A DNA stretch of 36,031 nucleotides from a virus. Its lineage: Duplodnaviria; Heunggongvirae; Uroviricota; Caudoviricetes. Both the position numbers and the translations under genes were made by a program. How positions within the stretch are numbered: position 1 is the stretch's first letter; the number at the start of each line of letters is the position of its first letter. The stretch is taken from the IMG/VR virus record IMGVR_UViG_3300042940_001739. One strand, written 5' to 3'. The notes under the pieces are model-generated. The model had not been told where the DNA came from, searched no databases, and was given only the letters and a program-made list of their open reading frames with translations. Below are positions 1-36,031 of this stretch, piece by piece.

Positions 1-1
1 G

Positions 2-130
2 CAAGAACGGTTATATGCAGAATTTGAATCATTGCGTGAACAAGAACAAGACTTGATAGAAAAAATGCGTGAACGCTATGGTGACGGACAAATCAACATT
101 CAAGAAGGCACATTTACTCCCGCAGAATAA
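2..130 (+). CDS. 3' end of a small coiled-coil hypothetical protein (partial, runs off window start)
   Basis: Open frame 2 reads QERLYAEFESLREQEQDLIEKMRERYGDGQINIQEGTFTPAE* with TAA at 128-130; not in the ORF track. Confidence 0.7.
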   Translation, partial: QERLYAEFESLREQEQDLIEKMRERYGDGQINIQEGTFTPAE

Positions 131-151
131 TATGTTTGGCACCAACTAAAC

Positions 152-165
152 ATATTTATAAATAA
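152..165 (+). promoter_or_regulatory. Putative late-promoter motif (ATATTTATA core) upstream of the sheath gene
   Basis: ATATTTATAAATAA; the same core recurs before tube, chaperone and tape-measure genes; also contains T4-type TATAAATA at 157-164. Confidence 0.65.
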
Positions 166-186
166 AATAAACAAGGAGTATAATAA

Positions 187-2658
187 ATGGCAGAAAGAAT
201 AGTTTCACCAGGCGTATTTACGAACGAAGTAGATCAATCGTTTTTAGCAGGTGGCGTAGCACAAATTGGTGCAGCAGTCGTAGGACCAACAGTAAAAGGT
301 CCAGCATTAATTCCTACAAAAATTTCTTCTTACAACGAATTTGTTAAAACGTTTGGATCTTATACAGATGATTCATATGTACCATATGTTGTTCAAGATT
401 ATTTGCGTAATGGGAATGTAATTACAGTAACACGTCTTTTATATGAAGATGGTTACAAATTAACTAATGGTGCATTAGCAATTATTGCATCATCGGGTTC
501 AGGTGCAACTAAAGTTGAAGTAGTAACTCACGTATTGCATCCAACTCAAGCAGTAACATATAATGCAACTACAGCATTATTTGAAGATTCAGTTTTACAA
601 GATGCTGGTTCAGGATCATTTGCAATTAAATTATCAGGTTCATATTCAGCGCCGTCAAACAACGCAATTGGATTTGATGGATCGTTTTTAGTTGCAGAAG
701 GTATCGCAATTTCTTCATCAATTGTAAGTACATCAAACAAGTATGTAACAAAAGTATTTGGATCAGGTCCGAAATCAGTTGACTATCCAGTATATGTTCA
801 ATATGAAAATAAATCTGCGGCAGATGCATTTAACAACTTAGCAGATGTAACAACGAAATTAGCAATTTTATCAAACTACGAATTTTTGCAAGATTATTCA
901 ACAGCAGCAACGCCATGGATTACATCTCAAAAAATTGGTAGCATAACAAAAGATTTAATTCGTTTCCATACATTATCTCACGGTACTGCAATTAACCACG
1001 AAGTTAAAGTAAGCATCCGAGACATTAGAACAGCAGACGAAGTTTCAGATCCAAATGGATACGGAACATTTACAGTTGAAGTTCGTCGAGTTAATACTAC
1101 GGATATTAAGAATTCTCCATTTGCATCTCAAGACACTGATAAAATTCCTGAAGTTGTAGAGACATTCTTAAATGTAAATTTAGATCCAGATTCGCCAAAA
1201 TATATTAGTAGAGTAATTGGTGACAAATATCAAACAATTAATGATTTGAATGAAATTAGAGTTTCAGGTGATTATCCGAATAAATCTAATTTTATACGAG
1301 TTGAAGTTGATAACGGCGTTTCAAATAAAACTAATGAGAAAACATTGGTACCATTTGGATTCCGTGCACTAAGCTCACCAATGCCAATGGCAAGCGGTTC
1401 AGTTAATTTCACAGCAACAACATATAAAACATCTCAAGTTCAAACTACATATTCTAAAAACAATTATTTTGGATTTGACTTTACAGTTGCAAACAACTTG
1501 AATTATCTAGCACCAATACCAACATCAGGATCAAACACAGGTAGCAATGTTGATTTTTATTTAGGTAACGTAAGTCAAGATGCATCAGCTGCTTTCCCAA
1601 CGTCAGCAACAGCTTATTCAGGTTCATTAGAAACTGCATTAATAGCAGGAACATTTACAGACAATATTTCACAATATACACGTAAATTTATTGTACCGAT
1701 GCAAGGTGGATTTGACGGAGCTCGTCCAAACTTACCAAAATATTCAGGAACAAATATTACAGCAGCAAATACATTTGGATTTGATTGTTCTGGTACAACT
1801 ACTCCTGGTACAAAAGCATATGATAAAGCATTTGCATTATTAGCAAATTCTGAGTACTATGATATTAACATGTTAGTTACTCCTGGTATTATTGATAGTT
1901 TACACTCAATAGTAACTAGTGCGGCTAGAAACTTGGTAGAAGCTCGTCAAGATACATTCTATGTAATGGATTCAAATGCATTGACAGACAGTTTATCAGA
2001 TGTAGTTTCTCAAGTAACAACAATTGACAGCAATTATACTTCAACATATTGGCCATGGGTTAGAATTGTTAATCCTTCTAAAAATGTTCCATTATGGGTA
2101 CCACCTAGTGTTGTAGTACCTGGAGTATTAGCATTCAATGATCAAGTTGCTGCACCATGGTATGCACCAGCAGGTTTGACTCGTGGAGGTTTAACAACAG
2201 TAACTGATACTTATATGAATTTATCTCAAGCTAATCGAGATACATTGTATGAAGCACGTGTTAACCCTATTGCGAACTTCCCTAACGAAGGACAAGTAAT
2301 TTGGGGTCAAAAGACTTTACAGGCTCGCCCAAGTGCATTAGACCGTGTAAATGTTAGACGATTATTGATTGCAGTTAAGAAATATATTGCTTCATCAACT
2401 CGTTATTTAGTATTTGAACAAAATAACACTGCAACAAGAAATAGATTCTTAGCAATTGTTAATCCTTATTTAGAACAAGTAAGAGCACAACAAGGTTTAT
2501 CAGCATTCAAAGTGGTAATGGATGGTACAAATAATACACCAGACGTAATAGATCAAAATATTATGTATGGACAATTATTCCTTCAGCCAACAAGAACGGC
2601 AGAATTTATTATTTTAGATTTCAATATTCAACCGACAGGGGCAAGTTTCCCGGAATAG
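187..2658 (+). CDS. Contractile tail sheath protein (T4 gp18-like)
   Basis: N-terminal SPGVFTNEVD..GAAVVGPTVKGP; C-terminal YWPWV, PWYAPAG..RG, LYEARVNPI, WGQKTL, RVNVRRLL, PTRTAEFIILDF; AGGAG SD upstream. Confidence 0.96.
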   Translation: MAERIVSPGVFTNEVDQSFLAGGVAQIGAAVVGPTVKGPALIPTKISSYNEFVKTFGSYTDDSYVPYVVQDYLRNGNVITVTRLLYEDGYKLTNGALAIIASSGSGATKVEVVTHVLHPTQAVTYNATTALFEDSVLQDAGSGSFAIKLSGSYSAPSNNAIGFDGSFLVAEGIAISSSIVSTSNKYVTKVFGSGPKSVDYPVYVQYENKSAADAFNNLADVTTKLAILSNYEFLQDYSTAATPWITSQKIGSITKDLIRFHTLSHGTAINHEVKVSIRDIRTADEVSDPNGYGTFTVEVRRVNTTDIKNSPFASQDTDKIPEVVETFLNVNLDPDSPKYISRVIGDKYQTINDLNEIRVSGDYPNKSNFIRVEVDNGVSNKTNEKTLVPFGFRALSSPMPMASGSVNFTATTYKTSQVQTTYSKNNYFGFDFTVANNLNYLAPIPTSGSNTGSNVDFYLGNVSQDASAAFPTSATAYSGSLETALIAGTFTDNISQYTRKFIVPMQGGFDGARPNLPKYSGTNITAANTFGFDCSGTTTPGTKAYDKAFALLANSEYYDINMLVTPGIIDSLHSIVTSAARNLVEARQDTFYVMDSNALTDSLSDVVSQVTTIDSNYTSTYWPWVRIVNPSKNVPLWVPPSVVVPGVLAFNDQVAAPWYAPAGLTRGGLTTVTDTYMNLSQANRDTLYEARVNPIANFPNEGQVIWGQKTLQARPSALDRVNVRRLLIAVKKYIASSTRYLVFEQNNTATRNRFLAIVNPYLEQVRAQQGLSAFKVVMDGTNNTPDVIDQNIMYGQLFLQPTRTAEFIILDFNIQPTGASFPE

Positions 2659-2680
2659 TAGGTTAGAATAAAATTTTAGT

Positions 2681-2711
2681 AAAAGGGTAGGACTTAGGTT
2701 CTACCTTTTTT
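2681..2711 (+). terminator. Rho-independent terminator after sheath gene
   Basis: AAAAGGGTAGGAC-TTAG-GTTCTACCTTTTTT stem-loop with U tract. Confidence 0.85.
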
Positions 2712-2720
2712 ACTTTGCTG

Positions 2721-2734
2721 ATATTTATATTAAA
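2721..2734 (+). promoter_or_regulatory. Putative late promoter ATATTTATATTAAA
   Basis: Exact copy of the recurrent 14-mer, directly after the terminator and 16 nt before the tube ATG (2751). Confidence 0.7.
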
Positions 2735-2750
2735 CATAAGGAATATAGAA

Positions 2751-3272
2751 ATGGCATTACAAGATCAAATCAATCCAAACTTAGCATTTGCGAATGATAA
2801 TGAGATATTTCAAACAGCATATCAGTGGGAACCTAAAAAATCCCATCAATTTATTATGTATTTAGGCGATGTTCCATCTTATTTGATTAAAGCTTCAGCT
2901 AAACCTCAAATATCTAACGGTGAAATTGCATTAGATCATATCAATGTTAAACGATATGTAAAAGGTAAATCAGTTTGGAATACAATCACAGTATCATTAT
3001 ATGATGCAATTGTTCCATCAGGAGCACAAGCAGTAATGGAATGGGTTCGTTTACATCATGAATCAGCAACAGGTAGAGATGGATATTCATCATATTATAA
3101 AAAAGAAGTTCGTTTACACCAATTATCTCCACTAGGCGAAGTAATTGAAGAATGGATTTTGCACGGGGCTTACATTACAGATTCTAACTTTGGATCTTTA
3201 GATTGGGGTTCAGAAGATGTTGTTAGCATTGAATTAACATTGAGATATGATTGGGCTTTCTTAAACTTCTAA
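2751..3272 (+). CDS. Tail tube protein (T4 gp19-like)
   Basis: Follows the sheath; WNTITVSLYD, VMEW, EEWILHGAY, FGSLDW..IELTLRYD pattern; start moved from 2715 to ATG 2751 (AAGGA SD; promoter motif lies upstream). Confidence 0.9.
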   Translation: MALQDQINPNLAFANDNEIFQTAYQWEPKKSHQFIMYLGDVPSYLIKASAKPQISNGEIALDHINVKRYVKGKSVWNTITVSLYDAIVPSGAQAVMEWVRLHHESATGRDGYSSYYKKEVRLHQLSPLGEVIEEWILHGAYITDSNFGSLDWGSEDVVSIELTLRYDWAFLNF

Positions 3273-3290
3273 TCATTATGATATTATTTT

Positions 3291-3315
3291 AAAGGGGCTT
3301 TATTGCCCCTTTTTT
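3291..3315 (+). terminator. Rho-independent terminator after tube gene
   Basis: AAAGGGGC-TTTATT-GCCCCTTTTTT. Confidence 0.88.
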
Positions 3316-3324
3316 ACTGTACTT

Positions 3325-3338
3325 ATATTTATATTAAA
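3325..3338 (+). promoter_or_regulatory. Putative late promoter ATATTTATATTAAA
   Basis: Exact copy after the terminator, upstream of ATG 3360. Confidence 0.7.
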
Positions 3339-3359
3339 TAAGTTATAAGGACAAATAAT

Positions 3360-4115
3360 ATGGCATTAACAGACAGAGTTAACAACGACAACATTATTAA
3401 TTTGGCTCGTCAGCAATACGAAGCTAAACAAAAAAGTAAATTACCTACAGTTATAGTAAATCTTCCGAGTCAAGGAAAAATTTATCCGAAGTCACATCCA
3501 TTAGCCCACGGTACGGTCGAAATGCGATATATGACTGCATATGATGAAGATATATTAACAAATGCATCTTATATTCGAGAAGGCTTAGTTTTTGATAAAT
3601 TATTAGAAGCTATTATCATTACTCCAGTTAATGTAGATGATATTGCTACAGTTGATAAAGATTGTTTAATTATCAATGCACGTATATTAGCATATGGTTC
3701 TGATTATCCTGTAATAGTATCTGAGCCTAAAACGGGTAAACAACTTGAAAAAACAGTTGATTTATCTAAAATACAACATGTTCCATTTAATTTAGAAAAT
3801 GATGAAAATGGTGAGTTTGAATATAAAACTGATAAATTTACATTGAAGTTTTCATATTTTAATACAGGGACAATTAGTGATATAACGATATCAGGTTTAT
3901 TGAAAAGAATTATTCGAGAAGTAAATGGTAAACGTGATTCTGCAGAAATTGAAAACTTTCTTCGTTACGAATTGTTATCTCGAGATTCAAAACAATTTAG
4001 AGAATACTATATAAATAATACTCCTAGTTTAGATTATAACTATGAATTCGAAGGTGAAGATGGGAGCACCTTCAAAACTACCTTTCAAGTTGGAACAAAC
4101 CTTTTTTGGATTTAA
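3360..4115 (+). CDS. Tail/baseplate-hub assembly chaperone (T4 gp26-like); upstream frame of a putative frameshift pair
   Basis: LPSQGKIYP..VEMRYMTAYDEDIL..D..LIINARILAYG pattern; lies between the tube and tape-measure genes. Confidence 0.75.
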   Translation: MALTDRVNNDNIINLARQQYEAKQKSKLPTVIVNLPSQGKIYPKSHPLAHGTVEMRYMTAYDEDILTNASYIREGLVFDKLLEAIIITPVNVDDIATVDKDCLIINARILAYGSDYPVIVSEPKTGKQLEKTVDLSKIQHVPFNLENDENGEFEYKTDKFTLKFSYFNTGTISDITISGLLKRIIREVNGKRDSAEIENFLRYELLSRDSKQFREYYINNTPSLDYNYEFEGEDGSTFKTTFQVGTNLFWI

Positions 4116-4332
4116 TCCAGACGACCGAGTAAAGTTACATGATAATATATTCAATCTAATTTGGCACGGTGACGGCCGATGGGATTGGGATACTATATAT
4201 CATATGCCTATATTTTTACGACGCTTTTATATTAAAAAAGTAACTAAAATTCTAGAAGAGCGAGAAGATGCTCGTGAAAAACAGCGAGAAGCTATAGAAC
4301 AGCGTAAAAACAACAAAAATCCTAGGCGATAA
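4102..4332 (+). CDS. Small tail-assembly chaperone segment (T4 gp51-like / lambda T-like), probably expressed by frameshift from 3360..4115
   Basis: FFGFNPDDRVKLHDNIFNLIWHGDGRWDWDTIYHMPIFLRRFY; frame overlaps the end of the upstream gene at a T6 run; the ATG at 4042 has no obvious RBS. Confidence 0.7.
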   Translation, partial: FFGFNPDDRVKLHDNIFNLIWHGDGRWDWDTIYHMPIFLRRFYIKKVTKILEEREDAREKQREAIEQRKNNKNPRR

Positions 4333-4346
4333 ATATTTATATTAAA
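4333..4346 (+). promoter_or_regulatory. Putative late promoter ATATTTATATTAAA
   Basis: Exact copy upstream of ATG 4360. Confidence 0.7.
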
Positions 4347-4359
4347 TGGAACTAAATCT

Positions 4360-6099
4360 ATGAGTCTAAGCCAACAAAATATCATTTCTAAATTAAAACA
4401 ACAACCTAGACACGGTATGGCTGATGATATAGGCGGCATAAAACTATTAGCTACACTTAAAACTAGTTTCACTGAGTTAACTCCATTGTTAACAATGTTC
4501 AATGACGAAAACGTTCAAATGAATGTTGGGTTATCACGAGTATTGGGAACAGCTGAAAGTTTAATTGAAAAATTCAAAAACTATACTGCTGAAGTTAATA
4601 TATTAGAACAACGAAATAAAGAATTAAATAAATCATTTGGCATTAATAGTATTGCCGCAGCTAAGTTAAGTAACGAAATAACTACTTCTGCAGAAAAGCT
4701 AGGCGTATCAACAGCACAAATGAAAAAATATGTTGGTAGCATTAAAAGTATTGTTCCAACGATTGATGTATTAAAAGCTCAAAGCAACGATTACTATCAA
4801 GGATTAGCAAGAGTACAGCAAGTACTAACTACAAACTTAGGCTTAACTGAAGAACAAGCAGCTTCATATTCACTATTTGCAGGACAAGGCGGTAAAAATG
4901 CTGAGGATCAACTAGCTTCTCAAGCAGCACTAGCAGCAGAAATTGAACGTACTACTGGGATGCAAGGATCATTTAAAGTGATTAGTGAAGGGATTGCAGA
5001 AACAACAGCAGATCTTCAATTACAATACGGCCGAATACCAGGAAGTTTAGAAGTTGGTATATTAAAAGCCAAAGCTTTGGGGTTTGCTATGGCTGATTTG
5101 AATAAAACGGCTGACAACTTATTAAATATTGAGTCTAGTATTGGACAAGAATTAGAATATCAATTATTAAGCGGACATCGTTTAGTTGATACTAAAGGTA
5201 AAAGTTTAACTAATTCGTATCGAGAAGCCACATTGCAAGGAAATGCATCTAAACAAGCAGATACATTGAATACAATTTTAGAGCAAGAAGGCGATACGTT
5301 AAAAAATAACTTGTTTGCTAGAAAGCAAATGTCTGAGTTATTAGGTATGGATGAAGCTTCATTATCTCGTGCATTACAGAAAAAGTCTATCTTAGAAAGT
5401 CTTCCAGGAGGAGAATCATTATTTAATGAAACCGGAGACGCTCTTTTAGAAGCAGCTAAAACAGCTGGTGCTACTAAAGAACAAATAGACGCATTAGTTA
5501 AGTCTGAAGATACTCGTACAACGGACCAAAAGATTGAACAAACTTTAGCTATGATGGTTGATAAAGGAATTAAAGCTCAACTAGTAGACCAAGTAGGTGC
5601 AGTAACTGGAGCAAGCACAGCTTCGACTCTAGCAGCAAAAAATATAAACATGCCAGGTGCTGGAGCATCATCTGGTGCTATAACAGCATTAGGTAGTCAA
5701 CAAATTGGTGTCGACTATGTACAAGAAATGGATACCGCATTAAAAGCTGCAAAAGATTTTTTTAAAAACTTTGTCGAAACAATAACTAATGCTAATAATT
5801 ATAAGTTAGATAAATCTAAATTAGCAACAACTAAGAACGTCGACGCTACATTTGATGACTTTATTGCAACACCGACAGGTTATGGCGATCGAATCTTATT
5901 AGCTGGCGAAGACACATTTGCATTGAATAATAATGATACAATTGTTGGTGGAACTAATTTAGGTGGAGGTGGAGGTGGAGGCGACGATAAATTATCACAA
6001 GTAATGATGCAGGTAGGCGCAATGATTGTAAGTGCAATTAATCGCAAACAAACAGAACAATTATTTAGTGGTGGAATTAATGCACCAACATATGGATAA
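4360..6099 (+). CDS. Tape measure protein (putative)
   Basis: 579 aa, Ala/Gln/Leu-rich helical sequence directly after the chaperone pair; size similar to T4 gp29. Confidence 0.7.
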   Translation: MSLSQQNIISKLKQQPRHGMADDIGGIKLLATLKTSFTELTPLLTMFNDENVQMNVGLSRVLGTAESLIEKFKNYTAEVNILEQRNKELNKSFGINSIAAAKLSNEITTSAEKLGVSTAQMKKYVGSIKSIVPTIDVLKAQSNDYYQGLARVQQVLTTNLGLTEEQAASYSLFAGQGGKNAEDQLASQAALAAEIERTTGMQGSFKVISEGIAETTADLQLQYGRIPGSLEVGILKAKALGFAMADLNKTADNLLNIESSIGQELEYQLLSGHRLVDTKGKSLTNSYREATLQGNASKQADTLNTILEQEGDTLKNNLFARKQMSELLGMDEASLSRALQKKSILESLPGGESLFNETGDALLEAAKTAGATKEQIDALVKSEDTRTTDQKIEQTLAMMVDKGIKAQLVDQVGAVTGASTASTLAAKNINMPGAGASSGAITALGSQQIGVDYVQEMDTALKAAKDFFKNFVETITNANNYKLDKSKLATTKNVDATFDDFIATPTGYGDRILLAGEDTFALNNNDTIVGGTNLGGGGGGGDDKLSQVMMQVGAMIVSAINRKQTEQLFSGGINAPTYG

Positions 6100-6104
6100 C
6101 AAAT

Positions 6105-7583
6105 ATGAGTAACCCAACAATAGGAAAAATCACCGGAATTCCATCATCAGCAATATGGTCTCCATTACCTGCACAAAATACTAATATTACAACAAAAAGC
6201 ACTGGTAAACAACTATTAGGCTTTGCTGCAAATGCCGCATCATCATTTACAGGTATTCCGCAGATATCTCAAATAGCAAATAGTAGTTTTGCTAAAGAAG
6301 ATAGTTTGTCAGCAACATATTCAACATTACCATTAGATAAACTATATGCACCACAGTTCATTCAATTATCTGATTTCAGATCTAGAATTAATGTAGATAG
6401 CTCAACTAATTTAAAACCAATTGACAAAGTAGCAGCATTCTTATCAACTCGCAGACTCGATGGTACTAGCGCATTAGCACGTGGAAGTTATACTGCAGGA
6501 GCTTATGCAGCTGCATCTGTAACTCCAATTGGCGCATATTCAATTTTCAACTTGAACGGTAATGGATTAACTGGTTATGGTTGGGGAGAGCATGATAATC
6601 CAAATGCATTACGCAATGATTTTACTATGCGAAGTCATGTTGCAACTCGATGGAAAAAAGGAGAATTAGATGTAGCAACAGGAAAACTTGGTAAAGGAAC
6701 TTGGGCACCAACATTTAACCCGGTTGAACGAATTACGCCGTTCCGAGGAGACCGTGTAACTGTTATTGATTTTTCACAAAGATCTGAAAAGCAAGCATAT
6801 TTATGGAACCCTATTTCATTGAATGGATTTGATGGCGCAGTTGGCGCCGCATTAAATGCTTTAGGGCTAGGTGGAACTACTCAAGATTTTATAAAATTTT
6901 ATTTTACAGGCCCAGCTCTTCATAACAATGCAGCAGTTGGCACAACTGATGATATCATAGTATTTAGAGCAACATTAGGATCATTATCCGATTCATTCCA
7001 AGCAAATTGGACACCAGTTAATATGATTGGTAGAGCAGATCCAAATTATCAATATACAGGATATAGTCGAGATGTAAGTTTAGATTTTACGGTATATGCA
7101 ACAGATAGAGACGAATTAAAACCGATATACAGAAAGTTAAATGCACTAGCAGGTTATATGGCACCAACTTATCTTAAAGATAGTATTGCAATGCAAGCCC
7201 CATGGATGCGTTTAACTATAGGAGATTTATTTCATCAACAACCGGTAATTTTAACAGCATTAGATTATACATTAGTCGACCAAGATACAACATGGGAAAT
7301 TAATATTGAAAAAGATCCTACCATGATGGAAGTGCCACATAAAGTAACAGTAAGATGTAGCTTTACAATGATATCTGACTTCTTGCCACAAAAAGGCGGA
7401 AGATTCTATTCATTGGCAAAAGAATATGATAGTAGCGGAAATCCAATTGCAGGAAATTCAAATTGGTTAAGTGACTCATTAGACAATGTAGATGCAATAC
7501 CAGATGTACCACAAGATCCAAATTCAGGCACAAGCATTGGTCGAGGAAAAGGTAGATTTTCAAGAGGAAAAGGAAAAATATGA
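6105..7583 (+). CDS. Baseplate / tail-tube initiator-like protein
   Basis: C-terminal half FRATLGSLSDSF..W......GRADP.YQY.GYSR.VSLDFTV..P.MRLTIGDL resembles tube-fold baseplate proteins; follows the tape measure. Confidence 0.6.
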   Translation: MSNPTIGKITGIPSSAIWSPLPAQNTNITTKSTGKQLLGFAANAASSFTGIPQISQIANSSFAKEDSLSATYSTLPLDKLYAPQFIQLSDFRSRINVDSSTNLKPIDKVAAFLSTRRLDGTSALARGSYTAGAYAAASVTPIGAYSIFNLNGNGLTGYGWGEHDNPNALRNDFTMRSHVATRWKKGELDVATGKLGKGTWAPTFNPVERITPFRGDRVTVIDFSQRSEKQAYLWNPISLNGFDGAVGAALNALGLGGTTQDFIKFYFTGPALHNNAAVGTTDDIIVFRATLGSLSDSFQANWTPVNMIGRADPNYQYTGYSRDVSLDFTVYATDRDELKPIYRKLNALAGYMAPTYLKDSIAMQAPWMRLTIGDLFHQQPVILTALDYTLVDQDTTWEINIEKDPTMMEVPHKVTVRCSFTMISDFLPQKGGRFYSLAKEYDSSGNPIAGNSNWLSDSLDNVDAIPDVPQDPNSGTSIGRGKGRFSRGKGKI

Positions 7584-7879
7584 GTAGATATGCAACAAGC
7601 AGAGTAATTACTGCTAACAATGAAAAACGATATCAATCAACAACAATAGTCCCAGTATTACCATTTTCTGAGTCTGATACTTATATTGTAACAACTAGTG
7701 TAGAGCGATTAGACAAATTAGCTAATACATTTTATAATGATTCGTCTAAATGGTGGGCTATTGCAATAGTAAATGGATTGGGTAAAGGAACATTGATGGT
7801 ACCTAGTAATTCTAGATTAAGAATACCTAGTATAGCAAACATACAACAAATTATTAATAACTCAAATAGTTTAAGATGA
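7580..7879 (+). CDS. Small LysM-like baseplate protein (gp53 / P2 gpX-like)
   Basis: RLDKLANTFYNDSSKWWAIAIVN...LRIP motif; ATGA overlap with the upstream gene. Confidence 0.75.
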   Translation: MSRYATSRVITANNEKRYQSTTIVPVLPFSESDTYIVTTSVERLDKLANTFYNDSSKWWAIAIVNGLGKGTLMVPSNSRLRIPSIANIQQIINNSNSLR

Positions 7880-10221
7880 GTAATATATTCTATTCAGAAG
7901 TAGATCCTAATTTACAAACAGAGTTAAACTATCGAGGTAACTCTGGTAAAACTCGTACTACTGAAGATATTAATTTCATGGTTAGTAAACTTGCTAATGT
8001 ACAGTTAACAGCTTATGAAGATAATAAACCAGATCCTAGTAAAATTGTAAAAGACCATGGAATATTAGGAGGACAATTAGTTCGAAGTGGTAGATATTTG
8101 CCAAGCGGATTTTTATCAAAACAAGATTATACATCAACGACAGTTGAATTTGTCGACGACAAAAATATTAATATTGTAAATGCTACCAGAGCTCTTCGAG
8201 GACAAAAATCATTAACACCTGGCCAAGCATTTTCTCAAGTAAATCATTCAATTGATGAGTCATACCGAATTGGTCCATATGTTACTAGTGTTGATATAAC
8301 AATCGGCGACCATTCAATGGGTTTATTGAATAAAGCTACAGTTAATATATCAATACCAAACCCCGGTAGAGATTTAGATGCCATGGAAGATACGTGGTTT
8401 CGCCCAGGACGTTATGTTAAGATACAAGTAGCTCAAGCTGACTCAGCAATTTTATCTAGGGATTCTGAAGGCAATGCTGGACTATTAAGTACAACTTCAA
8501 TTCCTATTAAAGACAAATTAAAGGAACTATATCCTAATTGGGATATTGATAAACTAGAAAAAGAAATTAGAAAGATGAATGAATATTCATTTGAAGGATT
8601 AATAACCTCATTTGAATTTTCATATCAATCTAACGGACAGGTTGATGCTACGCTTTCACTAACCGGTACTAGTAATGTATATACAGATGTATCTATGTGG
8701 ATGCAAACTCCAACAAAAAAAGATGATGTAGCTAAACCAAAAGTAGACACCGATCCAGTTATTGGAGTAGTGAATATACCAACACAACCAGCAGTAAGTG
8801 GTCCAACTGCAAATACAGGCTCAGTTGTAACTAAAAATGAATTTTATGATAAACTATATACACAAGTTGATTCATTGATCAATGAAGCTCGATACTTAGA
8901 TGGTTTTGAATTAGTTAGTAGTGGCATAGTTCAATTTAAAACTAGCACTTCTAATAAAACAAACACTACAGATCAATATATTTTATTTGGCGAACCGTAT
9001 CAACAAACATTATCACAAGCTGCAGCTGCTGGCGCTAGCACAAGTAAATTTAACCGTTATATAACATTAGGAGCTTTAGTCCAATTTTTAAATGATACAG
9101 TTGTTAATAAAATTACAGGATCAGCTACAAATGCTCAAGTTATATGTGATACTGAATTTAGTTGTTGCAACTATTATTCATTATTAACATCATGTATACC
9201 AGACCAAGTTTTACTATTGCCTGAAACAACTAATAGTGCGGATGGAATGAATGTATATGGAACGGAATTAACATATTACAAATATATCAATGAAAATTAT
9301 AATGCAAATTCAGAGAGGTTAGCACAGTGGCCAGGTGTCCATACAAATTCTGCTGCAGCTGACACTAATAAAATTTACGGATCTAGAATTTTCATTAATT
9401 TAGAAACAATTCAAAAGATATTAAATGGTGAAGATGGTAAGTCTGGATTAACTGCAGGCGGAACAAAAAGTTTCTCACTTAAACAGTTTATAGCAACTGT
9501 TAGTAGTAAACTAAATTATGCTACTGGTGGGTCAATTTCAATGAAATTAATCACGCATCCATTAGATGAAACTAAATTATTGCTTAACGATTCTAAATAT
9601 TTAAAAACCCCTTTGTTAGGTGATCCTGGAAAACCTGTAATTGTTACTCCGTATGAGATTCCTATGTTTGCAAATCATAAGAATGGAACAATTGTCCGCG
9701 AGTTTAAAATGTCAGCAACATTACCGGAAAATGCTAAAAATTTATCTTATGTATTAAATGAAGGTGACGAAGTAACTGAAGAGGAAATTGCACCATATAT
9801 GAACATGATGTACAATGCAAAAGATCCTGATTCAATTAATAAGGTAATGCAAAAGTATAAAGATAAACATGCAAATATTAGAACTCAACTTATTGATACA
9901 AAAAAAGCATTTGGAAATGCCCCTACGATCCCGGAGAAAAGCCAAGCTCTTTGGAAAGCATTATCTTCATATATAAAATATCCAACAGATGACATCCGCA
10001 AATCGCAACAAATGACCGCGCCAATATTTCCATTTAGTGTTGACTTTACAATCGATGGTATTAATGGGTTTAGATATGGCGATGTATTACAATTTGTTGG
10101 ATTACCAAAAAAATATCGAGAGAATACGGTATTTAGTATTATAAGTATAACACATACAATAGGAACAGACGGACAATGGACATCTGCGATTAAATGTATA
10201 ATGAGACCGAGTATAAGCTAA
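7876..10221 (+). CDS. Putative baseplate hub protein (gp27-like)
   Basis: Position after the LysM-like gene; FEGLITSFEFS and C-terminal FTIDGINGFRYGD..FSIISITHTI...W.S.I beta-rich pattern. Confidence 0.55.
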   Translation: MSNIFYSEVDPNLQTELNYRGNSGKTRTTEDINFMVSKLANVQLTAYEDNKPDPSKIVKDHGILGGQLVRSGRYLPSGFLSKQDYTSTTVEFVDDKNINIVNATRALRGQKSLTPGQAFSQVNHSIDESYRIGPYVTSVDITIGDHSMGLLNKATVNISIPNPGRDLDAMEDTWFRPGRYVKIQVAQADSAILSRDSEGNAGLLSTTSIPIKDKLKELYPNWDIDKLEKEIRKMNEYSFEGLITSFEFSYQSNGQVDATLSLTGTSNVYTDVSMWMQTPTKKDDVAKPKVDTDPVIGVVNIPTQPAVSGPTANTGSVVTKNEFYDKLYTQVDSLINEARYLDGFELVSSGIVQFKTSTSNKTNTTDQYILFGEPYQQTLSQAAAAGASTSKFNRYITLGALVQFLNDTVVNKITGSATNAQVICDTEFSCCNYYSLLTSCIPDQVLLLPETTNSADGMNVYGTELTYYKYINENYNANSERLAQWPGVHTNSAAADTNKIYGSRIFINLETIQKILNGEDGKSGLTAGGTKSFSLKQFIATVSSKLNYATGGSISMKLITHPLDETKLLLNDSKYLKTPLLGDPGKPVIVTPYEIPMFANHKNGTIVREFKMSATLPENAKNLSYVLNEGDEVTEEEIAPYMNMMYNAKDPDSINKVMQKYKDKHANIRTQLIDTKKAFGNAPTIPEKSQALWKALSSYIKYPTDDIRKSQQMTAPIFPFSVDFTIDGINGFRYGDVLQFVGLPKKYRENTVFSIISITHTIGTDGQWTSAIKCIMRPSIS

Positions 10222-10829
10222 TGAGATTTAAACTATATTATACAGCTGATGAAATAACAACTAATTTATATACATCTGGTTCTGAATTTATGACCGAAGA
10301 TAATATAGAGTATCGTGGATTATATCATAGTTATATTACCGGAGAAGTATATACCGGGGCTGAATGGAATTCTAAAATATCAAAAAAACTTATTAAATGG
10401 CGTGATGTAACAACTAAGAATGCTGTATATCAAAATCTGAAGCCAGCAGAATTAGTATTTGATGTGCCGAGTCCAACAATTATATCAATAACTATACAAC
10501 ATATTAAAGCAGGTTTAATTGATCGTTATTTCATAAAAAAATATAATGACACACATATAATGGAAATTGATTTAACTCAGTATGAAAAATGGCTATCAAA
10601 AAAAATTGATTCTGTTGTTTATTCAGCTGTTAAAATTCCATGGTCTATAACCGGCCCTATAGATGATGAATTAGTAAATGGTACATTAATTAAAGGAATT
10701 AGAAATAAGAATTTGTTACAAGTTATTTCTGCAAATAGTAAAATGCCAGGATTATCTAATTTCTTAACTAACCCATTACAATTTTATCAAGATACATCAT
10801 TTACGATTCCAAAAGATATCAATGAATAA
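10221..10829 (+). CDS. Hypothetical virion-associated protein
   Basis: ORF; start chosen at ATG 10221 (TAATG overlap) rather than 10194; last gene of the tail operon. Confidence 0.55.
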   Translation: MRFKLYYTADEITTNLYTSGSEFMTEDNIEYRGLYHSYITGEVYTGAEWNSKISKKLIKWRDVTTKNAVYQNLKPAELVFDVPSPTIISITIQHIKAGLIDRYFIKKYNDTHIMEIDLTQYEKWLSKKIDSVVYSAVKIPWSITGPIDDELVNGTLIKGIRNKNLLQVISANSKMPGLSNFLTNPLQFYQDTSFTIPKDINE

Positions 10830-10830
10830 C

Positions 10831-10859
10831 TTGGATTTCTGAAAATTTATCTTTATTAT
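10831..10859 (+). promoter_or_regulatory. Sigma70-like promoter TTGGAT-N17-TATTAT
   Basis: 17-nt spacer; member of the recurrent TT(T/G)G class; 8 nt before ATG 10868. Confidence 0.65.
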
Positions 10860-10867
10860 ACATATGT

Positions 10868-12190
10868 ATGATAGTAGATACTGAAGATGAACTAAACGGA
10901 TTATTCGAATACATACAAGGTCGTAAAACTTTGTTAGTCCCTATATTAGCGGATTCTCAGAAACATGCTTCAATTAATAGAGTTTCGTGTATATACATTT
11001 ATACCGAAGATGATGTAGAACGCATTGTGCCTATCAATCATACAGAACAAGTACGCCCCTTCCAAGAACATTTACAACGGTTTCTAGATCTAACTGACAT
11101 CTTTGTTTATGATAAAAAACAGTGGCTTCAAATAGGAGGTAATGGGTCTGTATGGGATGTAAAGACTTTGTGGTGGTATACTTATAATGAAGCATATGAT
11201 GAAACTCATTATTATACGCCAGCTCATCAGTTTTATTGGAGGCGACATACCGCATTACCAAATGTAAATGCAGTAATACCTTTGATGCAACATTTAGCAA
11301 TGTGTCAAAAAATTAGAAAGTATGCTTGGCCAATGTGTATGAATGTCAAACTTACAGATTCATATTTATTGTTTAATTCTACATATCCGACAACATTTGC
11401 AGACATAGAACGAAATGGTCTTCACGTTACGGCAGACTTTAAAATGCCGGAGCTTGTTACAAATGAATTAGTGTATACAAATTATCATTATCATACAACG
11501 ACAGGACGACCTAGTAACGCATTTCGAGGATTTAATTATGCGGCCATGAATAAAGAAGATGGAACAAGAGATTCATTTGTAACTAGATTTGAACGAGGTG
11601 CATTAGTTGAAATGGACTTTGATGCATACCACGTAAGGTTAATTGCTCGTTTAATTGGCTATGCATTACCAGACGGATCAGTGCACGAATATTTTGGTAG
11701 ATTTTATTTTGATAGTAAACAATTGACTGATGAGCAATATGAACAAAGCAAACAAATCACGTTCCGTTTATTGTACGGAGGTATTGACAAAGAATTTTTA
11801 GAAATTCCATTTTTCAAAAAAGTAAATGATTTTATTTATGATTTATGGCGTCAGTGGAAAGCAAAGTCATATATAAAAACGCCAATATTAAAAAGAAGAA
11901 TAAGTTCAGATGCTGTACAGAACATGACAGCAAACAAATTGTTCAACTATTATTTACAAGCAACCGAAACAGAAGTGTCTGTACAGAAACTACAAGCAGT
12001 TCAACGAGTATTGCAAGGTCATGAAACTTGCATAATACTTTATACATATGACTCCGTTTTATTTGATGTTCCATTAACCGAAGCTAAAGAAATGCTACCT
12101 GCAATTAAAAATGCATTAGAGGCAGGCAATTTCCCGGTAAAAGTTAAAGTTGGCAATATTTATAGTAAAATGGATACTATCTCGTTATGA
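10868..12190 (+). CDS. Minimal, divergent family A DNA polymerase-like protein
   Basis: TTTGRPS, motif A EMDFDAYHVR, motif B SKQITFRLLYGG, NYYLQ, motif C YTYDSVLFDV; no recognisable exonuclease acidic motifs. Confidence 0.85.
   Translation: MIVDTEDELNGLFEYIQGRKTLLVPILADSQKHASINRVSCIYIYTEDDVERIVPINHTEQVRPFQEHLQRFLDLTDIFVYDKKQWLQIGGNGSVWDVKTLWWYTYNEAYDETHYYTPAHQFYWRRHTALPNVNAVIPLMQHLAMCQKIRKYAWPMCMNVKLTDSYLLFNSTYPTTFADIERNGLHVTADFKMPELVTNELVYTNYHYHTTTGRPSNAFRGFNYAAMNKEDGTRDSFVTRFERGALVEMDFDAYHVRLIARLIGYALPDGSVHEYFGRFYFDSKQLTDEQYEQSKQITFRLLYGGIDKEFLEIPFFKKVNDFIYDLWRQWKAKSYIKTPILKRRISSDAVQNMTANKLFNYYLQATETEVSVQKLQAVQRVLQGHETCIILYTYDSVLFDVPLTEAKEMLPAIKNALEAGNFPVKVKVGNIYSKMDTISL
12156..12169 (+). 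promoter_or_regulatory. Putative late promoter ATATTTATAGTAAA inside the polA 3' end
   Basis: 13/14 match to the recurrent motif, 17 nt before ATG 12187. Confidence 0.6.
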
Positions 12191-13413
12191 ACATCAACTC
12201 AATACTAACAGAATGGCAATTTAGACTTCCGTCAGGATATCCAACTCAAGCATCTGACTATAAACTTTTAGAACAAATATTAGTTGAACAAGGGGTAGAT
12301 TCAGAAGAAGCTGAACAAATTGCACAGCGTGCTCAAAATGCTAATGATACAACAGCTTCTAGATTTAATGAAATCGGATTGTCAGACAATATAGTTCAAC
12401 AAATTGAAGCAATCTATTCAAATTTTAGTCCTCAAGAACGTAGTGACTTTGACAAAAATTACAGAACACATTCAGTACAATCATATATACAAGGAGGCTA
12501 TCGTCCATTTCAGAAGTTTTATACTGTAATTGATACAACTAAAACTGCGGGTGCGATGGGTAAAGGCGAAGTACAAACATTGTTAGCAGTTGCAGGATCT
12601 AAACCAGGCGGCACTGCACAACATGATATTGTAATGGCAGAAGGTGAGTGGGAGATTAAAGAAGTTGGTAAAGCAAAATCAAATTCAAAAACATTCCGAC
12701 CAGCAAAATCAGGAGTACCTAAACAAGGAGATTTGCTTTACGAAACAGTTGATTTTTTCAATAACATCGTAATACCATTTTCTAAAATGGGAGATGCATT
12801 TGAAGATTTGAAACAATCAGTTGATGATCATTCTTGGGATAAGTTGCGAGAATTTATAACAGTATTAAATGAGTCATTTGTACCTTTAATTGATAATGTT
12901 TCCCGAAAGGAAATTAGTTATAGTTCTGGTTGGCAAACAATGTATGATGGATACAGAAGACTAAACAAAATATTCTGGCAAAGTGATTTAGATGTTGATA
13001 TTCAAGATACACGATTATCAATTAAAAGTCAAGACAAAGAATCATCATTTTGGATTGATACAAATGATTATGCTAAAATACAACAAGCATCTGGGGATGT
13101 AAACCCGGTAAGTGTTAATATTGGTTCTTCAATTGATGATGAAACATCAAATTCAGTTATCTGGTTTACTAAAATAAAACATAGCCAATTGATAAAAACA
13201 CCGGATACAATGATATCATTGTTAGATGCAACTAAAATAAGCTTCTTTAATGAATTGCTAGGACTTATTATATATGATATAGCAGCACCAGGAGTACCAA
13301 TTGCAACCACAGCAGCACAATGGTCTATTGTTGGTTTGACACAAGGTATGTGGACATTTGGACTAACAAAATCATTTTCAGAAAAATATACAATAATACA
13401 CTTACAAAACTAA
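12187..13413 (+). CDS. Hypothetical protein with a putative PD-(D/E)xK nuclease core
   Basis: MGKGEV...HDIVMAEGEWEIKEV resembles an E...D...ExK catalytic arrangement. Confidence 0.5.
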   Translation: MNINSILTEWQFRLPSGYPTQASDYKLLEQILVEQGVDSEEAEQIAQRAQNANDTTASRFNEIGLSDNIVQQIEAIYSNFSPQERSDFDKNYRTHSVQSYIQGGYRPFQKFYTVIDTTKTAGAMGKGEVQTLLAVAGSKPGGTAQHDIVMAEGEWEIKEVGKAKSNSKTFRPAKSGVPKQGDLLYETVDFFNNIVIPFSKMGDAFEDLKQSVDDHSWDKLREFITVLNESFVPLIDNVSRKEISYSSGWQTMYDGYRRLNKIFWQSDLDVDIQDTRLSIKSQDKESSFWIDTNDYAKIQQASGDVNPVSVNIGSSIDDETSNSVIWFTKIKHSQLIKTPDTMISLLDATKISFFNELLGLIIYDIAAPGVPIATTAAQWSIVGLTQGMWTFGLTKSFSEKYTIIHLQN

Positions 13414-13428
13414 TACAGGATATGCAAA

Positions 13429-13815
13429 TTGAAAACTCAATTATTATGCACCTTTGCACATAGAACAGATTTAAACATAGTTACAGAATATATTCAAGCT
13501 AACTACGAGATACCAGAACAAAGAATATTTGTATTCTCAAATGCTAATGTACAAGACAATTTATATTGTACATATAATGCTAATGAAACTTCAAGAAGAG
13601 GTCAGAATACAATAAGCATCCACCGCAAGAAAGAAACTAATACATTATATACTGTAAATGCACTTAATGAAGTGATTAGAGTGGTAAACAACGGTGTATT
13701 AGACAAAACATATCAATTGGATTGGACCAATTATCAAAACTCATTTATCCTTACTGATGATGATAGTTTTCGTATTATTCCATTAATATTTTTCAAGAAA
13801 CTTTCTTGGAAGTAA
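13429..13815 (+). CDS. Hypothetical protein (TTG start)
   Basis: 128-aa ORF filling the gap, with AGGA upstream. Confidence 0.65.
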   Translation: MKTQLLCTFAHRTDLNIVTEYIQANYEIPEQRIFVFSNANVQDNLYCTYNANETSRRGQNTISIHRKKETNTLYTVNALNEVIRVVNNGVLDKTYQLDWTNYQNSFILTDDDSFRIIPLIFFKKLSWK

Positions 13816-13816
13816 C

Positions 13817-13872
13817 ATATTTATAATAAATTACACAATTAACTTTGATTTATCCCATTTATTAATTATAAT
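13817..13872 (+). promoter_or_regulatory. Dual promoter for SSB: late motif ATATTTATAATAAA (13817-13830) and TTTGAT-N17-TATAAT (13844-13872)
   Basis: Both recurrent motif classes occur in one intergenic region. Confidence 0.6.
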
Positions 13873-13920
13873 TAATAAGTAAACAAGTATATTATTAACT
13901 AATTAACCAAAGGCAGAATT

Positions 13921-14697
13921 ATGGCTTTAAATTTAGACGCTATCAAAGCGAAACTTAATCAGTTGAACAAAGCTGATGACAAAAAACAAAATTTGTGGAA
14001 ACCTGAAGCAGGTAAGACACGTATTAGAATTGTACCTTATGTACACCGAAAAGACAATCCATTCTTAGAATTGTATTTTCATTATGACATTGCAAAACGT
14101 TCAATGTTATCTCCAATCACATTTGGCAACGCAGATCCAATTGTTGAATTCGCAGACAAACTTAAGAAAACTGGTGACAAAGACGAGTGGTTAATGGGTC
14201 GTAAAATCGAACCTAAAATGAGAACTTATGTTCCTGTAATCGTTCGTGGCAAAGAATCAGAAGGAGTTAAGTTTTGGGGATTCGGAAAACAAATTTACAC
14301 AGAATTATTATCAATCATTTCAGATCCTGATTATGGCGACATTACAGATTTGATGAATGGTCGTGATATTGATGTTGAATTTACTCCAGCAGAAGGCGCT
14401 AACTTCCCAAAAACATCAATCCGTGTTAAACCTAACACTCAACCAGCAACCGAAGACAAATCAATTGCTGAGAAAATCATGAATCAACCAGAAATCACTG
14501 ATTTATTCCCTGAACCGACTTATGACGAATTAGAAAAAGCATTAGCTGAATGGATGAACCCAGAAACAGCAGATGCAGACGTTTCTTCATCAACACCAGA
14601 AGTTGAAACTAGCGAAACTAGTGCACCTGCAAAAGCAGCTCCTGCTGCTAAAGTAGAAGATGTAGCATCGGCATTTGACGACTTATTCAATAACTAG
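13921..14697 (+). CDS. Single-stranded DNA-binding protein (T4 gp32-like)
   Basis: WKPEAGKTRIRIVP, GVKFWGFGK, DITDLMNGRDI; acidic tail ending AFDDLFNN. Confidence 0.85.
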   Translation: MALNLDAIKAKLNQLNKADDKKQNLWKPEAGKTRIRIVPYVHRKDNPFLELYFHYDIAKRSMLSPITFGNADPIVEFADKLKKTGDKDEWLMGRKIEPKMRTYVPVIVRGKESEGVKFWGFGKQIYTELLSIISDPDYGDITDLMNGRDIDVEFTPAEGANFPKTSIRVKPNTQPATEDKSIAEKIMNQPEITDLFPEPTYDELEKALAEWMNPETADADVSSSTPEVETSETSAPAKAAPAAKVEDVASAFDDLFNN

Positions 14698-14706
14698 GAG
14701 TAAGCC

Positions 14707-15870
14707 ATGGCAAAGAGCAAAAGTAAATCAGAACTGGAAGACAGTTTAGCAAACACCCTTGCGGAAAGCATTAACAAGCAATTTAAAGGGCAAGCATTAA
14801 AGACTGCATTCTTTTTAGCTGGAGATGATGATTCTCCTAGCAATGTTAAAGATTGGATTTCATCAGGTTCAGATACGCTCGATTTGGCAATTTCTAACCG
14901 ACCGAACGGAGGATTCCCAGTAGGTCGGATTACCGAAATTACGGGTTTAGAAGCATCTGGTAAATCTTTATTAGCATCTCATGCACTAGCAGAAACTCAA
15001 AAGAAAGGCGGACTAGCAGTATATATAGATACTGAGTCAGCAACTAGTTCTGAGTTCCTTGAAGCGATTGGATGTGATTTAAAAACCATGTTGTATGTTC
15101 CGTTAGAAACAATTGAAGAAATATTTGAAACTATTGAAACAATTGTTGAAGGAGTTCGTAAATCAAATAAAGATCGTTTAGTTACAATTGTAGTAGATTC
15201 AGTAATGGGTGCTTCAACAAAAATTGAAATGGCTGCTGAATATGATAAAGATGGTTATGCAACAAGTAAATCAATTATCTTATCAAAAGCTATGCGTAAA
15301 GTTACTAACTGGATTGCACGAGAAAACATTTGTTTGATTTTCACAAATCAGTTAAGAACTAAATTAGGTGTGTCATTTGGTGACCAATGGACAACTGCAG
15401 GAGGAAAAGCAATTCCATTCCACGCATCAGTAAGACTTCGTTTAAAAAATACAGGAATGATCAAAGCTAAAATGAATGGCGTAGAGCAAGTTGTAGGAAG
15501 TAAAACAGAAGTTCAAGTTGTGAAGAATCGTATGGGACCGCCGCACCGCAAAGTTAATTATGATATTTACTATGATAGTGGTATTGATAATTATGGTGGT
15601 TGGTTAGAGTTAATGAAAAAGTTTGACTTAGTTAAACAATCAGGAGCTTGGTACACATTGGAAGACATCGACCATGAAACAGGTGAAGTATTTGGTGAGG
15701 TTAAATTCCAAAGCAAAGATTTCATTGAAAAGGTAATGCAAGATACTAAAGTTAAAGACCGTTTATACAAAAGAATATGTGATGCATATATCTTCAAGTA
15801 TCAAGCAGGAATTGACGGAGGCATTGACGACGTTATTATTACAGAAGAAGTTATAGACGAAGAAGGATAA
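14707..15870 (+). CDS. uvsX: RecA/UvsX recombinase
   Basis: GGFPVGRITEITGLEASGKS (Walker A), YIDTE, IVVDSV, IFTNQLR, GGKAIPFHASVR, KNRMGPP. Confidence 0.95.
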   Translation: MAKSKSKSELEDSLANTLAESINKQFKGQALKTAFFLAGDDDSPSNVKDWISSGSDTLDLAISNRPNGGFPVGRITEITGLEASGKSLLASHALAETQKKGGLAVYIDTESATSSEFLEAIGCDLKTMLYVPLETIEEIFETIETIVEGVRKSNKDRLVTIVVDSVMGASTKIEMAAEYDKDGYATSKSIILSKAMRKVTNWIARENICLIFTNQLRTKLGVSFGDQWTTAGGKAIPFHASVRLRLKNTGMIKAKMNGVEQVVGSKTEVQVVKNRMGPPHRKVNYDIYYDSGIDNYGGWLELMKKFDLVKQSGAWYTLEDIDHETGEVFGEVKFQSKDFIEKVMQDTKVKDRLYKRICDAYIFKYQAGIDGGIDDVIITEEVIDEEG

Positions 15871-16931
15871 TGAATAAGTATCAGCAACTCTTCAAACAGT
15901 TACAATTAGAAAAGGAACAGGGTCCGTCAGATGTGAACGATCATATCATGGTATTTGACGGACTCAATACCTTTATTCGTGCATTTGGAGCAACACCGTC
16001 AACTAATGAAGATGGCGAACATATTGGAGGAATCACAGGATTCTTGTATTCAATTGGTAAAGCAGTTCGAGACTTTAAACCAAGCAGATGCGTTATTGTA
16101 TTTGATGGTAGAGGTGGTTCTGCTCGAAGAAAAAAGATTTACGGAGATTATAAAGGTAATAGAGCTAATAAAACTAGATTGCGTCGACATGATCATCAAC
16201 AATTTCCAAGTTTAGAAGATGAACAAGAAGCAATGCGTTGGCAATTTAGTCGATTAGTATCTTACTTAGATAATTTGCCAGTAACATTTTTAGCAATTGA
16301 CGGAATCGAAGCTGATGACACTATTGCATATATTGCTCAAATGTATCAACCAATTAGCAAAAAGATTACAATTGTTTCTACGGATAGAGATTTTTATCAA
16401 TTAATAAGTCCTCAATTGCAGGTTTGGTCTCCAATCAAAAAGAAAATGTATAATGAAGAAGCATTGATTGAAGAATTTGGGGTTCATCCGAATAACTATG
16501 TTGTATACAGGACATTCACAGGAGATAACTCAGATAATATACCAGGCGTAGCAGGTATAGGTCCTAAAACAATTCTAAAATCATTTCCGGAGTTACAATC
16601 AACTGAAGAATTTACTTTAGAAGATTTGCAAAATAAATGTAACAGCAAAATTGCATTAAATGAAACAAAAAATTATCAAAAGGTTCTAGACAACTTTGAC
16701 ACTATTGATAAGAATTATCGTTTAATGAATATCAAGTTATTGAATATACCAGCACAAAATGCATCAACGATTAGAGGTATATTGCAACAACCAATACCCG
16801 ACTTAAATAAAATGGAGTTCCAAAGAATGTTCATGGAAGATAAGATGTGGGGTACAATGAAAAATTTACCAGAGTGGTTAAACAACACTTGGTTATCTTT
16901 AAGCGCGTTCGCGAAACAAACACACAAGTAA
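15870..16931 (+). CDS. rnh: 5'-3' exonuclease / flap endonuclease (T4 RNase H-like)
   Basis: FDGLN, VFDG, YKGNR, EADDTI, STDRDFYQL, GDNSDNIPGVAGIGPKT. Confidence 0.93.
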   Translation: MNKYQQLFKQLQLEKEQGPSDVNDHIMVFDGLNTFIRAFGATPSTNEDGEHIGGITGFLYSIGKAVRDFKPSRCVIVFDGRGGSARRKKIYGDYKGNRANKTRLRRHDHQQFPSLEDEQEAMRWQFSRLVSYLDNLPVTFLAIDGIEADDTIAYIAQMYQPISKKITIVSTDRDFYQLISPQLQVWSPIKKKMYNEEALIEEFGVHPNNYVVYRTFTGDNSDNIPGVAGIGPKTILKSFPELQSTEEFTLEDLQNKCNSKIALNETKNYQKVLDNFDTIDKNYRLMNIKLLNIPAQNASTIRGILQQPIPDLNKMEFQRMFMEDKMWGTMKNLPEWLNNTWLSLSAFAKQTHK

Positions 16932-16933
16932 AC

Positions 16934-16962
16934 TTTGGTTTACAACATATTTTTAATATAAT
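16934..16962 (+). promoter_or_regulatory. Sigma70-like promoter TTTGGT-N17-TATAAT
   Basis: Perfect -10 box, 6 nt before ATG 16969. Confidence 0.65.
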
Positions 16963-16968
16963 TGTTAC

Positions 16969-18324
16969 ATGACAGACAAATTAAGTGAATACGGATGGGG
17001 CTTTCAAGTTAAAGTTATAGCCGCTATGTTTACAGATAGATTATTTTTACAACAAATTGCAGATATAATTCAAGCAGATTATTTTGAATCAGATGCAAAT
17101 ATTTGGTTGTTAGAAATAGTTTTGAAACATTTCCGTGAATATAAATGTCCCCCATCTAAAGATGTATTAAAAGTAAAAATTACAGAGGTTGAGAATGACA
17201 TTCTTAAAACTGCAATATTGGAACAACTTAAAGAAGTGTTTCGATATATGGAGTCGGATGACTTAAACTTTGTTAAAGATGAAATTTTAAGTTTTTGTAA
17301 AAATCAAGAAATCAAACGAGCAATTATGGACTCGGTTGGGTTACTCAAAATGGGTAGCTATGATGAAATTAAAACTAAGATTGATAGTGCAATGAAAGCC
17401 GGAGCTGATACAAATATTGGATTAGATTATAAAGAAAATATTTCAGCTCGTTATGCAGAAGCATCTAGACATACAATTACTACAGGTTGGGATGTTGTTG
17501 ATGATTTAATGGACGGTGGATTAGCTCGAGGTGAATTAGGAGTAGTAATGGCACCTGCAGGTATCGGTAAATCTTGGCTTCTTATTAATATTGGCGCTAA
17601 TGCAATAAAAGCAGGACATACAGTAATACACTATACATTAGAGCTTAATGAAAACTATGTAGGACAACGTTATGATTCAGTGTTGACAGGTATTAATGCA
17701 CAGACATTGAAACATCATCAAGACACAGTTGAAGAAAAAATGAAAACGTTGCGAGGTGATTTAATTGTAAAATACTTCCCAACAAAATCAATTGGCGTGA
17801 TGGGTTTAAAAGCACATTTAGAAAAGACAATGATGCTAGGAAAGAAACCTGCACTAGTAATTGTGGATTATGGTGACTTGTTAAAGATCAATGTTAAAAA
17901 GGACAAGCACGAAGCATTAGAAGAACTTTACGAGGAGTTACGTGGAATGGCTGGGGAATATGACATTCCATTATGGACCGCATCACAAGCAGGTAGATCG
18001 GCATTAGAAGACGATATTATCGAAGCAGACAAAATTGCATCTTCATATGGTAAAGTGATGGTTGCTGACTTTTTAATGTCACTTTCTAGAAAAGTTGAAG
18101 ATAAGATGTCAGGCACAGGTAGAGGTCACGTTATTAAAAATAGATTTGGTCCTGATGGTATTACTTTACCAAGTAAAATCAACACAAACAATGGACAATT
18201 TCAATTCTTTGAACCACAAACAACTCAAGGTAAACAAACAACTCAAGTTATGAAAAGTGGCGAAAATATTATGAAGAAAAACTTGGCTCAAAAGTTCAAG
18301 GACATGGGCGGAAGTTTAGGTTAA
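16969..18324 (+). CDS. Replicative DnaB-family helicase (T4 gp41-like)
   Basis: GGLARGELGVVMAPAGIGKS, YTLEL, IVDYGDLL, WTASQ, IKNRFG. Confidence 0.93.
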   Translation: MTDKLSEYGWGFQVKVIAAMFTDRLFLQQIADIIQADYFESDANIWLLEIVLKHFREYKCPPSKDVLKVKITEVENDILKTAILEQLKEVFRYMESDDLNFVKDEILSFCKNQEIKRAIMDSVGLLKMGSYDEIKTKIDSAMKAGADTNIGLDYKENISARYAEASRHTITTGWDVVDDLMDGGLARGELGVVMAPAGIGKSWLLINIGANAIKAGHTVIHYTLELNENYVGQRYDSVLTGINAQTLKHHQDTVEEKMKTLRGDLIVKYFPTKSIGVMGLKAHLEKTMMLGKKPALVIVDYGDLLKINVKKDKHEALEELYEELRGMAGEYDIPLWTASQAGRSALEDDIIEADKIASSYGKVMVADFLMSLSRKVEDKMSGTGRGHVIKNRFGPDGITLPSKINTNNGQFQFFEPQTTQGKQTTQVMKSGENIMKKNLAQKFKDMGGSLG

Positions 18325-18343
18325 AATGATATTTATTTAAAAT

Positions 18344-18375
18344 AAGGTTCGGGAGTATTTACCCGACCTTTTTTT
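18344..18375 (+). terminator. Rho-independent terminator after helicase
   Basis: AAGGTTCGGG-AGTATTTA-CCCGACCTTTTTTT (one bulge) with U tract. Confidence 0.8.
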
Positions 18376-18417
18376 GTCTATAATAAAGTTTTAAAAATTA
18401 AAAAGATTTGTATTACA

Positions 18418-19407
18418 ATGGAAGTTTCAACAACAAAAAGTAAAATTTTAACACCAAGATTACCATTTAAGCCATTTGATTATCAGTGGGCTTATGATTA
18501 TTGGTTTCAACAACAAAATGCGCATTGGATGTTCCAAGAAATCAATATGCAAAAAGATATTGGCGATTGGAAATCTGAGTTAAATGAGCAAGAGAAAAGT
18601 GTAGTCGGAAACATTTTAAAAGGATTCTTCCAATCAGAAACACAGATTGCTGATTATTGGAGTACTTATGTAACTAAATGGTTCCCAATTCCAGAAATTA
18701 AAATGATGGCAATTACATTTGGTTCATTTGAAACAATTCATGCAGTAGCCTATTCGTATTTGAATGAAGTATTACACCTAGAAGATTATGAAGCATTTTT
18801 ACATGATACTGCAATCATGGCAAAATTGGAAATGCTAATCAATGTTGATGACAATGATACATCTCTAGAAAATATTGCTCGTTCATTAGCTTTATTTTCA
18901 GCTTGTGCAGAAGGAATTCAATTGTTTTCTAGCTTTGCTATTATGCTGTCATTGCGCAAGAAAAACTTAATGACAGGAATTGGACAACAAATGATTTTTT
19001 CAATCCGAGATGAATCTTTACATTCAGAAGCTGGTTGCAAATTGTTTAGAACATTGATTGAGGAAAATCCACAAATTTGGACAGAACAATTACGCAATGA
19101 TATTAAAGATGGTTTTGGTTTAGCATTGTCAAATGAATTTAATTTTATTGACAAAGTTTTTGAAATGGGAGATTTAGATACTATTACTAAAGCACAAGTT
19201 AAAAACTTCATGTATGATCGAGCTAATAGAAAATTACGTGAGCTAGGCATTACTGATTTAACATATGATGTGAATGAAGAATTGTTATTAGAAATGGATT
19301 GGTTCTATATTTTAGTATCAGGCGAACAACAAACAGACTTTTTCTTTAACAGAGAAACCGGATATGCAAAACCAAATGCAGATTGGGAAACAGAAGATTT
19401 ATTTTAA
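18418..19407 (+). CDS. nrdB: Class I ribonucleotide reductase beta subunit
   Basis: ETIHAVAY (ExxH plus radical Tyr), EGIQLFSSF, IRDESLH, C-terminal DFF..RETGY. Confidence 0.95.
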   Translation: MEVSTTKSKILTPRLPFKPFDYQWAYDYWFQQQNAHWMFQEINMQKDIGDWKSELNEQEKSVVGNILKGFFQSETQIADYWSTYVTKWFPIPEIKMMAITFGSFETIHAVAYSYLNEVLHLEDYEAFLHDTAIMAKLEMLINVDDNDTSLENIARSLALFSACAEGIQLFSSFAIMLSLRKKNLMTGIGQQMIFSIRDESLHSEAGCKLFRTLIEENPQIWTEQLRNDIKDGFGLALSNEFNFIDKVFEMGDLDTITKAQVKNFMYDRANRKLRELGITDLTYDVNEELLLEMDWFYILVSGEQQTDFFFNRETGYAKPNADWETEDLF

Positions 19408-19418
19408 AGAACAAATAT

Positions 19419-21152
19419 ATGGCACAAATAGAAACGCATCCAATCGCGAAAAAATTAGGTTGGAAAGTAGGCGAAGATTACCCAGTAGACGGAAATAACG
19501 CACTTTATTTAACAACGATTCAAGGTGGTTATCTTTTACCGGGAGAAACTCCAAATCAATGTTATCACAGATTAGCAAACACTGCAGCACGGTATCATAA
19601 TGATGAAACATTAGCTCCTAAGTTTTTAGAAATTGTTTCTAAGTTATGGTTAATTCCATCAACGCCAGTTTGTGCAAATTTCGGAACAGATAGAGGTTTA
19701 CCAATATCTTGTTTTTCTGGATATGTTGATGATGATATGTATGAGTTGAATCGTAAAAGTACAGAAATGTCGATGCTATCAAAAGCAGGTGGCGGTACAG
19801 CTTATGACTTCTCAGGTATTCGTCCAATTGGATCTCCTATTAGAAATGGTGAAAATGGTAAATCAGATGGTATTATTCCATTTATCAAAGGTTATGATTC
19901 TTGGATCTTAGCATCTAAACAAGGAAGTTTAAGGCGTGGTGCTGTAGCAATTTATCTAAATGCAGAACATGGAGAATTTCCTGAGTTCTTAGAAGTAAGA
20001 GAACCAAAAGGGGAAGTTCAACGTCAATGTCACAACATTCATCAAGGAGCAATCTTTACAGATGAGTTCATGCAGAAAGTAGTTGACAAAAATGGTAAAG
20101 AACGTGAATTATGGTTAAACACTCTTAAAAAACGTGTTAAGACAGGCGAGCCATATACAATGTTTATTGACAACGCAAATAAGGTAGTCCCAGAATGGTG
20201 GAAAAATAATGATTTGAAAATTCATCATTCAAATTTATGTTCTGAAATATTTTTGCCAACTGATAAAGATCATACATTGGTATGTTGTCTATCATCATTA
20301 AACTTAGCAAAATATGATGAGTGGAAAGACACAGACACTGTATATTTATCAACATTGTTTTTAGATGCAGTAATTTCTGAGTTTTTAGAAAAAGCACAAT
20401 CAATTAAAGGAATTGAAGATACAGTTAGATTTGCTGAAAAATCTAGAGCATTAGGTTTAGGTACATTAGGATGGCATTCATATTTGCAATCAAAAATGAT
20501 TCCATTTGCCGGCTTAGAAGCTCGTTCATTAACTAGAATCATATTTGGCGATATTAGAAAGAAAGCTGAACAAGCTACATTAGATATGGGAACAAAATAT
20601 GGTGAACCAGAATGGTGTGCAGGAACAGGAAGACGCAATCTTACATTAATGGCAATTGCACCAAATCGTAGTTCATCTAAATTAGCAGGCGGTGTATCAC
20701 AAGGGGTTGAACCATTAGCAGCAAACATTTATGTTGATGATGATGCTAAAGGAGTTCACATTAGAAGAAATCCATATTTAGAAGCATTGCTAATTAGCAA
20801 AGATAGAAATATCCCAGAAGTGTGGGATACAATTTCAGAAGATAAAGGTTCGGTACAAAATATTAGAACTTTAACAAAAGAAGAAAAAGAAGTATTCTTA
20901 ACATTCAAAGAAATTAACCAATTGGAATTAGTTCGTCAAGCAGGTGTTCGTCAAGAATATATTGACCAAGGACAAAGTATTAATTTAGCATTCTTCCAAG
21001 ATGCTCCAGCAAAATGGATTAATCAAGTTCACATCGAAGCTTGGAAATTAGGTTTGAAATCTTTATACTATTTAAGATCAGAATCAGTTTTAAGAGCAGA
21101 CTCAAAAATGCAAAGAGATTTATATAGCGAATGTTTAGCGTGTGAAGGATAA
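19419..21152 (+). CDS. nrdA: Class I ribonucleotide reductase alpha subunit (short, no ATP cone)
   Basis: PISCF, SNLCSEI, VCCLSSLN, IAPNRSSS, SLYYLRS, C-terminal CLACEG; start moved to ATG 19419. Confidence 0.95.
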   Translation: MAQIETHPIAKKLGWKVGEDYPVDGNNALYLTTIQGGYLLPGETPNQCYHRLANTAARYHNDETLAPKFLEIVSKLWLIPSTPVCANFGTDRGLPISCFSGYVDDDMYELNRKSTEMSMLSKAGGGTAYDFSGIRPIGSPIRNGENGKSDGIIPFIKGYDSWILASKQGSLRRGAVAIYLNAEHGEFPEFLEVREPKGEVQRQCHNIHQGAIFTDEFMQKVVDKNGKERELWLNTLKKRVKTGEPYTMFIDNANKVVPEWWKNNDLKIHHSNLCSEIFLPTDKDHTLVCCLSSLNLAKYDEWKDTDTVYLSTLFLDAVISEFLEKAQSIKGIEDTVRFAEKSRALGLGTLGWHSYLQSKMIPFAGLEARSLTRIIFGDIRKKAEQATLDMGTKYGEPEWCAGTGRRNLTLMAIAPNRSSSKLAGGVSQGVEPLAANIYVDDDAKGVHIRRNPYLEALLISKDRNIPEVWDTISEDKGSVQNIRTLTKEEKEVFLTFKEINQLELVRQAGVRQEYIDQGQSINLAFFQDAPAKWINQVHIEAWKLGLKSLYYLRSESVLRADSKMQRDLYSECLACEG

Positions 21153-21162
21153 TCGCACGCTA
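21136..21162 (+). terminator. Stem-loop over the nrdA stop codon (possible terminator or processing hairpin)
   Basis: TAGCGTGTGA-AGGATAA-TCGCACGCTA, a 10-bp stem with one G-U pair; weak U tract. Confidence 0.5.
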
Positions 21163-21165
21163 CAT

Positions 21166-21194
21166 TTGGTTATTTGAATTAATTTCATTATATT
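21166..21194 (+). promoter_or_regulatory. Sigma70-like promoter TTGGTT-N17-TATATT
   Basis: Recurrent class, upstream of folE. Confidence 0.55.
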
Positions 21195-21213
21195 ATAAGA
21201 AGAAAAACAAGTT

Positions 21214-21921
21214 ATGACAGACAAACAAAGAAAAAATCTAGAACTAGTAAAATCTGGTTTTGCTAATGGTATTTCCACGCAATTAGCTAATAAACAAGCT
21301 ATTGACGGACCTGACGCTCGATTGACTGACGATGAGAAACAGCATATTATTAAAATGGCTGCATTCTATTACGGTGAATTTCTTAAAGCATTAGGAGTAG
21401 ATTGGGAAAAAGATCCTAATTCAGATAATACACCTAATCGTGTAGCAAAAGCATATGTTAATGATTTATGGAAAGGTCGTTATGAGCCAATGTCAGATAT
21501 TACTTCATTTCCGAGTGATGGTTATGATGGTATAGTATTTGAGGGCGGTATTCCATTAACTAGTATGTGTTCACATCATCATCAAACAATTGAAGGGTTA
21601 GTTCATATTGCATATATTCCAGCAGATAACGGAAACGTAGTTGGGTTAAGTAAATTGAATCGAGTAGTAGAACACTTTGGTAGACGAGGTGCAATACAAG
21701 AACAGTTGACAGTTGCGATTCAACACGCAGTAGATGAACTTATTACAGACAACAAAGGTGTAGCTGTAATGGTTGAAGCAACTCATAATTGTGTATCTTG
21801 TAGAGGTGTTAAGCATCGAGGCGCATCAATGAAGACCGCAAAATTATCAGGAGCATTTTTAGAAGACGGAAACGCAAGATCAGAATTTTATCAATTTGTA
21901 AAAGGTTACACTCATGGCTAA
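21214..21921 (+). CDS. folE: GTP cyclohydrolase I
   Basis: TPNRVAKAY, SMCSHH, VVGLSKLNRVV, IQEQLT, HNCVSCRGV. Confidence 0.95.
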   Translation: MTDKQRKNLELVKSGFANGISTQLANKQAIDGPDARLTDDEKQHIIKMAAFYYGEFLKALGVDWEKDPNSDNTPNRVAKAYVNDLWKGRYEPMSDITSFPSDGYDGIVFEGGIPLTSMCSHHHQTIEGLVHIAYIPADNGNVVGLSKLNRVVEHFGRRGAIQEQLTVAIQHAVDELITDNKGVAVMVEATHNCVSCRGVKHRGASMKTAKLSGAFLEDGNARSEFYQFVKGYTHG

Positions 21922-22408
21922 AACAAGATATCTATCAACGAAATTATTTGACAATTATTCAGTAGCAATTCGTCAGTGGAAAGCACAACATTCACATTGC
22001 CAATTGTTACATGGATATGCATTGAAGTTTAAAGTTTGGTTTGCATCTAATGAACCGAATATCGATGAACAATTAGATGATATGAATTGGATAGTTGATT
22101 ACGGAGGCTTCAAGACACCACCACACGGTAATGGCATCAAAGATTGGATGAATCATATGTGGGATCATACAACACTTATTCAAGCAAACGATCCATATCG
22201 AGATTTATTTGAATCGATGCAAATGGAAGGTATTTGCAAAGTTCATTTCTTAGAAAGAATGGGTGCAGAATCTAATGCACGATTAACATTTGAAAAACTT
22301 AACGAAGTAATGGCAAAGACTGATGCAGGTCGATGCAAAGTAGTTAAAGTTGAATGTTTTGAAAATGATAACAATTCATCTATATACGAAGAACAATGGG
22401 GAGAATAG
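21914..22408 (+). CDS. queD: 6-carboxytetrahydropterin synthase (QueD/PTPS family)
   Basis: RQW..HSHCQLLHGY, WIVDYG, WDHTTL, terminal VECFE; between folE and queE. Confidence 0.85.
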   Translation: MAKTRYLSTKLFDNYSVAIRQWKAQHSHCQLLHGYALKFKVWFASNEPNIDEQLDDMNWIVDYGGFKTPPHGNGIKDWMNHMWDHTTLIQANDPYRDLFESMQMEGICKVHFLERMGAESNARLTFEKLNEVMAKTDAGRCKVVKVECFENDNNSSIYEEQWGE

Positions 22409-22731
22409 TAACCACGTGGCAAGAAAACGGAATGTTGTATACATTAACAGCTAGTCCAATTAATAGTGAAAATACAACACCTAAAGCTCAACCATCGGAA
22501 ATGATATCTATATTTCAATATTTAGGTAATCGTACTCCCGATCAAGGCACTGGTGCTAAAGTATATCAACATGCAAAAAACGTTGGTGCTAAATATGAAG
22601 CAGGTGACTTAAATACTCCATCTTATCAAGGAAAGATTATGTTGTACGAACGTAGCTTCTTAGATACTTATTTTAATAACAATACAGCAACTACTTCAAT
22701 CGGTGAAGAAGATGATGACTTACCATTTTAA
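22396..22731 (+). CDS. Hypothetical protein with an SSB-like acidic C-terminal tail (EEDDDLPF)
   Basis: 111-aa ORF between queD and queE. Confidence 0.65.
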   Translation: MGRIVTTWQENGMLYTLTASPINSENTTPKAQPSEMISIFQYLGNRTPDQGTGAKVYQHAKNVGAKYEAGDLNTPSYQGKIMLYERSFLDTYFNNNTATTSIGEEDDDLPF

Positions 22732-22732
22732 T

Positions 22733-23506
22733 ATGAATAAACGAATTACAGATTACAATAAAACACTTCCTATCATTGAATTGTATAGATGTGTTCAAAG
22801 TGAAGGAAGTCGATTTGGTCGACCTACTATCGCAGTAAGAACTACGGGTTGCACACATAGATGTTACTTTGGTGAAGGCGGTTGGTGTGATAGTTGGTAT
22901 ACAAGTATACACCCAGAAAAAGGTCAATTTACATTTAATGATATCATCAAGATATATGACGAAAATCCTCATATCAAAGAGATGATGCTAACGGGAGGTT
23001 CCCCGACAATGCACCCAGCATTGGTAAACGAACTTACACATTTCGCACATGAAAGAGACATTCTTATTACTATTGAAACTGAAGGCTCGCATTTTATTGA
23101 GACCGATTATCCTATTGGTCTTATATCTCTTAGCCCTAAGTTTTCAAATAGTGTTCCCGTATTGGGAGTGGCCACACCACAAGGTGATATTACGGACGAT
23201 AAAATGGTTCGACAACATAACAAGTTTAGAATGAATTTAACTGCGATGCACGCAATGATAACAACGCATTTAGATTATCATTTTAAACCAGTATGGGATG
23301 GTACTGCAGAGAATTTAAAAGAAATTGAAGAAATCCGAGAGTTCTTAGAAATTCCAAAAGATAAAACATACATAATGCCGGCAGGCGACACACGAGAAGA
23401 ATTAATAAAAATGTATCCAATTGTATTTGATATGTGTGCTGAAAAAGGTTATAACATGACCGGAAGAGACCATATCATTGCATTTGACACTAAACGAGGA
23501 GTATAA
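22733..23506 (+). CDS. queE: 7-carboxy-7-deazaguanine synthase (radical SAM)
   Basis: VQSEG..FGRPTIAVRTTGC...C.......CDS, LTGGSP, TIETEG, SLSPK; start moved to ATG 22733. Confidence 0.92.
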   Translation: MNKRITDYNKTLPIIELYRCVQSEGSRFGRPTIAVRTTGCTHRCYFGEGGWCDSWYTSIHPEKGQFTFNDIIKIYDENPHIKEMMLTGGSPTMHPALVNELTHFAHERDILITIETEGSHFIETDYPIGLISLSPKFSNSVPVLGVATPQGDITDDKMVRQHNKFRMNLTAMHAMITTHLDYHFKPVWDGTAENLKEIEEIREFLEIPKDKTYIMPAGDTREELIKMYPIVFDMCAEKGYNMTGRDHIIAFDTKRGV

Positions 23507-23507
23507 T

Positions 23508-23861
23508 ATGTTTAACACATCAACAACAAGCAACAGCACCGCAACACTTAACGGAAGCGGAGGCATTACATTAGGAACCACATGCCCCACAGCAACCTAC
23601 GTTGCTACATCGGGTACAACAATTTACGGAGGATTAACATTAAACCATAACACAACAAGTATGAATCAACAAGTAAAAGTAGCAGTGTTTCAAGTAACAA
23701 GAAACAAATACAACGAAATCAAAACGTCGACATTTATTGATGAGTTTTGGATTGAGAAGAAAACAGGAATTTCAATTGACTTTGCAGTAGCTAAAAAGCT
23801 AGCTGGTAAGTTTGAAGCAGACGAAATTGTGATTAAAGAAATTTATACGGTTACATTGTAA
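23508..23861 (+). CDS. Hypothetical protein (Thr/Gly-rich N-terminus)
   Basis: ATG 23508 preceded by GAGGAG; an alternative start at 23661 is possible. Confidence 0.55.
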   Translation: MFNTSTTSNSTATLNGSGGITLGTTCPTATYVATSGTTIYGGLTLNHNTTSMNQQVKVAVFQVTRNKYNEIKTSTFIDEFWIEKKTGISIDFAVAKKLAGKFEADEIVIKEIYTVTL

Positions 23862-24109
23862 TGAAGCAGGTATTATATTTCAGTGCACCATGGTGCGGCC
23901 CATGCAAAATGCTTAAACCTAGATTAGAACCATTACGTAGTCAAATGAGAATTGTTGATATCAATGTAGATTCTAGTCCAGAAACAGCACAAGATTGGCG
24001 AGTGAAAAATGTTCCAACTATTATAGTAGTAGAAGGAACTAATGAAGTTGGTAGATTAGTTGGTCAATCTATCACACCAGAATCGATTACAAATTTATTT
24101 AATAGATAA
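23861..24109 (+). CDS. trxA: Thioredoxin
   Basis: FSAPWCGPCK; VPT cis-Pro motif. Confidence 0.92.
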   Translation: MKQVLYFSAPWCGPCKMLKPRLEPLRSQMRIVDINVDSSPETAQDWRVKNVPTIIVVEGTNEVGRLVGQSITPESITNLFNR

Positions 24110-24115
24110 CAAGTT

Positions 24116-24415
24116 ATGAATTGGAAACCAATTGGAGATCAAGTACTCCTTATAAAATTAGAAAAACAAGAAAAGACAGCATCTGGAATCATAATGATGT
24201 CTGGTATGGATGAGTATGTTGAATGTGATGTAATGGCTGTTGGTGACGGCTTATTTACACAGACAGGAAATAAAATACCTATGACTGTTACAGTTGGAGA
24301 TCGAGTAAAAATATACTCAGGAAACTTAGGTGAGCAGAAAAAAGTACAATTAGGTACAATGGATTATATTTTAGTCCGTGAACATGAGATTGCGTTGATT
24401 AATACAAGACCATGA
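24116..24415 (+). CDS. groES: Co-chaperonin GroES (Cpn10)
   Basis: KPIGDQVLL, EKTASGII, VMAVGDG, PMTVTVGDRV. Confidence 0.92.
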   Translation: MNWKPIGDQVLLIKLEKQEKTASGIIMMSGMDEYVECDVMAVGDGLFTQTGNKIPMTVTVGDRVKIYSGNLGEQKKVQLGTMDYILVREHEIALINTRP

Positions 24416-24660
24416 TAGAAATATTAGGTTGGTTAAGCACTGCATTGGTTTTATTAGGTTATATTACCAATGCACGTGGCCTAACAAAATGGGCTATGAT
24501 AACCTGGATCTTAGGTGATTGTGGTTGGATTATGTATGATGTTTATATACAGAATATAAGTCATATGGCTCTTAGTTTAGTTATTATAGTAATAAATTTA
24601 ACAGGTATTTATCGGTTATGGAAATTATCATCAAAGAAGAAGACATTGCTAAAAGGGTAA
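24412..24660 (+). CDS. Small three-helix membrane protein (PnuC/SemiSWEET-like topology)
   Basis: Three hydrophobic segments, LGW...GY..N...W..GD..W..Y pattern. Confidence 0.55.
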   Translation: MIEILGWLSTALVLLGYITNARGLTKWAMITWILGDCGWIMYDVYIQNISHMALSLVIIVINLTGIYRLWKLSSKKKTLLKG

Positions 24661-25127
24661 AAGAATTAGCACAAGCAATATCAACAGATCACGTTTTTAA
24701 TAGTGATAATGTATTGCCACCCGTAATGATATGTGTATTGAATGGATCATTTCATTTCTTTTCAGATCTAACAAGAATGATGTCAATTGACTCAGAAGTT
24801 GATTTTATTAGATTGAAATCATATGAAGGTCAAGACAATTCACAAGGCGTATCAGTTATTAAAGATTTAGAATTAGATTTAAAAGGCAAACGAGTTTATA
24901 TTGTTGACGACATTTTAGATACTGGTGCTACAATGATTGAAGCATTGCACATGGTTAATTCTAGAATGGCACAAGAAGTAAAAATAGTAACATTGTTAAA
25001 ACGCAAAGATGGCCCAATGACTCCTGACTTTTATGGATTTGAAATAGGAGATGAATGGGTTCTAGGCTACGGTTTAGATGACTATGGATTAAAAAGACAC
25101 GAACGAAATATATACAAAATAAATTAA
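24618..25127 (+). CDS. hpt: Hypoxanthine/guanine phosphoribosyltransferase
   Basis: CVLNGSFHFFSDL, KSY, PRPP loop VYIVDDILDTGAT, VLGYGLD. Confidence 0.9.
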   Translation: MEIIIKEEDIAKRVKELAQAISTDHVFNSDNVLPPVMICVLNGSFHFFSDLTRMMSIDSEVDFIRLKSYEGQDNSQGVSVIKDLELDLKGKRVYIVDDILDTGATMIEALHMVNSRMAQEVKIVTLLKRKDGPMTPDFYGFEIGDEWVLGYGLDDYGLKRHERNIYKIN

Positions 25128-27640
25128 TGGCATATCAAGCAATAGGTTACGACAAAAAGAATGGCATCATGCACATATGGGATGATGAGTTAGGACATAA
25201 CAAGTTCCCATTTCAACCATATGGATATTTGCCAGACGCAAATGGTCAATATCAATCCTTAGACGGAACTAGATTATCAAAAGTTCCTGGCAATCATCGA
25301 GATAATTCTAAATCATTCGAATCTGACTTAAATGAAGAAGTTAGAACTTTGATTGATTTATATTATGAATCAGATGAGCCATCAAAAGGACATAGAGATT
25401 TCTTTTTTGATATTGAAACAGCAAAAGACGAAAATGGTTATAGTACTACAGAAGATGTTCGAACAGTAATTACTTCTATCGCATATTATGACAAAGCAGG
25501 GAAAGACCGTCGTGTATTAATTCTAGACGAATTAGGCCGCATAAAAGAGCAGGAAATACAAGGAGACGGCTATGTATTAGAGATATTTCGTGACGAAAGA
25601 GACCTTTTAACACGATTTATCAATAAATTTGCAGAAATACAACCTACAGTAATTACGGGTTGGAACACTGATGGATATGATGTTCCTTATTTAATGGGAC
25701 GTTGTAAAAAGGTTTTAGGAGCACAATCAATTAAGAAGTTCTCACCTGCCGGCATTGTTGAACAGACAAAATCAGGTAAATGGAAGATCTTCGGAGTATC
25801 TAGTTTAGATTATATTAAATTGTATAAAAACTTTACGTATACTGAACTACCTAATTACCGATTAGACACTGTTGCTAAAAAAGAATTAGGTCGAGGAAAA
25901 GTAGAATATGACGGTGATTTAGACACATTGTTTACACAAGATATTCACAAGTTTGCTTATTACAATATGACTGACGTTGATTTGGTTTATGATATGGATG
26001 AAAAACTTCAATTATTAAACTTAGCACGTACAATATGTCATAAAGGACACGTTCCATATGAAGATGTGTATTATGCATCTAAATATCTAGATGGAGCAGC
26101 AATTGTAGATTTGAAACGAAATGGATTTGTTGCGCCTAACAAGCAATTTAGATTTATTGAAGAAGAAACAATGGCAGATGCTTTAGCAGGAGCATATGTA
26201 ATGGCACCAGTACCTGGATTGTATAAATGGATCTATGACTTGGACTTAACTTCGCTTTATCCGAGTATCATCATGACAGCAAATATTTCTCCAGAAACTA
26301 AAGTAGCTGTTATTAAAAATTGGAATCAAGAATGTTTGTTAAATAAGACACCTCAGCAAGTAGAATTCACAGATGGTAGTTATGCACATGACGTTAAACA
26401 ATGGTTGATTGATAACAATTATTCAGTTGCAAGTAACGGAGCTGTGTATAGAAATGATCAACGAGGTTTCCTTCCAACGATTCTAGAAAAATGGTTTGAC
26501 GAACGTGTTATTTACAAAGATAAACGTGATACATATGAAGTAGGAACAGAAGATTATAAATTCTATGATGCGATGCAGTTAACACAAAAAGTATTGCTTA
26601 ACTCATTCTACGGAGTATTAGGATTAAAAACATTCAGATTCTATGATTTAGATAATGCAGGAGCAATTACAGCAGTTGGTCAAAGCATTATTAAATTCTC
26701 AGCAAAAGTTATTAATAACTATTACAAGAAAGAATTAGGAACTGATCACTTTATTAATGCATCAGGTGGCAAAGCAGAGTTTGCATTTTATACAGATACA
26801 GATTCAACGTTTTGTAGTAGTGAGCCATTAATTAAACATCGTTTCCCAGGATGTGATACTGAAGATGAACAGTTCATGATTGAACAAACAAATGCAATTG
26901 CATCTGAGATTCAAAAGACTGTTAATACGATGTATAATCAATATGCAAAAGTATTCCACAATACAGAAAAGCACCGTTTCCAAATTAAGCAGGAGTATAT
27001 TGCTAAATCTGGTTTATGGATTGCAAAGAAACGCTATGCACAGTGGGTTATTTTCAAAGAAGGTAAACCTACGGATAAATTAGATGTAAAAGGATTAGAT
27101 GTTGTAAGATCTAGTTTCCCGGAAGATTTCAAAAAAATCATGAAAGAAACATTGTGGTTCATTCTTAAAGGTAAAGACAAACAAACTACATCAACATTGA
27201 TACATGATTTCAAAAGTAACATCAAGAAGTCAGAAGTATTAAATGTAATGAAGAATTCAAGTGTTAAAGAATTGTCTAAATACATTCGAGGAAGAAAACC
27301 ATTTACAGGATTTATCAAGGGTACAACAGCACACGCAAAAGCAGCAATCAATTTCAATGATATGCTTTCAACATTATCAACAGACATCTTACCAATTAAA
27401 GATGGCGAAAAAGTTAAATGGGGTTACATGTTAAATAATCCATATGGGTTTGAAACATTAGCATTGCGAGGATATCAAGATCCACCCGAGATAGTTGCAT
27501 TCGCAAATCAATACATTGACCACAATAAAATGTTTACATCAGACCTAAGCAACAAGTTCAATGACTTTTATGCAGCAATGGGTTGGGGCGCATTACCAGA
27601 AAATAATAATGCAAATAAATTCTTTTCATTTGGAAAATAA
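25127..27640 (+). CDS. Family B DNA polymerase (T4 gp43-like)
   Basis: ExoI FDIET, ExoII GWNTDGYD, ExoIII YNMTDV, DLTSLYPSI, KVLLNSFYG, YTDTDS, KKRYA. Confidence 0.97.
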   Translation: MAYQAIGYDKKNGIMHIWDDELGHNKFPFQPYGYLPDANGQYQSLDGTRLSKVPGNHRDNSKSFESDLNEEVRTLIDLYYESDEPSKGHRDFFFDIETAKDENGYSTTEDVRTVITSIAYYDKAGKDRRVLILDELGRIKEQEIQGDGYVLEIFRDERDLLTRFINKFAEIQPTVITGWNTDGYDVPYLMGRCKKVLGAQSIKKFSPAGIVEQTKSGKWKIFGVSSLDYIKLYKNFTYTELPNYRLDTVAKKELGRGKVEYDGDLDTLFTQDIHKFAYYNMTDVDLVYDMDEKLQLLNLARTICHKGHVPYEDVYYASKYLDGAAIVDLKRNGFVAPNKQFRFIEEETMADALAGAYVMAPVPGLYKWIYDLDLTSLYPSIIMTANISPETKVAVIKNWNQECLLNKTPQQVEFTDGSYAHDVKQWLIDNNYSVASNGAVYRNDQRGFLPTILEKWFDERVIYKDKRDTYEVGTEDYKFYDAMQLTQKVLLNSFYGVLGLKTFRFYDLDNAGAITAVGQSIIKFSAKVINNYYKKELGTDHFINASGGKAEFAFYTDTDSTFCSSEPLIKHRFPGCDTEDEQFMIEQTNAIASEIQKTVNTMYNQYAKVFHNTEKHRFQIKQEYIAKSGLWIAKKRYAQWVIFKEGKPTDKLDVKGLDVVRSSFPEDFKKIMKETLWFILKGKDKQTTSTLIHDFKSNIKKSEVLNVMKNSSVKELSKYIRGRKPFTGFIKGTTAHAKAAINFNDMLSTLSTDILPIKDGEKVKWGYMLNNPYGFETLALRGYQDPPEIVAFANQYIDHNKMFTSDLSNKFNDFYAAMGWGALPENNNANKFFSFGK

Positions 27641-27658
27641 GAATAAATTCATTATATT
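27630..27658 (+). promoter_or_regulatory. Sigma70-like promoter TTGGAA-N17-TATATT
   Basis: Recurrent class; 5 nt before ATG 27664. Confidence 0.6.
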
Positions 27659-27663
27659 ATAGT

Positions 27664-28089
27664 ATGATTGGTTATAGAACACATTGGTATGGCAAAGAAG
27701 TTGAAGGTCGTTATAGCGATATTGAAACTTTATTCGTTGCAGATACAAAAGCATTTGAGCAAGTTAAAAACGCAGGTGTAGCACACATATATTTATGCTC
27801 ACCGGCAACAGAGCAATTAGTTAAATCTGAATCTTGGGATATTATTTTCCATATGATGACAGACACAACATTTGTTACAATTGAAGTAACACCTGGTATG
27901 TTAGAAAAGATACCTCCGATGATTAGAATCCGAGCACATATCTTGTTAATGTTAACGTGTTCAGATGCAGGCTTATTGAAAAAGACTGATAGCATCAAAG
28001 TTGTATATGCAGATTATTCGTTATTTTGTACGACCGTGCATAATATGCAACAAGTAACTCCAGATGATTATAAATTCGATAGACAATGA
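27664..28089 (+). CDS. Hypothetical protein leading the modification sub-operon
   Basis: 141-aa ORF, ATGA-coupled to the next gene. Confidence 0.7.
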   Translation: MIGYRTHWYGKEVEGRYSDIETLFVADTKAFEQVKNAGVAHIYLCSPATEQLVKSESWDIIFHMMTDTTFVTIEVTPGMLEKIPPMIRIRAHILLMLTCSDAGLLKKTDSIKVVYADYSLFCTTVHNMQQVTPDDYKFDRQ

Positions 28090-28502
28090 GAATTGGCGTA
28101 GTAGCAGGCAACTTTGATGTAATACATCCCGGTTATGTTAAGATGTTTAATGAGTGCGAAGCTTCATGTGATCAATTGATAATTTTATTGCATGATGATC
28201 CTTCAGTTGAACGACCTAACAAATTAAAGCCGGTACTTTCAATATATGAACGACGTGAAATGTTAACTAGTTTAGTTCGAGGTTGTATTATTTTAACATA
28301 TAATACCGAAGCTGAATTAGAATTTTTATTGAAATCAATTGAACCTGATATAAGATTTTTAGGAACCGATTATCAGTTAGAAGAATTCACCGGTAAACAT
28401 TTGAATATTCCAATTCATTATATATCTAGAACACATGGTTGGTCAACAACAAAATACAAACAATTAATAGCAGATGAAGTACAGCGTAGTAGTAACATTT
28501 AG
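28086..28502 (+). CDS. Cytidylyltransferase (TagD/GCT-like, HxGH superfamily)
   Basis: AGNFDVIHPGY, KP....ER..ML, GTDY, RTHGWSTT. Confidence 0.85.
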   Translation: MRIGVVAGNFDVIHPGYVKMFNECEASCDQLIILLHDDPSVERPNKLKPVLSIYERREMLTSLVRGCIILTYNTEAELEFLLKSIEPDIRFLGTDYQLEEFTGKHLNIPIHYISRTHGWSTTKYKQLIADEVQRSSNI

Positions 28503-28827
28503 TATCGAAGGATTCCATAATTGGCCTTCTGCTAAAGACATATTTCCAGAAGTAGCATTCTTATCAGATAGACACCGTCATATGTTCGGGTTTCGTTGTT
28601 ATGCAAAAGTAACACATACAGATCGAGACAAAGAGTTTATTTTGTTGAATCGAGAAATAAAAAGAAACCTTCAATTGAATTTTGAAAAAGAGTTCGACAA
28701 CGTATTAGAGTTTGGCTCGATGTCGTGTGAAGCAATTGGAGAATATTTGTTAGATCAATTTCCAGAATTATATAAAGTAGAAGTTTGGGAAGATTGGGAA
28801 AATGGTTGTGTTGTTGAGCGAGATTAG
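28474..28827 (+). CDS. Second QueD-like T-fold protein, DpdL-like (putative CDG decarboxylase)
   Basis: EGFHNWP, LSDRHRHMF (LxxxHRHxF), DRDKEF, SCEAI, VEVWEDWENG; I recall this signature for DpdL but have not verified it here. Confidence 0.7.
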   Translation: MKYSVVVTFSIEGFHNWPSAKDIFPEVAFLSDRHRHMFGFRCYAKVTHTDRDKEFILLNREIKRNLQLNFEKEFDNVLEFGSMSCEAIGEYLLDQFPELYKVEVWEDWENGCVVERD

Positions 28828-28858
28828 GGAAGACTCGGGAAGATTTTGAACGTAAACT

Positions 28859-28872
28859 ATATTTATATTAAA
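28859..28872 (+). promoter_or_regulatory. Putative late promoter ATATTTATATTAAA abutting the HNH start codon
   Basis: Exact 14-mer; its last A is the A of ATG 28872. Confidence 0.6.
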
Positions 28873-29456
28873 TGAAGCATTTAGACACATATAGTTTACG
28901 TTTATGTCCTCAGTGTAATACTAAAATAATGTATACTGGTAAAAATCATATAAAAACATCTAGAGAAGCTGAAAAAAAATCTAGAATATGTAAAAGTTGC
29001 GCATCTACAGGACAAAATAATCCAATGTATGGTAAGCCGGCTTGGAGTAAAGGAAAAAAACGACCAGAACATAGTAAATGGTTGAAAGAAAATAATCCAA
29101 TGTTTGATTTACATTATCGAGATAAATATTTTTTAGCACAATTTGGAGTGACTGCAGAACAATGGGCTGAAACAAAAGATGATAGATATTTGTATATATT
29201 AGAAGTTATACGAATTACAAAAAAACAACCATTGCATATATTGGAAAATTTTGATAAAATTGCACATATAAAGACTGGGGGTTATGCTATTGATCATATT
29301 TACCCTAAATCTAAAGGATTTGATAATAAAATTCCACCGGAACTAATTGGCAATATAAAAAATTTACAAATTATTCCGGGGATTGAAAACTCAAAAAAAC
29401 GAGAAAAAATTATTTACATTCCCGAACATATACAAATATATTTGGATAGTATATAA
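28872..29456 (+). mobile_element. Free-standing HNH homing endonuclease with Zn ribbon and NUMOD3-like motif
   Basis: CPQC...CKSC, GQNNPMYGKPAWSKG, IDHIYP....F....NIKNLQII...EN.KK; lower GC than flanking genes. Confidence 0.8.
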
Positions 29457-29470
29457 TAATTTTATATAAT
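29442..29470 (+). promoter_or_regulatory. Sigma70-like promoter TTGGAT-N17-TATAAT
   Basis: -35 box lies inside the last HNH codons; 5 nt before ATG 29476. Confidence 0.7.
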
Positions 29471-29475
29471 AAGTT

Positions 29476-30498
29476 ATGAAAGTATTTTTAGTAGATTTAG
29501 AATCAATTCCAACACGTTATACTTGTGAGTGGAAGACACATGTTCCTAAGTTATTAGCATTTCACGGGTTCGATGTAGAAGTTATTGAAGGAGACTTAAA
29601 TATACCAAATGCAACGACTGATGGTGCCTTTTTAAACTTTGGCGGAACTAACATGTATAAAGCAACGCAGCTTCATAAATTAGCTGAGATGTTTACATTA
29701 GGTAAAATTAATGCAGGAGATCATATTGTATTTACAGATGCATGGCATCCAGCAATCATCAATGTAAAATACATGAGTGAGCTTTTGGATATTCCGGTTA
29801 TAACGCACGGACTTTGGCACGCGGGTTCATATGATCCAAATGATTTTTTAGGTCGTCTCGTAGGAGATAAACCATGGATTAGACACGCTGAGCAGTCTTT
29901 TATTGAAGCATTTGATTTCAATTGGTTAGCAACTGATGCACATTTTGAATTGATTAGCAAAACTTATGCTAATTCATTTTTCAAGACAGGTTGGCCTATG
30001 GAATATACAAAAGGTATGATTGAGCCAGTTAACTTTACTCAAAAGAAAAACATTATTGTGTTTCCGCATCGAGTAGCTATTGAGAAGCGTGTCAATTTGT
30101 TTGAACAATTGTCAATGCGTCCAGAATTAGCTCATTATGAATTTCGTATTCCGATGTTAGAAGGATTAACAAAACAACAATATCATAAATTGTTACAAGC
30201 TTCAAAATATGCAGTTTCATTTGCAGAACAAGAAACATTAGGAATATCAATGTATGAGGCAGCTTGTGCAGGAGCAATGCCAATTGTACCAGACAGATTA
30301 TCTTATATAGAAATGTATTCAAAACATTTCAAACATGATGACACTCTTGATGATGTAGTAGATATTATTTTATCAACAGAACAACATGATATGACACTAG
30401 AAATTGCCGTACAAGCACAAAGCTTACATGACAAATTCTTTTCAGCAACGAACTTAATTAATAAACTAAAGGAATATAATGAACAAAGAACAGCCTAA
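29476..30498 (+). CDS. GT-B fold glycosyltransferase (GT4-like)
   Basis: IVFPHRVAIEKR, QETLGISMYEAACAGAMPIVP (E-x7-E motif). Confidence 0.8.
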   Translation: MKVFLVDLESIPTRYTCEWKTHVPKLLAFHGFDVEVIEGDLNIPNATTDGAFLNFGGTNMYKATQLHKLAEMFTLGKINAGDHIVFTDAWHPAIINVKYMSELLDIPVITHGLWHAGSYDPNDFLGRLVGDKPWIRHAEQSFIEAFDFNWLATDAHFELISKTYANSFFKTGWPMEYTKGMIEPVNFTQKKNIIVFPHRVAIEKRVNLFEQLSMRPELAHYEFRIPMLEGLTKQQYHKLLQASKYAVSFAEQETLGISMYEAACAGAMPIVPDRLSYIEMYSKHFKHDDTLDDVVDIILSTEQHDMTLEIAVQAQSLHDKFFSATNLINKLKEYNEQRTA

Positions 30499-31747
30499 AA
30501 GATTTATATACTTCCCTTCCTTATCGGCGGGTAGTATGGTATCGGCATTCAAGAAGGACATGAAATTTACATCAGGTGATCCTGTAAAATTTTATGACTC
30601 ACGATACCCAGACAAATGGCGTCATCCATATTTCCTAATCACAGCAGGACACCATTACAAGAAAATGGACTTCCGCGATCAATTAGGATTAGAAAAGGAT
30701 GTATTGGTATTTGGTGACTCAGGAGGTTATCAGATTGCAACCGGAGCGCTACCATATAGCAACGAATTACGTGAAAAGATCTTTCATTGGTTAGAAGCTA
30801 ATAGTGATGTAGCAGCTAACTTAGATATTCCGCCTAAAACGAAATATAGAAATAAATTTGCAGAATGTGCAGATATTAGTTTTGACAACTTTGCTTGGTT
30901 TGAAAAACATCAAAGTGGTAAGACAAAATTCTTAAACATGTTGCAAGGATCAAATTCTCAAGAATACACTTGGTGGTATCATAAATTTAAGCATTTTGAT
31001 TTCCAAGGATGGGCGATTGGAGGTCCACAAAAATTAGTTGACTTTATGTTTGCATTATCATTAATGCTTAAAGAAAGAGAATTTGAAAAGACTCGTAATG
31101 AGTATCTTCACTTGTTAGGAATTAGTAAAATTTCCGATTTCTTTATCTTAGCAACAATGCAAAAGTTAATGAACAAACATTATGGCGGTAGAATTACAGT
31201 AACAACAGATTCGTCATCGCCAGGACAGTATCCAGTATTCGGAACATATCTTCATTCAACTAATTTCAAGACACAAACATTCTCTGAATTGTATTTTCCA
31301 AAGAATGCAGAATACCGTCGCAAGTCACATATTAAACAAGGCAAAACGGGTGATGTAACCGGAATTGATTTGACACAAACAGTTCCTTGTCAATTAGGTT
31401 GTCCAGCTTGTTCTGACTTCACATATGAATACTTAGGAGGTAAAACAGATGCAGGTCTAGATAGATATTCTCAAGAAGCTATGCCTAGAATGGTTGTTCA
31501 TAACACTCATTTATATGTAAATGCTGCAGAAGAAATTAATCAGCTAGTTGATAGTCACGTTGAATTATTAGAGACAGTTGTCCCTAAAGATTTATATGAT
31601 GTGATTTTATCATTGCACGAAATGTTTGCAGACCCAGACAATGCACCACAGATATATGAAAAGTATATCAAAACATATAAAAAATTCGGAGGCGATTCAA
31701 TATCAACAACGGATGCAGAAAATTTCAATAAATTCTTTAAATTTTAA
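30479..31747 (+). CDS. dpdA: TGT-fold deazapurine DNA transglycosylase (DpdA-like)
   Basis: GDSGGYQ, NLDIP, MLQG, GWAIGG, HLLG, TDSSS, Zn site CQLGCPAC...HN; folE/queD/queE in the same region. Confidence 0.85.
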   Translation: MNKEQPKRFIYFPSLSAGSMVSAFKKDMKFTSGDPVKFYDSRYPDKWRHPYFLITAGHHYKKMDFRDQLGLEKDVLVFGDSGGYQIATGALPYSNELREKIFHWLEANSDVAANLDIPPKTKYRNKFAECADISFDNFAWFEKHQSGKTKFLNMLQGSNSQEYTWWYHKFKHFDFQGWAIGGPQKLVDFMFALSLMLKEREFEKTRNEYLHLLGISKISDFFILATMQKLMNKHYGGRITVTTDSSSPGQYPVFGTYLHSTNFKTQTFSELYFPKNAEYRRKSHIKQGKTGDVTGIDLTQTVPCQLGCPACSDFTYEYLGGKTDAGLDRYSQEAMPRMVVHNTHLYVNAAEEINQLVDSHVELLETVVPKDLYDVILSLHEMFADPDNAPQIYEKYIKTYKKFGGDSISTTDAENFNKFFKF

Positions 31748-31757
31748 AAAATAAAAC

Positions 31758-32465
31758 ATGGAAAAAAGCAAATTACAATCATTCATCAACCGCTACTATT
31801 TAGCTGGTAATTGTGAAGCAGTTATTTTAAAAGAAGATACATCAGGAATCAATTGTGAATTGATTGATATGGATCAAACCGTTGTAGGTAAAATTCAATG
31901 GAAGACTACACCTTTCATGAAAGGCTCATTAGGAATCAATCATACCGGTGCATTAACAAAAATGCTTTCTGCATTAGGTGAAAATATCAATATTGATGTT
32001 AAAGATGCAGCAGGTAAGAATTATGCAATGAAGATTACCGAAGGTAACACGCAGTTGACTTTCATGTTAGCAGATACCACAGTAATTCCAGCAGTGCCAA
32101 GCATTAATGCAGAGCCTGACTATGTAGTTACTATCCCGGTTAATGAGGAATTCATTACTAAATTTATTAAAGCAAAGAATGCATTACCGGATGCTAAAAA
32201 CTTTGCAATACAAGTACAAAATGGCAAAATTAAATTCATTATTAATTACTCAACAGTTAACGCTGATAATATTTCTTTTGAAATGGACGGAGGAAGTGAA
32301 GCAATCGAGCCAATTTGTTTTTCAGCAGATAAACTTAAAGAAATTTTGGTTGCGAATAGAGGTGACAGTGGGCACTTACATATATCAACGGAAGGTTTGG
32401 CTCGAATTAACTTTACAGGTGCTGACTTCGACTCCACTTATTGGTTAGTTCAATTACAAAACTAA
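31758..32465 (+). CDS. Sliding clamp (T4 gp45-like)
   Basis: 235 aa with a two-domain alpha/beta pattern ending STYWLV; close to clamp loader genes. Confidence 0.75.
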   Translation: MEKSKLQSFINRYYLAGNCEAVILKEDTSGINCELIDMDQTVVGKIQWKTTPFMKGSLGINHTGALTKMLSALGENINIDVKDAAGKNYAMKITEGNTQLTFMLADTTVIPAVPSINAEPDYVVTIPVNEEFITKFIKAKNALPDAKNFAIQVQNGKIKFIINYSTVNADNISFEMDGGSEAIEPICFSADKLKEILVANRGDSGHLHISTEGLARINFTGADFDSTYWLVQLQN

Positions 32466-32466
32466 T

Positions 32467-32895
32467 ATGCAAGTTAAGATTAAAAGATTACATCCAGACG
32501 CAGTTATCCCTAGCTATTCAAAGGCAGGGGATGCTGCAATGGATCTTACAGCAATCTCCGTAGAAAAAGATGAGCATGGCAATGCAGTTTACAGTACGGG
32601 TTTAGCAATCGAAATACCATATGGATATGTAGGATTACTTTTTCCTAGATCATCAAATAGCAAAACAGATTTATATTTAACAAATCATGTAGGCGTTATT
32701 GATTCTGGCTATCGAGGAGAAATTATGTTTAAATATCGTGGCATACGAGGTTTGTTAGATGCTAAAATTTATGCAAAGAATGAACGAGTTGGTCAATTAA
32801 TAATTTTACCATATCCGCAAATTGAATTAGTAGAATCAGATGAATTATCTGAGACTGAAAGAGGAGACGGTGGATTTGGCTCAACCGGTAAATAA
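32467..32895 (+). CDS. dut: dUTPase (trimeric)
   Basis: AAMDL, PRSS, GVIDSGYRGEI, GQLII, RGDGGFGSTG. Confidence 0.96.
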   Translation: MQVKIKRLHPDAVIPSYSKAGDAAMDLTAISVEKDEHGNAVYSTGLAIEIPYGYVGLLFPRSSNSKTDLYLTNHVGVIDSGYRGEIMFKYRGIRGLLDAKIYAKNERVGQLIILPYPQIELVESDELSETERGDGGFGSTGK

Positions 32896-32944
32896 TATGA
32901 TTCAGACCATACTTATTTTTATATAAAAATTAATATAATAAGTT

Positions 32945-33205
32945 ATGAAACATCCATATGAGGTACAACGAGAATTAAATAATATACAATCATCATATAT
33001 TAATTTAATGCAAACTAGATTAAATTGGTGTGTCGAAACAGAGCGATACGAAACAGCTGCTCGTTTAAGAGACTTAATTAAATACGAAACTACAGATGAT
33101 GAACAATATAAAAAACAGTATTATCTAGAATTATTAAAAAAATATGCGACAGACTGTCCTGAATTTTATGAAAAAATGAAAAAAAAATATTCAAAAATAA
33201 ATTAA
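32945..33205 (+). CDS. Small protein with a UVR (UvrB/UvrC) coiled-coil motif
   Basis: CVETERYETAARLRDLI; TATAAT 5 nt upstream of the ATG. Confidence 0.6.
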   Translation: MKHPYEVQRELNNIQSSYINLMQTRLNWCVETERYETAARLRDLIKYETTDDEQYKKQYYLELLKKYATDCPEFYEKMKKKYSKIN

Positions 33206-33211
33206 TTAGTT

Positions 33212-34147
33212 ATGTTTAATAATATTAATGAAATAGAAAATAGTTTATGGACCGAATCCTTCCGCCCAGATACATTAGAAGGATATATTGGAAATGAGCA
33301 TATCATTGAAAAGGTTAAAATTTTCATTGAAAATGGTGATGTTCCACATTTATTGTTCTATGGCTCAGCAGGAACTGGTAAAACAACCTTAGCAAAAATT
33401 ATTGCAGGCTCGGTAGATGCAGATATCATGTATATTAACGCATCAGATGAAAACTCAGTAGATGCGGTTCGAGATAAGATTAAGCGTTATGCATCAACGG
33501 TAGGGTTTAAACGTTGGAAAATCATTATCTTGGATGAGGCAGACTATTTGACACCAAATGCTCAAGCAGCACTTCGTAATTTAATGGAAACATATAGTAA
33601 AACAACACGTTTTATTTTAACATGTAACTATGTTGAAAAGATTATTGATCCAATTCAATCACGTTGTCAGACATTTGCAATTACACCTCCAAATAAATCA
33701 GATGTAGCTAAAAGATTAGTTGCAGTATTAAATGAAAAAGGAGTTGAGTATGACATTAAAGACATTGCAGCAATTATCAATTCATCATATCCAGACATTC
33801 GTCGTGCAATTAATGCAGCACAAGCATCAGTTGTAGGAAATCGATTGCAATTAGATAAAGCAAGTTCCCTTCAAGCAAATTATATGACTGAAGTTTTGGA
33901 ATTGTTGAAAAATGCAAAAGATAAAAAGGCAGCTTTCACTAAAATTCGACAAGTTATTGCAGACAGCAAAGTTAGAGACTTTACTCCAATGTATACATTC
34001 TTGTATGATAGTTTAGATGAATTTGCAGTAGGACATATTGGCGGAGCAATTTTAATTATTGCAGAAGCACAATTTAAAGATGCGTCAGTTGTTGATAAAG
34101 AAATCAACATCATGGCAATGTTTGTAAATTTATTAAATGAAATCTAA
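33212..34147 (+). CDS. Clamp loader AAA+ subunit (T4 gp44 / RFC-like)
   Basis: LWTESFRP, PHLLFYGSAGTGKTT, INASD, ILDEAD, QAALR, SRC. Confidence 0.95.
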   Translation: MFNNINEIENSLWTESFRPDTLEGYIGNEHIIEKVKIFIENGDVPHLLFYGSAGTGKTTLAKIIAGSVDADIMYINASDENSVDAVRDKIKRYASTVGFKRWKIIILDEADYLTPNAQAALRNLMETYSKTTRFILTCNYVEKIIDPIQSRCQTFAITPPNKSDVAKRLVAVLNEKGVEYDIKDIAAIINSSYPDIRRAINAAQASVVGNRLQLDKASSLQANYMTEVLELLKNAKDKKAAFTKIRQVIADSKVRDFTPMYTFLYDSLDEFAVGHIGGAILIIAEAQFKDASVVDKEINIMAMFVNLLNEI

Positions 34148-34359
34148 TGTCAATTGCATATCACAAATCAAATGTGACAATTGTTTTTAAAACATCTAAT
34201 CGTAGCAATGCTAAAACTAAAATGAAAACTTTTAGAAATAAAAGCATTGATGATATTTTAGAAAAGAAACTACCAGGTATCCCCGATAATGCTGTTATTG
34301 TTGAATTAGGGCTAGGGGAATTATTCGAGCAAAAATGGAAAACTAAATATAAATTATAA
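34147..34359 (+). CDS. Hypothetical protein
   Basis: 70-aa ORF with TAATG overlap, filling the gap. Confidence 0.55.
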   Translation: MSIAYHKSNVTIVFKTSNRSNAKTKMKTFRNKSIDDILEKKLPGIPDNAVIVELGLGELFEQKWKTKYKL

Positions 34360-34360
34360 A

Positions 34361-34813
34361 ATGGCAGACGAAAAAAAGGGTGCAACAATCTTTGATTTTA
34401 TTGATGGGGTAACTAGCAAAAAGAAAGAATGGAATAAATGGTCTGAAACTGATCAGAGTAAATTTTCACCATTCATTGTAAATAGATGGTTATCAATGCG
34501 TCAAGACTTAACAGAGCTTATCAACGAGTTACAGACATATACTATCGGATTGTTACGACCAAAAGAAACTTACCGTCTATATCACGAATTCCTGCCTGCT
34601 TCAAAGGGGTTTGCAAAATACGTGAAGGGTAAAAAAGACGACAAGTATTCAGACAAATTAATTGCACAGGTAGCGGAACATTACAAAGTTAGCAAAACAG
34701 AAGCTTCTGATTATATTGAGTTGTTAGATCAAACGACTTGCACCCGTCTGCTAAATTTATATGGTTATACCGAAGGCGAAATCAAAACAATGATTAAAGG
34801 AGTTAAAAAATGA
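34361..34813 (+). CDS. Clamp loader small subunit (T4 gp62-like)
   Basis: IFDFI..., FSPFIVNRWLSM, FAKYVK, VAEHYKVS..EA..Y pattern; near the gp44-like gene. Confidence 0.75.
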   Translation: MADEKKGATIFDFIDGVTSKKKEWNKWSETDQSKFSPFIVNRWLSMRQDLTELINELQTYTIGLLRPKETYRLYHEFLPASKGFAKYVKGKKDDKYSDKLIAQVAEHYKVSKTEASDYIELLDQTTCTRLLNLYGYTEGEIKTMIKGVKK

Positions 34814-35025
34814 GTATAAATACACAATCACATTACAAAGGTAAGGATAGCCTTTATAAGTTTGCTGAAGATTGGGGTTTGAATAGCTATGAGTTCGATA
34901 TCATTAAACGCATTGTAAGATGCCGGCACAAAGGCACATTTGAACAAGATTTATCAAAGACTAAAGATTTAATTGACATTTATCTTAAAGAAAAGTCTCA
35001 TGAATATTTGGAACTTAGAAAATAA
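34810..35025 (+). CDS. DUF3310 / T7 gp1.7-like small protein
   Basis: SHYK....IIKRIVRCRHKG..EQDLSK pattern. Confidence 0.6.
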   Translation: MSINTQSHYKGKDSLYKFAEDWGLNSYEFDIIKRIVRCRHKGTFEQDLSKTKDLIDIYLKEKSHEYLELRK

Positions 35026-35036
35026 TTTCTTATTAT
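35008..35036 (+). promoter_or_regulatory. Sigma70-like promoter TTGGAA-N17-TATTAT
   Basis: Recurrent class, upstream of ATG 35052. Confidence 0.6.
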
Positions 35037-35051
35037 AATAAAAAATACGAA

Positions 35052-35606
35052 ATGGCGAATCATGTTTATGCATATTTAGAAATTGACTTTAAAAGTCAAG
35101 ATGATATAGAAAGTTTTTCAGAATGGATTGATTATGATCCAACCGCGCTAGATTATAGTTCAAAACTGCAAACATGTTGTGATTCGATGTTAGAACAATT
35201 GTATCCTGACAAAGAAGATACTGCTTCATATTATATTGATAATTTAGGTGCAAAATGGATTTATTTTGATGATGTAGATAAATCATTTGCAACATTTACT
35301 ATATCATGGACAACAGCATGGGACTTCCCAGAAAAATTGTTCAATAAATTAACAGAATATCTACAAGCAAATTACCAAGACTTTACTATGTCATGTACAT
35401 TTGAAGATGAGGGGTTTGGATTTGTAGGAGCAGCTGCATCAAACAGTTTGAATTCAGATTGTGAATATTATTATCCTGAATCTGAGCTTGAAGAATATCG
35501 TGACGAAGACGATTGTTTAACTGATGAATTCTATGAAATAATAGTTGAACAAAAACAAGTACTTCTTAATGAGATGTTAGAATTTATTAAGCAACCTAAT
35601 GAATAA
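35052..35606 (+). CDS. Acidic hypothetical protein (YubB/DUF1281 ferredoxin-like)
   Basis: NLGAKW, WTTAWDFP, FEDEG pattern. Confidence 0.55.
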   Translation: MANHVYAYLEIDFKSQDDIESFSEWIDYDPTALDYSSKLQTCCDSMLEQLYPDKEDTASYYIDNLGAKWIYFDDVDKSFATFTISWTTAWDFPEKLFNKLTEYLQANYQDFTMSCTFEDEGFGFVGAAASNSLNSDCEYYYPESELEEYRDEDDCLTDEFYEIIVEQKQVLLNEMLEFIKQPNE

Positions 35607-35832
35607 AAATATGAAAAACATTTTTAAATTTAATATTACAGGATGGCACGTTTTAGCATCATTGTTAGTGTATATCTTTATTATGAATTTATTCTTTGAC
35701 TATATCATTAGTCGGGAAGTAGAATCATTAGTGCAGTTAGGAGCCAGCTTTATTGCACTAGTTTATACCGTCTGGCAAGTACAAATTATAATTAGTTATA
35801 TTAACAAAACAATCAAAACAAAAGAAAAATGA
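35599..35832 (+). CDS. Small two-helix membrane protein
   Basis: Two hydrophobic segments. Confidence 0.6.
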   Translation: MNKNMKNIFKFNITGWHVLASLLVYIFIMNLFFDYIISREVESLVQLGASFIALVYTVWQVQIIISYINKTIKTKEK

Positions 35833-36031
35833 TTACAGCAATTATTATCGCAGTATTCCTTGTAGTAGCAGGAATTAAATTTGCCATGGCACTTCAAGAA
35901 GATAGTCCGGCCGGAATTCGTAACGCAATCATCATTGCCGTAGTAGGCTTGATAGTTGGATTCCTTCAACCTTATTCATTTGAGAAAGTTGACAATGGTT
36001 ACAAAGGATTAAAAATTAGTTTAGTTGGTTC
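35829..36031 (+). CDS. SPFH/band-7 family membrane protein (partial, runs off window end)
   Basis: MITAIIIAVFLVVAG...IIIAVVGLIVGFLQPYSFEKVDNGYKGLKISLVG; ATGA overlap; not in the ORF track. Confidence 0.6.
   Translation, partial: MITAIIIAVFLVVAGIKFAMALQEDSPAGIRNAIIIAVVGLIVGFLQPYSFEKVDNGYKGLKISLVG

Follow-up and report, generated by a model that had tools for sequence, protein, structure and literature searches.

A probable programmed +1 frameshift at a conserved UUU_UGG site in a gp26-like tail assembly chaperone gene of a tailed phage

Frameshifts in tail assembly chaperone (TAC) genes have been described for G/GT of phage lambda and E/E+E' of phage P2 (Levin 1993; Xu, Hendrix, Duda 2004; both as cited in PMC5009743), and G/GT frameshifting is regarded as conserved in long-tailed phages "except T4" (Atkins et al., PMC5009743). 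In the G/GT system the usual shift is -1 on an XXXYYYZ heptamer. The tail chaperone frameshift of phage Mu is reportedly -2, and the tsh gene of Listeria phage PSA is said to shift +1 at CCC_UGA. A +1 shift is used by the TAC gene of the haloarchaeal myovirus HSTV-2 (PMC5009743), and the SEA-PHAGES-derived training data of PRFect include 350 forward TAC shift sites (PMC10274946). Thus, the G/GT system does not prescribe one direction of the shift, and +1 shifts in tail chaperone genes are already known. The HSTV-2, PSA and PRFect cases resemble the locus described here in being +1 recoding events in tail or tail assembly genes, but they use other shift sites (CCC_UGA and others) and belong to unrelated chaperone families.

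Two further systems are close to this locus in the nature of the site. In prfB, which encodes RF2 and shifts +1 at CUU_UGA, the P-site tRNA slips from YUU onto UUU. In Yersinia, a +1 fusion of YopN and TyeA was reported at UUU-UGG (Ferracci 2004, cited in PMC3789692), a site that was not confirmed by mutagenesis (PMC3789692). T4 gp26, the best known member of the protein family treated below, is listed as a hub assembly chaperone (PMC3004832). No frameshift in gp26-like or PF12322 genes was found described in the searchable open-access literature, whose silence is not proof of absence.

The window, i.e. the whole stretch of 36,031 nucleotides that was analyzed, belongs to the genome of an uncultured lake phage, represented by one 53.5-kb contig (53,477 bases) with zero tRNA genes. 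The stretch is present in lake and freshwater metagenomes from many studies, and a DNA-level search of a phage collection gave a match of 109 nt only. The features that bear on the proposed shift are the following.

187 to 2658, plus strand: tail sheath gene, 823 aa (phrog_23 tail sheath, E 7e-67; PF04984, PF17482)
2715 to 3272, plus strand: tail tube gene, 185 aa (phrog_4542 tail tube, E 1.3e-24; weak PF06841 gp19 match)
3360 to 4115, plus strand: ORF1, zero-frame product, predicted short form of a gp26-like chaperone, 251 aa (PF12322, phrog_150, AF2 model)
4101 to 4109, plus strand: putative shift site CUU_UUU_UGG, E, P and A codons (triplets conserved in 103 distinct +1 loci; bracketing stops)
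4108 to 4332, plus strand: +1-frame extension, 74 codons and stop, predicted C-terminal domain of a 323-aa long form (switch of the conserved frame, 217 phmmer relatives, fold of a homologue)
4360 to 6099, plus strand: candidate tape measure gene, 579 aa (tblastn to the annotated tail tape measure protein of Flavobacterium phage immuto)

The match of the candidate tape measure gene to the immuto protein has an E value of 6e-7 and 27.6% identity over half of the query; the 579-aa product matched no Pfam or PHROG family. The order tube, chaperone, tape measure is the same in Microcystis phage Mel-JY01 and in immuto. An earlier note on this DNA had placed a chaperone pair between the tail tube and tape measure genes, and the gene order, with the tube upstream and the candidate tape measure downstream, agrees with this placement.

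ORF1 ends with AAC CTT TTT TGG ATT TAA (4098-4115), so that a run of six T residues (4102-4107) lies inside its 3' end. Across the junction the +1 frame reads ACC TTT TTT GGA TTT AAT. From 4033 on, behind a TAG at 4030-4032, this frame is open as far as a stop at 4330-4332, and the ORF listed for it by the program spans 4042-4332. The description of the ORF1 end, the T run and the +1 ORF in the earlier note was correct on re-reading of the window. The note had left open whether the two frames are joined by a +1 or a -2 shift, and its fusion sizes of 323 aa for the former and 324 aa for the latter matched the recomputed readings; the predicted junction peptides are TTFQVGTNLFGFNPDDR for +1 and TTFQVGTNLFFGFNPDDR for -2. 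The motif YTTTTTTGG does not exceed chance in the window, where two occurrences were found against 2.19 expected in DNA of 33% G+C. Hence the case rests on comparison with relatives, and the motif count was not used as evidence.

From this comparison we conclude that the gene between tube and tape measure very probably specifies a gp26-like tail or hub assembly chaperone that is made in two forms by a +1 shift. Several traits are shared with lambda G/GT. The gene lies between tail tube and tape measure; it is predicted to yield a short and a C-terminally extended product with a common N-terminal part; the slip site precedes the zero-frame stop by a few codons; and the second ORF is without a start of its own. 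The N-terminal domain of ORF1 may in addition have the TAC fold, which was predicted with modest Z values. In contrast to G/GT, the shift would be +1 on UUU_U instead of the usual -1 on an XXXYYYZ heptamer, and it is +1 in every shifted locus; ORF1, with 251 aa, has extra domains and belongs to PF12322, which is not a named TAC family.

Two scans of IMG/VR yielded 160 classifiable related loci, plus one odd case. The second ORF was in the +1 frame in 134 of the 160, and 26 were in-frame fusions; in the first set of loci, all 81 of 81 had the second ORF in the +1 frame. Both parts were also found by tblastn in Mel-JY01, immuto and an uncultured 484-kb phage, and in all three the second part occupied the +1 frame. 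The programmed shift put forward in the earlier note was thus borne out among homologues, the +1 arrangement and a slippery U run being kept in 134 of 160 loci. The codons at the putative E, P and A positions were distributed as follows among the 103 distinct +1 loci.

TTT TTT TGG: 51 loci
CTT TTT TGG: 36 loci
TTT TTT TAC: 7 loci
TTC TTT TGG: 5 loci
CTT CTT TGG: 2 loci
ATT TTT TGG: 1 locus
TTT CTT TGG: 1 locus

In all 103, a U comes next to the P-site codon, which is either UUU or CUU, implying that the P-site tRNA can re-pair at +1 in every one of these loci, on UUU_U or on a prfB-type CUU_U. The A-site codon is UGG in 96 and UAC in 7. The most distant relative, L003, has TTT_C at the site. 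The in-frame clade reads GAY ATA TTY GGN ATA (D-I-F-G-I) at the corresponding position, with T and C used freely at the wobble position of the Phe codon and without a T run. The T that is invariant in the shifters is therefore selected as a nucleotide and not for the amino acid. Stops bracket the site on both sides. A +1-frame stop lies 11 nt upstream of TGG in 5 loci and 17 nt upstream in 11 loci, and the zero-frame stop of the distinct +1 loci lies 6, 12 or 18 nt downstream of the site. Provided that the site is shared, these stops confine the shift to the few codons between them.

In a FastTree phylogeny of 118 distinct ORF1 parts, the +1 sequences (101 rows) and the in-frame sequences (17 rows) were separated by one branch with a support of 99, so a single change accounts for the distribution of the two states. 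The tree carried a long-branch warning and the position of its root is not fixed, and accordingly neither state is called ancestral. The earlier note had seen in-frame homologues as a possible objection to the shift. Fusions do exist, but they form one separate clade without the T run; the fused protein is thus real, and the shift is not refuted. In none of the 101 diverged sequences was the shift lost, although deletion of one T would fuse the frames, which argues that the unfused arrangement is under selection. This selection presumably reflects a need for two products. The need for two forms is itself deduced from the retention of the shift, and the long form alone apparently suffices for the in-frame clade. 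One relative, L157:2908-3956, has an in-frame junction (G-V-D-F-F-G-L-A-P-E-Y-K), but further upstream its gene falls into two ORFs, 2908-3414 and 3504-3956, owing either to an error of assembly or to decay of the copy.

The in-frame proteins also bear on the choice between +1 and -2. In a -2 event, tRNA-Phe would move from 4104-4106 back to 4102-4104 and give a 324-aa product with N-L-F-F-G-F-N-P at the junction. The T6 run of the window permits perfect re-pairing at -2, and the relative frame alone does not separate the two directions. However, in-frame homologues of all lineages carry [D/N]-hydrophobic-F-G-x-x-P at this point (D-I-F-G-F-S-P in the homologue P0202), which agrees in length with the +1 product. 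Distant clades, whose +1 products read D-F-F-G-L-x-P, show this length as well, and a -2 shift would add one residue. Moreover, the TTC TTT TGG, CTT CTT TGG and TTT CTT TGG members re-pair poorly at -2 and well at +1. Of the two directions named in the earlier note, +1 accordingly fits the in-frame homologues better than -2, which would give a product one residue longer. On these sequence grounds we favor +1, and a -2 shift appears improbable.

Homopolymer indels are common sequencing errors, and an indel in the T run had been raised by the earlier note as a source of the split. The split would then be an error of sequencing or assembly, or else a recent pseudogenizing mutation. The stretch is identical in contigs from runs of many studies, and two independent lake metagenome contigs (X13 and X14) span the site with 0 differences and 0 gaps. 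The independent assemblies thus carry the same T6 without an indel, each contig representing the major form. A protein search with ORF1 gave 632 relatives; the best 120 of these 632 were all 244-276 aa long and covered ~77% of the fused query, so none of these 120 is fused. The 103 distinct loci have the same arrangement, with purifying selection on the +1 frame. An error or a pseudogene can be considered effectively refuted.

A fusion could also arise before translation if RNA polymerase slipped on the T run and made a share of the mRNA one U shorter, which would then be read by standard translation. Some bacterial and IS genes make use of such transcriptional slippage (PMC5009743), and a homopolymer is present at the junction. 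The runs are short, however (T6 in the window, T3-T7 in the family), and members with T4 (TTC TTT TGG) or T3 (CTT CTT TGG and TTT CTT TGG) keep the +1 arrangement. In the one contig that came from an RNA library, X18, the run is of full length, a result that speaks for the major form only. We regard polymerase slippage as highly improbable.

X18, a 524-nt contig from a marine metatranscriptome library, is 97% identical to positions 3935-4458 of the window and has no indel at the junction. It hints at close relatives in marine samples and perhaps at transcription of the gene there, carry-over of DNA being the alternative.

Whether the second ORF is part of a fused protein or a gene in its own right was judged from the pattern of conservation. 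Before the site, nucleotide conservation was relaxed at the third codon position of frame 0, and behind it at that of frame +1, with the switch at the junction; upstream, conservation of the coding type was seen in frame 0 only, and downstream of the junction the +1 frame is under purifying selection. When the fusion predicted for the window was aligned with the in-frame proteins, P253, H260, F264, L266, G272, Y280, P283 and Y290 were invariant, the series beginning immediately behind the junction. When phmmer was run with only the extension as query, it returned 217 relatives, most of them short gene calls and four of them full-length in-frame proteins (306-318 aa). The latter four align to the window fusion across the junction. 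The extension alone matched no Pfam or PHROG family. A model of one of the four, the in-frame homologue P0202, built from a 120-sequence alignment, had a pLDDT of 95.3 and a pTM of 0.89 and was predicted as one compact protein, in which the extension corresponds to helices at 226-291 with pLDDT about 95.

These data weigh on a further alternative, in which ORF2 is translated separately as a small protein, either from an ATG at 4042 or 4060 or by re-initiation after the ORF1 stop. The window does have both ATGs in the +1 frame, the one at 4060 being preceded by the Shine-Dalgarno (SD)-like sequence GAAGGTGAAG in a purine run, and short ORFs of this kind have been called as genes in many metagenomes and in Mel-JY01. 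Yet the ATGs are not conserved, one being found in 32 of 57 close relatives and the other in 35 of 57. Upstream of the site, 49 of the 103 distinct loci are without an ATG in the +1 ORF, 16 lack ATG, GTG and TTG alike, and in some a +1-frame stop lies 11 nt before the site. The confinement of upstream coding-type conservation to frame 0 also stands against a start in that region. Downstream, the first ATG usually lies 32 codons into the extension, and ten loci have none; residue conservation in the extension sets in at the junction, before any such ATG, and its conserved H, F, L, G and Y residues precede this usual first ATG. In addition, the in-frame fusions are modelled as one protein. The observation in the earlier note that the second ORF has no convincing start of its own therefore holds, independent initiation not being conserved among relatives, and a separately translated ORF2 seems very unlikely.

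In the close clade, conservation extends to all three codon positions in a purine-rich segment at 4050-4073 (GAAGGTGAAGATGGGAGCACCTTC; E-G-E-D-G-S-T-F), which precedes the shift site by 34-57 nt; its level is far higher than third positions usually show. It includes the SD-like GAAGGTGA and the non-conserved ATG 4060. Its distance from the shift site is too great for a prfB-type stimulator.

The annotation of the cultured relatives does not contain the predicted long form. In the GenBank record of Mel-JY01 (L001:2932-4012), the two parts are annotated as separate hypothetical proteins. In that of immuto (L002:2998-3961), most of the second part is unannotated, and a 36-aa "hypothetical protein" is given from the first ATG inside the extension.

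ORF1 matched the Pfam family PF12322 (T4_baseplate) with 39.1 bits (gathering cut-off 24.5) over residues 30-232, corresponding to 3-200 of 219 profile positions, and phrog_150 (baseplate hub) with an E value of 1e-11. The AF2 model of the window ORF1 had a pLDDT of 85.8. It was compared with 48,161 PDB representatives by a tool whose confidence line is Z = 8. The three top matches, all below this line, were 3fgx (Z 6.5, rmsd 5.6, 89 aligned), 3klu (YqbN; Z 6.2, rmsd 3.7, 82 aligned) and 2ob9 (HK97 gp13; Z 5.8, rmsd 8.1, 91 aligned), followed by 5ir0 (ORF19 of a Vibrio cholerae PICI-like element, function not assigned; Z 4.5) and then by matches with Z 4.3 and 3.0. The region of ORF1 that matched 3fgx, 3klu and 2ob9 comprises residues ~18-121. 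These three entries are exactly the three solved tail assembly chaperones (PMC9603447), and 3fgx and 2ob9 also head the PDB list for the model of the in-frame homologue P0202. With Z values that are modest and below 8, the models are suggestive of a TAC fold in the N-terminal domain of ORF1.

Other searches were consulted alongside. The family profile gave only noise against PDB sequences, i.e. no link to TACs at the sequence level, and Foldseek with the full-length model found nothing in the PDB (best E 0.14). In BFVD, where the structures on both sides are predicted, 64 matches had E <= 1e-3, reaching down to 2e-13 and including baseplate hub proteins; the match to gp26 of Aeromonas phage 25, likewise between predicted structures, had an E value of 3.4e-5. 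A CxxC...CxxC motif (C98, C101, C211 and C214 in P0202), likely a zinc site, is replaced by E, T, G and G in the window. All four cysteines are kept in 36 of 84 aligned relatives and are replaced in the whole clade of the window. T4 gp26, the in-frame clade and most of the distant +1 clades keep the motif.

T4 gp26 (208 aa) aligned to the ORF1 part only, with an hhalign probability of 34%, which is weak. It resembles the short form in that it ends G-L-K-E-F-F-E-L-L-stop, which by eye shares a G-x-x-x-F-hydrophobic C terminus with it. In contrast to the window, T4 gene 26 has neither an extension nor a slippery run (TTC TTT GAG), and it adjoins genes 25 and 51 instead of lying between tube and tape measure. 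By sequence, T4 gp26 corresponds to the short form only. The earlier note had spoken of a gp26/gp51-type pair. The first half of this assignment stood, ORF1 being gp26-like through PF12322, but the second did not, as neither ORF2 nor its family showed any likeness to T4 gp51 (hhalign probability 3.5%). A second product of T4 gene 26 (L164:3803-4429), termed 26' (95 aa), is annotated from an internal start; this is another route to two related proteins in the gp26 gene family.

Taken together, the programmed-frameshift reading is strongly supported by the comparison of related loci. We propose the following course of events. Most ribosomes would read CUU UUU UGG AUU UAA and stop, giving the 251-aa short form. 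A fraction would pause at the point where tRNA-Phe sits on UUU 4104-4106 in the P site and the A site displays UGG. The tRNA-Phe would then slip by +1 onto UUU 4105-4107, and decoding would resume at GGA 4108-4110. The shifted ribosomes would produce the 323-aa long form (...N-L-F-G-F-N-P...) with a helical extension of ~74 aa. By analogy to lambda G/GT, the shared part may bind the tape measure protein, and the extension may recruit another tail or hub component in a fixed ratio. We infer that slippage is ribosomal, that it occurs in the P site and that there are two products, as well as their ratio and their binding partners.

No stimulator was recognized near the site. Folds of 60 nt gave no sign of conserved RNA structure, with mean z values of -0.13 downstream and -0.83 upstream relative to mononucleotide shuffles. 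Nor was an SD-like stimulator apparent, the best anti-SD duplex within the 24 nt upstream having a mean of -3.3 kcal/mol in the shifters versus -3.2 in the in-frame relatives. UGG is not rare in the phage's own ORFs, where it occurs at 15 per 1000 versus 26 per 1000 for GGA. In-frame TTT_TGG is found in four other ORFs of the 53,477-base contig and in-frame CTT_TGG in two, none of them after a YTT codon. The ordinary frequency of UGG and the four further in-frame UUU_UGG sites imply that the tetranucleotide alone cannot be highly efficient; low-level +1 shifting at the other in-frame TTT_TGG and CTT_TGG sites of the contig is possible.

A second candidate site, formed by the last sense codon and the stop, was considered. 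It reads UUU_UAA in most close relatives and AUU_UAA in the window, and a shift there predicts L-F-W-I-N-P instead of L-F-G-F-N-P. Two observations spoke against it as the main site: the distant clades end in AAG, GTA, GAG and other codons, and the position is occupied by G instead of W in the in-frame relatives. UUU_UAA may serve as a back-up shift site in the close clade, the AUU_UAA of the window being less apt.

With prfB the site at UUU_UGG shares the predicted slip of a P-site tRNA from YUU onto UUU, and the minority variants CTT CTT TGG and TTT CTT TGG use the CUU_U tetranucleotide of prfB itself (PMC5009743). Unlike prfB, where the A site holds a stop, the phage site has a sense codon (UGG or UAC) there; the search for an SD-like stimulator upstream of it gave none, and the proposed role is the supply of two structural-assembly products and not feedback control. 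The YopN-TyeA case is similar in that two adjacent ORFs are fused and that relatives have single in-frame genes. It differs in concerning a regulator of type III secretion with low-level shifting, whereas about a hundred diverged sequences have kept the phage site.

On the strength of the sequence comparison, the locus is most likely a variant of the G/GT chaperone frameshift. Judged by the searchable literature, its occurrence in the PF12322 family and the use of a UUU_UGG sense-codon site in about a hundred diverged sequences are new; the same holds for the sister clade of in-frame genes and for a TAC fold as predicted for gp26-like proteins. The long form is absent from the current annotation of the cultured relatives Mel-JY01 and immuto. 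The loci constitute a large, deeply conserved natural family of putative sense-codon +1 sites (UUU_UGG) without a recognizable stimulator. The in-frame sister clade is a built-in control, and the family offers material for the question of what sets +1 efficiency in bacteria.

A wider reading can be offered, which we regard as possible but rather doubtful. The gp26-like "baseplate hub" proteins might be the TACs of much of the contractile-tailed phages, T4 having kept the short form only, and the ancestral state might have been a two-form chaperone made by a stimulator-free UUU_UGG +1 shift, whose efficiency could follow the supply of Trp-tRNA in the host and so tune tail assembly to host physiology.

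The results place the T4 gp26 family at the position of the tail assembly chaperone and, on the evidence of a suggestive structure prediction, in the fold class of these chaperones. With this placement, the old claim that T4 lacks a G/GT equivalent becomes directly testable, and the putative +1 site would link the protein family of T4 gp26 to the G/GT system of lambda.

Follow-up and report, generated by a model that had tools for sequence, protein, structure and literature searches.

A minimal second family-A DNA polymerase of large phages with a family-wide set of active-site substitutions: a putative accessory enzyme beside the regular replicase

An uncultured tailed virus (IMG/VR record IMGVR_UViG_3300042940_001739), of which a stretch of 36,031 nucleotides was analysed (hereafter the window), carries beside its regular replicase a second, minimal family-A DNA polymerase that is assigned by sequence comparison to divPolA1, a published, computationally defined family. 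The favoured reading of this protein, given a probability of roughly 0.55 from its sequence, predicted fold and genomic setting, is that of an exonuclease-less, distributive accessory DNA polymerase, which would carry out short-patch synthesis next to an intact family-B DNA polymerase (PolB). Judged from the alignment of its homologues, the substitutions in its active site are real and family-wide rather than peculiar to the window gene.

Family membership, gene and fold

A tblastn comparison with gp001 of Flavobacterium phage vB_FspM_immuto, a protein annotated as 'DNA polymerase family A', aligned 92% of the query at 30.9% identity (E=1e-55). This phage protein is the founding member of divPolA1, named by Yutin, Tolstoy, Mutz, Wolf, Krupovic and Koonin (Virol J 2024;21:200, PMC11348598; preprint 10.1101/2024.04.26.591309), whose account describes 14 phages of 155–190 kb (the immuto group) with a divPolA1 in which the palm is conserved, the thumb truncated and the exonuclease domain inactivated. 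In the same account divPolA1 always accompanies a regular DNA polymerase (DNAP) of family A, B or C and is followed by replication genes in a conserved arrangement, while the regular DNAP is placed among GroES/GroEL and nucleotide-metabolism genes; it is divPolA1, and not the regular DNAP, that stands in the conserved replication context (PMC11348598). The window agrees with this description in the size of the protein, its conserved palm and its truncated thumb, in the co-occurrence of a regular DNAP that adjoins GroES-type and nucleotide-metabolism genes, and in the downstream order of SSB, recombinase, FEN, helicase and RNR; its exonuclease-like domain has no recognisable DEDD set. It differs from the cultured immuto member, to which it is only ~31% identical, in representing a very abundant uncultured clade. 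The family as a whole is widespread in public genomes and metagenomes: it accounts for 2202 matches in a database clustered at 90%, nearly all of them ~440 aa long, forms 574 clusters at 50% identity (E<1e-30), and occurs on at least 590 IMG/VR stretches.

The divPolA1 gene of the window begins with ATG, and its TGA stop overlaps the ATG of the next ORF; around the gene, a sigma-70 promoter scan gave a background result (21 sites against 22.1 expected) and a terminator scan found none. That its 440-residue product has a PolA fold, as had been proposed from the letters alone, is upheld by several comparisons: Pfam DNA_pol_A (PF00476) matches residues 316–428 only, at 37.3 bits, and so passes the gathering cut-off of 34.3 narrowly; the PHROG search assigns the protein to phrog_17 DNA polymerase; and an AF2 model fed with 130 diverse homologues (pLDDT 97.2, pTM 0.94) returns Klenow, Bst Pol I, Taq Pol I, Pol nu, Pol theta and the apicoplast polymerase as its top PDB matches in Foldseek, with a TM-score by query of 0.75–0.78 for Klenow. 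Among the 307 significant PDB matches, each of the top 50 is a family-A DNA polymerase, and the model superposes on Klenow across both the N-terminal exonuclease-like and the C-terminal polymerase halves. By sequence, a single-sequence phmmer search of divPolA1 against PDB sequences gave a chance match only, and Klenow was found with the family profile. The features of the protein and of its surroundings are collected in Table 1.

Table 1. Positions of divPolA1, its domains and motifs, and replication genes in the window
Feature	Coordinates	Strand	Remarks
divPolA1 gene	10868..12190	+	Minimal family-A DNA polymerase, 440 aa
N-terminal 3'-5' exonuclease-like domain, apparently inactive	10868..11281	+	Residues 1–138
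Thumb remnant, two-helix hairpin	11282..11467	+	Residues 139–200; secondary structure of the AF2 model
Primer-grip motif TTTGRPS	11495..11515	+	Klenow TATGRLS; R214 = R668, 130/130
Motif A, DFDAYHVR	11615..11638	+	Klenow DYSQIELR; D250 = D705, H255 = E710
Motif B / O-helix, YEQSKQITFRLLYG	11738..11779	+	Aligned with Klenow RRSAKAINFGLIYG
Motif C, YTYDSVLFD	12041..12067	+	YTYDS against QVHDE; Y394-D395-S396 codons at nt 12047-12055
408-aa ORF	12187..13413	+	Variable site between divPolA1 and orf128; outside the conserved module
orf128, small alpha/beta protein	13429..13815	+	128 aa; downstream of divPolA1
gp32-type ssDNA-binding protein	13921..14697	+	
UvsX/RecA recombinase	14707..15870	+	
Stand-alone 5'-3' exonuclease (FEN, Pol I N-domain type)	15870..16931	+	Pfam 5_3_exonuc_N 3.8e-32, 5_3_exonuc 1.3e-10
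DnaB/gp41-type replicative helicase	16969..18324	+	
Regular replicase, T4 gp43-type PolB	25127..27640	+	phrog_262, 1.6e-177

Active-site motifs and sugar selection

The motif register was set in two ways, with a HMMER family profile against Klenow and with hhalign against Klenow (probability 97.3%), with Pol I strings taken from NC_000913 and T7 RNA polymerase (RNAP) strings from NC_001604, and conservation was counted in an alignment of 130 diverse family sequences reaching down to ~30% identity. The two alignments agree with each other and with the register of the original prediction, which had read His at the E710 position in motif A (DFDAYH), Tyr at the R754 position in motif B, YDS in place of HDE in motif C, and both catalytic Asp as retained; each of these assignments holds, and the substitutions recur across the family. 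In motif A the catalytic D250 is invariant (130/130), and H255 occupies the steric-gate position of E710 in 129 of the 130 sequences. Both methods equate Y291 of motif B with R754, K295 with K758, F299 with F762 and Y303 with Y766, positions conserved in 102, 130, 124 and 128 sequences, respectively. For motif C they equate Y394 with H881 (129/130), D395 with D882 (130/130) and S396 with E883, the last position being occupied by Ser in 108, Ala in 17 and Gly in 5 sequences. The string NYYLQ aligns with Klenow NAPMQ (N360 = N845, 122/130; Q364 = Q849, 130/130), and R234 is kept in 128 of 130. Two members from cultured phages, those of immuto and Mel-JY01, carry the same substitution signature as the window protein.

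Klenow/Pol I thus has in common with divPolA1 the fold of exonuclease-like and polymerase halves, the TGR primer grip, and the equivalents of D705/D882, K758, F762, Y766, N845/Q849, R682 and H734, whereas divPolA1 is distinguished by ~77 fewer thumb residues, the lack of a recognisable DEDD set, and the changes of E710 to His, R754 to Tyr, H881 to Tyr and E883 to Ser. Two acidic residues (E710 and E883) and one basic Arg (R754) are lost in these four changes, in addition to the exchange of His881 for Tyr, and from the alignment the set of H255, Y291, Y394 and S396 reads as a concerted change of the dNTP pocket in which charge stays balanced. R754 and E883 are important in Pol I, and their loss could weaken or alter catalysis.

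A relaxed or altered sugar selectivity, by which divPolA1 would incorporate ribonucleotides, for example as an RNA-patch or primer-extending polymerase, is suggested by the near-invariant His at the position of E710, established as the residue that gates rNTPs in Pol I (Astatke 1998, reference 117 in PMC10201439), and by the replacement of the motif C Glu with Ser, Ala or Gly in all 130 sequences, a Glu that T7 RNAP also lacks. The HDS of T7 RNAP, cited in the original prediction, was read at residues 811–813 of the protein in NC_001604. Such selectivity is nevertheless considered distinctly unlikely: RNA polymerases of the T7 fold combine a small gate residue, Gly542 (D537-GSCS-G542 in T7 RNAP), with a retained counterpart of the R754 Arg (R627), whereas in divPolA1 a bulky His and a Tyr stand at these two positions; F299 and Y303 are retained; and RNA polymerases are absent from the best 50 of the 307 significant PDB matches to the divPolA1 model in Foldseek. 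The label 'RNAP-like' therefore stands for one of the three substitutions only, the Ser of motif C (HDS against YDS), and fails for the gate (His against Gly) and for motif B (Tyr against Arg). T7 RNAP shares the family-A palm with divPolA1 and is an enzyme of 883 aa with large N-terminal and promoter-recognition domains, for which a 440-aa divPolA1 has no room. The gate is His, Tyr stands in place of Arg, and the equivalents of F762 and Y766 are kept; taken together, the four changes do not read as a drift of the pocket towards that of an RNA polymerase.

Exonuclease-like domain and thumb

No exonuclease motifs had been recognised when the sequence was first read, and the profile comparisons lead to the same result: the DEDD exonuclease motif set is not recognisable in divPolA1, no such set could be aligned by profile, and the hhalign comparison with Klenow aligned the polymerase half only. 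In the column counts of the family alignment, the conserved positions of the N-terminal domain are H33, H58, D/E60 and D97, with D29 at 64%, such that D/E60 and D97 are its only strongly conserved acidic positions. A structure-guided alignment has all three catalytic Asp of the divPolA1 exonuclease domain replaced (Yutin et al., PMC11348598). Between the two HMMER blocks that match Klenow, a stretch of ~77 Klenow residues in the thumb (Pol I 559–635; chain residues 236–312) is left unmatched, the corresponding part of the AF2 model being reduced to a hairpin; in Pol I, a truncated thumb is reported to make synthesis less processive and less accurate (Minnick 1996, quoted in PMC10061031).

Regular DNA polymerase, primase and nucleotide-modification genes

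The complete PolB that had been described alongside the PolA-fold protein is confirmed, with ExoI–III and motifs A, B and C intact (DIET, NTDGYD, DLTSLYPS, KVLLNSFYG, YTDTDS and KKRY). Its gene adjoins those of Cpn10, a phosphoribosyltransferase and FolE/QueD/QueE, and clamp-loader genes are also present in the window. A regular DNAP was found in all ten larger divPolA1 genomes, as PolB in nine and as a canonical 778-aa PolA in immuto.

The original prediction had drawn attention to the lack of a primase gene in the replication cluster and had offered primer or RNA synthesis as one possible task of the second polymerase. The lack is literally true of the window, and a Toprim search of the record to which the window belongs found none; since that 53-kb record is only ~32% complete, absence of a primase from the window carries no inference. 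A search for gp61/DnaG-type genes in the relatives identified a Toprim primase candidate in nine of the ten larger divPolA1 genomes. Every one of the five genomes with a completeness of 95% or more is among the nine, and three of these five have terminal repeats; the sole genome of the ten without a Toprim ORF is a 63%-complete record. The Toprim ORFs measure 313–333 aa, or 245 aa in one relative (G004), and that of a 100%-complete relative (G001), the only one tested, corresponds to phrog_47 DNA primase (E=6e-29). The inferred absence of a primase fails on these counts, and with it the premise for a role in primer or RNA synthesis.

The neighbourhood of PolB bears on another specialisation, that of a polymerase for modified nucleotides, in which divPolA1 would insert 7-deazaguanine derivatives or copy past them. 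FolE, QueD and QueE adjoining the phosphoribosyltransferase and PolB in the window would be in keeping with such a role, as would the presence of FolE in four of the five divPolA1 genomes tested. It is judged very unlikely: Microcystis phage Mel-JY01 has divPolA1 without FolE or a TGT-like gene, by which a link between divPolA1 and 7-deazaguanine is ruled out as a rule and the earlier suggestion of gap filling on modified DNA loses specific support, and the changed residues lie on the sugar/phosphate side rather than the major-groove side of the nucleotide. In the structure of Pol I, the positions concerned face the sugar and phosphate, and position 7 of a purine faces the major groove. The 7-deazaguanine systems known from phages modify the DNA once it has been replicated, by way of DpdA; a search for TGT/DpdA in the window's own record, ~32% complete, returned nothing. 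As a separate observation, two relatives gave weak, sub-threshold TGT-like matches whose offset places them in the orthologue of the window ORF at 30479-31747, an ORF without a Pfam match.

Conserved gene module downstream of divPolA1

Synteny was surveyed by tblastn of the window proteins against 153 divPolA1 loci, with counts made on the 59 loci that extend 7.5 kb or more downstream; P0140 and P0261, two distant representatives, lay on contigs too short to show the context, and a profile-based locus search took their place. Downstream of divPolA1, the order orf128, SSB, UvsX, FEN and DnaB is kept in 29/29 close loci and in 27/30 distant ones, and the same order recurs in a representative of 42% identity, in Mel-JY01 and in immuto; in the window an RNR also lies downstream of the module. 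The 5' nuclease that forms part of Pol I is in the window phage a separate gene, the FEN of this module (Table 1). The 128-aa gene orf128 was found in all 59 loci, placed either directly after divPolA1 or past a variable insertion of 1–2.5 kb, of which the 408-aa ORF of the window is one instance, present in 14/29 close and 0/30 distant loci and without a Pfam or PHROG match. Inspected by eye, this ORF has a GKGE...D...EIK pattern.

With 1892 homologues and an invariant core of NTISIHRKKETNTLYTINALNE, orf128 is a small protein without a Pfam domain, for which the AF2 model has an alpha/beta fold (pLDDT 93.4). A Foldseek comparison of this model with the PDB gave nothing below E=0.2, and a wide VIA-align comparison gave only generic ferredoxin-like, ACT or RRM matches over residues 1–64 (Z<=6.1) and no OB fold. 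The UvsY protein of T4 is helical, and orf128, being alpha/beta in its model, is therefore probably not UvsY-like. A predicted complex of divPolA1 with orf128 scored 0.00, a value obtained without controls and uninformative either way on binding.

A trimmed, short-thumb family-A polymerase whose gene precedes those of a small protein and a helicase is also known from the CCPol–MP pair of staphylococcal SCCmec elements (eLife 2020;9:e55478), where DNA primase activity has been proven for CCPol together with its OB-fold partner MP (PMC7581432, PMC10061031). By this precedent, divPolA1 would be a primase-polymerase able to start DNA chains de novo with help from orf128 or the gp32-type SSB, and to pass them on to a replisome coupled to the helicase. 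In its favour, divPolA1 is always followed by a small conserved gene and an SSB, with the helicase further downstream. The parallel is regarded as highly improbable, however, for a lineage already equipped with a conventional primase of the DnaG/gp61 type. In CCPol the gate Glu (E710) and F762 are both present, of which divPolA1 has lost the former and retains the latter as F299 (124/130); only a fragment of the exonuclease domain remains in CCPol, whereas the exonuclease-like domain of divPolA1 is full-size. The partner of CCPol is an OB-fold SSB, whereas orf128 yields only the generic ferredoxin-like matches of its N-terminal half, with no OB fold detected. A gp32-type SSB is encoded by the next gene after orf128.

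Of the module genes, divPolA1 is the least conserved and fastest evolving, with a median identity of 71% in close loci against 82–92% for FEN, UvsX, DnaB and SSB, and of 35% against 43–58% in distant loci, a rate of divergence that fits an accessory enzyme. Its position in the conserved replication context, which the regular DNAP does not share in the published description, could instead mean a core role. On that alternative, divPolA1 would be the constant core replicase or an obligatory subunit of the replisome and the swappable regular DNAP would be the accessory: divPolA1 heads the conserved replication module, and the regular DNAP, of family A, B or C, is found among chaperonin and nucleotide-metabolism genes (PMC11348598). 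Such an exchange of roles is given little credence, and is thought about as improbable as the specialisation for 7-deazaguanine, for an enzyme that apparently lacks proofreading, has almost no thumb, in which no clamp-binding feature was identified, and which is the least conserved of its module, beside a PolB that is intact and accompanied by clamp-loader genes.

Proposed function

On the favoured reading of divPolA1 as an accessory polymerase, its polymerase activity, low processivity and cellular job are inferred as follows. The protein would be catalytically competent, DNA-templated and primer-dependent and, since proofreading has apparently been lost and most of the thumb is gone, should be distributive and error-prone. 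It would work next to a replisome of PolB, clamp and clamp loader, filling the gaps that arise once the neighbouring FEN has removed RNA primers, such that the functions of Pol I would be split over two genes, and/or extending the recombination intermediates generated with the adjacent gp32 and UvsX. The logic of a split Pol I is weakened in immuto-type phages, because a canonical PolA is already there, and the proximity of FEN may be coincidental, because FEN is the equivalent of T4 RNase H. The earlier view of a specialised second polymerase finds support in the remodelled nucleotide pocket, with gap filling or repair as the most plausible, putative role.

A short-patch role of this kind echoes that of Pol theta and Pol nu, family-A enzymes of repair without exonuclease activity that rank with the top structural matches of the divPolA1 model. 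They resemble it in an exonuclease-like domain that is inactive, apparently so in divPolA1, and in being accessory to a B-family replicase. They are eukaryotic enzymes, and the similarity is structural, with no specific relationship implied. Neither Pol theta nor Pol nu has lost the Glu of the gate or the Arg of motif B, and their thumb is complete and carries insertions.

Implications for two-polymerase phages

As the divPolA1 family and its architecture have already been published, the discovery value of the window gene is limited. The word 'steric' is absent from the available divPolA1 preprint text, in which the replacements of R754, H881 and E883 likewise go unmentioned, as does the small conserved partner gene in the available description (Yutin et al.); the near-invariant His gate, its Tyr, Tyr and Ser companions and the linked 128-aa gene are thus apparently unreported.

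More speculatively, and in the authors' estimation unlikely, the His/Tyr/Tyr/Ser pocket may confer a choice of substrate unlike that of the characterised family-A DNA polymerases, whether by tolerating or preferring ribonucleotides, by extending RNA primers as a dedicated 'Pol alpha-like' hand-off enzyme, or by initiation with the 128-aa protein, in which case divPolA1 would be the essential, constant polymerase and the regular DNAP the interchangeable one. If this were true, a very abundant group of aquatic phages would depend throughout on an enzyme of unusual substrate choice.

With a natural His at the sugar gate, apparently no proofreading and hardly any thumb, the 440-aa divPolA1 offers a compact test case for sugar selection and processivity within the family-A fold, and a possible enzyme scaffold. 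Its job, once known, would help to explain why a group of large phages has two polymerases, and why the regular one can come from family A, B or C.

Conserved small gene downstream of divPolA1

The family-A polymerase gene divPolA1 is followed in all 59 informative loci by orf128, a small gene with a TTG start that is more highly conserved than the polymerase itself, its product carrying the N-terminus QLLCTF and an invariant core, NTISIHRKKETNTLYTINALNE. Homologues number 1892; no Pfam or PHROG family was found for orf128, and fold comparison returned no informative match. The protein is a possible partner either for divPolA1 or for the gp32 and UvsX genes that come after it. In two distant divPolA1 phage contigs, the orf128 orthologue contains in-frame TGA codons, two in L125 (5015-5401) and one in L153 (3901-4296), and one of those in L125 faces, by eye alignment, a conserved Trp (W99 of the window protein); these codons suggest that TGA would be decoded as an amino acid in both phages.

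Between divPolA1 and orf128 lies a variable insertion site, occupied here by a 408-aa ORF shared with 14 of 29 close relatives and none of 30 distant ones; it has no family match, and its GKGE...D...E-I-K pattern suggests a PD-(D/E)xK nuclease.

Upstream, tail and baseplate genes (187-10829, +), including several large unassigned ORFs, continue straight into the replication module with a gap of only 38 nt before divPolA1, a junction also present in the 42%-identity relative L089.

Genes flanking PolB

Directly upstream of PolB, the regular replicase, lies a 7-deazaguanine precursor module, in which no QueC was recognised; together with the adjoining GroES/Cpn10 and phosphoribosyltransferase (PRTase) genes it takes up 21214-25127 (+). 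The presence of the PRTase is a hint that DNA modification may proceed by way of nucleotides. The 422-aa ORF is, by offset, the orthologue of 423-433-aa ORFs in two relatives, G001 and G002; those ORFs match TGT (DpdA-like) weakly, below threshold (18.8 bits), and a TGT search of the window's own record gave no match. The cytidylyltransferase-like and glycosyltransferase-like genes downstream of PolB may be additional DNA- or nucleotide-modification genes.

Features of the window
Feature	Position	Strand	Remark
Sheath	187-2658	+	tail/baseplate
Tube	2715-3272	+	tail/baseplate
Hub-like	3360-4115	+	tail/baseplate
Wedge	7580-7879	+	tail/baseplate
408-aa ORF	12187-13413	+	insertion site
orf128	13429-13815	+	128 aa
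FolE	21214-21921	+	7-deazaguanine module
QueD/PTPS	21914-22408	+	7-deazaguanine module
QueE	22703-23506	+	7-deazaguanine module
GroES/Cpn10	24116-24415	+	adjoins module
PRTase, purine-type	24618-25127	+	adjoins module
Cytidylyltransferase-like	28086-28502	+	downstream of PolB
Glycosyltransferase-1-like	29476-30498	+	weak likeness; downstream of PolB
422-aa ORF	30479-31747	+	no family match

Follow-up and report, generated by a model that had tools for sequence, protein, structure and literature searches.

The replicative DNA polymerase (PolB) and a DpdA-type DNA transglycosylase encoded in the window, a stretch of 36,031 nucleotides from a virus of the Caudoviricetes (IMG/VR record IMGVR_UViG_3300042940_001739), end in similar hydrophobic peptides. 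The two tails co-vary across phages, which suggests, on sequence comparison, that this DNA-modifying enzyme is carried by the sliding clamp of the replication machinery. DpdA is probably a clamp client like gp55 and gp33 of phage T4, with its tail as the putative docking peptide. No description of a coupling between DpdA and a clamp was found in the literature searched. All genes and segments given below with window coordinates lie on the plus strand.

The polymerase and its C-terminal tail

PolB (25127-27640, 837 aa) is a family-B replicative DNA polymerase of the T4/RB69 gp43 type, with matches to Pfam DNA_pol_B and exo1 and to phrog_262; its top PDB matches are gp43 of T4 (E 2e-69) and of RB69. 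The alignment with T4 gp43 breaks off at PolB residue 806 (T4 residue 871), and the tail that follows (residues 807-837; 27545-27637) is therefore the positional equivalent of the gp45-binding gp43 tail and a putative clamp-binding epitope. It terminates in PENNNANKFFSFGK, with the core NKFFSF encoded at 27614-27631, in agreement with the ending NANKFFSFGK read in the original prediction. Among PolB relatives the consensus of the tail is NNxxx[KR]FF[STN][FY]G(K).

The DpdA-type enzyme and neighboring genes

The identity of the 422-aa protein encoded at 30479-31747 (stop codon 31745-31747) as DpdA had been assumed in the original prediction, and it is borne out by the TGT fold and TGT motifs, although a Pfam search with the protein itself gave no match. 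The AF2 model (pLDDT 92.4, pTM 0.91, barrel pLDDT above 90) has the TGT (beta/alpha)8 barrel, and Foldseek matched it to bacterial, human and archaeal TGTs with a probability of 1.0 and E of about 1e-9. The family profile matches arcTGT 1iq8 (E 5e-6) and bacterial TGTs, the arcTGT alignment covering DSGGyQ and LDIP. Motif residues are D80 (DSGG), D116 (LDIPP) and D244 (TDSSSP); D80, S81, G82, G83, Q85, D116, P118 and D244 are invariant across 74 DpdA sequences. The catalytic aspartates (DSGG-Q, LDIP and the nucleophile) are thus present, with roles predicted by analogy. The zinc motif C304-x3-C308-x2-C311 with H341 lies in PCQLGCPAC (303-311) and H341-N342, and the consensus LPCxxxCPxC...HN aligns with the zinc motif of arcTGT. 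Fold model and motifs make the protein a predicted DNA base-exchange enzyme, DpdA-like and with the TGT fold.

The gene is a viral one that stands alongside genes of 7-deazaguanine synthesis. FolE (21214-21921, phrog_2197), QueD (21914-22408, phrog_2389) and QueE (22703-23506, phrog_2076) account for 7-carboxy-7-deazaguanine synthesis. A DpdL-like T-fold protein of 117 aa (28474-28827), a predicted CDG decarboxylase, is 43% identical to gp040 of Cellulophaga phage phi19:2 (E 2e-26) and contains LSDRHRHMF, in keeping with the DpdL signature LxxxHRHxF (PMC10516641). QueC was looked for in the contig and in two complete relatives and was absent; the DpdA genes of relatives adjoin QueC, QueF and QueD. 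Upstream lies a GT-B-like protein of 340 aa (29476-30498) with a weak Glycos_transf_1 match, the 3' end of its gene overlapping the start of dpdA by 20 nt. Relatives have a homolog at the corresponding place, with a Pfam Glycos_transf_1 entry recorded for L295 and L296.

The sliding clamp and its loader

As foreseen, dpdA is followed after a gap of 10 nt by the ATG (31758) of a gene for a sliding clamp (31758-32465, 235 aa) with the PCNA/gp45 fold and a highly divergent sequence. No match was obtained in Pfam, PHROG (including PHROG 223), NCBIfam or PDB sequences. The AF2 model is confident in its C-terminal half only, the N-terminal half being of low confidence; it gave at least 480 Foldseek matches at E<=1e-3, and among the matches listed all were PCNA, 9-1-1 or T4 gp45 clamps with a probability of 1.0. 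T4 gp45 (in 3u61) is one of them, and the model has the two-domain DNA-clamp fold. The gene adjoins those of the clamp loader, namely a gp44-like AAA+ large subunit (33212-34147; phrog_168, E 6e-83; Pfam AAA and DNA_pol3_delta2) and a gp62-like small subunit (34361-34813; phrog_225, E 2e-19). In 143 of the 166 loci with a short-form DpdA, the clamp gene begins within 700 nt past the end of dpdA.

The linker and tail of DpdA

Translation confirmed that DpdA ends in ENFNKFFKF. The C-terminus is GGDSISTTDAENFNKFFKF, the codons of NKFFKF being 31727-31744. The motif AENFNKFFKF (residues 413-422; 31715-31744) is a putative clamp-binding epitope with the anchors F416, F419, F420 and F422, and is joined to the TGT domain by the linker GGDSISTTD (residues 404-412; 31688-31714; pLDDT below 50 at residues 407-412). 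The AF2 model leaves the tail unpacked, outside the barrel, with a pLDDT of 43-63 and a short helix drawn at residues 413-419. The enzyme thus carries a hydrophobic peptide at its extreme C-terminus, after an unstructured linker that varies between lineages. The description of the linker as flexible held in part: the low pLDDT of KKFGGxSISTTD agrees with it, but within the clade the amino acids are invariant despite many synonymous changes, and the sequence varies only between distant homologs. This strong clade-specific conservation hints that the linker may be more than a passive tether.

Only two ORFs of the 53.5-kb contig end in this way, PolB and DpdA. The same two are the only ones among 221 crude genes of a complete 159.6-kb relative to end in KFFxF.

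Conservation and co-variation of the tails

The tail is kept in DpdA homologs: 81 of 116 short-form representatives (about 70%; clustered at 50%) have [FLMY]F within the last six residues, as against 41 of 1652 other ORFs from the neighborhood (2.5%). The 54 distinct DNA versions of the tail differ by synonymous changes with the anchor residues invariant, and the tail is, as judged from its codons, under purifying selection.

When the ends of all ORFs of a locus (median 25) are compared with the PolB tail, that of DpdA matches best in 89 of 104 loci. The pairs are specific to the lineage, DpdA and PolB ending respectively in KKINNLFKF and KKINSLFKF (L086), VKMDALFD and IKMDGLFW (L199), IETFFDF and IESFFEF (L106), ITDLFEF and IDTLFDF (L295), or KKSLFNF and IKTLFNF (L296). 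The tail class, FF-type or LF-type, is concordant in 12 of 12 cases. The co-variation that had been proposed is thus found, with permutation values of p=4e-5 for 20 lineages and p=1e-4 for 13 short-form lineages, and of p=0.04 for the FF class and for the LF class, each taken by itself, all of which overstate independence because the lineages are related. Statistically, the tail common to DpdA and PolB is not a product of chance.

Three cultured T4-like phages show what is by its motif the canonical T4 gp43-type epitope on both DpdA and PolB: Acidovorax ACP17 (TLDELFE and SLDDLFE; its clamp is a gp45 of phrog_223, E 1e-60), Xanthomonas X1 (SLEELFG and SLESLFG) and Synechococcus BUCT-ZZ01 (SLDSFFD and TLDDFFS). 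In L086 a LicD-family enzyme adjoining dpdA ends in EKINNFFKF; a relative of this enzyme, at 53% identity, has the terminus EISEFFNI.

Several members are without a matching tail. The longer DpdA subfamily (at least 470 aa, 95 loci, including PA5oct) has mostly acidic LxELE ends, and PolB there ends in TFxxLFxF. The DpdA-like proteins of Vibrio nt-1 and pf16 mismatch or weakly match the tails of their own PolB; in nt-1 ORF390 a tail matching PolB is absent. In a relative using Pol III alpha, the C-terminus of the polymerase is unlike the DpdA tail. The DpdA3 candidate of Cellulophaga phage phi19:2 (259 aa, assigned by gene order) has no tail, so a tail is dispensable for DNA modification as such. 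Cellulophaga phage phiST, of the same species as phi19:2, is reported to be fully substituted. High substitution does not need such a tail, since it is lacking both in the phi19:2 candidate and in the large longer subfamily.

Proposed mechanism and alternatives

By its model, DpdA combines a globular barrel for catalysis with the C-terminal hydrophobic peptide F-N-K-F-F-K-F, the two being joined by a short linker without structure. The peptide is probably the same kind of epitope as that by which the T4-type polymerase docks on its clamp. Most likely the product of the next gene, a trimeric clamp of the gp45/PCNA type, would receive the tail in its peptide-binding site. Carried by loaded clamps, DpdA could then work as a 'tool-belt' client alongside the polymerase, or on clamps that the polymerase has left behind, and would exchange G in newly made duplex DNA. 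The base inserted is probably the 7-deazaguanine made by FolE, QueD, QueE and DpdL. We infer the physical binding to the clamp, the timing at the fork and a possible effect on substitution level.

The shared tail could instead dock PolB, DpdA and LicD on another partner in the replisome, such as a gp32-type SSB, the helicase or an unknown hub. In this phage group the clamp has diverged too far for its pocket to be mapped, and SSB and other proteins likewise have short C-terminal peptides; but the PolB tail is positionally equal to that of T4/RB69 gp43, whose partner is gp45, in cultured relatives the canonical [ST]L[DE]x[LF]F epitope is found alongside a genuine clamp of the gp45 family, and dpdA adjoins the clamp gene, which makes another partner unlikely. 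Use of the tail by DpdA itself, for dimerization, as an active-site lid or for DNA binding, with a compositional or convergent likeness to PolB in AT-rich genomes, would fit the commonness of N, K and F in these genomes, the conserved clade-specific linker and the short modeled helix. This reading is distinctly improbable, given that the non-anchor residues match the cognate PolB lineage by lineage, that the background frequency is low, that the tail is unpacked with low pLDDT, and that the unrelated LicD enzyme bears the same tail.

Two further explanations concern the DNA level and the order of events. The likeness could stem from the copying of one gene end onto another, through gene conversion or module shuffling, or from a regulatory DNA element located at gene ends, with no function in the protein. 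The two tail codings in the window have the 12-nt word AATAAATTCTTT in common, AATAAATTC occurs six times against 1.6 expected, and the dpdA region is mosaic (at L080, 74% identity for DpdA and 92% for PolB). Such an origin is nevertheless extremely improbable: synonymous changes leave the amino acids intact, and the match at the protein level spans lineages of 25-45% identity as well as GC-richer cultured phages. The 12-mer is not enriched (four matches with at most one mismatch against 2.1 expected) and by this count is no repeated regulatory motif. Entry of the modified base before replication was also weighed, an HGPRT-like enzyme making a 7-deazaguanine nucleotide that PolB incorporates, while clamp-bound DpdA only proof-reads or tops up, or acts as a regulator by vying with PolB for the clamp. 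The gene that terminates at the start codon of PolB is indeed HGPRTase-like (TIGR01203, E 5.5e-42), but its product could equally salvage guanine released by base exchange, and the published view is that DpdA inserts 7-deazaguanines after replication in all phages examined (PMC10516641). Entry before replication would also leave the sharing of the tail by DpdA unexplained and is very unlikely.

The docking of DpdA on the clamp is the preferred reading, and the computational outcomes asked for in the original prediction (conservation in homologs, co-variation and an unpacked tail) favor it. A broader proposal, advanced tentatively and at somewhat less than even chances, is that the clamp serves as a tool-belt for DNA hypermodification in many T4-like phages, with DpdA and in some lineages also a LicD-family transferase docked by polymerase-like C-terminal epitopes and modifying DNA as it leaves the polymerase. 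If true, it would account for the almost complete replacement of guanine by an enzyme that exchanges bases after replication, and for the lack of dDG when dpdA and dpdL of ACP17 were placed in E. coli, a host without the phage clamp and loader.

Comparison with known systems

The C-termini of T4 gp43, gp55 and gp33 resemble one another and can stand in for each other as gp45 epitopes, borne on unstructured linkers that vary (PMC2988020). The T4 tails read SLDFLFG in gp43 and SLDFLYEAND in gp55. The likeness to these clients lies in the short hydrophobic peptide that closes the chain and is common to polymerase and non-polymerase clients of one phage, and the DpdA tails of ACP17, X1 and BUCT-ZZ01 fit [ST]L[DE]x[LF]F. 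DpdA differs in being a base-exchange enzyme, neither a polymerase nor a transcription factor; xNKFFxF is the form to which the epitope has drifted in the lineage of the window, and no sequence similarity of the clamp to gp45 could be detected.

In eukaryotes and archaea, PCNA recruits enzymes that modify or repair new DNA at the fork, such as DNMT1, UNG2 and FEN1, via the PIP-box motif h-x-x-aromatic-aromatic. The spacing F416-x-x-F419-F420 in DpdA is similar, and at positions 4 and 7-8 (hydrophobic; aromatic pair) DpdA has F-x-x-[FY]-F and PolB has [AVM]-x-x-F-F. The Gln at position 1 of the canonical box Qxx[LIM]xx[FY][FY] is replaced by A/V in DpdA and N in PolB. DpdA further differs from PIP-box clients in the strictly C-terminal place of its motif, in belonging to a virus and in its transglycosylation chemistry.

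The described phage DpdA families (bDpdA, DpdA1-4), for which PMC10516641 describes no link to a clamp, share with the window enzyme the TGT fold, catalytic Asp, zinc site and the company of FolE/QueD/QueE(/DpdL); the ACP17 member is treated there as DpdA. Membership of the window DpdA in DpdA3 was ruled out; the family profile A2 found nothing in CP220, and tblastn of P0002 against Cbastvirus and Campylobacter phages gave no match. The phi19:2 candidate is 259 aa long and tailless, whereas the window DpdA has 422 aa and a tail.

A coupling of T4 alpha-glucosyltransferase to gp45, the same idea of a clamp-bound phage DNA-modifying enzyme working together with replication, was proposed earlier, as cited in a 2025 preprint (ref. 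20 in bioRxiv 10.64898/2025.12.06.692756), which itself found the interaction absent in vitro and in vivo. The C-termini of T4 alpha-GT and beta-GT were read, and neither has a gp43-like tail. The window DpdA differs from alpha-GT in this respect, as it has a recognizable epitope that co-varies with PolB.

C-terminal peptides of PolB and DpdA

The window, which contains a T4-type replication module, is a 36-kb portion of an IMG/VR phage contig 53.5 kb long. PolB (25127-27640, 837 aa) ends ..PENNNANKFFSFGK and the DpdA-like ORF (30479-31747, 422 aa) ends ..KKFGGDSISTTDAENFNKFFKF. The ATG of a clamp-fold ORF (31758-32465, 235 aa) follows 10 nt after the dpdA stop. Both the common peptide and the position of the dpdA stop directly 5' of the clamp gene, as given in the original prediction, were confirmed from the sequence. 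PolB and DpdA alone have a similar ending among the ORFs of the contig, and a KFFxF ending is found in 2 of 221 crude genes of a complete 159.6-kb relative (G001), again only PolB and DpdA. A gp32-type SSB in the window (13921-14697) has an acidic-aromatic tail, ..ASAFDDLFNN, which is kept in G001.

PolB carries the Pfam DNA_pol_B and exo1 domains, and its best solved relatives are gp43 of T4 (E 2e-69) and of RB69. The alignment with T4 gp43 stops at residue 806 of 837 in PolB and 871 of 898 in T4, so that the PolB tail occupies the position of the tail in gp43. The 422-aa DpdA itself has no Pfam or PHROG match. Relatives at 72-75% identity carry PF01702. With a family profile built from 74 sequences, the DSGGyQ, LDIP and Zn motifs lie within the stretch matched in archaeosine TGT (E 5e-6) and in bacterial TGTs. 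The AlphaFold2 model (pLDDT 92.4, pTM 0.91) matched TGT structures with probability 1.0; D80, D116, D244 and the cluster C304/C308/C311/H341 are conserved. The 235-aa ORF has no sequence-family match in Pfam, PHROG, NCBIfam, a phmmer search of the PDB or a profile search, and was identified by fold search only: all listed matches are clamps (PCNA, 9-1-1, T4 gp45), 480 or more matches reach E<=1e-3, and confidence in the model is limited to the C-terminal half. Downstream follow genes for a dUTPase and for two clamp-loader subunits, one gp44-like (phrog_168) and one gp62-like (phrog_225).

Conservation and reach of the tail

In a set of 120 close homologues and 80 IMG/VR loci, DpdA ends in the pattern F-N-x-[FY]-F-x-[FQ] and PolB in NNxxx[KR]FF[STN][FY]G(K). 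A phmmer search run exhaustively over 1.84 billion representatives yielded 790 DpdA relatives, among which the 20 residues preceding the C-terminal end are not conserved. The predicted conservation of the tail in DpdA homologues holds for the short form, in which 81 of 116 representatives have [FLMY]F in the last six residues, as against 41 of 1652 other ORFs of the same loci; endings include LNEFFNF, SDNDFF, SINDLF, NSLDLF and KSLFEF. It does not hold for the longer subfamily (470 aa or more, about 480-545; 95 loci, including PA5oct), whose tails are mostly acidic (LxELE). There the accompanying PolB ends TFxxLFxF, and the clamp gene is found 2.2-2.9 kb 5' of dpdA, not directly 3' of it as in the short form. 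Acidic Leu-rich tails (..DQLEELEQTV, ..EKLTELEQGLDN) were seen at loci L145, L153, L209, L220 and L222 and in PA5oct (MK797984, 222985-224607), and could represent another type of docking peptide. At one long-subfamily locus a 194-aa ORF has a tail like that of PolB; it was rejected as a candidate, not being a recurrent family.

TGT-like proteins of Pseudomonas putida phage Lauda (PP496443, Lauda_00102) and Vibrio phage GR7B (MT366760, GR7B_00174) have long Lys/Arg-rich tails; in the Lauda group and GR7B these are a third kind of C-terminal appendage on phage TGT-like enzymes. Locus L297 (ENA ERZ28614906 scaffold_280) comes from a phage whose polymerase is a split Pol III alpha and which also encodes an AAA+ loader and a 246-aa candidate clamp. 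Its DpdA relative ends ..KELLDTLFE, a tail unlike the Pol III alpha C-terminus (..GGIYRYEDF). The phi19:2 protein taken from gene order as the DpdA3 candidate has 259 aa and is without the tail. DpdA3 of Campylobacter phage CP220 was not detected by the family profile, and the PolB of this phage ends ..ETLEEW. From these exceptions, the tail marks a single large lineage of DpdA in T4-like phages and is not a general DpdA feature; DNA modification as such does not require it.

Co-variation of the DpdA and PolB tails

DpdA and PolB tails were taken from one contig each, at loci of diverse family members. The paired endings are ..KKINNLFKF and ..KKINSLFKF at L086, ..VVKMDALFD and ..MIKMDGLFW at L199, ..MIETFFDFN and ..KIESFFEF at L106, ..AITDLFEF and ..TIDTLFDF at L295, ..NKKSLFNF and ..KIKTLFNF at L296, and ..NNFSSLFEGG and ..NTFNKLFEF at L146 (DpdA first). 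An FF-type PolB tail is paired with an FF, YF or HF DpdA tail in 8/8 cases, and an LF-type tail with LF in 4/4. Co-variation across related phages, as anticipated, was borne out by shuffling: the mean ungapped BLOSUM62 score was 19.9 for true pairs against 14.8 +/- 1.1 for shuffled ones (p=4e-5, 20 lineages) and, in the short form only, 24.2 against 17.1 +/- 1.5 (p=1e-4, 13 lineages), p-values that overstate independence since the lineages are related. Inside the FF class and inside the LF class the same test gave p of about 0.04 each; such matching of non-anchor residues would be hard to explain without a common constraint. When all ORFs of at least 80 aa were compared (median 25 per locus), the tail of DpdA ranked first in likeness to that of PolB at 89 of the 104 short-form loci.

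In T4, gp43 ends ..KASLDFLFG and gp55 ends ..SPSLDFLYEAND; the gp55 epitope is carried on a divergent, probably unstructured linker (T4 late-transcription review, PMC2988020). No gp55 homologue was found in genomes G000, G001 and G002 (phmmer with T4 gp55; phrog_234). Matching DpdA-like and PolB endings occur in the cultured phages Acidovorax ACP17 (ASD50403 / ASD50396; ..TTLDELFE, ..PSLDDLFE), Xanthomonas X1 (..QQSLEELFG, ..SSLESLFG) and Synechococcus BUCT-ZZ01 (..PASLDSFFD, ..KSTLDDFFS). The match is weak in Pseudomonas pf16 (..VTLDLMCA, ..VSLEDFFS) and absent in Vibrio nt-1 (..AEYPDFKS, ..ITLESFFG). ACP17 also encodes DpdL, and its clamp is a true member of the gp45 family (phrog_223, E 1e-60). 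Judged by their peptides, the cultured T4-like cases tie the drifted NKFFxF motif of the window to the experimentally defined T4 epitope.

Further proteins with similar endings

At L086 (IMGVR_UViG_3300025009_000162), a LicD-family protein (PF04991, 230 aa; 8115-8807) is encoded two genes 5' of dpdA and ends ..EKINNFFKF, resembling the PolB and DpdA tails of that locus. Its sole detectable relative (53% identity) ends ..NEISEFFNI, and the neighbours of the L086 gene encode a methyltransferase, two oxidoreductases and a fusion of a nucleotidyltransferase with an aminotransferase. The L086 protein is possibly a second DNA-hypermodifying enzyme docked on the clamp, and the likeness suggests that further DNA-decorating enzymes may share the dock. 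Protein P0396, recorded together with this LicD locus, was not found in IMG/VR, and neither was P0324. In G001, ORFs of 134 aa (C1:146852-147256, minus strand; ..TAKTFSKLFS) and 91 aa (C1:83452-83727, minus strand; ..ESTLTKLF), both without a PHROG match, are possible further clamp clients.

Modification genes

FolE, QueD and QueE are encoded upstream of dpdA in the window. QueC was found neither on the contig nor in two complete relatives, with control genomes positive. An ORF at 28474-28827 (117 aa, T-fold) has 43% identity (E 2e-26) with gp040 of Cellulophaga phage phi19:2 and contains LSDRHRHMF, the LxxxHRHxF signature of DpdL, the proposed CDG decarboxylase. The absence of QueC together with this signature indicates that the base is likely to be 7-deazaguanine or CDG (dDG or dCDG in DNA). 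In phiST-type modification all G is reported to be replaced (Cui et al., PMC10516641).

Between queD and queE, a 111-aa ORF (22396-22731) without a PHROG match has the ending ..EEDDDLPF, which resembles the C-terminal peptide of bacterial SSB. An HNH-type homing-endonuclease-like gene (28872-29456) lies between the DpdL-like and GT-like genes, and over a stretch of 65 nt shows 85% identity with a Kosakonia phage 305 gene for a homing endonuclease. The GT-B-like gene (29476-30498) shares 20 nt with the start of dpdA, and its position is kept in relatives. The gene in this position at locus L080 (8788-10002) has only 22% identity to protein P0004; DpdA identity there falls to 74% and PolB and clamp remain at 92-93%, a contrast that marks the modification cassette as mosaic.

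Proposed mechanism and alternatives

DpdA is probably a sliding-clamp client; this is the best-supported reading, and every comparative test available here supports the clamp tether originally proposed for it. We infer clamp binding, its timing and its effect on the substitution level. Of the three peptide sites of a trimeric clamp, DpdA would take one beside the polymerase and, so bound, would scan the new duplex for G; alternatively, it would bind clamps remaining on finished DNA.

A rival to the clamp is another shared partner on which both tails would dock. An intrinsic role of the tail in DpdA is a further rival. The AlphaFold2 model shows no confident packing of the tail against the TGT barrel, in line with the original prediction: pLDDT is 63, 51 and 43 in the three final blocks of residues (10 residues in each of the first two), residues 407-412 are below 50, and 413-419 form a short low-confidence helix.

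The likeness could also stem from DNA-level copying. The polB and dpdA tails have 12 nt in common, which do not recur as a DNA element, the 12-mer not being enriched. The DpdA tail is encoded by 54 distinct DNA sequences with abundant synonymous change, across which residues -7, -4, -3 and -1 and the segment KKFGGxSISTTD are invariant or nearly so; by this pattern and its spread in the short form, the tail is a selected, family-wide feature. A DNA-level regulatory motif behind the peptide was rejected (AATAAATTC, 6 observed vs 1.6 expected, mostly on the other strand or elsewhere). Another rival is a pre-replicative HGPRT route for the modified base. An HGPRTase-like gene (24618-25127; TIGR01203, E 5.5e-42, just under the cut-off) abuts the PolB start with its 3' end; the enzyme could serve salvage of guanine freed by base exchange, or synthesis of a 7-deazaguanine nucleotide.

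Significance and comparison with known systems

7-Deazaguanine DNA modifications shield phages against restriction and other defences. A clamp epitope on DpdA, a specific and widespread feature, would give a testable answer to how a post-replicative exchanger replaces a large share of the guanines of a genome of ~160 kb within one infection cycle, namely by processive, replication-coupled scanning. DpdA would be a new client class for viral sliding clamps, and an enzyme tail resembling the cognate polymerase tail would predict a phage enzyme working on the clamp. ACP17, X1 and BUCT-ZZ01 are cultured, show the feature and allow a direct test. Expression of ACP17 dpdA and dpdL in E. coli gave no dDG, and other factors are perhaps needed (Cui et al., PMC10516641); a dependence on the clamp and loader of the phage would be consistent with this failed heterologous reconstitution and offer a reason for it.

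A full-text literature search found no description of a coupling of DpdA or 7-deazaguanine with a sliding clamp, PCNA or the replisome, in agreement with the original statement, where no such description for DpdA enzymes was known. The nearest earlier idea is binding of T4 alpha-glucosyltransferase to gp45, contradicted by a 2025 preprint (bioRxiv 10.64898/2025.12.06.692756). Unlike the DpdA described here, the alpha- and beta-glucosyltransferases of T4 are without a gp43-like tail. What would be new is the link joining two known systems, the T4 clamp epitopes and DpdA base exchange.
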